A stretch of DNA of 64,000 nucleotides from positions 284,208,001 to 284,272,000 of the forward strand of contig OZ024743.1 of assembly GCA_964016885.1 (NCBI GenBank), given 5' to 3'. Every line of letters starts with the position of its first letter. Position 1 is the first letter of the stretch. The DNA is from Eledone cirrhosa (lineage: Eukaryota). Made by a program: the position numbers and the translations under genes. Positions 1-64,000 of the stretch are shown piece by piece. Under the pieces are notes generated by a model, which was not told the DNA's origin, did not search any database, and saw only the letters and a program-made list of their open reading frames with translations.

Positions 1-3000
1 AAAGACATAGGTATATTATGCTTATTGTTTATAATAGAAATTATAAAAACTCTAAAACTTCTAAAAATATATTTGCTATTTGGGTGTTATATGAAACATT
101 TAACTTGAATTGTATGCTTAAGATATATAGCTGGGTATTCTATTTCAAATACACTAGAGTATTCTATTTCGAATGTAGTAGTGTTGTTGTTGATGTATAG
201 AACTGTGTTGTTTTTGGAATTAAATGTTGAACATTTTAAAGATAACCATTGCTAGAGTAATAGCACTGATCATTAATCAACAAAGTGGTTGGCACTTATA
301 GCTCAGTTACCTCAATATACCAGGTTTAATCTTTTTGTTATATACACTGCCTATAATTTTCAAATAATTTTCAAAACAATCAAGAAATATAGTAAAATAA
401 CTAACTCTCTTGTTAATAATTTGATGTTTGGAGCATAATTTAACAAAGGTTCATACATAAAATTATGTAAATACTTCATATAGAACCAGGGGTAGTTTGA
501 TATTAAAAGGGTTAAATTACTTTTAAAAAATTGTTGAATGTTTCATCAACTTGCATTATTAAAGTTAACTCCTTCTCTAGTATGTTTTTGAGATGGATGG
601 TTTCTGCAAAGTTAACTTACTCTAAATACACTACATGGTGACAAGGTTCTCAGTGGGGTTTCTATGATACAATCAGAGTTTATATGGTTTGATATCACCA
701 TTGATAGAAAGGATTTTCTGAATCTATCTCTTGAATTTCTATTTACCCGTGATTCCAATCAACATATTTCCATGTGTATTTAGGTGCTTTATTTCTAACA
801 CATCTTTTGGCTGGATTTGAATTCAGAATGTTTCATCTATATAAAGTTCCAGAAACATTAAACATAAGTTGTCTCAACTTTTTTTGTATATTTGTAGAGT
901 CAGGACTACGAAAAGATAGAAAATCTAAAGACGAGCTGAAAAGCCTGTAAAATCTAAACAATTTTATATTTGGAATATTGGAGTAAAAATTTTAATTAGT
1001 GGAAAATATCCATTTGTATCAAGTATAATCAGATATCAGTGAAAGTTATTTGCAACAAAACTAATCCTTCAGTTTGATAATAATATTTTTCATTAACATT
1101 TAAAAAATATCAATTTCTTATAAGGAACTAGAAGATTATGCTATATCAGCAATTCTTAACCAGAAGAGAAATTTCAGTATTCTATGTGTGGAAATTTGGA
1201 AATTCTAGAAAGGAAATTGCTATTAGGTAAAACAAATTCTTTATCATTATGTAGAATACTTTTGTTCGATTTATTTGTAGTGTTAATTTTAAGTTAATGT
1301 TAAATTAATACAAGTCTGTGAATGTTATGCAATAAATTGTGTTGTACATAAGACTTTTTTTGTATCATATGTGAGAGGGCAATGGGGTTGGTAAACTGGT
1401 AAAAGAAATAAATACAAACAAAAGGTTAAGAAATATTGCTCTATGGGAAAATAATTTAACATAACTTTAATAAATTTCAATAATTCTTTTATATCAATTT
1501 GCATATTTTTGGCAACAGATTTGACCTGTTATTGTATCTTGAAACAGATATGTTTTGATAGTCATATCTGACATTTATACACACACATTATCAATTATTC
1601 ATTTCTTAATTTTTTAATTTTTTAATTTTTTTATTTAATATAATTGAAGTCTTCATATTTGATATCAATATATTTTTCGTATTATTTGTGAAAATATTTT
1701 AATACCTTTAAAAACTTTACATACAAAAAATAACATTTTATTTGTATTTTTTTAAATATAGAAATACATTTTGTCTATGTAATAAAATAACCTTTACTTA
1801 AAACAAATGCTGTGATATCATTATTATTAGTTTGTTTATTTAAAAATACATTTGAAAGGAAAATATATTTAAACAAGAATGCAAAAATATTTAGGACATT
1901 TGGGGGAAATATTTTAGAAAGTATATTTAGATTTATGTAATATACATTTATAGATGAGTTTTATAAATACTTCATATATTGCATTCAAGAAATTCTCTAG
2001 AATTAGCTAAAATAGCATTATCATAAAATTAAAAAAAAGAATTTTCTGAAAAATTGTGTTGTTTTAAAGTGCTGTTTCATAATAAAGTGGGTAAAGAATA
2101 AAAAAAAAAAAAAGAGAGAGAGAGAAAGAATGAGAATTAAAAAAAAATAACTGTATCTTGTCCTTACTCTACTGTGGTATTTACTTAACATGCATACATT
2201 CAAATTATGTGGATATAGTGCATATAAATATATATAATTGTGGTTCATTTAACATTTAGAAACCATGCATAGTTCTAATAAACTTTTAGCCAATTCAAAA
2301 AGAGTCCACAAACATGTTGTCCTGATATTTACATAAACAAAATGGTCCGGTAGTTGACATAGCATCATGGATGATAAGTGCATGGTTATAGGAATTGCTG
2401 TGAAAATCTAAGGAATTTCTAATAATCACTTTTTTTTTTATAACACAGTCTCTTATTTTTGCAAGATGTGAGTAATAAAAGATATTTGGCTTAATCTCAG
2501 CAACCAACTGATGATTTTTTTTATTGGCTCCTGTGAGAAAGTCTAGATTGATTATAATCTTTAGTATGTAATTTAGAAATACTTTTTCAAAATACCCCTA
2601 ATATTCCTGAAACAAAATTCTAATAAGTACTGGTATTTCTTGAAAACTGCAAGAGACATAAACAAAAGGAAAGTATGAAGTTGAACAATGAAATAGTCTT
2701 TTGAACTGGATCAATGTCATCAGTCTGTCAATAACTTAATTATAAGTATCCGTGTGTGTACTTGTTTAATACCATATCAATTTGTTTTTCATGAAGATTA
2801 AAAAAATAATAATATAGCCAAAATAACTACAATAGAAATATGTTTTTAAACTATTTGTATAGTCAGCAGTCTCTATTAGTTAATAAGATTAGAATGTTCT
2901 AGTTGATCTCCAAATTTTTAGCTTTTTGATGTATTTTAAAAGCATTGCCAAATATCTTTTTACTAAATTCTTCTTTCATGGTCTCCAGAATCAATCACTT

Positions 3001-5148
3001 CAATCAGAACTGAATTACAATTTCCTGTTTTATCGTGTTTCTATCATCCAGTTCACCAGTATCTGAGTTTAAGCAGCTGTTAAAAGCTATAAATATTAAT
3101 ATTAATTTGTAACTTTCACATACACACACTCATATGCTTGCATGGGTACATACACATACTCACACATGTAAAAATATATTAGGTAACTTCTTATCAATGG
3201 AGCCAAGAATCAATCACATATGAAACAGCATCCTGTAATACAAAGTGAACTATAATTTCTCATTTTTCCAGTTTTACTTCCTAGTCTTTATGCATTATTT
3301 ATAAAATTATTTCCAGCACAGAATTTAAAAATGTTGGTAGAGAAATCTGGGTAATTTTATACAAATCTGTCAGTGTCTTTTCAGTACATGGATGTAGTAC
3401 TGATTCGAAGATAACATTATACTGTAGTGGTTTCTGCTTAGACATGATATCTATATATACACTAGAGTTACTTATGTAAGATTCTTATTATATTAAGGTA
3501 GCAAAGAACAAGTTACTTCCCCTTAAAAACTGTCTCAGTAAAAATGAAATCGCAGCTGAAATGATCCACATTTAATGTTAATTTTATTTCTTCCAAAGTG
3601 ATTTTAATCAGTTATGTGTGTTCTTTGTACAAGTAGACTATTTGGCTAAACATAAACCACCCACTCATCTAAGATAATAGTGATATCATAGTCAAGTAAT
3701 GGTAGACATTCACTGCTTCTTGCTCTACCATAAATCTTTCCATTTTAACAAATACAATTTGCATAGCTTCTTTTTACTATTTTAAAAGATTATACCTGAA
3801 TAACATGATTAATCCATAACTTTTCTAATCTGAAAATTAATGAAATATCAGATTTTTGTTTTTGCAGTAATCTGATGTGTTGCTATCATTTTATTCTAGT
3901 TTCATTCAACTCTTCTATTACCATATTTCTAACAAAAAAAAATGTGCCTAGGTTTTTCAAATACTGTTGAAATTTTCGAAGTTGGAGGGATTTTGTAATA
4001 CAACTACTATTCTCATTGTTAAGCTGGTGTTTAGAACTTAAGGATACTTACAGAAAATTATGAAATTATGGCAGAAAGGTTTTTAGATAAATATAAACAT
4101 TTGAAAACAAACAGTTTTGTTTCATAGATACTAAGTTTGGTATCAAAATAATCAAAAACAAACTCCACTAGGGACTACTGATTTCATCTTTTCTGCTGTA
4201 ATATCTGTCATTTAAGTTTTCATTATAATAAAGTTTAGCAAGGTTGTGGATGGTGGAGTTGGTAAAGCAATTGGAAAATTGCCTTGTGGTATTTAGTTAC
4301 ATTCCTTTACATGCTGTGTTTACATTCCACTAAGACTGACTATGTTGTTCATCTCTCTGGAGTTTATAAAATATGTACCAGTTCAGCACTATTATTGATT
4401 AAATCAACAAAACTCCCCCCATGAAACATTTGTCTCCTTGTGGAAAGTAACAAATTATTAATATAAAGTCAACAACACTTGGTTTTAGTAACTACTCCAT
4501 GACACTAAGTTTTATAGTTGTAGCTATATTTTCTTATCCCTCAGACATTGTAAATAATTCAATTATTTTATCTTCATTTTGTTCAAGTCTACTTAAATTT
4601 TCACTTTCATTTGATTTAAGTTCTATTTTAAAGATAATTTGAGTATTTTATTTATTTGCAATATTCTTCGATTTCTAGAGTTTAATAATAGTAAAGTGAA
4701 ATTAGATATTACACTTCATTTATCTACTAGTATACTACAACTTATCAGAAATGAAGGAGACTATAGTAGAAAAATATATAATTTAATAATTCCTTGTTTA
4801 AAACATTTTATCTAAAGATCCTTGAATCCTTAATTTCCCTTGATTTTTTGCCTTTTATCACTCCAGCCATGACTATTTCATTTTATGTTTATTTAAATCA
4901 ATTAGAATAATTTTCTTGTCATTATCAATGATATATCCACTAAATTACAATGGCTTTGTTCCATCTATCTATCTTTGAACTGTTATTGTGATTTATGTTT
5001 TGTTGTTATTGTCATTCTAGCCCGAAAACAGTCAGTAAATATAGATAAATAGATAGGTAGGTGGACAGACAGATAGACAGTTAGGTAGATAAATAGACAG
5101 ATGGATTGACACATGAATAGATAGATAGCCAAATGGACTTAATATATA

Positions 5149-5526
5149 TGGCTTAGTGGTTAGAGCATTGGCTTTGCAATCGAAAGGTTGTGAGTTCAAT
5201 TCTCAGACCGGGTGATGTGTTGTTTCCTTGAGCAAGACACTTTATTTCACATTGCTCCAGTTTACTCAGCTGTAGAAATGAGATGATAGGACTGGGGTCC
5301 CTATCATTCCACTGCAAAGTGGTCGTGGAGGTGCCACGGCAAAAAAGCACCCAGCCCACACTGTAAAGTGGACGTGTAGGCACCACGGAAAAACAGCACC
5401 CAGCACTCACCGTAAATGAGGTTGGTGTTAGGAAGGGCATCCAGCTGTAGAAATCAAGCCAGAATCAGTTCCCATCCCACCCTTGCAAGCAGAGAAAAGC
5501 GGACGTAAAATGATGATGATGATGAT
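5149..5526 (+). mobile_element. SINE family B: tRNA-like head, CORE-like middle, RTE-derived 3' tail
   Basis: A-box tggcttagtgg, B-box gagttcaattc, CORE-like ccttgagcaagacactt, then ggttggtgttaggaagggcatccagctgtagaa shared with the RTE 3'UTRs; ends in (GAT)n. Confidence 0.85.
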
Positions 5527-5531
5527 ATATA

Positions 5532-5681
5532 TAGAAGTAGTAACACAACAGTTAGTTCACCATACCGAGAACAATTGATTCACTTTAGTGGATCTTCAGC
5601 TCGTAAGTACGAGCTGAAGATCCGCTAAGGTGAAACAATTGTTCTTGGTATGGTGAACTAACTGTTGTGTTACTATTTCTA
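5532..5681. repeat. Near-perfect palindrome (~73-bp arms, 2-nt centre) made of two head-to-head hammerhead-like motifs
   Basis: tagaagtagtaacacaacag...gctcgta|ag|tacgagc...ctgttgtgttactatttcta, with few mismatches. Confidence 0.9.
5610..5647 (+). ncRNA. Minimal type I hammerhead-like motif
   Basis: cgag CTGAAGA t-cc-gctaa-gg-t GAAA c-aatt-g TT cttg. Palindromic loop III; stem II is weak. Confidence 0.5.
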
Positions 5682-5797
5682 CCAAACTCGTCCCATGGAC
5701 TGAGTGCTCTACCACTACGGATATTACCTTCCAGTGTTCTACCTCTATCTCTCTCTATATATATAGAAAGAGAGAGAGAGCTAGATAGACAGACAGA

Positions 5798-6720
5798 TTT
5801 CTTTATTTGCTACAAGGGTACACAAGAAATGGGATTTATTACAAGACATGGGATGGCAGGGGTTTTACATGAAAGCATGTAAATAAATTTAACAATTATA
5901 AATAAACAATCGAAATCGCCAATAGTGGTGAACATCACTGCATGGTTCTTTTACACCCCATAGATAGAACAACCCTCAACATCAGGAGCATGTTTTGCAA
6001 GTGCTCCAGTCTTCTCTCTTGTTTTCTTTAACCTACAGGTTTATATACAGAGTAGGCCCACTCACTCGGGCCATTTTCGCCACATTCATCTACCTTTCAG
6101 CAAATTTACTGGGATGCAACACCTCACTTTCCACCCTCACCTTCCTTTTAAAATGGTATTTGTCAAAGGGGATGAGTTGTTGTCTGGAGAGTAAGGTGTT
6201 TGCCCTCAGTCCTTTCAATCTAGTCCACTATATGACTTCTTTCGTCATAGCCACCAGAGAGAGGAAAACCACCTCTCCTTCAGTGTTAAATGAAGGCGGC
6301 AGGGTAATCCTCATGATGGACTTGGCTGACAGCCAGATTCGTCCTACACGTGACAGTAGCTGCTCAACATAATTCCACAGGTTGGCAACTCCTGGACAGT
6401 GAACAATTGTGTGCAGAACGGTTTCGGTGTTCTGCTTGCATCTTGGATAGGTTCTTCTGTCAGGATCCCTGCCAGAGCATCCGCGCCTGTAGATCTTCCC
6501 AGTAGCACTGCCAGACCAGGGATTTCTGGAAGTTATCCATAGACCCTGGATCAAAAGTCCTTTGAAATAGACTGGCCAATTTGTCCTGGTCGATGCCCAG
6601 AGTCTCCTGGAGAACGTCATTGCACTTATTTTCCACTAATCCCCTATAGAATGTTAATGTGGAGTTTCCACTGATTTCCGTGTCTGCCTGGTAGAGGACT
6701 GTGAACACCTGAGTGCAATC
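5798..6720 (-). mobile_element. Tx1/L1-type LINE 3' fragment, degenerate
   Basis: Minus ORFs give ...YPRCKQNTETVLHTIVHCPGVANLW, the C-terminal zinc-knuckle region of Tx1/L1 ORF2. AATAAA near the 3' end; flanked by GATA/GACA repeats. Confidence 0.65.
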
Positions 6721-6809
6721 TAGGTCAGATAGATAGACAAACAGACAAATAAATATATACATGTTTTTATTGTCCGAAGATAGATAGATACATAAGTAGA
6801 TAACTATAG

Positions 6810-8350
6810 ACTACACCAGAGTATCACGACCCCTCTCAACGTTTGGTACCTGGATGATGCTACGTTGGGCAGGCCCATAGAGACTGTCTGTCATGACCTA
6901 CAATCGGTGGCTCTTGCCCTGGTAGGAATCGGCCTCCAGGTCAACTCATCCAGTTCGGAGGTGGTGAATGTCAGCCATGATGCTGATAGCTTTGCAGCCT
7001 CCGTCTCAGGCATGTGGTCCATTCTCCACCAGGTACAGGTGACTCCCAAAGAGGATGTCCTCATCCTCGGGTCACAGATCCACCCGCCGGCCATCCGCTC
7101 CACCAACTCCAGACCCTCACGATCTGACTGGACTTGATCGGTGGCCACCCAGCTTTCTTCCTGTTGAGGAACTGCTTCGCCATGCTGAAGCTCCTCTATA
7201 CCCTTCGCATCTCTCCTTGCTGACCTCGATACTTGTATCTGAGCGGCAGTCGAGGAGATATGCAACGTCAGGTTTGACGACATTGGATGGCAACAGGCCA
7301 CTTTACCTGTCAGATGTGGCAGCCTTGGCCTCTGTTCCCTGATCTCGCTGGCTTTGCCGGCGTTCCTTTCGTTGGTAACCTCATGCCGCATCCTCGTCAG
7401 CAGGGTTCTCCAAAAAACAAAAGAACCCTCTGTGAGACGTCAGACCGACTGGGATGTAGCCCAGTAGACGTCCTCCCTCCTTCTCCCCCTGCTGACGTCA
7501 AGTCTCCCCAAAACCATTGGGATGCCTCAGATAGGCTCACGCGCCAGCTCGACCAGCACTGCCTTGCCTTCCTTCTCCACTGGCACACAGCTGGATAACG
7601 ATAGCCTGCGCATCGGCATTTCCTTGAGGCTTGGCCTCTGGATCTGCAAGCCACATAAATGTCACTGTGGATCCACCGCGGATCTTTTGGCCTCCACCCG
7701 CTTTCCTGTCGCCACAGTGCTGGCCGCCTTCCATGCCATGCTACACTCAACGAGGTCATAAAGCATGGCTTGAACGCTGCAGGCTTCCCCTCCTAGCTCG
7801 AGCCGGTGGGGGTGGACCAAGGGGATGGCAAAAGGCCTCGTCTTGGATGCCACTTGCAGCGACACTTTCTCCAGCCGCAACCTGGTGCAGTCTGTGACTA
7901 ACCCAAGTTCTGCTGCACGTCTGGCTGAGGAGGCCAAACTCTCCAACAGGTTCGTGGTCATGTCCTTGGCAGTGGAGACTACTGGTGTCCTTGGCCCTAG
8001 GGCTACCTCCCTACTCACCACCATAGGCTCTGAGTTGGCCAGCCGCAGGTGTGAGCCTCGCGAGTTGGAATGGCTCTTCCAGCACATCTCCCTTACCATC
8101 CTCTGGGGAAACGCTTTCTCCATTCTGTCCGCCGGGGCTGTAGGGAGGCAAGCACATGTGACCCCATTTGCTCACCATACGGAGAGATGGGGAGGGCAAG
8201 AGAGATAGAGGTGATGACAGTGGGAGTTCGGCTGTTCTTTCATGTTTACTTAGGTTACTATTTTCTATTTCCATACAAGCATATATACCTCTTTTTATAT
8301 AGAAACCTGTTTGCCCACAGACAAACTGTGTATGATGTGATAGCAAGGTA
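6810..8350 (+). mobile_element. CRE-like non-LTR retrotransposon with restriction-like endonuclease, degenerate
   Basis: WYLDDATLG RT motif at 6844-6870, LRLG..C.PHKCHCG zinc finger, then DATCSDTF..AEEAK..AVETTG..WLFQHIS..GNA endonuclease tail; frameshifted. Confidence 0.75.
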
Positions 8351-9277
8351 AGGAGGAAGATATTAAATTACCATTTCCCAAACAAATCTAATGCAAAGTG
8401 GTTATCACATGATTAAGTATTTTATTATAATGATATAATTTTGGTATCTAGCAACCTCCATTCATCATCATTACGAACTGTGTCATAAAATTTACTCTTT
8501 TTATTGTTATTTTTATAAGTCTTATCTTAATTAGCAAGTTCTGTAGCTTGTCTGAAAAAATAATAAGTATTAAATAAACTGCTGCATCACATGATAAAAA
8601 CACTTATGAGTCATGTAATACTGCCATGACTTTGTTGGTATCAGATATATTCTGTCATAATGCTTTGGTACAAGAATGGGTTGTAAAAAGTTGTCTGTAA
8701 ACCCCTGCAATCCTTAGCTTAACAAATAAGATTATTTTTTCTTATTCAATAGCTAATATATTTCTGATAATTATATCAAGAATAAGGCAGCTAGGAAAGC
8801 AAGTATCCATATTTGAATTTACTGTCATTTGTGACTAATTAATTGTGATTAAGTGGCTTGATTTTGCTTTTATCTGCTTCTTCACTTCTAATATATGAAA
8901 ACTAGTATCGTATTTTTAAATAAATCAAGGGCTGAATAAGCTGAAAACTGAGAGTTAAGAAAAATAGAGCGAGACAAAAAGTGATTTCTCAACTTACAGT
9001 ATTTGTAAGAGTATATGATTGGGCCGGGAACAAGATGCACTGAACAGTAGTTTATTAAATAAATGATATATATGCTATGTTTACGAATTTTGCAGAAAAT
9101 ATGAAATAGATAGAAATAAGGTATATGTGTATGAGTAGAATACCATGAATATATACTATCGACTAACACCATGTAGAACAGTAAAGCTGAAGCACAAGAT
9201 CACAATAAATAAATATACTACTTGCCCAGCACTAATTCCTGGCTAAAATAATGATGAATGATATTTCCCCTTTTCTT

Positions 9278-9660
9278 CATCATCATCATTTTACACCTGC
9301 TTTTCAATGCTGGCTGGAATGGGTTGTCATATATTGTCAGTTATTATTCTGAGTCACTGCCCTCCAGATAGACCAGAAACTATACCAATGAGTTCCATTT
9401 CTGGCATGGTTTCTATAACTGCGATGCCTACTCGATCATTAATCACTTCAAAGAATCCTGAGTATATTTTATCATACCAGTACTACGGAGGTTGTCATGA
9501 CCCCTGCAAGTCCTCTCTATTTTTTCCATTCGTTTGCCAATAACTTTACAGAGTACGCTATGTGGTTTTTATTATGGCACCAGCACTAGAGAGGTTGCCT
9601 CGTCTTCTGCAAGACTAAAATGTATTTGTTCATTTACCAGCACCAGAGAGTTGTCTTGTC
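9278..9660 (-). mobile_element. Old RTE-related 3' end relic
   Basis: (CAT)n tail followed by ttttacacctgcttttcaatgctggc, the diverged reverse complement of the RTE/SINE-B 3' terminus. Confidence 0.45.
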
Positions 9661-10503
9661 CTAGACAGATAGATGAGAGAGTGATGAAAGGGAACTAGAA
9701 TCATAAGGTAATGGAAGAGAACCTGGGTGATGGAAGTGAGAGACTGATAGAGAAAAGATTAAAGGAAGAAAGAAATGATAGGCAGGTACATGATGATTGT
9801 TGATAAGCAGCATATATGATGTGACAAGAGAAGAGAGAGAGAGAGATAGGAAGGGAACATGGTATAAAAATATGAGTATAGGATGTAAGAGTGATGGGAG
9901 AAAGAAAGTGAAGTGAAGGAGAGAGAGTAATGGGGAGCAAATGATGGTCAAGAAAGAGAGAAGTAAAGATATATAGTTGCTAGTCAGCCATCTTTAGTTT
10001 CATATATATACGACACATATTACATACAAATGTATATAATATATTTATATTATGTTTGTAATATATACTCTTATATAACATATACAGACACACACAGTCA
10101 CACCTGCTTACATGTATTTTCCCATGCCACCACAGAAAGAATAATTTCAGAAAATTAGGATAGATATATATGTATATAAACTGTGGTGACAAATATTACC
10201 ATATCTGAATACTTTTTCTAATATGAGATTCTAAGAATCTATCATATTAAAACTGTTGTATATTTTGTGTAAAATGTTGGTCACGCTGGAATAGAGATGG
10301 TAGGGTGAGAGAGAGAGAGGAAAATAGAGATGATTAATGGATGATGAAAGTGTGTGTGTGTGTGTCTGTGCGCGCGTGTAAGAGTGGTGGAAGTGAAAAC
10401 AGCAGGGGTGAATTTTTTTTAAAATTTCACACTGTAACAAGTCTTTATGAAAAAGGCATGGTAAGGGTAATGTATATATTATTTGTATATATATATATAT
10501 ATA

Positions 10504-10906
10504 ACCGCCTTGCCTAAGTACAAAGCGAAACCTACAGTCAGTAGGCACCTCTTAACCAAAAATACACCCCCCCATCCCATTACCCCCATCTACACCACCC
10601 CTTTCTCTGTAAAGTTATGTTGGTACCACAACATCCAGTCCTAAATAAATGAGGTCGTGTAGGTGTCACGACAAAAAAAAACACACAGTCCACGTTGTAA
10701 TGTAGCCGTGTAGGTAACACGGTAAAAACCTCCCAGTCCACACTGTAAACCTGGTTGGTGTTAGGAAGGGCATCCAGCTGTAGAAAACCTGCCAGACAGT
10801 CCTATGCGAGCAAGATAACCAATCTTACCTCACGTGGGACAATTCCTGTCTAAACCCATGCTAGCGTGGAAGATAGATGTTAAACGATGATGATGATGAT
10901 GATGAT
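10504..10906 (+). mobile_element. 5'-truncated RTE copy (3'UTR only)
   Basis: Matches the end of the ORF and the 3'UTR of the copy at 19990-20421; starts at a (TA)n run and ends in (GAT)n. Confidence 0.85.
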
Positions 10907-11247
10907 AACTTAAAATGTCATATTGATCTTTATTACATGATAGTTGATCCTAATTAAACCATAGAATTTCCATCTAGTAATAATAAATAAATATTAATGA
11001 TAAAAGAATTTCTCACATAAACACAAGGCCAGCAATTTGACTAAGGGTTTAGACAATTTTATTTTGATTGAATGCATGACAGCTGATTGAACAATAAAAA
11101 TAACACCATCAATAATAATTTCTTTTATCAGCTAAAAGGGACCATACCATTTGGACACTACAGAACCAGAATACAAAAGAAAACAACAAAAAATGAGAAG
11201 ATTTGCATCAATTGAAAGAGTGAGATCAACAATTCAATATAGGCACA

Positions 11248-11249
<2 letters not shown>

Positions 11250-11279
<30 letters not shown>

Positions 11280-12228
11280 AATTATTGTGTAAAGTGCTCA
11301 GGTGCACTACAACTCGTCAAAGGTGTATGTATAGTACATAGAATAATACACAAATGTCAGGGAAGTGAATAGTGTATGAGCCATGGTATACATGTGTGTA
11401 TGTGTATGGAGGGGAACATTAGGTGTAGTGTTGGCAGATCTCGGGAAGCATGGAGGCCTTAAAGGATGCAGTGTCTCGACAGCTAACAACTGATGCAGGT
11501 AGTTTGTTCCATGCTTCAGCAACTCTGAACGTGAAAAAATGTTTCCGAAAGTCATGGGAACTGTGCTGTTTTCTGACTTTGTGGGCATGTCCACATGTGT
11601 TAGACACAGGGAAATCAAAAAGGTACTCAGGGTTGTTGTTGGCAAGATGGTTAACAATTTTGTGAGTGTTTACCAAGTCAGTTGCCAGGCGTCGGAGCTT
11701 CAATGAATCCATGCCCAGGGAAACAAGGCGCTCAGAGTATGGTAGATGCCTGATGGAGGGTATTCGCTTGGTTGCACGTCTCTGAACAGTTTCCAGGCGG
11801 TCAATGTTCTGAGCAAGATAGGGGTTCCAGACTGGTGATGCAAATTCTAAGTGTGGCCGCACCATAGCTATGTACAGCCTTAAATAGATAGCTGGAGAGC
11901 GGCTGACAAAGGTCTTGCTGAGTGATGCTAAGACACCCTCGGCCCTCTTGACAATTTTAGAGACGTGCTTCGTCCAACGCAAATCGCTGCTGACCGTAAT
12001 GCCCAGGTCACGTTCACAAGAAGACTTCTTGATATTAGTGCTGTGGAGGGAGTATGTGGACGCTGGGTTTTTACTCCCAAAATGCATGGTGGTGCACTTG
12101 TCCACAGCTAGCTTGAGTTGCCAGTCTGAGATCCATTGTTGCATTGTGTCCAAGTCAGACTGCAAGCAAGATCTATAGTGTTCAGGATCTGTCCTTTTTA
12201 TCTCAAGGTACAGCTTGATGTCATCTGA
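11250..12228 (-). mobile_element. CR1/L2-clade LINE, 5'-truncated, C-terminal RT ORF 11419-12165
   Basis: 248-aa ORF with DLG...YIAMVRPHLEFASPVWNP...VQRRATK...FFTFRVAEAWNKLP, typical of the CR1-type C-terminus; (TTA)n tail at 11250-11277. Confidence 0.9.
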
Positions 12229-12704
12229 TGGTAATAATGATGGTAATATTTTGTTTTCAAATTTTAGAAGCTCTTAAAGTTTTCATGTTAATAGGTCTCT
12301 TGTATGAATTAGGGTCCTAGAATACTGGCAAGTGAAAGGTGCCTAATAGTGAGATTGTTAAGCAAGTTAATACTGCTAGTATAAAAGCAATGTGGAAAAG
12401 TATCAACCTAGATGATTAGGATTGAATATTATCACCATCTAAGTACAATACTAGATAAAGCTCTAGTCAATGTGGGATAAAAAAAAAGCTTATTTAAAGA
12501 TAGTCTTCTACAAGATGACCATTTCCCAGATCAACGTATCACATACAGATCTTGTTGATCAAGATGTAACTCTTATTTTCCTTTAAATAGACAAGGTTTA
12601 CACCAAGTAAAAAAAAAAAAAAAATCAAGTGTTTCATTAGCTTGAAGTGTTAGGTTCAATTCCTCATATGAATATAACTTGAACTAATATGCAAACCTCT
12701 ACAC

Positions 12705-12985
12705 ATTGTCACTTGATCTGTTAGAAAAGCAGCCAAATCTCTCTCAAATGACACACTACTGTACGACAAACCAACAAAAGAACAATGTGGTTGTTCAATA
12801 TGCTGGAAATAACAGTCAAATCCTCCTTAAATCACACTCAATCATCTTTAAAAAAGGACATACACACTAGACAATATAGCCCTAGACACCCCTGGAGAAC
12901 AGATGGGTTTATTACTGTTGAAAGGCCTTTGATCATAGGTCTATAGTATCATGACTGATGTAGAGCTAAACAAAATCAACAACCT
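12705..12985 (+). repeat. Old interspersed repeat (also at ~56818-57008 +, ~57280-57450 -, ~23690-23840 -)
   Basis: Shared gtcactygatctgttagaaa(t)agcagycaaatctc...aaaa.ggacacatt motif; diverged, so boundaries are approximate. Confidence 0.5.
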
Positions 12986-13088
12986 GAATAGAGGATGGGT
13001 ACAGCTGTGTTTTCTTGCTGGCAATGCCCTCATGAAACATAAAAATGCCATCAGTAAAAGTATATCAAACAATATGAAATATTTATTT

Positions 13089-13276
13089 AATTGTTTCTAA
13101 TTTTGGCTCAAGGCCAGCAATTACCCAGTACATTACTGGTACTTCATTTTATCGACCCTGTAAGGATGAAAGGTAAAGTTAACCGCGGCAGGATTTGAAC
13201 TCAGTCTATAAAGGGATGTAACTATGCTGGAAAGCATGGTGTCTGACCCTCTACAGATACTGCCAATCCACCGCCC
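13089..13276 (-). mobile_element. SINE family A (~185 bp, tRNA-derived)
   Basis: Reverse complement of gggcggtggattggcag...gagttcaaatcc...cctttcatccttacagggtcgataaaat...gctggccttg...agaaacaatt. Confidence 0.9.
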
Positions 13277-14067
13277 TTTATATTTATATTTATATAGTGT
13301 ACTGAAAGTTGAACTCAATGACAAATACTATGTGTCCAATAAATTTGTAAGGTTTTCATGTGTAAAACATATTTAAATATTGCCTCACTCATGGCTCAGA
13401 CATGTTCAAGAATAATTATTAATATAGATTAATAAAATTTTAATTCAGCATTCTAACATATTTTAGGACTGGACTGGCAGAAATAGATGAATGTAGGATG
13501 TTTAGCTTTGAAACACACATTTGCATTTACACAAATACAAACACTTATATAAAGACACACATATATATAACACACACACACACATATATATACACACGCC
13601 TACTTATATTCATAGACAAATTTTTATAGTTGAAAAAAGGTTTATGTAAGTAGCTTTGTAAGTGACTAATATACAATCAAGACTAGATCATTCATTCTTT
13701 ATTTGCCTTGATAATAAGTAAACAATTTTCTTATATAGCTTACTACTATTTAGTGTTAAATAATTAAAATCAAAAATAGGTTATATTTAATAAAGTTGAG
13801 AGGTCTTGCCTAGATAATGGCCTGAAAAAAATTCTTTTTTAAATCTATTTTTTTTCATATCTCTTATATGCATATTTCCTATTTTGGCATAATTCTTCAG
13901 TTGGATAACCTTCCTATAATACCAACCACTTTACAGAGGGCACTGGGTGAATTTTATTGTGGCACTAGTTTGGCAGACTACATGAGATACCTTTTATTAG
14001 CGTCAACACTACCATATCTTGAGTGCTCTATCAGCTACAAGTGACACATCACTTAGCCATAATAAAG

Positions 14068-14125
<58 letters not shown>

Positions 14126-14229
14126 TATACATACATATATATACATACTTTATTATGGCTAAGTGATGTGTCTGGTTATTTTAAAATTTCACCTGTGCTC
14201 TCACAAGGCCATCAGACAAAACATAAGCC

Positions 14230-14470
14230 CTTTATTTCACATTGCTCCAGTTTACTCAGCTGTAGAAATGAGATGATAGGGACTGGGGTCCATATCATTC
14301 CACTGCAAAGTGGTCGTGGAGGTGCCACGGCAAAAAAGCACCCAGCACTCACTGTAAATGAGGTTGGTGTTAGGAAGAGAATCCAGCTGTAGAAATCAAG
14401 CCAGAATCAGTTCCCGTCCCACCCTTGCAAGCAGGGAAAAAGTGGACGCAAAATGAAATGATGAAATGAA
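14230..14470 (+). mobile_element. SINE family B, 5'-truncated
   Basis: Near-identical to 5240-5515, with one internal repeat unit fewer. Confidence 0.85.
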
Positions 14471-14669
14471 ATAATAAATGAAGAGTGAATAACCAATTTA
14501 GACTTATAACATAATTTTACTCTACGTATGTTTCAATAACTCCAATATAACATAACACACACACACATACATATATATATATGCAAAAAGTAAACAGAAA
14601 CAATAAAGCAAATAACATAGTACAATGAAGAAATATATTAGTTTAACACTTGATATAGAAGGAAAACAG

Positions 14670-14705
14670 TCTTTACGTTTCAGACACTAGTCCTTCATCT
14701 GAAGA
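14670..14705 (-). ncRNA. Degenerate minimal hammerhead-like motif
   Basis: tctt CAGATGA aggactagtgtct GAAAC GTA aaga. The core has CAGA instead of CUGA, so it is probably inactive. Confidence 0.4.
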
Positions 14706-14829
14706 TAGAATGACAAATAAAAAATGAAATAAAAAAAATAGTAAGAAGAGGAAGGAACGGAAAAATCCTTTTTGAGAAAATGCAAAAGTGTATTCAGTCA
14801 GCCATTTAGGATGTATATATATATCAATA

Positions 14830-15027
14830 GATGGATTGCCAAAAACTGTTAGAGCAATGGACCAAATGCTTTGAAACATTTGTTCTGGTTCTTCGCATTC
14901 TGCATTGAAATCAATCCGAGATCAACTTTGCTACTCATCCTCCAAAGTCAATAAAATAAAGTACCAGTCAAGTACTGGGGACAATATAATTCACTAAAAT
15001 TGCTCGCCTTGTGCATATGTTAGAAAG
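14830..15027 (+). mobile_element. Old SINE related to family A (similar relics at ~4245-4460 and ~60895-61075)
   Basis: gatcaactttgctactcatcc...aataaaataaagtaccagt...ttgctcgccttgtgc; diverged. Confidence 0.6.
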
Positions 15028-17032
15028 ATAAGTCCTGCATGTAAAAGTTTATACATATACACACACACACCATACATAAACATACACATATATTTAAGTA
15101 TAAAAGTGATATAGTGTTAAGAAAAGAAAGAATAAAAATGTCATTCTTCCACATTAAATATAAATAGTGGACTAAGAAATTGATATTTAATTACTAAAAC
15201 CATTGCTGTCATAAGGAGACAATGTTTTTATTGCTTTCTTTGAAACAGGAATTTAATTTCTCATTAGTTCTTAAAATATCTCCCAAGTTAGACATTTTAA
15301 CATTGAACATTGTTTGTTATAAGTTGTGAAAAAGTATTATTATTATTATTATTATTATTATCATCATCATCATTCAGTGGTCATATTTTTATCGCGTACT
15401 GACACAGCATTATTGAACATAGCTCTGCATGCCTTGGGTATGTGCAGAGTTGTTTTGGTGTTGTGGTTTCCAAGGGGGAAAAGTGTCTATGTATGCAAAG
15501 CATGCACTGCTTGCCTTACTTTTTTCCAGGATTAATAATTTTTGTATAATATAAAATCAATTATTGATAATTTTCACAATTATCATTGTACTCATAATAT
15601 GTTTTTGTATTTCCCATTCCTTCATTTCTTAGGATAGCTTGTAAACTAGCAATATTATTTAAGAAGTGTAAGTAGAAGAAGCTCCTGTTTACTTAGCAAG
15701 AAAAGAAGAAAAAGCATTGAATTAATTGCATTCCTTTTCTTTTCCTTCTGAGCAGGGAGCATGAAAGAAAAAACAAAGGAATGAGAGGGAGGTCAAAAAG
15801 GAAAGGTAGAGAAAAGCAGAATTTTTTTGCTTGCCTTCCAGTCATAGTAAGAAAAAGCAGTTGTGTTAGTTTCTTTCCTATTCCATATTAATTTTTTTCC
15901 TATTGAGAAAGGAGGATGAAAAAGAGAGACAAAACAAAAGGTGGGTGGGGGGAAAAGAGAAAGGAAAAACAAGTTTTGCTGCTTGCCTTGCTGCTGTATT
16001 AACTTAGCAGGCATACTCTCAACATATTTTCTCCTGAAACACTGATATTTTTATTGCTCCCATACAGCTGAGATCAAAGACATTCATATTCAAAGGATTT
16101 AAAGCTTTTGGACAGATTTAGATGAGAAATAGGTTTTTAGTTAATTTGCAAGTTTGTTTTATTGCTGATTCTGGTTTATTTTGTATGAATATTGTACTAA
16201 AGAGTATATAAGGAGCATTTGGTGATTCTAATGTCACATCTAAAGTTTTACTGCTTTTAAGACCTGGATTCAGTCATGTGACGACTACCCAAACTTTTCC
16301 TTGACAAGTTCACACTTGGAGTGAAAAGGAGCAACCGGAAAAGTTTATTTTTTGTGCTTAAAAAAGTAAAGTTTTCATCCATTTATCCATTTCAATGTTG
16401 CAAAATTCAATTTTAGTTTGTTTATAATTTTTGGCTTCTTTGAAGACAGAAAACAATTTTTTGTTAGGTTTGTACTTGGTAGCTATTTACATTAGCTTTC
16501 ATTTATTCTTTACTAGATATTTTTGTAGTACTACAGTTGATATTTTATAATGGTTTTCTAGTTGCATAAGCCTCCTACCACCTTATATTTGTGGTAAATA
16601 TAATCTTTCTATATCAGATTTTGGGTGGTGCAAGCTAAATGCAGTTGAGTATTCATGTTCTGTAACTCATCACTGATACCACCCATGTGTTTATTGTTAG
16701 TATCATGTTTCTTCCAATTAATCTGGTTTTTAACAGCAATCTTAATCTTATTTTATTTTATTTTCCATTCAGACTCCTTGGATTTATTAACTTATATTAT
16801 TATTACTATTATGATAATGATGGTGTTTAGTTATTTTAATTGATACATAAATAAATGCTCTGCAAATCAGATAAATTTAATGGCTAAATAACTATAATGG
16901 AAAAATGAGATGCATTGTTGTCATGATGACTTCACAAATTTAGATAAAAGTTTTAATAAGCAATTTATATAAAAGACATGCATAGAAAAGAAATTAAAAA
17001 AATATTCATATAATACCCTCCCAACTTCTGAG

Positions 17033-20000
17033 TTGGTACCATGAAAGGTACACATTGAAAGGTTGCTCAAATGAGGTTGTAGAGATGCTTGAACGTAAAG
17101 AAGTTGATATTTGTTGTATTCAAGAGACTAGGCAGAGAGGGGGGGGGGGGTCTGCCAGATTCATCGTGGGTAAAAAACGATGCTATAAACTTTTCTGGGT
17201 GGGAAATGACAACGGACTGGGTGGTGTAGGAATTATGTTAGCTGAAAAAATTGGTAGATAAGGTAATTGACGTAAATAGAGTGAATGACAGAATAATTAA
17301 AATAAGACTAGTTCTAAATAGAACTACTGTGACAATAATATCCGCTTATGCACCCCAATCTGGTCTACCTGATGTTATAAAGGACAGGTTCTATGAGATG
17401 CTAATGCACACTACCTCCCAAATAACCAACAGCGACTACTTAATTATTGCTGGCGATCTAAATGGTCACGTTGGACAACATAGTGATGGCTATGATGGAA
17501 TCCATGGAGGCTATGGGGTTGGAAATAGAAATGAGGAGGGCTTCAGAATCCTGGAATTCTGTGACGCTAATAACCTCACTATCTATAACACAAACTTTAA
17601 AAAAATGAGAAAACCACTTGATCACCTATAGATCAGGGGAACACGCCAGCCAGATAGATTATATCCTTACTAGAAGACGGGACAAAGTGTCTGTTGTAAA
17701 CACTAAATCCTGCCCCCGTGAAGAATGCACCTCCCAACATAGCCTAGTAGTTAGTGACCTCATAGTCAGGAATAGATGTACTCGATGACAGAGGAGGCCT
17801 ACCTTGAGGAGAAGAATATGGAAGTTGAAGGACCCCATAGCCAGTGACAAATTTAAAAGCTTATTACTTGATGCCTTTGACAATAAGGAAAATCAATTAG
17901 AGATGTGCAATATAGAGGAACAGTGGAAATTCTTGAAAGGAACCTGCTGAAAGCAACGGATGAAATCTGTGGCTGGAGGAGACCTATTGGCAGGGGGAGA
18001 GTAACTTGGTGGTGGAACAGTAAGGTGGAGGAGACAATCAAGGCCAAAAAGCAAGCTTGGAAAGTATGGCGGGATGGGGGAAGTAGAGAGCACTATCAAG
18101 TGGCCAGGAGAGAAACTAGGGGACAAGTGTACCTTGCAAAAAAGGAAGCAGAGGATAGAAAGTTCAAGCATGTTCTACAATGTGAGGACCAAAAATGTGA
18201 GGTGTTCAGGATTGCTAGACAATGTGTCAAGGAAAACCGTGATATTATCGGCGAGAAGTGTGTCCGTAATGATAACGGTGTACTTGTGCTCACTGATACT
18301 GATAAGAAGATAGCCTGGAAGTGTCACTATGAGAGACTATTAAATGAGGAGAATAAATGGGAAAAAATTAGTCTGCCCCAAATCGATCCAATAGTGGGAC
18401 CAGCGGTGCAAGTTAAAGGTAGTATAATAAGTAAGGTAATCAAAGATATGAAGACAGGCAAGGCAGCTGGGCCTTCGGAGATAGTTGCTGAGATGTTGAA
18501 GGCATCTGGAATGGTGGGACTTACTATGGTCACCCGTATAGTTAACCAAGTAATACAGAATGGGGTTATACCAAAAGACTGGCGTAGCAGCATCATCATT
18601 AACTGATACAAGGGTAAAGTGGATGCTCTAGATAGGGGAAAGTATAGAGGCATTAAGTTAGTTGACCAGGTCATGAAGGTCACAGAAAGAGTTATAGCGC
18701 AACTAATCAGAGAGTGAATTGATCTAGATGAAATGCAGTTTGGGTTTGTGTCAGGTAAAAGTACCACAGATGCTCTTTTCCTTGTACGACAACTACAGGA
18801 GAAGTACCTAGCTAAAAGTAAACCCCTCTACTTAGCCTTTGTAGACCTGGAGAAAGCCTTTGACAGAGTCCCCAACTCCATTATCTGGTGGGCTCTTAGA
18901 AAACTAGGTGTAGAATTAACAATGAATATTGTGAAGAATTTAGTGTTAAAGTTGATGTTCATCAAGGGTCTGTACTTAGCCCCCTCCTATTTATTATTGC
19001 CCTTCAGGCTATAACAGAGGAGTTCAAGACCGGCTGCCCATGGGAACTCCTATACGCAGATGATCTAACGCTCATAGCTGAATCAATGGCTGAACTAGAG
19101 AAGAAATTCGAAACATGGAAGCATGGCCTAGAATCAAAAAGCCTTAAAGTTAACTTGTCTAAGACTAAAGTTCTAGTTTGTAGAAAGGAAAATAGGGCAC
19201 AGGTGCCCTCAGGGAAATGGCCATGCTCAGTGTGTAGGAAAGGAGTAGGCAGAAATTCCATTTTATGTCCCAAATGCAAAGTATGGGTACATAAAATATG
19301 TAGTGGGATCACAGGTAAACTATCTAAGAACGTAGACTTTATATGTGGCCGATGCTCAGGTGCAATAAGTAGCAAGTGTCCACAGGATACTAGTTCCTTC
19401 TATTGCCCAGATGGTTCTATAGAAATAGTGGACACTTTCCGTTACCTGGGTGACAAAATCAGCAGTGGTGGAGGGTGTTCTGAAAGTACAGTAGCCAGAG
19501 ACAGAATGGCATGGAAAAAGTTCAGAGCTTATACCGTTGTTGGCCACAAAAGGTTTCTCTCTAAAAATGAAAGGCAGATTGTATGATGCCTGTATACGAA
19601 CAGCAATGCTACATGGCAGTGAGACATGGACATTACGGGCAGAGGACCTGCGCAGACTGGAAAGGAACGAAGCATGCATACTCTGTTGGATGTGTAATAG
19701 TAATATACGTGAACGGCAAAGCAAAAATGAACTAAGTGAGAAATCAGGAATAAGAGGGATCAGATGCTGTTTACTCGAGAGAAGACTACGTTGGTATGGC
19801 CACGTGATGGGCATGAAAGACGACAGCTGTATAAAAAAGTGCAGGGCGATCAAAATTGATGGTAGTTACGGAGTAGGTAGACCCAGAAAAACCTGGGACG
19901 ATCTGATAAATTCCGACCTTACACACTTGCACCTCTCTAAGACAATGTCACTGGACCGAGATCTTTGGCGCTACGCAGTAATAGAGAAGACCCGCCTTGC

Positions 20001-20421
20001 CTATGTACAAAGCAAAACCTACAGTCAGTAGGCACCTCTTAATCAAATATACACCCCAACCCACTACCCTATCCTCCCACTCCCACCAACACCACCTTCT
20101 CTCTGTAAAGTTGGTACCACAACATCCAGTCCAAATAAATGAGATAATGAGATCGAGATCGTGTAGGTGTCACAAAAAAAAAGACACACAGTCCACACTG
20201 TAATGTGGCCGTGTACGTAAAATGGTAAAAAGTTCCCAGCTCCACACTGTAAATGTGGTTGGTGTTAGGAAGGACATCCAGCCGTAGAAAACCTGCCAGA
20301 TAGTCCTATATGAGCGAGACACGGTCACCCGACCAACCTTGCCTCAAGTGGGACAACTCCCGTCTAACCCATGCTAACATGGAAGATGGATGTTAAACGA
20401 AGATGATGATGATGATGCTGA
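17033..20421 (+). mobile_element. RTE-clade LINE, near full-length pseudogene (APE endonuclease + RT + PHD-type finger)
   Basis: DICCIQETR, SAYAPQ and GDLNGHVG endonuclease motifs; QFGF, FVDLEKAFD and YADD RT motifs; many stops and frameshifts; (GAT)n tail then (TA)n. Confidence 0.95.
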
Positions 20422-20444
20422 TAATATATATATATATATATATA

Positions 20445-21075
20445 GTATGCAGGTTCCACTATGTGCAAAGTTCAGTGTGGCCAATAACAGTTCTAGTATG
20501 GGCAAGATTTGGCACAGCCAACTAGCCAGACCCTCCCCATAATGGGAACAGACAATTCCACACCGTAAATGTGGTTGGTGTTAGGAAAGGCACCCAGCGG
20601 CTGTAAAAACCCAACCAAAACCCAGTCCCATATGAGCAAGGTATGGCACGGGCCAACTAGCCAGAATTGCCTCAGAGGTGTGACCATCTAGTCCCACACT
20701 GTAAATGTGGTTGGTGCTAGGAAAGGCACTCAGCACCTGTAAAAATCCCAGCCAAATCACAAGTTTCACTGTGAACAAAGTTCGACAAAATTTTCTCATA
20801 ATGGGTCCACCCAGCTCCCAAATATGGATCCGCTTATGAGCAGGATACAACATGGTCCATTATGACAGATCACTGTCATAATGGGACCACCCTGTTCCAC
20901 ACTGTAAACGTGGTTGGTGTTATGAAGGGGATCCGACAGTAAAAACCAGCCAAAATACAGTTCCATTTAAGCAAGCTATGGCAAGCCCAACTGGCCAGAC
21001 TTGCCTCATAACGTGGACGACCAATCTAACCCATGCAGGCATGGAAAATAAAACATTAAACGGTCATGATGATGA
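20445..21075 (+). mobile_element. RTE-related 3'UTR relic with three copies of the ccacactgtaaatgtggttggtgttagg module
   Basis: Module at ~20558, ~20693 and ~20897; ends acccatgcaggcatggaa...(GAT)n. Confidence 0.65.
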
Positions 21076-21150
21076 TACATATGTGCATATATATATGTGT
21101 GTCTATTATATATATATATATCATCATCATATAAGTAGATACATATATAT

Positions 21151-21440
21151 GGAGGCACATGGCTTAGTGGTTAGAACATTGGCTTTGCAATCGAAAGGTT
21201 GTGAGTTCAATTCTCAGACCAGGAGCAAGACACTTTATTTCACATTGCTCCAGTTTACTCAGCTGTAGAAATGAGATGATAGGGACTGGGGTCCCTATCA
21301 TTCCACTGTAAAGTGGACGTGTAGGCACCACGGAAAAAAAAAAAGCACCCAGCTGTAGAAATCAAGCCAAAATCAGTTCCCGTCCCACCCTTGCAAGCAG
21401 GGAAAAAGCGGACGTAAAATGAAATGATGATGATGATGAT
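21151..21440 (+). mobile_element. SINE family B with internal deletions
   Basis: Same head, middle and tail as 5149-5526; flanked by (TA)-rich runs. Confidence 0.88.
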
Positions 21441-22232
21441 ATATATTTACACACACACGTGTGTGTATGTGTGTATATATATATGTATATATATATAGAG
21501 AGAGGGAGGGGGGAGAGAAACAGAGAAAGGAGATAAAACAAAAGATACTGAGATAAATTGTTCTCAATTTTCTTGGTTCATTGATGACACTAAATTTGGA
21601 AATGGTGGAAAAATTGATCCATACAAAGAAAAAGGTGCATATATATAAATAAAGATGCATATATATAAATACACTGGAGTTGATATTGGTATATTTATGT
21701 ATCAGAAGTATACCTATTGGAACATGAAGGAATAACCTCAGGTATTGGACTGAGAATAAAACAGTGTAAAAGAATCTACAAGCCAATAAATGTTACATCA
21801 CACAGAAATGATAGTGATAACTGAGTCATCAGCTGAGGATGTATGATCAGAAGAAAGTTAATTAATAAATTTGACAATACATATAAAACTATGAATGAAT
21901 CTGAGAGAGAGAGAGGGAGAGAAGAGAGAGAGGAGAGAGAGAGGAGAGAGAGAGAGACAGAAGAGGGAGAGAGAGAGAGGAGAGAGAGGAGAAAGGGAAA
22001 GAGAATTTGCTTTGGGAAGTGAAAGAAATTTAAATATTTCCTCAAATATATTTCTTTGCCTTAATGATTTAAGATGTTTTTAATTAGATTGAGCATCCTT
22101 ATTCAAATTTAATTAACACTTATTAAAAACTATTAATCAACATCAGGTTTCTTTTAACACATAAGAGGGGAAAGTTTCTCAGCAGTGGTCTCTAGAATGC
22201 ATACATCAAATTTTTGAAAACTGTTAAAACAG

Positions 22233-22267
<35 letters not shown>

Positions 22268-22610
22268 GCATATATATATATATATACATACACATATATA
22301 TATATATATACATACATATATATACATACACACATACACACATACACACATACACATATATATATATGTGTGTGTGTGTGTGTATGTATATACAATGTGT
22401 TTGCTTTTTTATGTCAAGAAACCTTCTTGAATGTGGCGTGTAAAGCAAATTTGCAAAATTCAAGTCTTTTATTTCTGATACATCAAAAAAATCAAAAACC
22501 ACAAGCATTATAATGCATTATTCACGCTAAGTGAATATTTAATATTTTTTCAAGAGGTGTTAAAGTGAATTCACGTACTTCAAGTTTGCGTAAAAAGCCA
22601 ACAGACTGCA

Positions 22611-22644
<34 letters not shown>

Positions 22645-24159
22645 TGTATGTATGTATGTATTATGAACATACAGACAGTAGCTAACTACAACTCAGAACA
22701 TGCTGTATCACAAATACTACTAAACTAAAAAGGGGTGAAAAAAAAATGTGAACACAAATGATGAAAGCAACACTCACAAAATAACTTGCTATTTGATGAC
22801 AGAATGAATACTTATGTATGTGTCATTACATTTACATACTGTTTGATAATGAATACTCACACATGTGAGTGTGAGTGTGTGCAGGTGTCTAGAAAGTTGG
22901 TGCATCGTGAAGAGAAGGAAAATCTCATAATTTGGTCAACACCCTTCATTGGAGAAAGAATAAACCCATGCTGATACTACTGCCCCCTACTCTCCCTAGT
23001 CTCCTCAAATTTTATTGACTATCCATACTTGGTACTGGACAGCTTGTCTAAATAGTCCTAAAACAAATTATAAACAGATTATATATATACAAACACCCTA
23101 TGTGGGCTTTAAGAGGGAGATAGAAAGAGAGGGAGAGAGAGAAAGAAAAAGAAAAAGAGAGAAATTATACAATAGAGGCAAATTGATATATAGAAGAAAA
23201 GATAGACAGTTAAAAGCAGAGGCAGCAAACTTCATGCAGTTCACAACATCATTTAAAATTGACATTACATATATGGGCAAAGTAAACAAGTCATCATGCA
23301 TAAGTCTAATAGGAACTAAACTAAAAGGAAAATAAAATCAACAAAAAATAATACCTAATACAATAGTTGGGCATAAAGGATAAATGCATCTTAAAGCCAG
23401 AATGAAATAAATTTAACTATTGAAACACCAATCAGTAAATTTCATATAAGTTTTAATACATACATGCAGAGACACATACTTATGAAAGTAAAATTACTGG
23501 TATGTACAGTAGATTAGAATATAGTTGATAAGGTTCTGTGGTCTACTTATAGTGTTGTTTAGCCCTAAGTCAGCTTATGCAGGTATGGCAAGCTACATAT
23601 ATTCTAGTCATTAGAAAAAGCAAAATGAAGGCTTCCCCTTCGGAAGAGTGATGACTCAAGAAGAGAGAAGTCAGCTTTTAGAACACATATATGATCAGGG
23701 GCATTTCAATCATGATCATACATTTTGTCTTTTATTCAGAAAATGTATTGAGGTTGACATTATTCAATGTACCTTTCCTTTTGTAAGACAGGCAGGTATG
23801 ATTTGAAGGAAATCCAACAGTTAATCTTAAACATCAAGCAACTAAGTTTTAGATTATGATCTAGTCAATATTCCTGACTGTAGTTAACTGACATCACTTA
23901 TACTGTTGATGCTTTTGAGGAAGATATAAATATCACAGATCCAGTTTCCCAAACACCTGGAACTGACAAAGCTAAACACACATTGATGAGTACTGATTGA
24001 AAACAAATGAAGCAATTCTTTTAAGTAACAATGATTCAAGGCAAATTCTTAGAATACTATTGTTAAGTTAATATTTTCATTACCAAACTTTCACGGCCCC
24101 TTTGTTTATTCACAAGAAATATATGGTGAAGATGAAAACAATCTACACCCCTAACTTTC

Positions 24160-24207
24160 ATAATTGTTTCTACTTTAGACACAAGGCCAGCAATTACCCA
24201 GTACATA
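24160..24207 (-). mobile_element. SINE family A 3' fragment
   Basis: taattgtttctactttagacacaaggccagcaattacccagt. Confidence 0.7.
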
Positions 24208-24356
24208 ATAATAAGTTTCAAAATATCTAAAACTAAATCTTATGTCATGTAGGTACTAGCACCCTAACAGTTTGGATCCCAAACCAAACATTCAAATAGA
24301 TTTTGTGCTGAAGCACAACAGTCTAGTTCTCTCATCACTTTTGTGTGTGTATATAT

Positions 24357-24417
<61 letters not shown>

Positions 24418-24661
24418 TAAATAAATAAAATAAGAGTAGTTAAGACAGGATTATTTCACCATAATTGCTTTATTGGATGATATATATTTCTGTTACATGG
24501 ATATGCATGTGACTTCATCAGACACTTACACAATCATAGGTGCAGTTACTCAATCGTTGGGATATGTTCGCAGTGATGTATAACCATCCTGTTGTGATGG
24601 CAGCATATATATCCTCGAGAAGTTACAACATAACAATTGCATATAAGCAACTTATCTTCTG

Positions 24662-24698
<37 letters not shown>

Positions 24699-25844
24699 TG
24701 GCTAATTTTCATAGTAAAAAAAATGCCCTGAAAGCATAGTAGCTAGAATAAGAACAAAATGGAAGAATTTCAGGGAGCTACTGTTGACAATAAAAGGTTT
24801 CTCTCTACAAATGAAAGTCAGGCTATATGATGACTATGTGAAGTGTAATATAGCATAGAAGTGAACCATGGGCAGTAAATGCAGAGGAGAGAAATGAAGC
24901 AAGCATTCGGTAAAGTGTAGGACAGTATATGTGCAAGATGCAAACCTCTGGCCTGTGTAGGAGGTCAGTAACTCTGCTTGAGTAATAATTTGGTTGGTAA
25001 AAACCAATCCAACTCTTGCTATGATAGAAAATGGACGTTAAATAATGATGATCATGATGATGTATGTATATATATGTGTGTGTCTGTATAAGTATGTATA
25101 TATCAGTCAATAAAACTGAAAAAAACCCACCACAGAACAATAGATTACAATACCAGTATATTAGGAGAATACTTAAAAAGAAAGAATTGAAATGTTTCAC
25201 CATATATATATATCATCAGCATCTAACATCCACCTTCAAGATATCTTGCTAACATATGGCTCCACATTCTATCAAGTGTATTTTATCGTGGCATCAACAC
25301 TAGAGAGGTTGTCACATCTTTGACACAACTGAGAGGATCCTCCCAACTCTATTTGGAAAGCTTTTTATGACTGTGTGCCCTTCCTATCACCAACCACTTT
25401 ACAGCATGTATTGAGTGCATTGCAGGCATGAAATTGTGGTATATGAAGAGTATGGTGAGTTCACAAGGTGATGAGTAAGGGGAAGGGATGACTGATTGTA
25501 TAGGGGAAGTGTGGATATAGTGGTGGGGTACAGTGATGGAGAAATAGCTAAGGGATGGTAGAAGTGGGAGGTGAACAAGGGGTAGTGAGTAGCTGTTAGG
25601 GTGTGAAAATGAGGGTGTCTAAGGGCTTTATAGGGGAGGGTTTAGCTAAGGAGTGGTACAGGAGGGGGAATGGATGGGGGTGGAGTGACAGTGCAGATAG
25701 CTCCTTGGGAGTGGTAGTAGAAGGGGGGGGATAAGGCACGTCGCATTGTACGCTTGTGACTGGGTTTTCATCAGCACAGCATAGCGCCAGCTCTCATGTT
25801 CCTTTGTCATCTCTGTTGTGAGGCTTAGTTTCTTAAAGTCAGTG

Positions 25845-25876
<32 letters not shown>

Positions 25877-27241
25877 CACTAGTGCTCGTGATCTACACAA
25901 TAAAAGCACCCAGTAAATGTTGTCAAGTGGTTGGTGTTAGGAAGGGCATCCAGTTGTAGAAAGCTTGCCAAACAAGGGGTTAGCAGGATCATTTCCTTTG
26001 TGTCAAAAGATACAACAACTTCTCTGCACTCGATAATGACCATATGTAAGCAGGGTACAGACCCTGGTCTATCTTTGACATCAGTGGCCTCACTTCAATA
26101 CTGACTTGGTCTATGTAGACCCATCCAACTCTAGCTGGAAGTAATCATTTGTGTTAAGACCAGGAGAGGGATGGGGTCTGTCAGGTTTAAATGCTCCATA
26201 GCTATATAACAATGCAGTTATTTCAGTTTCAACTCTTGATCTCAGATCAAATTATAATATAAACAAATATGACTCATCTCCCTCCTGGTCTTATCACAAA
26301 TGATTACTTTCAGAAAAAGAGAAAGAGGAGAGTGAAGGGGTTAAAAGAAGAGGAAAGTGAAAGGGAGAGAAAGAGAGAGGGAGAGAGAGAAAGAAAGAAA
26401 ATCAACTCTAGTACTGGATTGATACTATCTGTTAACATGGCAGAATTTGAACACTGAGAGCATTCTATCTGATATTCTAACAACTCTGTGAATTCCTTGC
26501 TTTAACAGTGTGTATGTTTTATATATTTACCTTGATTATCACAATGACAAATATAATTAGCTTTGCTCTAAAATAATAGAGGCTACAACCCTAGAGAGTA
26601 CATTTAGGTTTGATAACTAAAGCTGGGACTCATTCTGCTTTGGTGCAATCAGTTTTCTCTGAATAAGATTGTTTAGATATCTATAGATATCTAAAATTAA
26701 ATCATTTGGTGCTGTATATTGGATATTCTTATTTAAAATTAATCATTTAATATGCTCTGTGGTGTGTTATGCATACACATATCTCAGCAGGCCATATTTG
26801 TTATATTATTATCAGATTTCAAATATCAATTGTCTTTGTTTCACTTTCATAAATAATGATATGGGGAAAAATAACCATCACAATTTCTCCTTTACCCTAG
26901 CCCATATACATCATCGATTTTACACCCATTTATTCATGGGCACATAGGTTAGATGAGTCCTATGTAAGAAAACATGGCTGTCTGAGCTGAAAGGTATTCA
27001 TATATCCAGCCAAGCAAGAGGTGGATAATTTACATCCTGTCCCAAGCAGTTTGTTGAATCCAGATATGCAACTCTCAAATGATACCACTGTTAGAAGCAG
27101 TATTTATTTTCATTTATCACAGGCAAATATAAGCAAAGGCGTATGAATAGGGGTACACATATATGAACACACACACACACACACACATATACATATATAG
27201 TGGAGGCATGTGGCCTAGTAGTAAGAGTGTTGGACTTGAGG

Positions 27242-29700
27242 TGAAGGATCCCACAGCCAGTAAGAAATTCAGACATTACTTGATGCTTTTGACAGCAATT
27301 AGAGACATACAATATAGAGGATCAGTGGGAATTCATGAAAGATAACCTACTGAAGGTGACAAACAAAATCTGTGGTTGGAGCAAGCCTCTAGGGAGGAGG
27401 AGAGTGACTTGGTGATGGAAACAATTAAGGCCAAAAGACAGGCATAGAAACAATGGCGAGAGGGGGGCAGTAGAAAACACTACCAGGAGGCTAAGAGAGA
27501 AGCTAGGTGACAAGTGCATTTTGCAAGAGAAGAAGCAGAAAAAAAATTTAAGCACATCCTACAATGCAAGGACCAAAGACATGAGATGTTCAGGATTGCG
27601 AGGCAATGAGTCAGGGAAAATTGCCATGTTGTTGGGGAGAAGTGTATCCACGATGATAACGGAGTATTTGCCCTCACTGATGCTGAAAAGAAGGTAGCAT
27701 AGAAGTGCCACTATCAAAGATTACTAAATGAGGAGAATGAATGGGATGAAGATAGTTTGCCCCAAGTTGATCCAACAGAGAGACTGGCTGTGCAGGTTAG
27801 ATGTAGTATAGTAAATACAGCAATGAAAGATATGAAGACAGGCAAGGCAGCAGGACCCTCGCAGATAGTTGCTGAGATGTAGTATAGTAAATACAGCAAT
27901 GAAAGATATGAAGACAGGCAAGGCAGCAGGACCCTCGCAGATAGTTGCTGAGATGTAGTATAGTAAATACAGCAATGAAAGATATGAAGATAGGCAAGGC
28001 AGCAGGACCTTCGCAGATAGTTGCTGAGATGTTGTATAGTAAATACAGCAATGAAAGATATGAAGATAGGCAAGGCAGCAGGACCTTCGCAGATAGTTGC
28101 TGAGATGTAGTATAGTAAATACAGCAATGAAAGATATGAAGATAGGCAAGGCAGCAGGACCTTCGCAGATAGTTGCTGAGATGTAGTATAGTAAATACAG
28201 CAATGAAAGATATGCAGATAGGCAAGGCAGCAGGACCTTCGCAGATAGTTGCTGAGATGCTGAAAACATCTGGGATCATGGGTCACACCATAGTCACCTG
28301 TATTGTAAATCAAGTAATACAAAATGGTGTCATATCAAATGACTGGCATAGCAGCATCATCATTAGCTGCTACAAGAGCAAAGGGGATGCTCTAGATAGA
28401 GAAGACTATAGAGGCATTAAGTTGGTTAAGCAGGTCATGAAGGTCACAGAAAGAGTTATCGCACAGCTGATTAGAGACCGAGTTAACTTTGATGTAAAGG
28501 AGTTTGGATTCGTGCCAAGTAAAAGTACCACGGATGTGCTCTTCCTCATGAAGCAACTGCAGAAGAAGTACATAGCTAAAAGTAAATCCCTCTACTTAGC
28601 TTTTGTTGACTTGGAGAAAGCCTTTGACAGAGTCCACAGTTCCATTTTCAGGGATTTTAGAAAACGAGGAGTAGATGAGTATAGAGGAACAGTCAGTAAG
28701 GTTAGAATTAACAATGACTATAGTGAAGAATTTAGTGTGCAGGTAGGTGTCCATCAGGGCTTTGTCCTTAGCCTTCTCCTGTTTGTTATTGCCCTACAGG
28801 CTATAACAGAAGTATTTAAGACTGACTGCCCATGGGAACTTCTGAATGCATATGATCTAACCTTCATAGCTGAATCTATGGCAGAATTAAAGAAGAAATT
28901 CCAAACCTGGAAGCATGGCCTAGAATCAAAAGGTCTTGAAGTTAACTTGTCAAAGACTAAAGTCCTAGTATGTATATAAAATGTAGGTTTCATATGTGGC
29001 CGATGCACAGGTGCAGTAAGTGGTAAGTGCCCACAGGATAATAGGTCCTAAAAATGCTCAGGTGGCTCTGTAGATATATTTGATAGTTTCCGTTACCTGG
29101 GTGACCAAATCAGCAGTGGAGGAGGGTGTTCGGAAAGTATAGTAGTCAGGCTGGACAAAGTTTATGGAGCTACTACATCGCTGTTAGCTACAAAAGGTTT
29201 TTTTCCTTAAAATGAAGGGCAGATTGTATGATACATGTATACGAACAACAATGTTGTATGGTACTGAGACCTGAGCACTGTGTGCAGAAGACATACAAAG
29301 ATTGGAAAGAAATGAAGCCTGCATCCTTCGATGGATGTGTAATATACGTGAATAGAAAGTGTAAATGAACTGAGATAGAAATTGGGCATAAGAGGGATCA
29401 GATACAGTATGCTAGAGACGTGATTGCATTGGTGTGGACATCTGATTTGTATGAAAGATGACAGCTGTACAAAAAGGTACATGGTGCTCAAAGTTGACAG
29501 AAGCTATGGAATAGGAAAACCTGGAATGAAGTGATAAAAGCTGACCTTACGCAATTATGCCTCTCAAAAACAATAACACAAGATCGAAACTTTGGTGTTA
29601 TGCAGTAATACAGAAGATGCACCTTTCGATGCGCACAAAATAAAACATACATCTAGTACCCGTTATGCAGTAATACAGAAGACCTGCCTTCCCATGGGCA
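27242..29700 (+). mobile_element. Older RTE LINE copy, 5'-truncated, with internal minisatellite and deletions
   Basis: ORF 28173-28979 is homologous to the RT of the other copies; most of the zinc-finger segment is deleted at ~28975. Confidence 0.9.
27799..28254 (+). repeat. 6 x 76-bp tandem repeat inside the RTE coding region
   Basis: Units start at 27799, 27875, 27951, 28027, 28103 and 28179 (agatgtagtatagtaaatacagcaatg...gatagttgctg). Confidence 0.97.
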
Positions 29701-30096
29701 CAGGCTGAAGCCGAAGCATATATATAATATGCACCACCCCCACCCTCCCATGAGGACAGGCTATAGCATACATCTAGTGAAGTCTCCAGCCTACACTGTT
29801 TTTTCCAGCACAGATTTTCTCAACTTGTGTTCCTTTGTCATCTCCTCTGTGAGGTTCAGCATTTTGAAATCTGCACTCATTACTTCAGCTTAGGTAGGTT
29901 TTTCTCTACTGCAGCTTCCTTCCATTGCATGATGAACATTTTCTGGAGATGTACATTTGTATATAGTGCAAAGTAGGGTCGTTATATTTAATATGCATAA
30001 CGAGAGTGTATATGAAAACACATATAAACATATATTATACGTTTATATACACTAAACATTTGAGTAGCCAAGCTAACATATATAGATAATATATAT

Positions 30097-30223
30097 AATT
30101 GTTACTACTTTAGGCACAAGGCCAGCAAATACCCAGTGCATTACTGGTTCTTTATTTTATTGACCCCATAAGGATGAAAGGCAAAGTCAACCTCAGCGGG
30201 ATTTGAACTCAGATCGTAAAGGA
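30097..30223 (-). mobile_element. SINE family A lacking its 5' part, abutting the (TA)n nest
   Basis: Matches the other A copies up to tcagatcgtaaagg, then runs into (TA)n. Confidence 0.85.
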
Positions 30224-30225
30224 TA

Positions 30226-30503
30226 TTATATATATATACATATAATATATACATATATATTATATATATATATAATATATATATACAATATATTATATAT
30301 ATATAATATATATACATATATATAATATATTATATATATATACATATATACATATATATAATATATTATATATATATACATATAATATATTATATATATA
30401 TATATATAATATATTATATATATATAATATATATAATATATATATATATAATATATTATATATATATAATATATAATATATATATATATATATATACATA
30501 TAT

Positions 30504-30542
<39 letters not shown>

Positions 30543-30543
30543 T

Positions 30544-30582
<39 letters not shown>

Positions 30583-30590
30583 TTATATAT
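30226..30590. repeat. (TA)n-rich array
   Basis: Direct reading. Confidence 0.95.
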
Positions 30591-33307
30591 AAAAGCATAT
30601 TACTTGATGCTTTCGACAGTAAGGAAGAGCATTTAGAGTCGGACAATATAGAGGGACAGTGGGAATTTCTGAAAGCAAACCTGCTGATGGCGACAGATGA
30701 AGTCTGTGGCTGGAGCAGGCCTGTTGGCAGGAGGAGAGTAACTTGGTGGTGGAACAGTAAGGTGGAGGAGTCAATCAAGGCCAAAAAGCAGGCTTGGAAA
30801 GTATGGCAGGATGGAGGAAGTAGAGAAGACTATCAAGTGGCCAGGAAGGAAGCTAGGAGACAAGTGTACTTCGCAAGAAGGGAAGCAGAGGAAAGAAAGT
30901 TCAAGCATGTTCTACAACGCGAGGACCAAAAACGTGAGGTGTTCAGGATTGCTAGACAATGTGTCAAGGAAAACCGTGATATTGTCGGGGAGAAGTGTGT
31001 ACTTAATGATGACGGCATACTTGCCATCACCGATGCTGATAAGAAGGTAGCTTGGAAGTGTCACTATGAAAGGCTACTAAATGAGGAGAATAAATGGGAG
31101 AAAGACAGTCTCCCCCACATCGACCCAATAGAAGGACCAGCAGTGTTAGTCGAGGGTAGTATAATAAGTAAGGCAATCAAAGATATGAAGACGGGTAAGG
31201 CGGCTGGGCCTTCGGAAATAGTTGCCGAGATGCTGAAGGCATCTGGTACGGTGGGACACACCATGGTCACCCGGATAGTCAACCAAGTCATACAGAATGG
31301 GGCTGTTCCGAAGGACTGGCGTAGCAGCATCATCGTTAACTGCTATAAGGGAAAAGGAGATGCCCTAGATAGGAGTAACTATAGAGGCATTAAATTAATC
31401 GACCAGGTCATGAAGGTCACGGAAAAAGTAATAGCGCAACTAATCAGAGAGAGAATTGATCTAGATGAAATGCAGTTCGGGTTTGTGTCAGGCAAAAGTA
31501 CCACAGACGCTCTTTTCATTGTACGACAACTACAGGAGAAGTACTTAGCTAAAAGTAAACCCCTATACTTAGCTTTCGTCGACTTGGAGAAAGCCTTCGA
31601 CAGAGTCCCCGTTCCATTATCTGGTGGTCTCTTAGAAAACTAGGTGTTGACGAATGGCTTGTGAGAGCTATACAAGCCATGTATAAAGAAACAGTCAGTA
31701 AGGTTAGAATTAACAACGAATATAGTGAAGAGTTTAGCGTAAAAGTTGGTGTCCATCAGGGCTCTGTTCTTAGCCCCCTACTATTTATTATTGCCCTTCA
31801 GGCTATAACAGAGGAGTTCAAGACCGGCTGCCCATGGGAACTCCTATACGCAGATGATCTAACGCTCATAGCTGAATCAATGAGCGAACTAGAGAAGAAA
31901 TTCCAAACATGGAAGCACGGCCTAGAATCAAAAGGCCTTAAAATTAACCTGGCTAAGACAAAAGTTCTAGTTTGTAGGAAAGAAAATATGGCGGCAGTCC
32001 CATCTGGGAAATGGCCATGCTCAGTGTGTAGGAAAGGCGTAGGTAGAAACTCCATTTTATGTCCCAAATGCAAAGTATGGGTGCATAAAAGATGTAGTGG
32101 GATCACAGGTAAGCTAACTAAGAACATAGATTTTACATGTGGCCGGTGCTCTGGTGCAATAAGTAGCAGCAAGTGCCCACAAAATACTAGCTCCTTCAAC
32201 TGCGCAGAGGGTTCTATAGAAATAGTGGACAGCTTCCGTTACCTGGGTGACAAAATCAGCAGTGGGGGAGGGTGCTCTGAAAGTACAGTAGCTAGAGTCA
32301 GAACTGGATGGAAAAAGTTCAGAGAGCTTATACCACTATTAGCCGCTAGAGGGTTCTCCCTAAAAATGAAAGGCAGGTTATACGATGCCTGCATACGAAC
32401 AGCAATGCTGCATGGCAGTGAGACCTGGGCATTGTGTGCAGAGGATATACGCAGACTAGAGAGGAACGAAGCTTGCATGCTCCGCTGGATGTGCAATAGT
32501 AATATACGTGAACGGCAAAGCATAAACGAACTAAGGAAAAAATTAGAAATAAGAGGGATCAGATGTTGTTTACTCGAGAGAAGGCTACGTTGGTACGGTC
32601 ACGTGATGCGCATGAAAGACGACAGCTGTATAACAAAGTGCAGGGCAATAAAGATAGACGGTAGCCACGGAGTAGGCAGACCCAGAAAAACATGGGACGA
32701 GCTGATAAATTCCAACCTCACACGCTTACACCTCTCCAAGACAATTTCACTGGACCGAGACCTTTGGCGGTACTCAGTAATAGAGAAGACCCGCCTTACC
32801 TAAATACAAAGTAAAAACCTACTACAGTCAGTAGGCATCTCTATCAAAACACCCCCCGTCCCACCACCTCCACCCCATCGACACCGCCCCTTTCAATGTA
32901 CAGTTATGTTGGTCCCACAACATCCAGGCCGAAACAAATGAGATCGTGTAGGTGTCACGACAAAAAAACACACAGTCCACGCTGTAAATGTGGCCGTGTA
33001 GGCAACACGGTAAAAACCTCCCAGCCCCACACTGTAAATGTGGTTGGTGTTAGGAAGGGCATCCAGCTGTAGAAAACCCGCCAGACAGTCCACGCTGTAA
33101 TGTGGCCGTGTAGGCAACACGGTAAAAACCTCCCAGCCCCACACTGTAAATGTGGTTGGTGTTAGGAAGGGCATCCAACTGTAGAAAACCCGCCAGACAG
33201 TCCTATGCGAGCAAGACAACCACTCTTGCCTCAAGTGGGAAAACCCCCGTCCAAACCCATGCAAGCGTGGAACACGGACGCTAAGCCTGATGATGATGAT
33301 GATGATG
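30591..33307 (+). mobile_element. Young RTE LINE, 5'-truncated, one frameshift (~31610), duplicated 3'UTR module
   Basis: ORFs 30687-31643 and 31661-32803; (GAT)n tail; both ends in (TA)n. Confidence 0.95.
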
Positions 33308-34320
<1,013 letters not shown>

Positions 34321-34448
34321 GGAAAGTTATATTTAAATTGTTGGGTTAACAACGAGTAAATATTTATAACTGATATAAAAGCACTCAACAAGTATTTGGA
34401 GTATATTTATGATATTAAATAAATGGAAACTATATTTATAAAACCATA

Positions 34449-34520
34449 TTTATTTCGTTATATATATTTCAGGGATATCATATTAACAATATGTTATGCC
34501 TTCTTCAGACAAAATACAAT
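34449..34520 (-). ncRNA. Type I hammerhead ribozyme-like motif in a ~275-bp island (34321-34595) inside (TA)n
   Basis: tattttgt CTGAAGA aggcataacatatt-gtt-aatatgatatccct GAAA t-atat-a TA acgaaata. 8-bp stem I (one G-U), long stem II, palindromic loop III, AUA site. Confidence 0.75.
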
Positions 34521-34595
34521 ATAAACAGTCTTATAAATAAATAGATACGACATACCTTTCAATCACCTTGCATTTGGGAGGTTGATTTGGCAGTT

Positions 34596-35270
<675 letters not shown>

Positions 35271-37668
35271 CAATTAAGGCCAAAAAGCAGGCTTGGAAAG
35301 TATGGCGGGATGGGGGAAGTAGAGTAGACTATCAAGTGGCCAGGAGGGAAGCTAGGAGAGAAGTGTACTTAGCAAGAAGGGAAGCTGAGGAAAGAAAGTT
35401 CAAGCATGTTCTACAACGCGATGACCAAAAACGTGAGGTGTTCAGGATTGCCAGGCAATGCGTCAAGGAAAACCGTGATATTGTCGGGGAGAAGTGTGTA
35501 CTTAACGATGATGGCATACTTGCCATCACCGACACTGATAAGAAGGTAGCTTGGAAGTGTCACTATGAAAGGCTACTAAACGAGGAGAATAAATGGGAGA
35601 AAGACAGTCTCCCCCATATCGACCCGATAGAGGGACCTGCAGTGTTAGTCGAGGGGAGTATAATAAGTAAAGCAATCAAGGATATGAAGACTGGTAAGGC
35701 GGCTGGGCCTTCGGAAATAGTTGCTGAGATGCTGAAGGCATCTGGCACGGTGGGACACACCATGGTCACCCGCATAGTTAACCAAGTCGTACAGAATGGG
35801 GTTGTTCCGAAGGACTGGCATAGCAGCATCATCGTTAACTGTTATAAGGGTAAAGGAGACGCCCTAGATAGGAGTAACTATAGAGGCATTAAATTAATCG
35901 ACCAGGTCATGAAGGTCACGGAAAAAGTAATAGCGCAACTAATCAGAGAGAGAATTGATCTAGATGAAATGCAGTTCGGGTTTGTGTCAGGCAAAAGCAC
36001 CACAGACGCTCTTTTCATAGTACGACAACTACAGGAGAAGTACCTAGCTAAAGGTAAACCCCTCTACTTAGCTTTTGTCGACCTGGAGAAAGCCTTCGAC
36101 AGAGTCCCCCGCTCCATTATCTGGTGGGCTCTTAGAAAACTAGGCGTTGACGAATGGCTTGTGAGGGCTATACAAGCCATGTATAAAGAAACAGTCAGCA
36201 AGGTTAGAATTAACAACGAATATAGTGAAGAGTTTAGCGTAAAAGTTGGCGTCCATCAGGGCTCTGTTCTCAGCCCCCTACTATTTATTATTGCCCTTCA
36301 GGCTATAACAGAGGAGTTCAAGACAGGCTGCCCATGGGAACTCCTATACGCAGACGACCTGACACTCATAGCGGAATCAATGGCCGAGCTAGAGAAGAAA
36401 TTCCAAACATGGAAGCACGGCCTAGAGTCAAAAGGACTTAAAATTAACCTGGCTAAGACCAAAGTTCTAGTTTGTAGGAAAGAAAACAAGGCGGCGGTCC
36501 CTTCTGGGAAATGGTCGTGCTCGGTATGTAGGAAAGGCGTAGGTAGAAACTCCATCTTATGTCCTAAATGCAAAGTATGGGTGCATAAAAGATGTAGTGG
36601 GATCACAGGTAAGCTAACTAAGAACATAGACTTTACATGTGGCCGGTGTTCTGGTGCAATAAGTAGCAGCAAGTGCCCACAAAATACTAGCTCTTTCAAT
36701 TGCGCAGAGGGTTCTATAGAAATAGTGGACAGCTTCCGTTACCTGGGCGATAAAATCAGCAGTGGGGGAGGGTGCTCTGAAAGTACTGTAGCTAGAGTCA
36801 GAACTGGTTGGAAAAAGTTCAGAGAGCTGATACCACTATTAGCTGCTAAAGGGTTCTCCCTAAAAATGAAAGGCAGGTTGTACGATGCCTGCATACGAAC
36901 AGCAATGTTGCATGGTAGTGAGACCTGGGCATTGTGTGCAGAGGATATACGCAGACTAGAGAGGAACGAAGCTTGCATGCTCCGCTGGATGTGTAACAGT
37001 AATATACGTGAACGGCAAAGCATAAACGAACTAAGGAAAAAATTAGAGATAAGAGGAATCAGATGTTGTTTACTCGAGAGAAGGCTGCGTTGGTATGGAC
37101 ACGTGATGCGCATGAAAGTCGATAGCTGTATTACAAAGTGCAGGGCAATAAAGATAGACGGTAGCCACGGAATAGGCAGACCTAGAAAAACATGGGATGA
37201 GCTGATAAACTCCGACCTCACACACTTACACCTCTCCAAGACAATGTCACTGGACCGTGACCTTTGGCGGTACTCAGTAACAGAGAAGACCCGCCTTGCC
37301 AGTAGGCATCTCTAACAAACTACACCCCGTCCCGCCACCCCCCCCCACCCCATCCACACCACCCCGTTCTATGTAAAGTTATGTTGGTGCCGCGCCATCC
37401 AGGCCGAAACAAATGAGATCGTGTAGGTGTCACGACAAAAAAACACACAGTCCACGCTGTAATGTGGCCGTGTAGGCAACACGGTAAAAACCTCCCAGAC
37501 CCACACTGTAAATGTGGTTGGTGTTAGGAAGGGCATCCAACTGTAGAAAACCTGCCAGACAGTCCTATGCGAGCAAGACAATCACTCTTGCCTCAAGTGG
37601 GACTACCCCCGTCCAAACCCATGCAAGCGTGGAACACGGACGTTAAACGTTGATGATGATGATGATGA

Positions 37669-37672
<4 letters not shown>
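35271..37672 (+). mobile_element. Young RTE LINE, 5'-truncated, with uninterrupted RT reading frame
   Basis: Starts abruptly in (TA)n at caattaaggcc and ends (GAT)n-(TA)n. Confidence 0.95.
35336..37315 (+). CDS. RTE reverse transcriptase with embedded PHD-type finger (no endonuclease, truncated copy)
   Basis: 659-aa open frame with KAAGP, NYRGI, QFGF, FVDLEKAFD, GVHQGSVLSP, YADD, FRYLG, RLRWYGHV and GRPRKTW motifs. Expression not implied. Confidence 0.85.
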   Translation: MARREARREVYLARREAEERKFKHVLQRDDQKREVFRIARQCVKENRDIVGEKCVLNDDGILAITDTDKKVAWKCHYERLLNEENKWEKDSLPHIDPIEGPAVLVEGSIISKAIKDMKTGKAAGPSEIVAEMLKASGTVGHTMVTRIVNQVVQNGVVPKDWHSSIIVNCYKGKGDALDRSNYRGIKLIDQVMKVTEKVIAQLIRERIDLDEMQFGFVSGKSTTDALFIVRQLQEKYLAKGKPLYLAFVDLEKAFDRVPRSIIWWALRKLGVDEWLVRAIQAMYKETVSKVRINNEYSEEFSVKVGVHQGSVLSPLLFIIALQAITEEFKTGCPWELLYADDLTLIAESMAELEKKFQTWKHGLESKGLKINLAKTKVLVCRKENKAAVPSGKWSCSVCRKGVGRNSILCPKCKVWVHKRCSGITGKLTKNIDFTCGRCSGAISSSKCPQNTSSFNCAEGSIEIVDSFRYLGDKISSGGGCSESTVARVRTGWKKFRELIPLLAAKGFSLKMKGRLYDACIRTAMLHGSETWALCAEDIRRLERNEACMLRWMCNSNIRERQSINELRKKLEIRGIRCCLLERRLRWYGHVMRMKVDSCITKCRAIKIDGSHGIGRPRKTWDELINSDLTHLHLSKTMSLDRDLWRYSVTEKTRLASRHL

Positions 37673-37725
<53 letters not shown>

Positions 37726-37817
37726 TATATATATAATATATATATAAATATAATATATATATATAATATATATATATATATAAATATATATATATATAAA
37801 TATATATATAAATATAA

Positions 37818-37913
<96 letters not shown>

Positions 37914-37952
37914 ATATATATATATATTATATATATATATATAATATATATA

Positions 37953-38014
<62 letters not shown>

Positions 38015-38055
38015 ATATATATATATATATTATATATATATATATAATATATATA

Positions 38056-38086
<31 letters not shown>

Positions 38087-38449
38087 AATATAACGAAGGA
38101 AATGTGGTAAGGAACCAGGTGGACCATAACGCACCAAAGTACTCAATACTTGAGGTAGTAGAGTGGGTAATAGGAACCAGTAAGACCCCGACAGCTGAGC
38201 TCAAGCCGTTTCGACGGCTAATTCTGGACTCTATTCTGGACTATATTATATATATATATATATATATAATATATATAATTATATATATTATATATTATAT
38301 TATATATATATAATTATATATATATATATATAATATCTATTCTGGACTATATTATATATATATATATATATAATATATATATATATAATATATATATAAT
38401 ATATATATATAATATATATATATATATAATATATATATATATAATATAT

Positions 38450-38490
<41 letters not shown>
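37673..38490. repeat. (TA)n arrays containing a 150-bp unique island (38092-38243)
   Basis: Direct reading. Confidence 0.9.
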
Positions 38491-38499
<9 letters not shown>

Positions 38500-38544
38500 T
38501 AAACAAATAATGAACAAACAATTCCTTATATTAAACAAAAAAAG

Positions 38545-38699
38545 TTCACTATTTAACGATCGTTTCTAGGGCATATATGTGTTATAATTGGTATGCATAT
38601 TTAACAGATCTATGTACAAAATTATACAAAATTATACAAATTATCAAGATTAAATATACATACCTAACTCATATATACGCCGTCTTCAGAAATAATGAA
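38545..38699 (-). ncRNA. Type I hammerhead-like motif with long stem II (left-arm copy)
   Basis: Reverse complement of 41533-41687. Confidence 0.65.
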
Positions 38700-39459
38700 G
38701 TATATTTATTGATAATAACAACAATTCAAAATGTCAGTTCAAAATTGACCAATGAAAACACAAAGGGTTAAAAGCAGTTTGGTGTGTGTATATACATGCA
38801 AAAACCTTACACATATTTTACAATAATGTGTGTATAATTTGTATGTGTATACTAAAAAGATGGATGTAAACACAAAATTTCAAGGTTAATATCTCTGTAA
38901 GCTTAATGCGCTGATAAGATACGCAAAGATACTTATGGAGTCAAGCATATAAATATATTTTTTTCATACTCACACATATCAGTATAATCACACATACATG
39001 TGCGTATATGCATAAATATACACATAACCACGAACATACAAACACACACACTCCCCCACTCACATTTATATATGTGGATATAAAATCATAAGCAAATAGA
39101 AATTAAGTCACTCACATAAAAACACTGGTACACACATTTCAAGATCAAGATACAGAAATTAGGTGGGAGGGGGGGGGGAGGGGTCAGTATTAGATTGTCA
39201 GACCAGACAGCCTAAAATAAATGTATCTATAAATTAAGAAAAATAAAAAAATAAAAATAAAAACAATAAAATAAATGTACATACACATACAGATATACAT
39301 ACACATACATACATGTACACGCACATAGAGATATCTACACATACATACATACACACATACCTATACTGTCATACACACACATACATTTACACGAACATAC
39401 ACATACACATATAAAAAGATATAAATACACACACACTCACGCGCAACACATACACACAT

Positions 39460-39502
<43 letters not shown>

Positions 39503-39523
39503 TATACACACACACATAGACTC

Positions 39524-39555
<32 letters not shown>

Positions 39556-39663
39556 ATACAAACATATATATCCCCACACTCATACCACCATAAATATACA
39601 TACAAACACCCACATGTATATATATATATATATATATACATATCCACATACACACACGTACAC

Positions 39664-39694
<31 letters not shown>

Positions 39695-39733
39695 TACACA
39701 TATATATATACACACACATAAAAAACAGACATG

Positions 39734-39764
<31 letters not shown>

Positions 39765-40022
39765 TTCATTACTCTTATATATACACATAGTATATATACA
39801 TACACAACCTCACTTATACACATATACACATAAGTTATATTACAATAATAATAAAGAATAATATATATATATATATATACATATATACACACATATACAT
39901 ATATACATATACATATATATATACACACACATACATACACATACATACATACACCTAAACATATACATACATAAATATACACATACGAATAAAGACATAT
40001 ATTCACACATAGATACGCATAT

Positions 40023-40058
<36 letters not shown>

Positions 40059-40679
40059 ATATATATACACATACATACATACATATATATACACATATAT
40101 ATACACATACACACACACACACACACACAGACACACATACACACTCACATATACATATATATATATGTGTATGTGAGTGTGCGCAAATACATATATATAT
40201 ACACACACACATACAAACACACACAAACACATACATATGCATATATGCACACACACACACATGTATCACATAGATACGAAGATAAACATATAAATAGAGA
40301 GACATACGAATATATACAGAACCCATATACACATACATACAACCACGCATATACATATATATACATATATACACATATATATATTCCTATATACAAGCAT
40401 ACACATACATACACATATATACATATACATACACATATACATACCACACATTCACATACACATATATATATAATACATATATATACATATATATACATAC
40501 ATATGTATGTACAATCAATATGTGTATATATATATGTGTATGTGTATATGTATGTATATATATATATATATGTGTACGTGTGTGTATGTGGATATGTATA
40601 TATATATATATATATATACATGTGGGTGTTTGTATGTATATTTATGGTGGTATGAGTGTGGGGATATATATGTTTGTAT

Positions 40680-40711
<32 letters not shown>

Positions 40712-40732
40712 GAGTCTATGTGTGTGTGTATA

Positions 40733-40773
<41 letters not shown>

Positions 40774-41532
40774 ATGTGTGTATGTGTTGCGCGTGAGTGT
40801 GTGTGTATTTATATCTTTTTATATGTGTATGTGTATGTTCGTGTAAATGTATGTGTGTGTATGACAGTATAGGTATGTGTGTATGTATGTATGTGTAGAT
40901 ATCTCTATGTGCGTGTACATGTATGTATGTGTATGTATATCTGTATGTGTATGTACATTTATTTTATTGTTTTTATTTTTATTTTTTTATTTTTCTTAAT
41001 TTATAGATACATTTATTTTAGGCTGTCTGGTCTGACAATCTAATACTGACCCCTCCCCCCCCCTCCCACCTAATTTCTGTATCTTGATCTTGAAATGTGT
41101 GTACCAGTGTTTTTATGTGAGTGACTTAATTTCTATTTGCTTATGATTTTATATCCACATATATAAATGTGAGTGGGGGAGTGTGTGTGTTTGTATGTTC
41201 GTGGTTATGTGTATATTTATGCATATACGCACATGTATGTGTGATTATACTGATATGTGTGAGTATGAAAAAAATATATTTATATGCTTGACTCCATAAG
41301 TATCTTTGCGTATCTTATCAGCGCATTAAGCTTACAGAGATATTAACCTTGAAATTTTGTGTTTACATCCATCTTTTTAGTATACACATACAAATTATAC
41401 ACACATTATTGTAAAATATGTGTAAGGTTTTTGCATGTATATACACACACCAAACTGCTTTTAACCCTTTGTGTTTTCATTGGTCAATTTTGAACTGACA
41501 TTTTGAATTGTTGTTATTATCAATAAATATAC

Positions 41533-41687
41533 TTCATTATTTCTGAAGACGGCGTATATATGAGTTAGGTATGTATATTTAATCTTGATAATTTGTATAA
41601 TTTTGTATAATTTTGTACATAGATCTGTTAAATATGCATACCAATTATAACACATATATGCCCTAGAAACGATCGTTAAATAGTGAA
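41533..41687 (+). ncRNA. Type I hammerhead-like motif with long stem II (right-arm copy)
   Basis: ttcattattt CTGAAGA [c ggcgtatat..ggtatgtatatttaa...ttaaatatgcatacc..atatatgcc cta] GAAA c-gatc-g TT aaatagtgaa. 10-bp stem I, palindromic loop III, non-canonical base of stem II. Confidence 0.65.
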
Positions 41688-41875
41688 CTTTTTTTGTTTA
41701 ATATAAGGAATTGTTTGTTCATTATTTGTTTAATATTTTATCTTGACTCTGTATACCGTTTATCTTTCACCGAAAGTGGATTTTCATTACATCTCTTCTT
41801 TCCATGATATCCGGAATACATTGAGTTCTTCATACGGATTGGACACTACCGTAAACTCTTGGTAGATTTATCTAC

Positions 41876-42007
41876 ATATATATATATATATATATAATAT
41901 ATATATATAATATATATATATATAATATTATATATAATATATATATATATAATATTATATATAATATATATATAATATATATATATAATATATATATATA
42001 TATAGAT

Positions 42008-42050
<43 letters not shown>

Positions 42051-42116
42051 TATAATATATATATATAATATATATATATATATATTATATATATATAATA
42101 TATATATATATAATAT

Positions 42117-42169
<53 letters not shown>

Positions 42170-42177
42170 ATATATAT

Positions 42178-42209
<32 letters not shown>

Positions 42210-42247
42210 ATATATATATATATATAATATATATATATATATAACAT

Positions 42248-42325
<78 letters not shown>

Positions 42326-42606
42326 TATATAATATATATATAATATATATATATATATAATATATATATAATATATATATATATAAAATATATATATATA
42401 TATATAATATATATATATATAATATATATATACATAATATATATATATATATATATAATATATATATATATATATAATAATATATATATATATAATATAT
42501 ATATATATATATAATATATATATATATAATATATATATATATATAATATATATATATATATATAATGTATATATATATAATATATATATATAATATATAT
42601 ATATAT

Positions 42607-42641
<35 letters not shown>

Positions 42642-42738
42642 ATATATATATAATATATATATATAATATATATATATATATATAATATATATATATATAA
42701 TATATATATATATAATATATATATATATATATAATATA
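41876..42738. repeat. (TA)n array with TAA interruptions
   Basis: Direct reading. Confidence 0.95.
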
Positions 42739-45738
42739 GGCGACCTAAATGGTCACGTTGGACAACATTGTGACGGCTACGACGAAATCCATGGAGGCTA
42801 TGGGTTTGGTACTAGAAATGAGGAAGGCTCCAGAATCCTGGAATTCTGTGACGCAAATAACCTAACTATCTGTAACACTAACTTAAAAAAACGTGACAAT
42901 CACCTGATCACTTATAGATCCGGGGAACACACAAGCCAGGTAGATTATATCCTTACCAGAAGACATGACAGAGTGTCTGTTGTAAACACTAAATCTCTCC
43001 CCCATGAAGAATGCACCTCCCAACATAGATTGATAATTAGCGACCTCATAGTCAGGACGAGACGTACTCGACAGCAGAAGAGGACTATCCTCAGGAGAAA
43101 AATATGGAAGCTAAAGGACCCCACAGCCAGAAATAAATTTAAAAGCATATTACTTGATGCATTCGACAGTAAGGAAGAGCATTTAGAGTCGGACAATATA
43201 GAGGGACAGTGGGAATTTCTGAAAGCAAATCTGCTGTTGGCGACAGACGAAGTCTGTGGCTGGAGCAGGCCTGTAGGCAGGAGGAGAGTAACATGGTGGT
43301 GGAACAGTAAGGTGGAGGGGTCAATTAAGGCCAAAAAGCAGGCTTGGAAAGTATGGCGGGATGGGGGAAGTAGAGAAGACTATCAAGTCGCCAGGAGGGA
43401 AGCTAGGAGACAAGTGTACTTCGCAAGAAGGGAAGCAGAGGAAAGAAAGTTCAAGCATGTTCTACAACGCGAGGACAAAAAACGTGAGGTGTTCAGGATT
43501 GCTAGGCAATGTGTCAAGGAAAACCGTGATATTGTCGGGGAGAAGTGTGTACTTAATGATGACGGCGTACTTGCCATCACCGACGCTGATAAGAAGGTAG
43601 CTTGGAAGTGTCACGATGAAAGGCTACTAAATGAGGAGAATAAATGGGAGAAAGACAGTCTCCCACACAGAGACCCAATAGAGGGACCAGCAGTGTTAGT
43701 CGAGGGGAGTATAATGAGTAAGGCAATCAAAGATATGAAGACGGGTAAGGCGGCTGGGCCTTCGGAAATAGTTGCTGAGATGCTGAAGGCATCTGGCACG
43801 GTGTGACACACCATGGTCACCCGCATAGTTAACCAAGTCGTACAGAATGGGGTTGTTCCGAAGGACTGGCATAGCAGCATCATCGTTAACTGTTATAAGG
43901 GTAAAGGAGACGCCCTAGATAGGAGTAACTATAGAGGCATTAAATTAATCGACCGGGTCATGAAGGTCACGGAAAAAGTAATAGCGCAACTAATCAGAGA
44001 GAGAATTGACCTAGATGAAATGCAGTTCGGGTTTGTGTCAGGCAAAAGTACCACAGACGCTCTTTTCATTGTACGACAACTACAGGAGAAGTACCTAGCT
44101 AAAGGTAAACCCCTCTACTTAGCTTTTGTCGACTTGGAGAAAGCCTTCGAAAGAGTCCCCCGTTCCATTATCTGGTGGGCTCTTAGAAAACTAGGTGTTG
44201 ACGAATGGCTTGTGACAGCTATACAAGCCATGTATAAAGAAACATCCAGCAAGGTTAGAATTAACAACGAATATAGTGAAGAGTTTAGCATAAAAGTTGG
44301 CGTCCATCAGGGCTCTGTTCTCAGCCCCCTACTATTTATTATTGCCCTTCAGGCTATAACAGAGGAGTTCAAGACCGGCTGCCCATGGGAACTCCTATAC
44401 GCAGACGACCTGACACTCATAGCTGAATCAATGGCCGAGCTAGAGAAGAAATTCCAAACATGGAAGCACGGCCTAGAATCAAAAGGACTTAAAATTAACC
44501 TGGCTAAGACTAAAGTTCTAGTTTGTAGGAAAGAAAATAAGGCGGCGGTCCCTTCTGGGAAATGGTCATGCTCAGTGTGTAGGAAAGGCGTAGGTAGAAA
44601 CTCCATTTTATGTCCTAAATGCAAAGTATGGGTGCATAAAAGATGTAGTGGGATCACAGGTAAGCTAACTAAGAACATAGATTTTACATGTGGCCGGTGC
44701 TCTGGTGCAATAAGTAGCAGCAAGTGCCCACAAAATACTAGCTCTTTCAATTGCGCAGAGGGTTCTATAGAAATAGTGGACAGCTTCCGTTACCTGGGCG
44801 ATAAAATCAGCAGTGGGGGAGGGTGCTCTGAAAGTACAGTAGCTAGAGTCAGAACTGGTTGGAAAAAGTTCAGAGAGCTTATACCACTATTAGCCGCTAA
44901 AGGGTTCTCCTAAAAATGAAAGGCAGGTTGTACGATGCCTGCATACGAACAGCAATGTTGCACGGCAGTGAGACCTGGGCATTGTGTGCAGAGGATATAC
45001 TCAGACTAGAGAGAAACGAAGCTTGCATGCTCCGCTTGATGTGTAATAGTAATATACGTGAACGGCAAAGCATAAACAAACTAAGGAAAAAATTAGAAAT
45101 AAGAAGGATCAGATGTTGTTTACTCGAGAGAAGGCTACGTTGGTATGGACACGTGATGCGCATGAAAGTCGATATCTGTATAACAAAGTGCAGGGCAATA
45201 AAGATAGACGGTAGCCACGGAATAGGCAGACCTAGAAAAACCTGGGACGAGCTGATAAACTCCGACCTCACACACTTACACCTCTCCAAGACAATGTCAC
45301 TGGACCGAGACCTTTGGCGGTACTCAGTAACAGAGAAGACCCGCCTTACCTAAATACATAGTAAAACCTACTACAGCCAGTAGGCATCTCTAACAAAATA
45401 CACCCCGTCCCACCACCACCACCCCCACCCCATTCTATGTAAAGTTATGTTGGTGCTGCGCCATCCAGGCCGAAACAAATGAGATCGTGTAGGTGTCACG
45501 ACAAAAAAACACACAGTCCACGCTGTAATGTGGCCGTGTAGGCAACACGGTAAAAACCTCCCAGACCCACACTGTAGATGTGGTTGGTGTTAGGAAGGGC
45601 ATCCAACTGTAGAAAACCTGCCAGACAGTCCTATGCGAGCAAGACAATCACTCTTGCCTCAAGTGGGACTACCCCCATCCAAACCCATGCAGGCGTGGAA
45701 CACGGACGTTAAACGTTGATGATGATGATGATGATGAT
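42739..45738 (+). mobile_element. Young RTE LINE, truncated within the endonuclease; one stop (43804) and one frameshift (~44910)
   Basis: Begins at GDLNGHVG; ORFs 42973-43806, 43813-44913 and 44916-45353; (GAT)n tail. Confidence 0.95.
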
Positions 45739-45765
45739 ATATATATAATATATATATATATATAA

Positions 45766-47985
45766 AACTTCAAAAAACGAGACAATCACCTGATCACCTA
45801 TAGATCGGGGGGAACACACAAGCCAGGTAGATTATATCCTTACCAGAAGACGTGACAGAGTGTCTGTTGTAAACACTAAATCCCTCCCCCATGAAGAATG
45901 CACCTCCCAACATAGACTGATAATTAGCGACCTAATAGTCAGGACGAGACGTACTAGACAGCAGAAGAGGACTATCCTCAGGAGAAAAATATGGAAGCTA
46001 AAGGACCCCACAGCCAGAAATAAATTTAAAAGCATACTACTTGATGCTTTCGACAGTAAGGAAGAGCAATTAGAGTCGTACAATATAGAGGAACAGTGGG
46101 AATTCCTGAAAGCAAACCTGCTGATGGCGGCAGATGAAGTCTGTGGCAGGAGCAGGCCTGTAGGTAGGAGGAGAGTAACATGGTGGTGGAACAGTAAGGT
46201 GGAGGGGTCAATTAAGGCCAAAAAAGCAGGCTTGGAAAGTATGGCGGGATGGGGAAGTAGAGAAGACTATCAAGTCGCCAGGAGGGAAGCTAGGAGACAA
46301 GTGTACTTCGCAAGAAGGGAAGCAGCGGAAAGAAAGTTCAAGCATGTTCTACAACGCGAGGACCAAAAACGTGAGGTGTTCAGGATTGCTAGGCAATGTG
46401 TCAAGGAAAACCGTGATATTGTCGGGGAGAAGTGTGTACTTAATGATGATGGCGTACTTGCCATCACCGACGCTGATAAGAAGGTAGCTTGGAAGTGTCA
46501 CTACGAAAGGCTACTAAATGAGGAGAATAAATTGGAGAAAGACAGTCTCCCCCACATCGACCCAATAGAGGGACCAGCAGTGTTAGTCGAGGGGAGTATA
46601 ATAAGTAAGGCAATCAAAGATATGAAGACGGGTAAGGCAGCTGGGCCTTCGGAAATAGTTGCTGAGATGCTGAAGGCATCTGGAACGGTGGGACACACCA
46701 TGGTCACCCGGATAGTAAACCAAGTCGTACAGAATGGGGTTGTTCCGAAGGACTGGCGTAGCAGCATCATCATTAACTGTTATAAGGGATCACAGGTAAG
46801 CTAACTAAGAACATAGATTTTACATGTGGCCGGTGCTCTGGTGCAATAAGTAGCAGCAAGTGCCCACTAAATACTAGCTCCTTCAACTGCGCAGAGGGTT
46901 CTATAGAAATAGTGGACAGCTTCCGTTACCTGGGTGACAAAATTAGCAGTGGGGGAGAGTGCTCTGAAAGTACAGTAGCTAGAGTCAGAACTGGATGGAA
47001 AAAGTTCAGAGAGCTTATACCACTATTAGCCGCTAAAGGGTTCTCCCTAAAAATGAAAGGCAGGTTGTATGATGCCTGCATACGAACAGCAATGTTGCAT
47101 GGCAGTGAGACCTGGGCATTGTGTGCAGAGGATATACGCAGACTAGAGAGGAACGAAGCTTGCATGCTCCGCTGGATGTGTAATAGTAATATACGTGAAC
47201 GGCAAAGCATAAACGAACTAAGGAAAAAATTAGAAATAAGAGGGATCAGATGTTGTTTACTCGAGAGAAGGCTACGTTGGTATGGTCACGTGATGCGCAT
47301 GAAAGACGACAGCTGTATAACAAAGTGCAGAGCAATAAAGATAGATGGTAGCCACGGAGTAGGCAGACCCAGAAAAACCTGGGACGAGCTGATAAATTCC
47401 GACCTCACACACTTACACCTCTCCAAGACAATGTCACTGGACCGAGACCTTTGGCGGTACTCAGTAACAGAGAAGACCCGCCTTACCTAAATACAAAGTA
47501 AAACCTACTACAGTCAGTAGGCATCTCTAACAAAATACACCCCCGTCCCACCACCCCCACCCCATCCACACCGCCCCTTTCAATGCAAAGTTATGTTGGT
47601 GCCACAACATCCAGGCCGAAACAAATGAGATCGTGTAGATGTCACGACAAAAAACACACAGTCCACGCTGTAATGTGGCTGTGTAGGCAATACGGTAAAA
47701 ACCTCCCAGTCCCACACTGTAAATGTGGTTGGTGTTAGGAAGGGCATCCAGCTGTAGAAAACACACCAGACAGTCCACGCTGTAATGTGGCCGTGTAGGT
47801 AACACGGTAAAAACCTCCCAGGTCCACACTGTAAATGTGGTTGGTGTTAGGAAGGGCATCCAGCCGTAGAAAACCCGCCAGATAGTCCTATGCGAGCAAG
47901 AAACCACTCTTGCCTCAAGTGGGAAAACGCCCGTCCAAACCCATGCAAGCGTGGAATATGGATGTTAAATGATGATGATGATGAT
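45766..47985 (+). mobile_element. Young RTE LINE with ~750-bp internal deletion of the RT core
   Basis: Junction tataaggg|atcacagg at 46788; duplicated 3'UTR module; (GAT)n tail. Confidence 0.95.
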
Positions 47986-48007
47986 ACACACATATCTATA
48001 TATATAT

Positions 48008-48372
48008 ATATAAGTATGTACACGTACATACATATATGTATACAGACGCACAGTAGTATGTATATATATATACATACATGCACACATATATATATGCATG
48101 TATGGATTCACCGAACATTTATTATAATGCTCGTTGTGTTTGTAAACAAACATCCCGTATTAAGCCATAGTGTCTAGCGTTCCTTTGTCAGTGTTGAACA
48201 AACGAGCAACGATGGTTGCTAGACACTACGGCTTAATACGGGATGTTTGTTTACAAACACACTGAGCATTATAATAAATGTTCGGTGAATCCATACGTGC
48301 ATATATGTATATATATATACATACTACTGTGCGTCTGTATACATATATGTATGTACGTATACATACTTATAT
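48008..48372. repeat. Hairpin/MITE-like inverted repeat (arms 48008-48178, 48218-48372)
   Basis: ggattcaccgaacatttattataatgctc...aaacatcccgtattaagcc.tagtgtctagc and its reverse complement, with a 39-nt spacer. Confidence 0.9.
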
Positions 48373-49117
48373 TTAAGTAACAGCCGTACTAAGAGTGGGA
48401 AATGAAATTTTGTTTCATTTTTTTCCGTTTATATATATATATATATATATATAAATATGCACATGCAAACAGAGACTAATAAATAATAATTGAAGTGATA
48501 TATATTCATTTTTCACAGTGAGACAAATATAGAAATTTGTAAGAGAATATTATTCTTTTATTATCCTCTTTAAGAAGGAATAAGCAATTAAGTTGAGACC
48601 TTCAAAATTTGAACTCAGAGTGTATGAGCAGTGCAAGGCATTCATTTCATCACTCAGCTACTTATGTTATTCCAAATACATGCCGCAAATAATAAACAAA
48701 CGATTTAGATTTATTGACACACACTTTTGCATAGACAGTAGCAGCCTCCAAACTCTACAAAACTTCACATGAAATAATAGTCTGTAAAAGAGCAGTTAAA
48801 ACTACTTGATATCAAAAATTAAAAAATAAAAATATGAAAAAAAAAACAGTTGGAAGGAAAATAAACTAGAAGTGGACGAGCTTCCAATATTATACTAAAT
48901 ACCAGTATAGCTAAAAATATGTATCAATAAAAAAAAAACACATAAAAATATAACAACCATCAGCTAATAAGAATACATACACTGCAAAGACAGACGAAAT
49001 GCATATATGCACAATATATATATATATATATTTTTTTTTCTATATGAAAACTGCAGTGATGTGAAACTTTAGTAGGAAAGAAAATAGAAAAGTCAGTTAA
49101 AATAACTAAATATATAT

Positions 49118-49178
<61 letters not shown>

Positions 49179-50400
49179 GTGTGTGTGCATATATATAAAA
49201 GATAAATTTAATGTAGGTATAACTACAGTTTTAAATTTTAAGTCCCAATGTCCCCAAAAAAACCCAAATATGAATACATTCTGTTATTCTCTTTGTATAC
49301 AAAAACATATAAGGAGTACCTTTACATTTTTCATATTAAATGACTACTAATCAGATAACAAGTACCTCTTACTTTTTGCCTATGAAGAGGATTTGTAGCA
49401 AAACACTATTTATATTAAACACAAACCAGAAGTCAACTGAAATGGCCAGTGCAATTTGCATAACATGCATTTGTTGAAGTGGTGATTAATTAAATATCAA
49501 AATCTCTTCAGGCCTAACTACACAATATGGTCACTAGATAAAACTCAAGAACATACATTGAAATGAGAGATATTTACTTCACACATTAAACCATGGTAGA
49601 CAGAACTTGTTAGCCATGGTTGGTAGTCTATCTTGGAGAAGGACAACTCTGATTTCCAAACTGAGGTAGATGGCACTCCTTAGTTACTTTGTATAACAAC
49701 TTCATCCTTGGCTTGGTAGCCAGCTTCTAAGTAATGATTGGACAAGGATTTGGGACCCACTGATGTCACTATTTTCCCAATAAGTATCATGGACACAGCA
49801 TCATATAGATTAGTGTTGGTGCAATTTCTATAGACCCCCAACCCTCATGAATGAGGACGGGAAGACACTAAACTAGCAGTTACCAACACACTTCATTGTG
49901 TATACTCATAAAGTAATTAATCTACACACACATAAATACACTAGGTGCTATCAGAAGACTTTTAAACTGTTCATGTTTTGATTGTACTGTTCAATTGAAA
50001 TGCATACAGTTGATGATTATTAGTAGAAAACCTACTGAGTTAGTCTGCAAATAGGTTTCATGCTATTTGCACATGTGTGTGTGTATATATATGGTGGCTG
50101 TTGGCTCCCCTCTCTCTGGCCCTAAGGTCAGCTGCTGACCTGTAATTTCTATCCCAGACAGTTTTGTCAGACTTCAAACAATCTTTAGGCTTGTTCTGTG
50201 GCCTCCTATGGTCCATTATGAGATATATCTTGATAGTCAGACACATGGACTGCTGAAACATCCCCACATTGGTTATCATAATCTCCAAAGACATTTTTGG
50301 TGAAAACATTCAAGCAGTCTTTTTGATGGGTTACCCATGTGTTGTAATGACACACACCTCATACACACTCAACTTAGTACTTTGCTTTAATTTGCAATAG

Positions 50401-50945
50401 CACTAACACAGCATGCTATAGACTAAAGCCATATATGACCCATGTGAATATGTTTGTATATAGTGAACAAACATTTCATCTCACTGTGTGTATTTAAGTT
50501 GCAAACATGTCACAGTTACTTCAACAACCAGAATAAGAGATGTATTTCAGTGTCCTTATTTATCCTCAGTGTATGTTCACTTATACTGGGATGCTGAAAT
50601 ATGGAAGACAATATCTCCTTGTAGAATTTTGTAAACAAACTATTCATGGTGAAAACCTATTTATATTTTGTGCAAGAATGACCAGTTAGTTTGAACTAGG
50701 GATAAACACTAACACAGCAAGATTCAAAATAAAATCAGATATGAATCCATTTACAATAAATTTACATATAATAAACATACATCTAGTCTTGTTGGGAGTA
50801 TTTAAGCTGCAAACATATTGAATTTACATCAGCAACCAGAGTAGGAGTGGCAGATGTATTTCAATGTCTTTACACATTGTCAGTGTACACTCAATCATTT
50901 TTGGGTGATGAAGTTTGAAAAACAATATATTTTTTGTAAACAAAT
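50401..50945 (+). repeat. Old direct duplication (~50401-50640 and ~50707-50945)
   Basis: Shared blocks cactaacacagca, gtatttaag.tgcaaacat, caaccaga, agatgtatttca.tgtc and gtaaacaaa in the same order. Confidence 0.6.
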
Positions 50946-51615
50946 TATTAGTACTTAAATGTATGTCCCCTTGTGACTACACTCAAGTTCCTCACCTACC
51001 AAAAGTGATGTTATCCCCACACGTTTCTTCACTTAATTTACTTATTAGTAAAACATGAAAATGAACTACATGGATAAATGAAGTGATCAACCACATGTAG
51101 TTTTATGTCATATACGAATATTGTAGCTCACAGTAATGATTTTCATTGGCTGGAGCAACAATCACTTTTGTTTATACAAACTTATGAGTTTCATTACAGT
51201 GCAAACATCTGAAAATATATCCCTAATCTATTTAATCATATATATATATGATGGCTGCAAACTCTGCTAAGAGTATTGCAATCAGATTATAGAGTTTGGT
51301 GCACTTTTAGGCTAAGGCCAGCCACACGAACCTGTAACATAACTTGAACAAGCAATGCATGTGCTTTGAAGGTTTTTTAAATGTCGAAAGGCCTTGCACT
51401 CGACCAATCTCACTCTCTGAGCATCGAAAACACCACCCAAAAAGGAGAACTGGTCAACATCATTGGATACTTCCGAAGCTGCAGGGTTTTTTTTCAGAGT
51501 TTCTCTCTCCTAGAAAGGTGTTGTGGCAACAACTGGGAGCCTTTCACTCTCAGGTGAAAAAAAAAAAGTACTATTTGGATGGCTGAGTTCCTCCGCCCTT
51601 TGTATTCATCCCATG

Positions 51616-51665
<50 letters not shown>

Positions 51666-52039
51666 CATACACACACACATATATATATATATGTTTACAT
51701 ATATATATATACTATTGCTAACATTATTTTTGATGCTGGTTTTTTTCTTCTTCCTCTTCTTCACTAAGTTTCTTCAGCTGGTTTTGTTACCTTAATATTT
51801 ACAACCCCACCTGAACTGTAGCAACCTCTAAAACATAAGCAAATTTAATATATATGAATAAGGAATGGTGTAGTCATGCAAGAAGACACTATAAAATAGC
51901 TTATAAAATAGGGTGAAAACTCTTAAAGACGGAAAAAAAAAGTTACCATCAGCCGCTATGAAGCCCATATCTCCCAGAATACACACACACATAGAATGAT
52001 GACATATATATATATATATATATAGTTTTAATATAGATG

Positions 52040-52090
52040 AGATTCTACAGGACTAGAAATGTTTCATTCTTTAGAAATCATCAGGAATCT
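52040..52090 (-). ncRNA. Type I hammerhead-like motif
   Basis: agattc CTGATGA t-ttc-taaa-gaa-t GAAA ca-tttctagtcc-tg TA gaatct. Perfect 6-bp stem I, GUA site. Confidence 0.65.
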
Positions 52091-52560
52091 GATGATTTCT
52101 AAAACTTTTATACTCTGCTATGTATTGATTCCCTTACTTACTGTGGTTACCTCCAATTCAACCCGGAATAACTTAACTTATATACACATACACATAGAAT
52201 GATGACATATATACATATATATATATACACACACACATACACGTGCATGTGTATATAACCATAACTACTATATGCCTTGCTCTATCATAAAAACAGAACA
52301 CTATCCATGGACCAAACAAATACCACCAAAACACCCAATCCAGACCCAACCTCCCATATACATACTACACAGAACGTGGTAAAAATACTAATCACCTCCA
52401 TCAGAACCATACTGAAACACACTCATTCATAACAATAACCAAAACCATTCTAATTACTAGCAGATATTATCAGACTGTAGCCATCTTATTACATGTTTCT
52501 GTACATCATACACACATAAACACACATGTATATGCATATATATATACACACACATATATA

Positions 52561-53064
52561 TTGTTTTACTTTGGGAGGTCATGCTGCCATTAAAATCACA
52601 CACACTAGTTGAGTTTCACTCCAATTTTTATTTCAGTTTTATTATTAATCAGATAACTAATCCATTTCTCCATCAGGTTGGTAACTAAATGGTTATTTAA
52701 TAATTGTTATGTTTAATTGTCAAAATATTCTATCACACATTGACAATTAAATAACCATCTGGTTACTAAACTAACTGAGGAATAGATTAGTTACCTGACT
52801 AATAATGTTTTCTGATTTAGGCACAAGGGAAAGTAAATTAAATTGACTCCAGTGCATTACTGGTACTTCATTTTATCAACCCTGTAAGGATGAAAGGCAA
52901 AGTTAACCTCAGAACGTAAAGAGACGTAACTATGCTGCAAAGCATGTTGTCCAACACTTTACTCCACTGCCAATCCACCACCCTAGTTACCTAACTAATA
53001 ATAAAACCAAAGTGAAATTTAACTGGTGTGTGTATTTTATTGGCAACATCACTCTCCTAAACAA
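52561..53064. mobile_element. Old MITE-like foldback element interrupted by a SINE
   Basis: Diverged arms (gcca.taaaat.cacacac.agtt / aactggtgtgtgtattttattggc; ttaattgtcaa / ttgacaattaa) with TA flanks. Confidence 0.6.
52807..52983 (-). mobile_element. SINE family A with 19-bp target-site duplication
   Basis: TSD tagttacctractaataat at 52788-52806 and 52984-53002. Confidence 0.9.
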
Positions 53065-54010
53065 TATATAACAATATATTTCAACATATAATTTCACATC
53101 AAGATTGCAAAACAATATATATATATGAATGAATAAAAGTATATATGAACACAAATTAGCAGCCATTTCAGTTTATTGAATTTTTTTTTTGTTTTGTTAT
53201 TTTCTTTAATGATAAATGTAGGCTAATAATCATTTTTTGAAATAGTGAAGTAGCAGCAAAACACTAAAGCAATTTCAGCTTCATAAGAATATGGTAAATA
53301 TTGAAACAAAGAGTATTATAGTTTTCAAGTCAATGTCTTTGAGGGTTTATCATCTGAAATTTTAATCTAATCTGTTTTGATAATATGCATTGAGGTTACA
53401 ATGGAAACAATTTATCATAAACTTAATCTAAATTACTGACAGCAAAAATATTAGGTTAGCTTTATTATTTTTGTCTTTATCCACCCATGCTTTCATAAGA
53501 AATATGCAATATCTTATATATTTTCCATATGCATTATGTATTATTCTATTTGGTTTTAATTGTTGATGTTTTAATTTTAATTGCATTCTAAGTAAAATAT
53601 GAAGCTGTAAAAAGATAAAGAAAATTTCACCCCAATGTGGAATATATATATAAAAATGTAACTGAGCAATATTAAATATATACTTTAAATCAGATATAGT
53701 TTCAATGAATTAAACAATATAGTTTCAATGAATTAAAACCAATTCATCGCATTGCTCTATATTCACTCTATGCTGAGAAATATTCAGATGTTCTACCATT
53801 TCTGACTAATTTTGCTGAAAAATCTCTGAAATGAGATACTTCTTAGATATTTACCTATTAAAAATCGTTGAAAGACAGACTGATTGATATATTTGGAAGG
53901 GCTGCTCTAAGTAAGTCAAGCACTAGCATACCGATGGCACTGTATTCTAAGGTCATAGTCGACATGCTTAAAGTTAAAATTAAGCACCAATTGATGCTGG
54001 TAATTCTCAC

Positions 54011-54016
54011 CTGGGG
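54011..54016 (-). CDS. Cav1: Candidate 6-nt Cav1 microexon in the IIIS3-S4 linker (adds Asn-Pro)
   Basis: Minus strand ttctttttcatcttcctttctttgtccaaccag|CCCCAG|gtgaga: long polypyrimidine tract, CAG acceptor, strong donor. Frame-preserving after the phase-2 end of the 101-nt exon. Confidence 0.55.
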
Positions 54017-56177
54017 CTGGTTGGACAAAGAAAGGAAGATGAAAAAGAATTGATGATTTTTTTCTTCATGGATAAAGCAAAAGAAAAAAAAATTACTTGG
54101 CCGAAACATTTATTGAATAGACTACTTGTGTAACAAAAGGAGCTGTTATCACTTGAACTATCGATCATACTAACATTTTTCTTTAATGTATTTGACATTA
54201 ACAAGATTAAGAACAAGACTATATAATGATAATTTTTACTTAGTTAGCTAATGAATACATGGTTTTAGAAAGACTAAAAACAACAATGTGAGCATTTTCA
54301 TAACCCCATCTATCTGGATATTTGCTCATTAAGGTGTACCTGAGATAGATAGGATATTTCTGTTAGCATGGACACAATATACAGCAACCTGTAATCAGAT
54401 ATATTAATATCATATTGGAAAAAAAACAGTGTAACAGTAAATAATAATTTTTTTTTAAGATCTACGAAATATTAATTCATTAAGAAGAACATAAAAACCC
54501 CCATAGAACAAAATAATCATGAAATGTTCTGCAGGGTCAAATGTATGCAAGTATCAGTATTGTTTTCATAGAATAGAGGATTGTTTCAATATAAATTCAG
54601 TTTTGATACTAATTAAATTAATTAAATATAAAAAAAAATATCTAGAGACACAGGAAATATTGCTTTTGACCAAGTTTGTATGGTTAATGAATTACATATA
54701 AAAATAAGAGTTATTATTTTTTTTTAATTGTCCAAAATATCTTTTTGCTCAATAACACTAATTTTTAATAACTTGACTTTGATAAAACTAATTTCCCCTG
54801 AATATTCTTTGTTTTTTTTTGTATTTTAGATGATTATTTTGAAAAAAAAAAAAAATATTTAGACTTTAGTAAGAAAAGAAAGAATTGTTAGAAAATTCAA
54901 ACAAAAAGAAACAAATATGCAGCAAAAATATATTACACCCACATACACATATATTGACATATATGGACAAATATTGACAATATTTTTCACATAAATAACA
55001 ACGTTCAAGTTTGTTGGAATGCAAAATTGAAGGTGTGTGAAACAGCTGCCTTTCTTTGGAGCATTAGAAATACCAGTAAGGCAAAGTTTTTCATCAGGTT
55101 TTCACATACATTTTGTTGTTTGCATACATTTTCATATCAACTCTGAAAGCAGCGAATTTCAATAAAGTTTTGTAAAATAGGCTAATACTTGGTTAAAAAC
55201 CATAGTTTATCCAATGTAACTCTAAAGTGGGGACTGTCTGAGTTTGGTATTGGATATTGGGTCAACTGGTAATTGAATCTAAATTGAGCAGCTTCAACAT
55301 ACATCCAGACTGCTGTCAGAAGTGTTTAACAAAGTAGATAATGTACAAAATAAATGTTTTCTTTGCCCTTAGGGGATACTTGCTGGTTTTATGGCATGAA
55401 GTGAATATTTGCCTATTGTATCACACAGATGATTCAGCATTTATTCTTGACAGTTTGGAGAACTAAGACATTGTAGAACAAAATGTTCTATTCAGAAATA
55501 CAAAACACCAGCGGCTAATTTACTTCTGTAGTTGATGTAAGCTGGAGTTTATCTTTGCTTTCATAGTTTTAAATAGTTTGAAAACCAGATATTGTTCTCT
55601 CTAACTAGTAATGCCATTCTTTTATAAATTTTGTCAGTGCTTTCACTGGTTACAGTAAATAAAAAAAAACACTTCTCCATATTACCATTTTTTTTACATC
55701 CAGGTGAACTGGAACATTGTGGATGATAATACCTCTGGTGACAGAACTTAAACCATTGGCCTGTTGAGTGTTAATGAACTATTGTGGATGTTGAAAGGGT
55801 ACTGGGTGCAAAAGAATAGTACTGAGTGTAATCAATACTAAATATATAGAGTATTACAAAGTGTAATATAGATAACGTGTACTGAAAGAATAGAGATGAA
55901 GTACAATGTGGACAAAGGGACACAAAGAACAAAGAGACGCATTAGCAACATAATTGCTGCAATGTAAAAATTATAAAATTTTAAACATGAAATAAGTAAA
56001 TAACATAAATGAACACATGCACACAGAGACACACAAACACATATATATACATATAAACTCATGCTTAATAAATATAGGTATACAGTTCTATGTAATAATA
56101 TTCACCCTAAACACAGCCACACAAACATATTCACAGTTATAACCTATTGTTTAATGAACAATTAAAAATAAACTCAC

Positions 56178-56278
56178 TTGATGGATATAAGAGATACTCC
56201 AACAACTAACAAGTCCAGCAAGTTGAAATAGCTGCGACAAAAAGAGCCTTTGTGAAGAACTAATCCATAGCTAATAAG
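56178..56278 (-). CDS. Cav1: Cav1 exon encoding the IIIS2-S3 linker and IIIS3
   Basis: ttttgcttacag|...|gtgagt, 101 nt, translates [33 protein letters not shown] plus 2 nt (phase 2). Not in the ORF track. Confidence 0.95.
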
Positions 56279-57675
56279 CTGTAAGCAAAAATAAAGAAAT
56301 TCTATTAAAATTGATTATTAATATTTTCAATAAATCAAGATTACACATCATTATCACCATCATTTTATGTTCTTTGTTTTTCAAACTGGCATGAGTTAGT
56401 TGGGTTGTTACTCATCATGGTTTGTATCATCTTGCACACACAACAATGAAGAAAGCCAGCCAACTTCGATTTTGTGTTTGTCTTATAGAGGCATGTGTGT
56501 GTGTGTGTGTGTGTGGGGGGTGGGGGGTGGGGGGACTAAAAAGTTTGTTCTGCTCTATATCAGTTCTTGTCTAGTTACTAGAGGCTGCTAGATGAGTAGT
56601 ATGCTATATGACCTGCTACACTCATATTTTATATTTTGGCATAGTCTGTGCAACTTTTCTATGATCAACTAATTTAGAGTGTAGTGAGTGCATTTTATCA
56701 TGTTTTTCCTATGTGTGGGGATTTAAGTGTCCCTCTAATTAAAAAAGCAGATAACTGAACAAAGTTCTTGCAATGAAGTAAACCTTTGTTTAAAATGAAT
56801 CTATGAAAAAGTCTCTACATGGTCACTCGATCTGTTAGAAATAGCAGTCAAATCTCCTTTAAGCCATTACTTAACATCTTAAAAATGGAAGGACACATTG
56901 GACATACTATGTTTGAAAGAAAAAAAAAATTAGATGAACTGAGCTGGTATATCTTTACTGAGTTTTTTTTTTAATGAGGGATCAGCAGAGATTAAACAAC
57001 AAAAACAATCTATAAAGAAGACAGATATAAGGTTAACAGGGAGGCATGGCATAAGATAAATAGTTGAGCAGAAATAGAATTTAGGTTTAGAAGTAAAGAC
57101 ATGGAACATAAAAAAAATGAGAAGAAAAGAAAAAGACGTTTAAACAAATAGGGTGAGCATTGGAAGAAGGTACAGAATGTTTAACAATGTACCTAAGAGT
57201 GAGCATGTATTTTTTTTTAAACCTGTGCATGGGTTTATATAGGAAGAAAATTCTCTTGACACTTATCTTGGGTTCTTTTTAACCTCAGGTCACTCTTTAT
57301 AAAGCTGACTTATGATCAAAGTAATTCCAGCCATGACTATCTTACATTTTAGAGGTATATATGATTACATCATCTAATGTATCCTGATTAGAATAGTAGG
57401 GTGTGAATTTGAGAAAAAATTTGACTGCTATCTTTAGCAGGTTGGCTCACTTTTCTTAGAGATATTTTGCTTATGAATACAAAACAATGTCTATGCCAGC
57501 TGAATAGTGAAAAACTCAATAATAGCAGAATAGCATTTAATTACTAGCTTCATCTTTTCTTATGTTGTTTTCAATGAAAATAACAACTAAAAATCTTTAC
57601 TGTCTTTTAGAAGAATTTCTCAGAAAATATATTAAAAAAATATTAAATGTTTCATTAAATAGATATAAAACTTAC

Positions 57676-57735
57676 CTTGATGATGATTTCAATAGTAAAT
57701 ACACTGGTAAAAATATAGTCAAAATAATTTAATAT
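57676..57735 (-). CDS. Cav1: Cav1 exon encoding repeat III S2
   Basis: ttttcttacag|...|gtaagt, 60 nt, translates ILNYFDYIFTSVFTIEIIIK in frame with the previous exon. Not in the ORF track. Confidence 0.95.
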
Positions 57736-57957
57736 CTGTAAGAAAATATAAAATAATGTTTATATGAAAAGGAAAAAATATATTGTGCTAATCTCTAAAG
57801 ATAAGGCAGATTGCACAACTGTCTTTCAATCAACTGTAGATTCATAATATAATATTTTGGAATGCACTTTCACTTACTTCAACAGGATTTGATCTTAAAA
57901 CACAGAACAAATACGACAAGACATTTTGTCCTATATATCAATGACTCAACCAATTAT

Positions 57958-58112
57958 TTCTTCTTCTTGAGTCATCCCTCTATCGAAGGTGAAGTATTCA
58001 TTTTGCTTTTTCTAATGGCTAGAATATATGTCACTTGCCACACCTGCATATTCATAGATTTCTGCACTAACTGGAGCAGTGGTGCCAACCCATTGTTGAA
58101 TTAATAGTCAAT
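57958..58112 (-). repeat. Interspersed repeat with (GAA)n tail (other copies at 63822-63978 + and ~23580-23667 +)
   Basis: Shared tatattctagccattagaaaaagcaaaat...tgactcaag.agaagaa; probably a LINE/SINE 3' end. Confidence 0.75.
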
Positions 58113-58292
58113 CATCTGCGAAGACACTGGTGTTCATGACAAAGAGGTCATCTAATTAAGCTAATGATTGTCACATGAACTAATTGCTTACTATGAGACA
58201 AGCAGGATTTTTATCAAGGCTTACTCCTCTAGATTTGACCTGTTCAACCAATTACAACAAAATCTACTTTGAAAAGTAACCAAAAAAATAAT

Positions 58293-58476
58293 TGTTTCTA
58301 CTTTAGGCACAAGGCCAGCAATTACCCAGTTCATTACTGGTACTTTATTTTATCGACCCTGTAAGGATGAAAGGCAAAGTCAACCTCGGCGGGATTTGAA
58401 CTCAGATCGTAAAGGGACGTAACTATGCTGGAAAGCATCGCGTCCGACCCTCTACCGATACTGCCAACCCACCGCC
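58293..58476 (-). mobile_element. SINE family A, young, 18-bp TSD
   Basis: TSD agtawccaaaaaaataat at 58275-58292 and 58477-58494. Confidence 0.93.
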
Positions 58477-59227
58477 AGTATCCAAAAAAATAATGATTAT
58501 ATAAATGACTTTCATTGCAATTCTTAGTCAGAAGGAAACTGTTGTAATTATCTTACTTCAAGTAGAGATAATACAAGCACTGGAATTAACCAGTGAGACA
58601 ATACATAAGTAAAATATTGATTTCTTACTTAGAACACAAATCTACATATTTATAGAATGGAATAAGACTCTGTAATGTTCATGCCTTGCTGAAGGAAGTT
58701 GGTGGCTTAACTAAGTTAAATAATTTTTACTGGTAATTGAAACTAGGATATAAGCTCAGTTCAACAGGAAGATATCTGTTGCTCTTCAGCACTCACCACA
58801 ATGAGGATAAAATAGCAACAGATTCTCAATCCACATGACATGAAGTAATATGATAATATTGGACCTTTTAGATAAAGAAATATGCTAATTAGCTTATTGA
58901 TAAATGATTTTGCTTTTGTTAGAAAGATATGTAAATTAGCATGGTCATTCAGAATCTTTTGAAAGAAATATGTAAATTACCATGAGAATGTAGGATGATT
59001 CAGTCAAGCAAATATGCTAAAATCAATCATGTAATTAAAAATCAAAAATTCCCTTTTAAATCAATAATGATCCAAGTCTGCTAAGAATAGAAACTAGGAA
59101 ATTTAGGAACAACTTTTCCCTAATATAGTCGGATTCAAGTCAACAATGGCAACAATAATAATAATCCTCATTATACAGTAATACATCCAGCAATTGGATA
59201 TGAGCAAAACTTATGTTGCTGCTACTG

Positions 59228-59259
<32 letters not shown>

Positions 59260-59760
59260 GTTGTTGTTGTTGATGATAAATATTGTTAATCATCATCATG
59301 GAACTAGTATATGTGCTCAGAAATATGCATTAGATCTATAAATCTCTTGATTTAAAATTTTAATAAGCAGATCCATAATCAATATATTTTCACCAATTGA
59401 AATACTTCAAAATATCAGAATTTCAGCTGAAATGAAACATTTCTGACCTTCCTCAATTGTATGTCAACTAGCAAGGAAACAAAAGAAATAGGTCACTTAC
59501 AAGGAGATTATGAGAAGAAAGAGCAAATATTTGGAAAAAGTGAACATGGTTGAAGAAATGTTAACTACAATAGTGAAGGTGACTGAACAATAATATTTCT
59601 AGCATTGGCTGATCTTGAGATGTCTGGAACTACAATGGATATGTAGTATGTTGAAGACCAACCCATCCTTCTTGTCTAATTTTCCCCATATTCTTTATTC
59701 CATACATCACTCAGCCTTCTAAATTCTCTCTTCAGATCAAGAGAACATTTTTGATGAATA

Positions 59761-59946
59761 TATGAGGGTCGGCTGACTAAGATACTCTCATGGAATGACC
59801 AAATGAGGTTTATTTTTCAACATAGTTCCTGGAAAGAAACAATGCAGTTATTAATAAAAAGAGTTGAAATTAATATATGCAAGATTTCACAGCTCCAGCA
59901 TCATTCCTTCATAGTCAGCCTATGAATTTTTCAGCTGATCCTTGTA
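59761..59946. mobile_element. Tc1/mariner-type non-autonomous relic
   Basis: Imperfect TIRs with TA ends: tatgagggtcggctga ... tcagctgatccttgta. Confidence 0.55.
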
Positions 59947-60122
59947 GCTTCAGTCATGCTAACAAATCAAAGCTGCTTGCAGTACTTTAGCAGATATCCT
60001 TGCTTGGCAAGCTAGGATATTTCAGAGCCATACCATAACTATATAGACTTGCTCTATGTGAATAACCCCCATTTATATATATGTTGTTTGAAATATAAAA
60101 CCTTAATGATAGAAATACTTAC

Positions 60123-60252
60123 TTTACTTCTTTCCTCAGATTGATCAAGTGGATCTTCAGCAGCTAACATAGCACTACTGATAAGGATGCAAGCCAAAAC
60201 AAAGTTTCCAAAATAATTGTGATTGCAGACGAAATGGCAAAAAACTCGGAAT
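60123..60252 (-). CDS. Cav1: L-type voltage-gated calcium channel alpha-1 subunit, internal exon encoding repeat III S1
   Basis: Translates (R)[43 protein letters not shown], the IIIS1 ...SS..LAAEDP signature of Cav1 channels. Bounded by tttaaatag| and |gtaagt on the minus strand; 130 nt. Confidence 0.95.
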
Positions 60253-60544
60253 CTATTTAAATAAAGAGAATCAGTTCGGTAATTATAAAAATAATATAAA
60301 ATAAAACAACAAAAAAATAATGTAAAATAAAACAAAAACTAGGTGGCAGTTCTAAGAGAACCATAATTATTATAATGTTGATTATGTCAACAGAATATTT
60401 TGAGATTTAGTGATGAAGAAATCTCCTCAACTCTTAAGGATTTTGTAAAGGACTTTTGTAGAGTAGAAGATGACAGCTTTTAGTAACTCTGCTATGTTAG
60501 TTTCAGTTTCAATATATCTCACTCTCATTAATAATTGTGTTGTA

Positions 60545-60729
60545 GGGCGGTGGATTGGCAACATCAGTAGAGAATCGGACGCCATGCTTTCCAGCATAGT
60601 TACGTCCCTTTACAGTCTGAGTTCAAATCCCGCCGAGGTTTACTTTGCCTTTCATCCTTACAGGGTCGATAAAATAAAGTACCAGTAATGCACTGGATAA
60701 TTGCTGGCCTTGTGCCTAAAGTAGAAACA
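60545..60729 (+). mobile_element. SINE family A, young, 17-bp TSD
   Basis: TSD attaataattgtgttgt at 60527-60543 and 60730-60746. Confidence 0.93.
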
Positions 60730-61287
60730 ATTAATAATTGTGTTGTGTTGTTATTGCTTACATTGTTTCTATGATAAGAATGATTTTTTTCAGTTCTCTC
60801 ACCAAGCCCAATATTTTTTCATCTTTTGCTCCAACTGCTTATATACGGTAAAGCAAAATCTAATATACTCTGTTATTTTATCATTATGACCATAACTCAG
60901 ACAAAATGCTTTGCAGTATATAGTTACAACCCTTTATACTATGAGTTCAAATCCTACTGAGGTCAACTTTACCATTCATCCTTCCAGGAAAGGGGTCAAT
61001 AAAATAAAGAACCAGTTAAGTGCTGGGGCTGATTTAATCGACTTATCGTCCCTCAAACTGCTGGCCTCTAGAAATGAGCTATGTCATATAGTTTTTAGCA
61101 GTTGATAAGTTCTTCTACTTTATGTTTAATTTATAAAGTATGTCTAGTTTACTTGTCAATAGAGTGAATATTTTATTTATGGAATAAAGGAACGATCGAC
61201 TTTCGTCAAATCTGACCAAGGAAACAATGTTTCCATTGGTCTTTCCAATTGCTAATACTATCTATCGGTCGCAGCTCCAGGTAAAAG

Positions 61288-61399
61288 GAGCAACGTGAAA
61301 TAAAGTGTCTTGCTCAAGGAAATAATGCATCGCCCGGTCCAGGAATCGAACTCACAACCTGCCAATTGTGAATCCAGTTCTCTAACCACTCAGCCACAC
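61288..61399 (-). mobile_element. tRNA-head/CORE-like SINE fragment related to family B
   Basis: Minus strand tggctgagtggttagagaactgg...gagttcgattcc...tccttgagcaagacactttatttcac. Confidence 0.75.
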
Positions 61400-61949
61400 C
61401 ATATAAATACAGTTTAATAGGTAAAGAAAAAGAGAAAATTTAGATTGAGAAGAAAGAATGGAATGTAAAATAGGAAGATATAAAGAAAAAAGAAAAAAAA
61501 CCGGAAAAGGAGAATGAATGGCAAGGACTCTAGTGTCCCAGAAGAATGGGGAGGGGAAGGAGGATTGGGCTCTGGGCCTAGAGCATGGCGATAAATGGAT
61601 GCTCCCCGCAAACAAGGCCGCAAAAGCATTCAAAGTATCACTTTGTCAGTATACATAGGTCAATGTTCATAGCGTTTATAGGATTCTTTCAGTCTGAATA
61701 AGTAAATATGCCATTTCTGTGAAGATGCTCCTCAACTGTCAAGGGTTTCTAAATAAGTTGTAAACATATGAAAAGCTTCCAGCTACTATTTCAGTCTATT
61801 TTGTCATATTTTTCTGTATAAGGACATTCTCCATTTTGTTATCTATGACAACATACTTATTTGGCACAGAGTAAAGTATGATGTCAAGTATAAGTGTATA
61901 TGAATGATGTTACACATACTGTTAGCTATTAAGCAATTATTATTGTTAT

Positions 61950-62130
61950 GGATTGGCAGTATCGGTAGCGAGTCGGACGCCATGCTTTGACGCATAGAGT
62001 TACGGCCCTTGCCATTCTGTGTTCAAATCCCGCCGAGGTTAACTTTGCCCTTCATCCTTACGGGGTCGATAAAATAAAGTACCAGTAATGCACTGGGATA
62101 ATTGCTGGCCTTGTGCCAAAAAGTAGAAAC
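61950..62130 (+). mobile_element. SINE family A, 11-bp TSD
   Basis: TSD attattgttat at 61939-61949 and 62132-62142. Confidence 0.9.
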
Positions 62131-62959
62131 AATTATTGTTATTGTCATTAGTACTGAAGCAGTATTGATGGAAAACAGATTTTTGATTGTTTTGTTTTTT
62201 GCTTAAGCTTATTTTTAGTTATTTGTGTATTTGTTGTTGATATTATTTCTAGTGATGTTATTATTATTAGCAATGTCATCATATATCATCATATTGCACA
62301 ATAAGTGGATCTTTGGATTTGTTCGTGTTACATTGACAAATAAATAAATTCTGATATTTCCATTCAGGACTTTTTAAAAACTACTGTTAGCTGTCTAGTA
62401 AGGGTAAAATTAGATTCTTTGTATGACTGATTACAAAGAAGACATTGTGATTGAAAGGCATTTAATATCTCAATCAACAGATTCTAAGACAATGAACATT
62501 GAAAAACTACATTTCTAGTATCATAAATAGAGAAACAATAATAAAGTCATCTAGTTAGTAATTAAAATACTAACAACAGAAACATTAAGTAATAACAGTT
62601 TCTAGAACAGAGTAAGAACCAATGAAATAGCATTAAGAAAATCTATTTCAGCTAAACAAATTAATTCATAATTATATCCAGAAGGAGATCAGCTAGCTAC
62701 CATATCAGTCTAAAGTGGATGCTGTACTAACAGAGAAAAGAATCAATATCTTACTGATTGCAAGTGGGATGTTTTCCCCTTCATTTTTCTTTTCAAAAGC
62801 TTGCTAATTAAAGACTATTAACTTCATTTCTCTCTGCTTGGTGTGTTTTCTAAACAAAACTGCTTAGTTGGATTTAGCTGATAGATAAATGGCTTCATCA
62901 ATACTTTAATCCTAGTGTAAAATAGACATATCATATCAATCATATTTGATATGGCTGTC

Positions 62960-63760
62960 ATAGGATCTGAGAGCCACACAAATGTCACTGCAGATCCACT
63001 GTAGACTCTTTTGGCCCCCACCTGCTATCCTGTCACTACCGTGCCCACCACCTTCCACGCCATGCTGCTCTCAACGAGGTCATAAAGCATGGCTTGGATG
63101 CTGCAGGCTTTTCTCCCAGCTTGAGCTGGTGGATGACAAAAGGCCAGAAGGCATGACTATCTTCCCGTTCCATAGTGGTAAACCCCTCATCTGGGATGCC
63201 ACATGCAGCGACATATTCTCCAGTGGCAACCTGGTGCAGTTTGTGACTAACCCAGGCCATGCTTCATTTTAGGCTAAGGAGCGTAAACTCTCCAAATATC
63301 GATAGGTTTGCGGCCAAGGCCGTAGCAGTGGACACATCTGGTGTCCTTGGCCCTAGGGCGACCTCCCTACTCACCACTATCGGCACAGAGTTGGCTACCC
63401 ACAGATGTGAGCCTCGCAAGCTGGAATGGCTCTTCCAGCGCGTCTCCCTTCACCATCCTCCAGGGAAATGCCTTCTCTATTCTGTCCACCGGGGCCAGCC
63501 AGTATGTGGGCCTCCATTTGTTCATAATAGTGAGAGATGAGGAGAGTAGGAGAGACAGAGGCAGTGAGAGTTTGGTTCCATTGTGTTTGGACCTGGTGTA
63601 CATGCATATTTTTATTTACCGCACCACATTTTATTCAGAAGCAAAGATCCTACCAATTACTGGTCTGTATTTGCAATGATGACACAACAAGAAGCAAAGA
63701 ACCTACCAATTAGCTGGTGTGTATTTGCAGTGATGTCACAACATACAAAAATGTCTAGTA
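62960..63760 (+). mobile_element. Second CRE-like retrotransposon 3' fragment
   Basis: Homologous to 7640-8300; translates KRPEGMTIFPFHSGKPLIWDATCSD...AVDTSGVLG...WLFQRVS..QGNA. Confidence 0.75.
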
Positions 63761-64000
63761 GAATAGGTTGGATCAAGGAGTTAACCTCAATTAAAATCCT
63801 GCTTATCTCATAGTAAGCAGTCGACTACTAATTTGGTAATGGGTTGGCACAACTGCTCCAGTTTGCAGAGAAATCTATGAGTATAGAGGTGTGGTGAGCC
63901 GCGTATATTCTAGCCATTAGAAAAAGCAAAATATACTTCACCTTTGATGTAGTAGTGACTCAAGTAGAAGAAGAAGAAAAAAGTAGAGAGCCAACTATTT

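What the first reader, a model, noticed from the sequence alone, without database searches (positions are those of the whole stretch)
54011..54016. Candidate 6-nt Asn-Pro microexon in the Cav1 IIIS3-S4 voltage-sensor linker
Seen: a strong polypyrimidine tract/CAG and a CAG|GTGAGA donor enclose just CCCCAG, 2.1 kb downstream of a 101-nt phase-2 exon. Inclusion reads ISI-N-P-(S/R) and keeps frame. From memory, the matching vertebrate Cav1.2 exon is 107 nt (=101+6); this needs checking. Known: S3-S4 microexons (NP in Cav2.1, ET in Cav2.2, repeat IV) tune gating and toxin sensitivity. Inferred: a convergent, possibly neural-regulated microexon that gene predictors would miss.
Basis: partly seen in the sequence, partly recalled or inferred. 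Interest (0 to 1): 0.75.

Follow-up and report, generated by a model that had tools for sequence, protein, structure and literature searches.

The report
Six-base exon in octopus calcium channel
An octopus-type L-type calcium channel gene holds a conserved six-base exon that a relative's gene models splice in, and that would add two amino acids (Pro-Ser) to a voltage-sensor loop, likely as an optional switch predicted to fine-tune channel opening, much like known mini-exons at the same spot in the sister channel family.

Summary
Real. CCCCAG (54016-54011, minus strand) lies between an acceptor and a donor in the 56.9-kb IIIS3-S4 intron of an octopod Cav1 gene. The next exon lies outside the window. 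Skipping reads ISI-N-NEAIS and inclusion ISI-N-P-S-NEAIS, so the net insert is Pro-Ser, not Asn-Pro. The 69-nt core shows no listed difference in 3 of 3 other species laid. All 5 Octopus sinensis RefSeq isoforms already include it, so predictors do not always miss it; an O. vulgaris model and 5 cuttlefish-type sequences lack it. Inclusion gives the linker length found in 392 of 434 parsed Cav1 proteins, because the upstream exon is two codons short (101 vs 107 nt). The intron is ancient and shared with Cav2, whose exon 24a is a closer precedent than the repeat IV exons cited. Two clams and a ribbon worm carry an optional 18-nt insert at the same place in Cav1. No RNA could be laid: skipping within octopus, neural regulation and any gating effect are untested, and the eMIC motif is absent. 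The scan noted this exon before in another octopus genome (e1-9806271). New member of a known kind.

The parts
54011..54016 (-). 6-nt microexon CCCCAG (phase 2 to phase 2); net insert Pro-Ser
   Evidence: INPSNE in 5 of 5 O. sinensis RefSeq isoforms
54017..54063 (-). acceptor: pyrimidine tract, 45-nt AG-free zone, CAG
54005..54010 (-). donor GTGAGA
   Evidence: 10.2 bits
53890..54113 (.). conserved intronic block around the microexon; 53961-54029 has no listed difference in X9, X14, X16
   Evidence: flank divergence
56178..56278 (-). IIIS2-S3 exon, 101 nt, two codons shorter than the usual 107-nt exon
54017..56177 (-). intron upstream of the microexon, 2,161 nt
1..54010 (-). intron downstream of the microexon, 54,737 nt in all; runs 726 nt past the window's low end to the IIIS4 exon
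57676..57735 (-). IIIS2 exon, 60 nt
60123..60252 (-). IIIS1 exon, 130 nt

Best explanation
CCCCAG is a conserved six-base exon in the repeat III S3-S4 intron of an octopod Cav1 gene, likely spliced as an optional cassette, whose inclusion would lengthen the outer loop of voltage sensor III by Pro-Ser and is predicted to shift gating slightly. Shown: splice signals, frame, conservation, a relative's gene models that include it, coleoid sequences that lack it, and an upstream exon two codons shorter than usual. Inferred: coleoids lost two codons at the end of S3, so the skipped channel has a linker two residues short (D-to-K spacing 20) and inclusion returns it to the usual 22. Inferred: the conserved 200-nt block binds splicing regulators that set inclusion by tissue or stage, with inclusion probably common in octopus. 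Predicted by analogy to Cav2.1 exon 24a: a few-mV change in activation or kinetics. Not tested.
For: Rank 2 of 188 pairs and no 6-nt pair in 30 shuffles. Only unit able to give N-P-S. Contigs of three other organisms list 2, 4 and 2 substitutions over about 200-220 nt and none in 53961-54029, against 25 of 129 and 13 of 163 in neighbouring blocks of X9. Inclusion in 5 of 5 O. sinensis isoforms; short form in the O. vulgaris model, 2 cuttlefish models and 3 Logan proteins about 99% identical to the cuttlefish ones, whose 2,000-residue frames on 7.5-kb contigs imply spliced RNA. So the short channel mRNA is made in some coleoids. The same place carries an optional 6-residue insert in Mya (6 of 8 isoforms), Mercenaria (8 of 10 parsed) and Lineus (9 of 13 parsed). 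The two S3-S4 introns of repeats III and IV (57 and 102 kb) are far longer than the 0.4-7 kb introns around them, and the repeat IV one holds three cassettes that vary among O. sinensis isoforms. The insertion point falls in the predicted loop 693-697 between helices S3 and S4 (local pLDDT about 64). Cav2.1 +SSTR shifts activation (PMC11580629, passages).
Against: No RNA reads were laid, so no species is shown to make both forms. All 5 O. sinensis isoforms include the exon although they differ at the repeat IV cassettes, which fits near-constant inclusion. The O. vulgaris and cuttlefish models may simply have missed a 6-nt exon, and Logan contigs drop rare variants. Whether cuttlefish have the exon in their DNA is unknown. 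No UGC in -22..-4; YCAY x3 (P 0.25) and GCATG (P 0.12) are not above chance. SFMG in Cav2.2 is reported to cause no apparent functional change (PMC11580629). Listed isoforms of scallops, oysters, mussels, abalones, pond snails, a chiton, Drosophila and Limulus show no insert (only part of the larger clusters was listed). X5 did not lay and X6 did not cover the site.
Confidence: 0.58

Rival explanations
1. A constitutive (or nearly so) microexon in octopods: it is always included and simply supplies two residues that bring the linker to the usual length, either as compensation for the coleoid two-codon loss or because a new intron cut six bases off the old 107-nt exon.
For: 5 of 5 O. sinensis isoforms include it; inclusion gives spacing 22 as in 392 of 434 parsed proteins; 101+6=107; tiny exons can need conserved intronic enhancers even when constitutive (own knowledge).
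Against: The short form is made as RNA in a cuttlefish-type animal, so it is tolerated. The O. vulgaris model lacks it. The octopus exon end I-AA resembles the L-GA or L-AA end deduced for clams and Lineus, which favours a deletion upstream over a split exon (inference).
Confidence: 0.32
2. A recursive (zero-length) splice site: the AG ending CCCCAG serves as acceptor and regenerates a donor, so that a 57-kb intron is removed in steps and no residue is added.
For: The AG|GTGAGA junction scores 15.1 bits, among the top ten pairs, in a long intron; it would also be conserved.
Against: The upstream CAG scores higher (17.5), and O. sinensis models carry P-S, which only this unit can supply. The site lies just 2.2 kb into the intron. 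Both uses could coexist.
Confidence: 0.06
3. A chance splice-like motif inside an element conserved for another reason (for example an enhancer), picked up by one annotation pipeline.
For: A higher-scoring decoy exists in the same intron, and shuffles give 0.2 frame-keeping pairs at this score; the RNA support behind the RefSeq models was not seen.
Against: Conservation is centred on the splice sites; frame, phase and restored length all fit.
Confidence: 0.04

Closest known systems
Cav2.1/Cav2.2 exon 24a (SSTR, SFMG) and Aplysia Cav2 exon 27 (AFDS)
   Same: Short frame-keeping cassette in the repeat III S3-S4 linker (PMC10657410 passage; PMC11580629 passages). The host intron is at the same place: this genome's Cav2 gene splits codon D+14 in phase 2, as Cav1 does in most animals.
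   Different: Host is Cav1; 6 nt instead of 12; Pro-Ser; inclusion restores the usual length instead of exceeding it; tissue pattern and regulator unknown (24a is Nova2-regulated, PMC12149502 passage).
Cav2.1/Cav2.2 exon 31a (repeat IV S3-S4; NP and ET, letters and 6-nt size recalled)
   Same: Short S3-S4 insert; two-residue size as recalled.
   Different: Other repeat and other paralog; the net insert here is Pro-Ser; no toxin effect tested.
Cav1.1 exon 29 and equivalents in repeat IV of L-type channels
   Same: S3-S4 splicing in a Cav1 channel that shifts activation (PMC13661669 passage). The same octopod gene has three repeat IV cassettes.
   Different: Repeat IV and 19 residues versus repeat III and 2 residues. 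No vertebrate Cav1 repeat III cassette turned up in the proteins parsed or the searches made.
18-nt optional insert of Mya, Mercenaria and Lineus Cav1 (RefSeq isoforms)
   Same: Same gene and same linker position, present in some isoforms and absent in others.
   Different: Six residues (LGGAN or IAGGD core) added to a linker of usual length; no likeness to Pro-Ser; its exon structure was inferred from proteins, not seen in DNA.
eMIC (Srrm3/4, Srrm234)-dependent neural microexons
   Same: Tiny, frame-keeping, conserved flanks, AG-free zone, ion-channel host (PMC8797185 passages).
   Different: No UGC near the acceptor; neural inclusion not shown.

Membership tests
Cav1 (L-type) alpha-1 gene | Exons match L-type repeat III better than Cav2 and continue into a full Cav1 C-terminus | tested here: met
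   (Cav1 E 1e-12 to 3e-15; Cav2 7e-7 or weaker); exon map with an O. sinensis Cav1
Microexon (3-27 nt, limits recalled) | Canonical acceptor and donor around 3-27 nt, frame kept | tested here: met
Microexon (3-27 nt, limits recalled) | Conserved exon and splice sites in other species | tested here: met
   3 of 4 runs laid, none with a listed difference in 53961-54029
Microexon (3-27 nt, limits recalled) | Present in spliced mRNA | tested here: inconclusive
   Indirect only: 5 of 5 O. sinensis RefSeq isoforms; no RNA holder listed
S3-S4 cassette exon of the exon 24a kind | Lies in the repeat III S3-S4 loop, in the D+14 phase-2 intron | tested here: met
   the upstream junction is at D+12 because the exon is two codons short
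S3-S4 cassette exon of the exon 24a kind | Both included and skipped within one species | tested here: inconclusive
   Included in O. sinensis models, absent from O. vulgaris and cuttlefish sequences; never both in one coleoid species
S3-S4 cassette exon of the exon 24a kind | Descent from the same ancestral exon as Cav2 24a | tested here: inconclusive
   Same intron, but no likeness in size or residues; no 12-nt candidate passed a simple pattern scan of this genome's 2.5-kb Cav2 intron
S3-S4 cassette exon of the exon 24a kind | Changes gating or toxin sensitivity | not testable with these tools
   Needs electrophysiology
eMIC/SRRM4-dependent neural microexon | UGC close to the 3' splice site | tested here: not met
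   None in -22..-4; nearest at -63
eMIC/SRRM4-dependent neural microexon | Neural-biased inclusion lost without eMIC | not testable with these tools
   No RNA holder listed
Recursive splice site | Zero-length AG|GT use with nothing kept in mRNA | tested here: inconclusive
   Motif present, but P-S is kept in O. sinensis models; nascent RNA not available

The most novel reading that the evidence does not exclude
The repeat III S3-S4 intron, older than the Cav1/Cav2 split, is a recurrent tuning site in Cav1 as well as Cav2. Coleoids trimmed S3 by two residues, and octopods gained a six-base exon that switches voltage sensor III between a shorter-than-usual and the usual length by tissue: a splice switch whose included form rebuilds the ancestral geometry, mirrored by an 18-nt cassette in clams and ribbon worms.
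Probability: 0.3. Interest if true: 0.62.

Novelty: new member of a known kind. Interest (0 to 1): 0.4.

Why it matters
It extends S3-S4 microexon tuning of voltage sensor III, described for Cav2, to Cav1, and gives a natural two-residue pair for testing how a very short S3-S4 loop affects an L-type channel. Spacing 20 occurred only in coleoid sequences among 434 parsed proteins, so cephalopods changed a nearly fixed dimension of the channel. The site is also a benchmark for octopus annotation, since one model set has the exon and a close relative's lacks it. It is not a new mechanism: the exon already sits in RefSeq models and the principle is known.

Tried and rejected
RNA evidence: the one run search, made with a mostly intronic 2.6-kb stretch, listed no RNA holder; this says nothing about expression. 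X6 gave no cover of the site and X5 did not lay on the narrow stretch, although its contig spans it; neither is evidence of absence. Extending the upstream exon or the S4 exon cannot give N-P-S (stop; V-P-F-S). Other mutually exclusive 6-nt options in the intron: none among the 25 best pairs. Regulatory motifs (UGC, YCAY, GCATG) not above chance. A 12-nt exon-24a counterpart in this genome's Cav2 intron: none passed a simple pattern scan. Shorter-protein and representative searches brought no new cephalopod isoform. Only the skipped form was folded (whole-model pLDDT 58, pTM 0.36), because no included form of 1,200 residues or less was held; only the local helix-loop-helix call is used. Longer linkers in single krill, bee, Artemia and mosquito proteins may be gene-model errors and were not counted as cassettes. 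Nine paper searches showed no description of this exon in the listings seen; one search was too loose to be informative.

Full report
Observation. The minus strand reads a pyrimidine tract, CAG, CCCCAG (54016-54011), GTGAGA. The exon 2,161 nt upstream is 101 nt (56278-56178), ends ISI+AA, and matches repeat III of L-type channels best. Two more repeat III exons lie at 57735-57676 and 60252-60123. The S4 exon is not in the window; fetching 200 kb of the own genome found it 727 nt past the low end, starting with one base and NEAISVVK. Skipping gives ISI-N-NEAIS, inclusion ISI-N-P-S-NEAIS. The Asn codon forms either way, so the net insert is Pro-Ser. The animal is called an octopod here only from protein similarity (exons mostly 82-100% identical to an O. 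sinensis Cav1).

More than chance. Weight matrices were built from 41 acceptors and 36 donors of this gene, after dropping 3 and 9 doubtful automatic calls by hand and adding one corrected donor. The site scores 17.5 bits, rank 2 of 188 pairs in the 56,904-nt intron; 30 local shuffles gave 0.2 frame-keeping pairs at that level on average and no 6-nt pair. The acceptor is below the gene's median and the donor at it. It is the only 6-nt unit in the intron that can give N-P-S.

Conservation. Contigs from 6 of the 20 listed runs were laid. In the narrow of 4 runs laid, each from a different organism label: they cover 53890-54113 or most of it with 2, 4 and 2 listed substitutions and a few small insertions, and none in 53961-54029 (X16 has depth 4.5). 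Neighbouring blocks of X9 differ at 25 of 129 and 13 of 163 letters. At the lower rate, no change in 69 nt has a naive probability of 0.003; the window was chosen after seeing the data. In the wide call X4, X5 and X9 spanned the site and X6 did not; its difference table was cut, so I draw no count from it.

Is it spliced? No RNA run was available. Proteins give indirect evidence. All 5 O. sinensis RefSeq isoforms (XP_036357314-17, XP_029634462) read INPSNE. The O. vulgaris model CAI9720191, 2 cuttlefish models (CAE1323310, CAE1323312) and 3 Logan proteins about 99% identical to the cuttlefish models read INNE. The Logan proteins have 2,000-residue frames on 7.5-kb contigs (14 contigs in all), so they come from spliced RNA: the short form is made in a cuttlefish-type animal. 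The Argonauta model starts at the S4 exon and is uninformative; 1 of 10 members of the octopus cluster was not read. No coleoid species shows both forms.

What inclusion does to length. Of 503 proteins held at that point, 434 were parsed. The distance from the S3 Asp (D) to the first S4 Lys was 22 in 392, 28 in 23, 20 in 6 (all coleoid), 21 in 5, 23 in 2 and other in 6 (isoforms are redundant). Genomic read-through frames show where the exon normally ends: of 147 new representatives 134 were parsed; 85 stop or run into intron-like letters right after residue D+14 as a GT donor in phase 2 would give, 4 fit a GC donor, 31 are spliced and 14 are other (inferred from residues). The octopod exon ends at D+12. 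Its end (I, AA) resembles the L-GA or L-AA end deduced for clams and Lineus, which suggests a two-codon loss within S3 rather than a new intron cutting off six bases; this is inference. In a model of the short cuttlefish form, S3 ends at residue 692, a five-residue loop follows and S4 starts at 698; the insert would fall between 694 and 695 (local pLDDT about 64, whole model weak).

An old and reused intron. This genome's Cav2 gene has its IIIS3-S4 intron at D+14, phase 2, so the intron predates the Cav1/Cav2 split (inference). In Cav2 it hosts exon 24a: SSTR in Cav2.1, SFMG in Cav2.2, AFDS in Aplysia (PMC10657410, one passage seen). +SSTR varies by brain region and shifts activation, while SFMG apparently has no effect (PMC11580629, passages); Nova2 promotes 24a (PMC12149502, passages). 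In Cav1, Mya (6 of 8 isoforms), Mercenaria (8 of 10 parsed; 1 fragment not parsed) and Lineus (9 of 13 parsed; 15 of 27 listed) carry an optional six-residue insert at this place. Listed isoforms of scallops (15 of 38), abalones (15 of 26), oysters (15 of 126), mussels (15 of 55), Biomphalaria, Physella, Lymnaea, a chiton, Drosophila (15 of 62) and Limulus do not. The repeat IV S3-S4 intron of the same octopod gene is 102 kb and holds 12-, 48- and 18-nt cassettes that vary among O. sinensis isoforms.

Regulation. Fly eMIC targets have UGC near the acceptor and long AG-free zones (PMC8797185, passages). This exon has a 45-nt AG-free zone but no UGC in -22..-4, whereas 2 of the 3 repeat IV cassettes and 9 of 41 constitutive exons do. 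Three YCAY upstream (P 0.25) and one GCATG downstream (P 0.12) are within chance. Neural regulation is therefore unsupported, not excluded.

Mechanism and odds. That it is a real exon: about 0.9. Optional cassette 0.58, near-constitutive 0.32, recursive site only 0.06, chance 0.04. The step to gating rests on analogy: S3-S4 splicing shifts activation in Cav1.1 repeat IV (PMC13661669, passages) and Cav2.1 repeat III. The NP and ET letters of exon 31a and their toxin effects are recalled; the passages seen in PMC7939481 only tie a repeat IV S3-S4 glutamate to toxin block.

Novelty. Nine searches showed no paper on this exon in the listings seen; the library lacks most subscription journals. A preprint that includes O. 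bimaculoides tissues (10.64898/2026.09.05.749416, passages) does not name Cav1 in its main text; its supplements are closed and may list the exon. The exon is already inside RefSeq models, and the scan noted it in another octopus genome (e1-9806271, an unreviewed AI note seen after my own tests; not counted as support). What this follow-up adds from its own calls: conservation in three further organisms, the shared intron position in Cav2, the clam and nemertean inserts, and the repeat IV array. Verdict: real, a new member of a known kind, moderate interest.

Noticed in passing
G000:C4:284185499-284185488, 284178918-284178871, 284109082-284109065 (L004, L005, L012): Three cassette exons (12, 48, 18 nt) in the 102-kb repeat IV S3-S4 intron of the same gene, matching the differences among O. 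sinensis isoforms; the 18-nt one has a GC donor; a cuttlefish-type transcript has a related 6-residue insert.
   Followed up: partly
P0129, P0132, P0290 and their clusters: Optional six-residue insert in the Cav1 IIIS3-S4 linker of Mya, Mercenaria and Lineus, with a similar Gly-Gly core in clams and the nemertean; possibly an old lophotrochozoan cassette.
   Followed up: partly
G000:C18:15364128-15361609 (L046): Cav2 IIIS3-S4 intron, 2,520 nt, same position and phase; no 12-nt counterpart of the Aplysia cassette passed a simple scan.
   Followed up: partly
G000:C4, 52,279 nt below the window's first base (repeat IV intron): A further AG-6nt-GT pair scoring 19.0 bits next to a TA repeat; not seen in any isoform held.
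   Followed up: no
window 17242-20028 and 42667-47487, with smaller pieces near 27150-31400: Broken reverse-transcriptase/endonuclease frames of LINE-like elements (label from recalled motifs) and long TA microsatellites make up much of the 55-kb intron.
   Followed up: no
window 58290-58480, 60550-60720, 61950-62130, 52840-52990: Copies of a short interspersed repeat in the introns; two copies give weak decoy exon pairs of 21 nt.
   Followed up: no
P0528, P0529, P0544, P0547: Some insect genomic frames read through this intron as if it had a GC donor.
   Followed up: no
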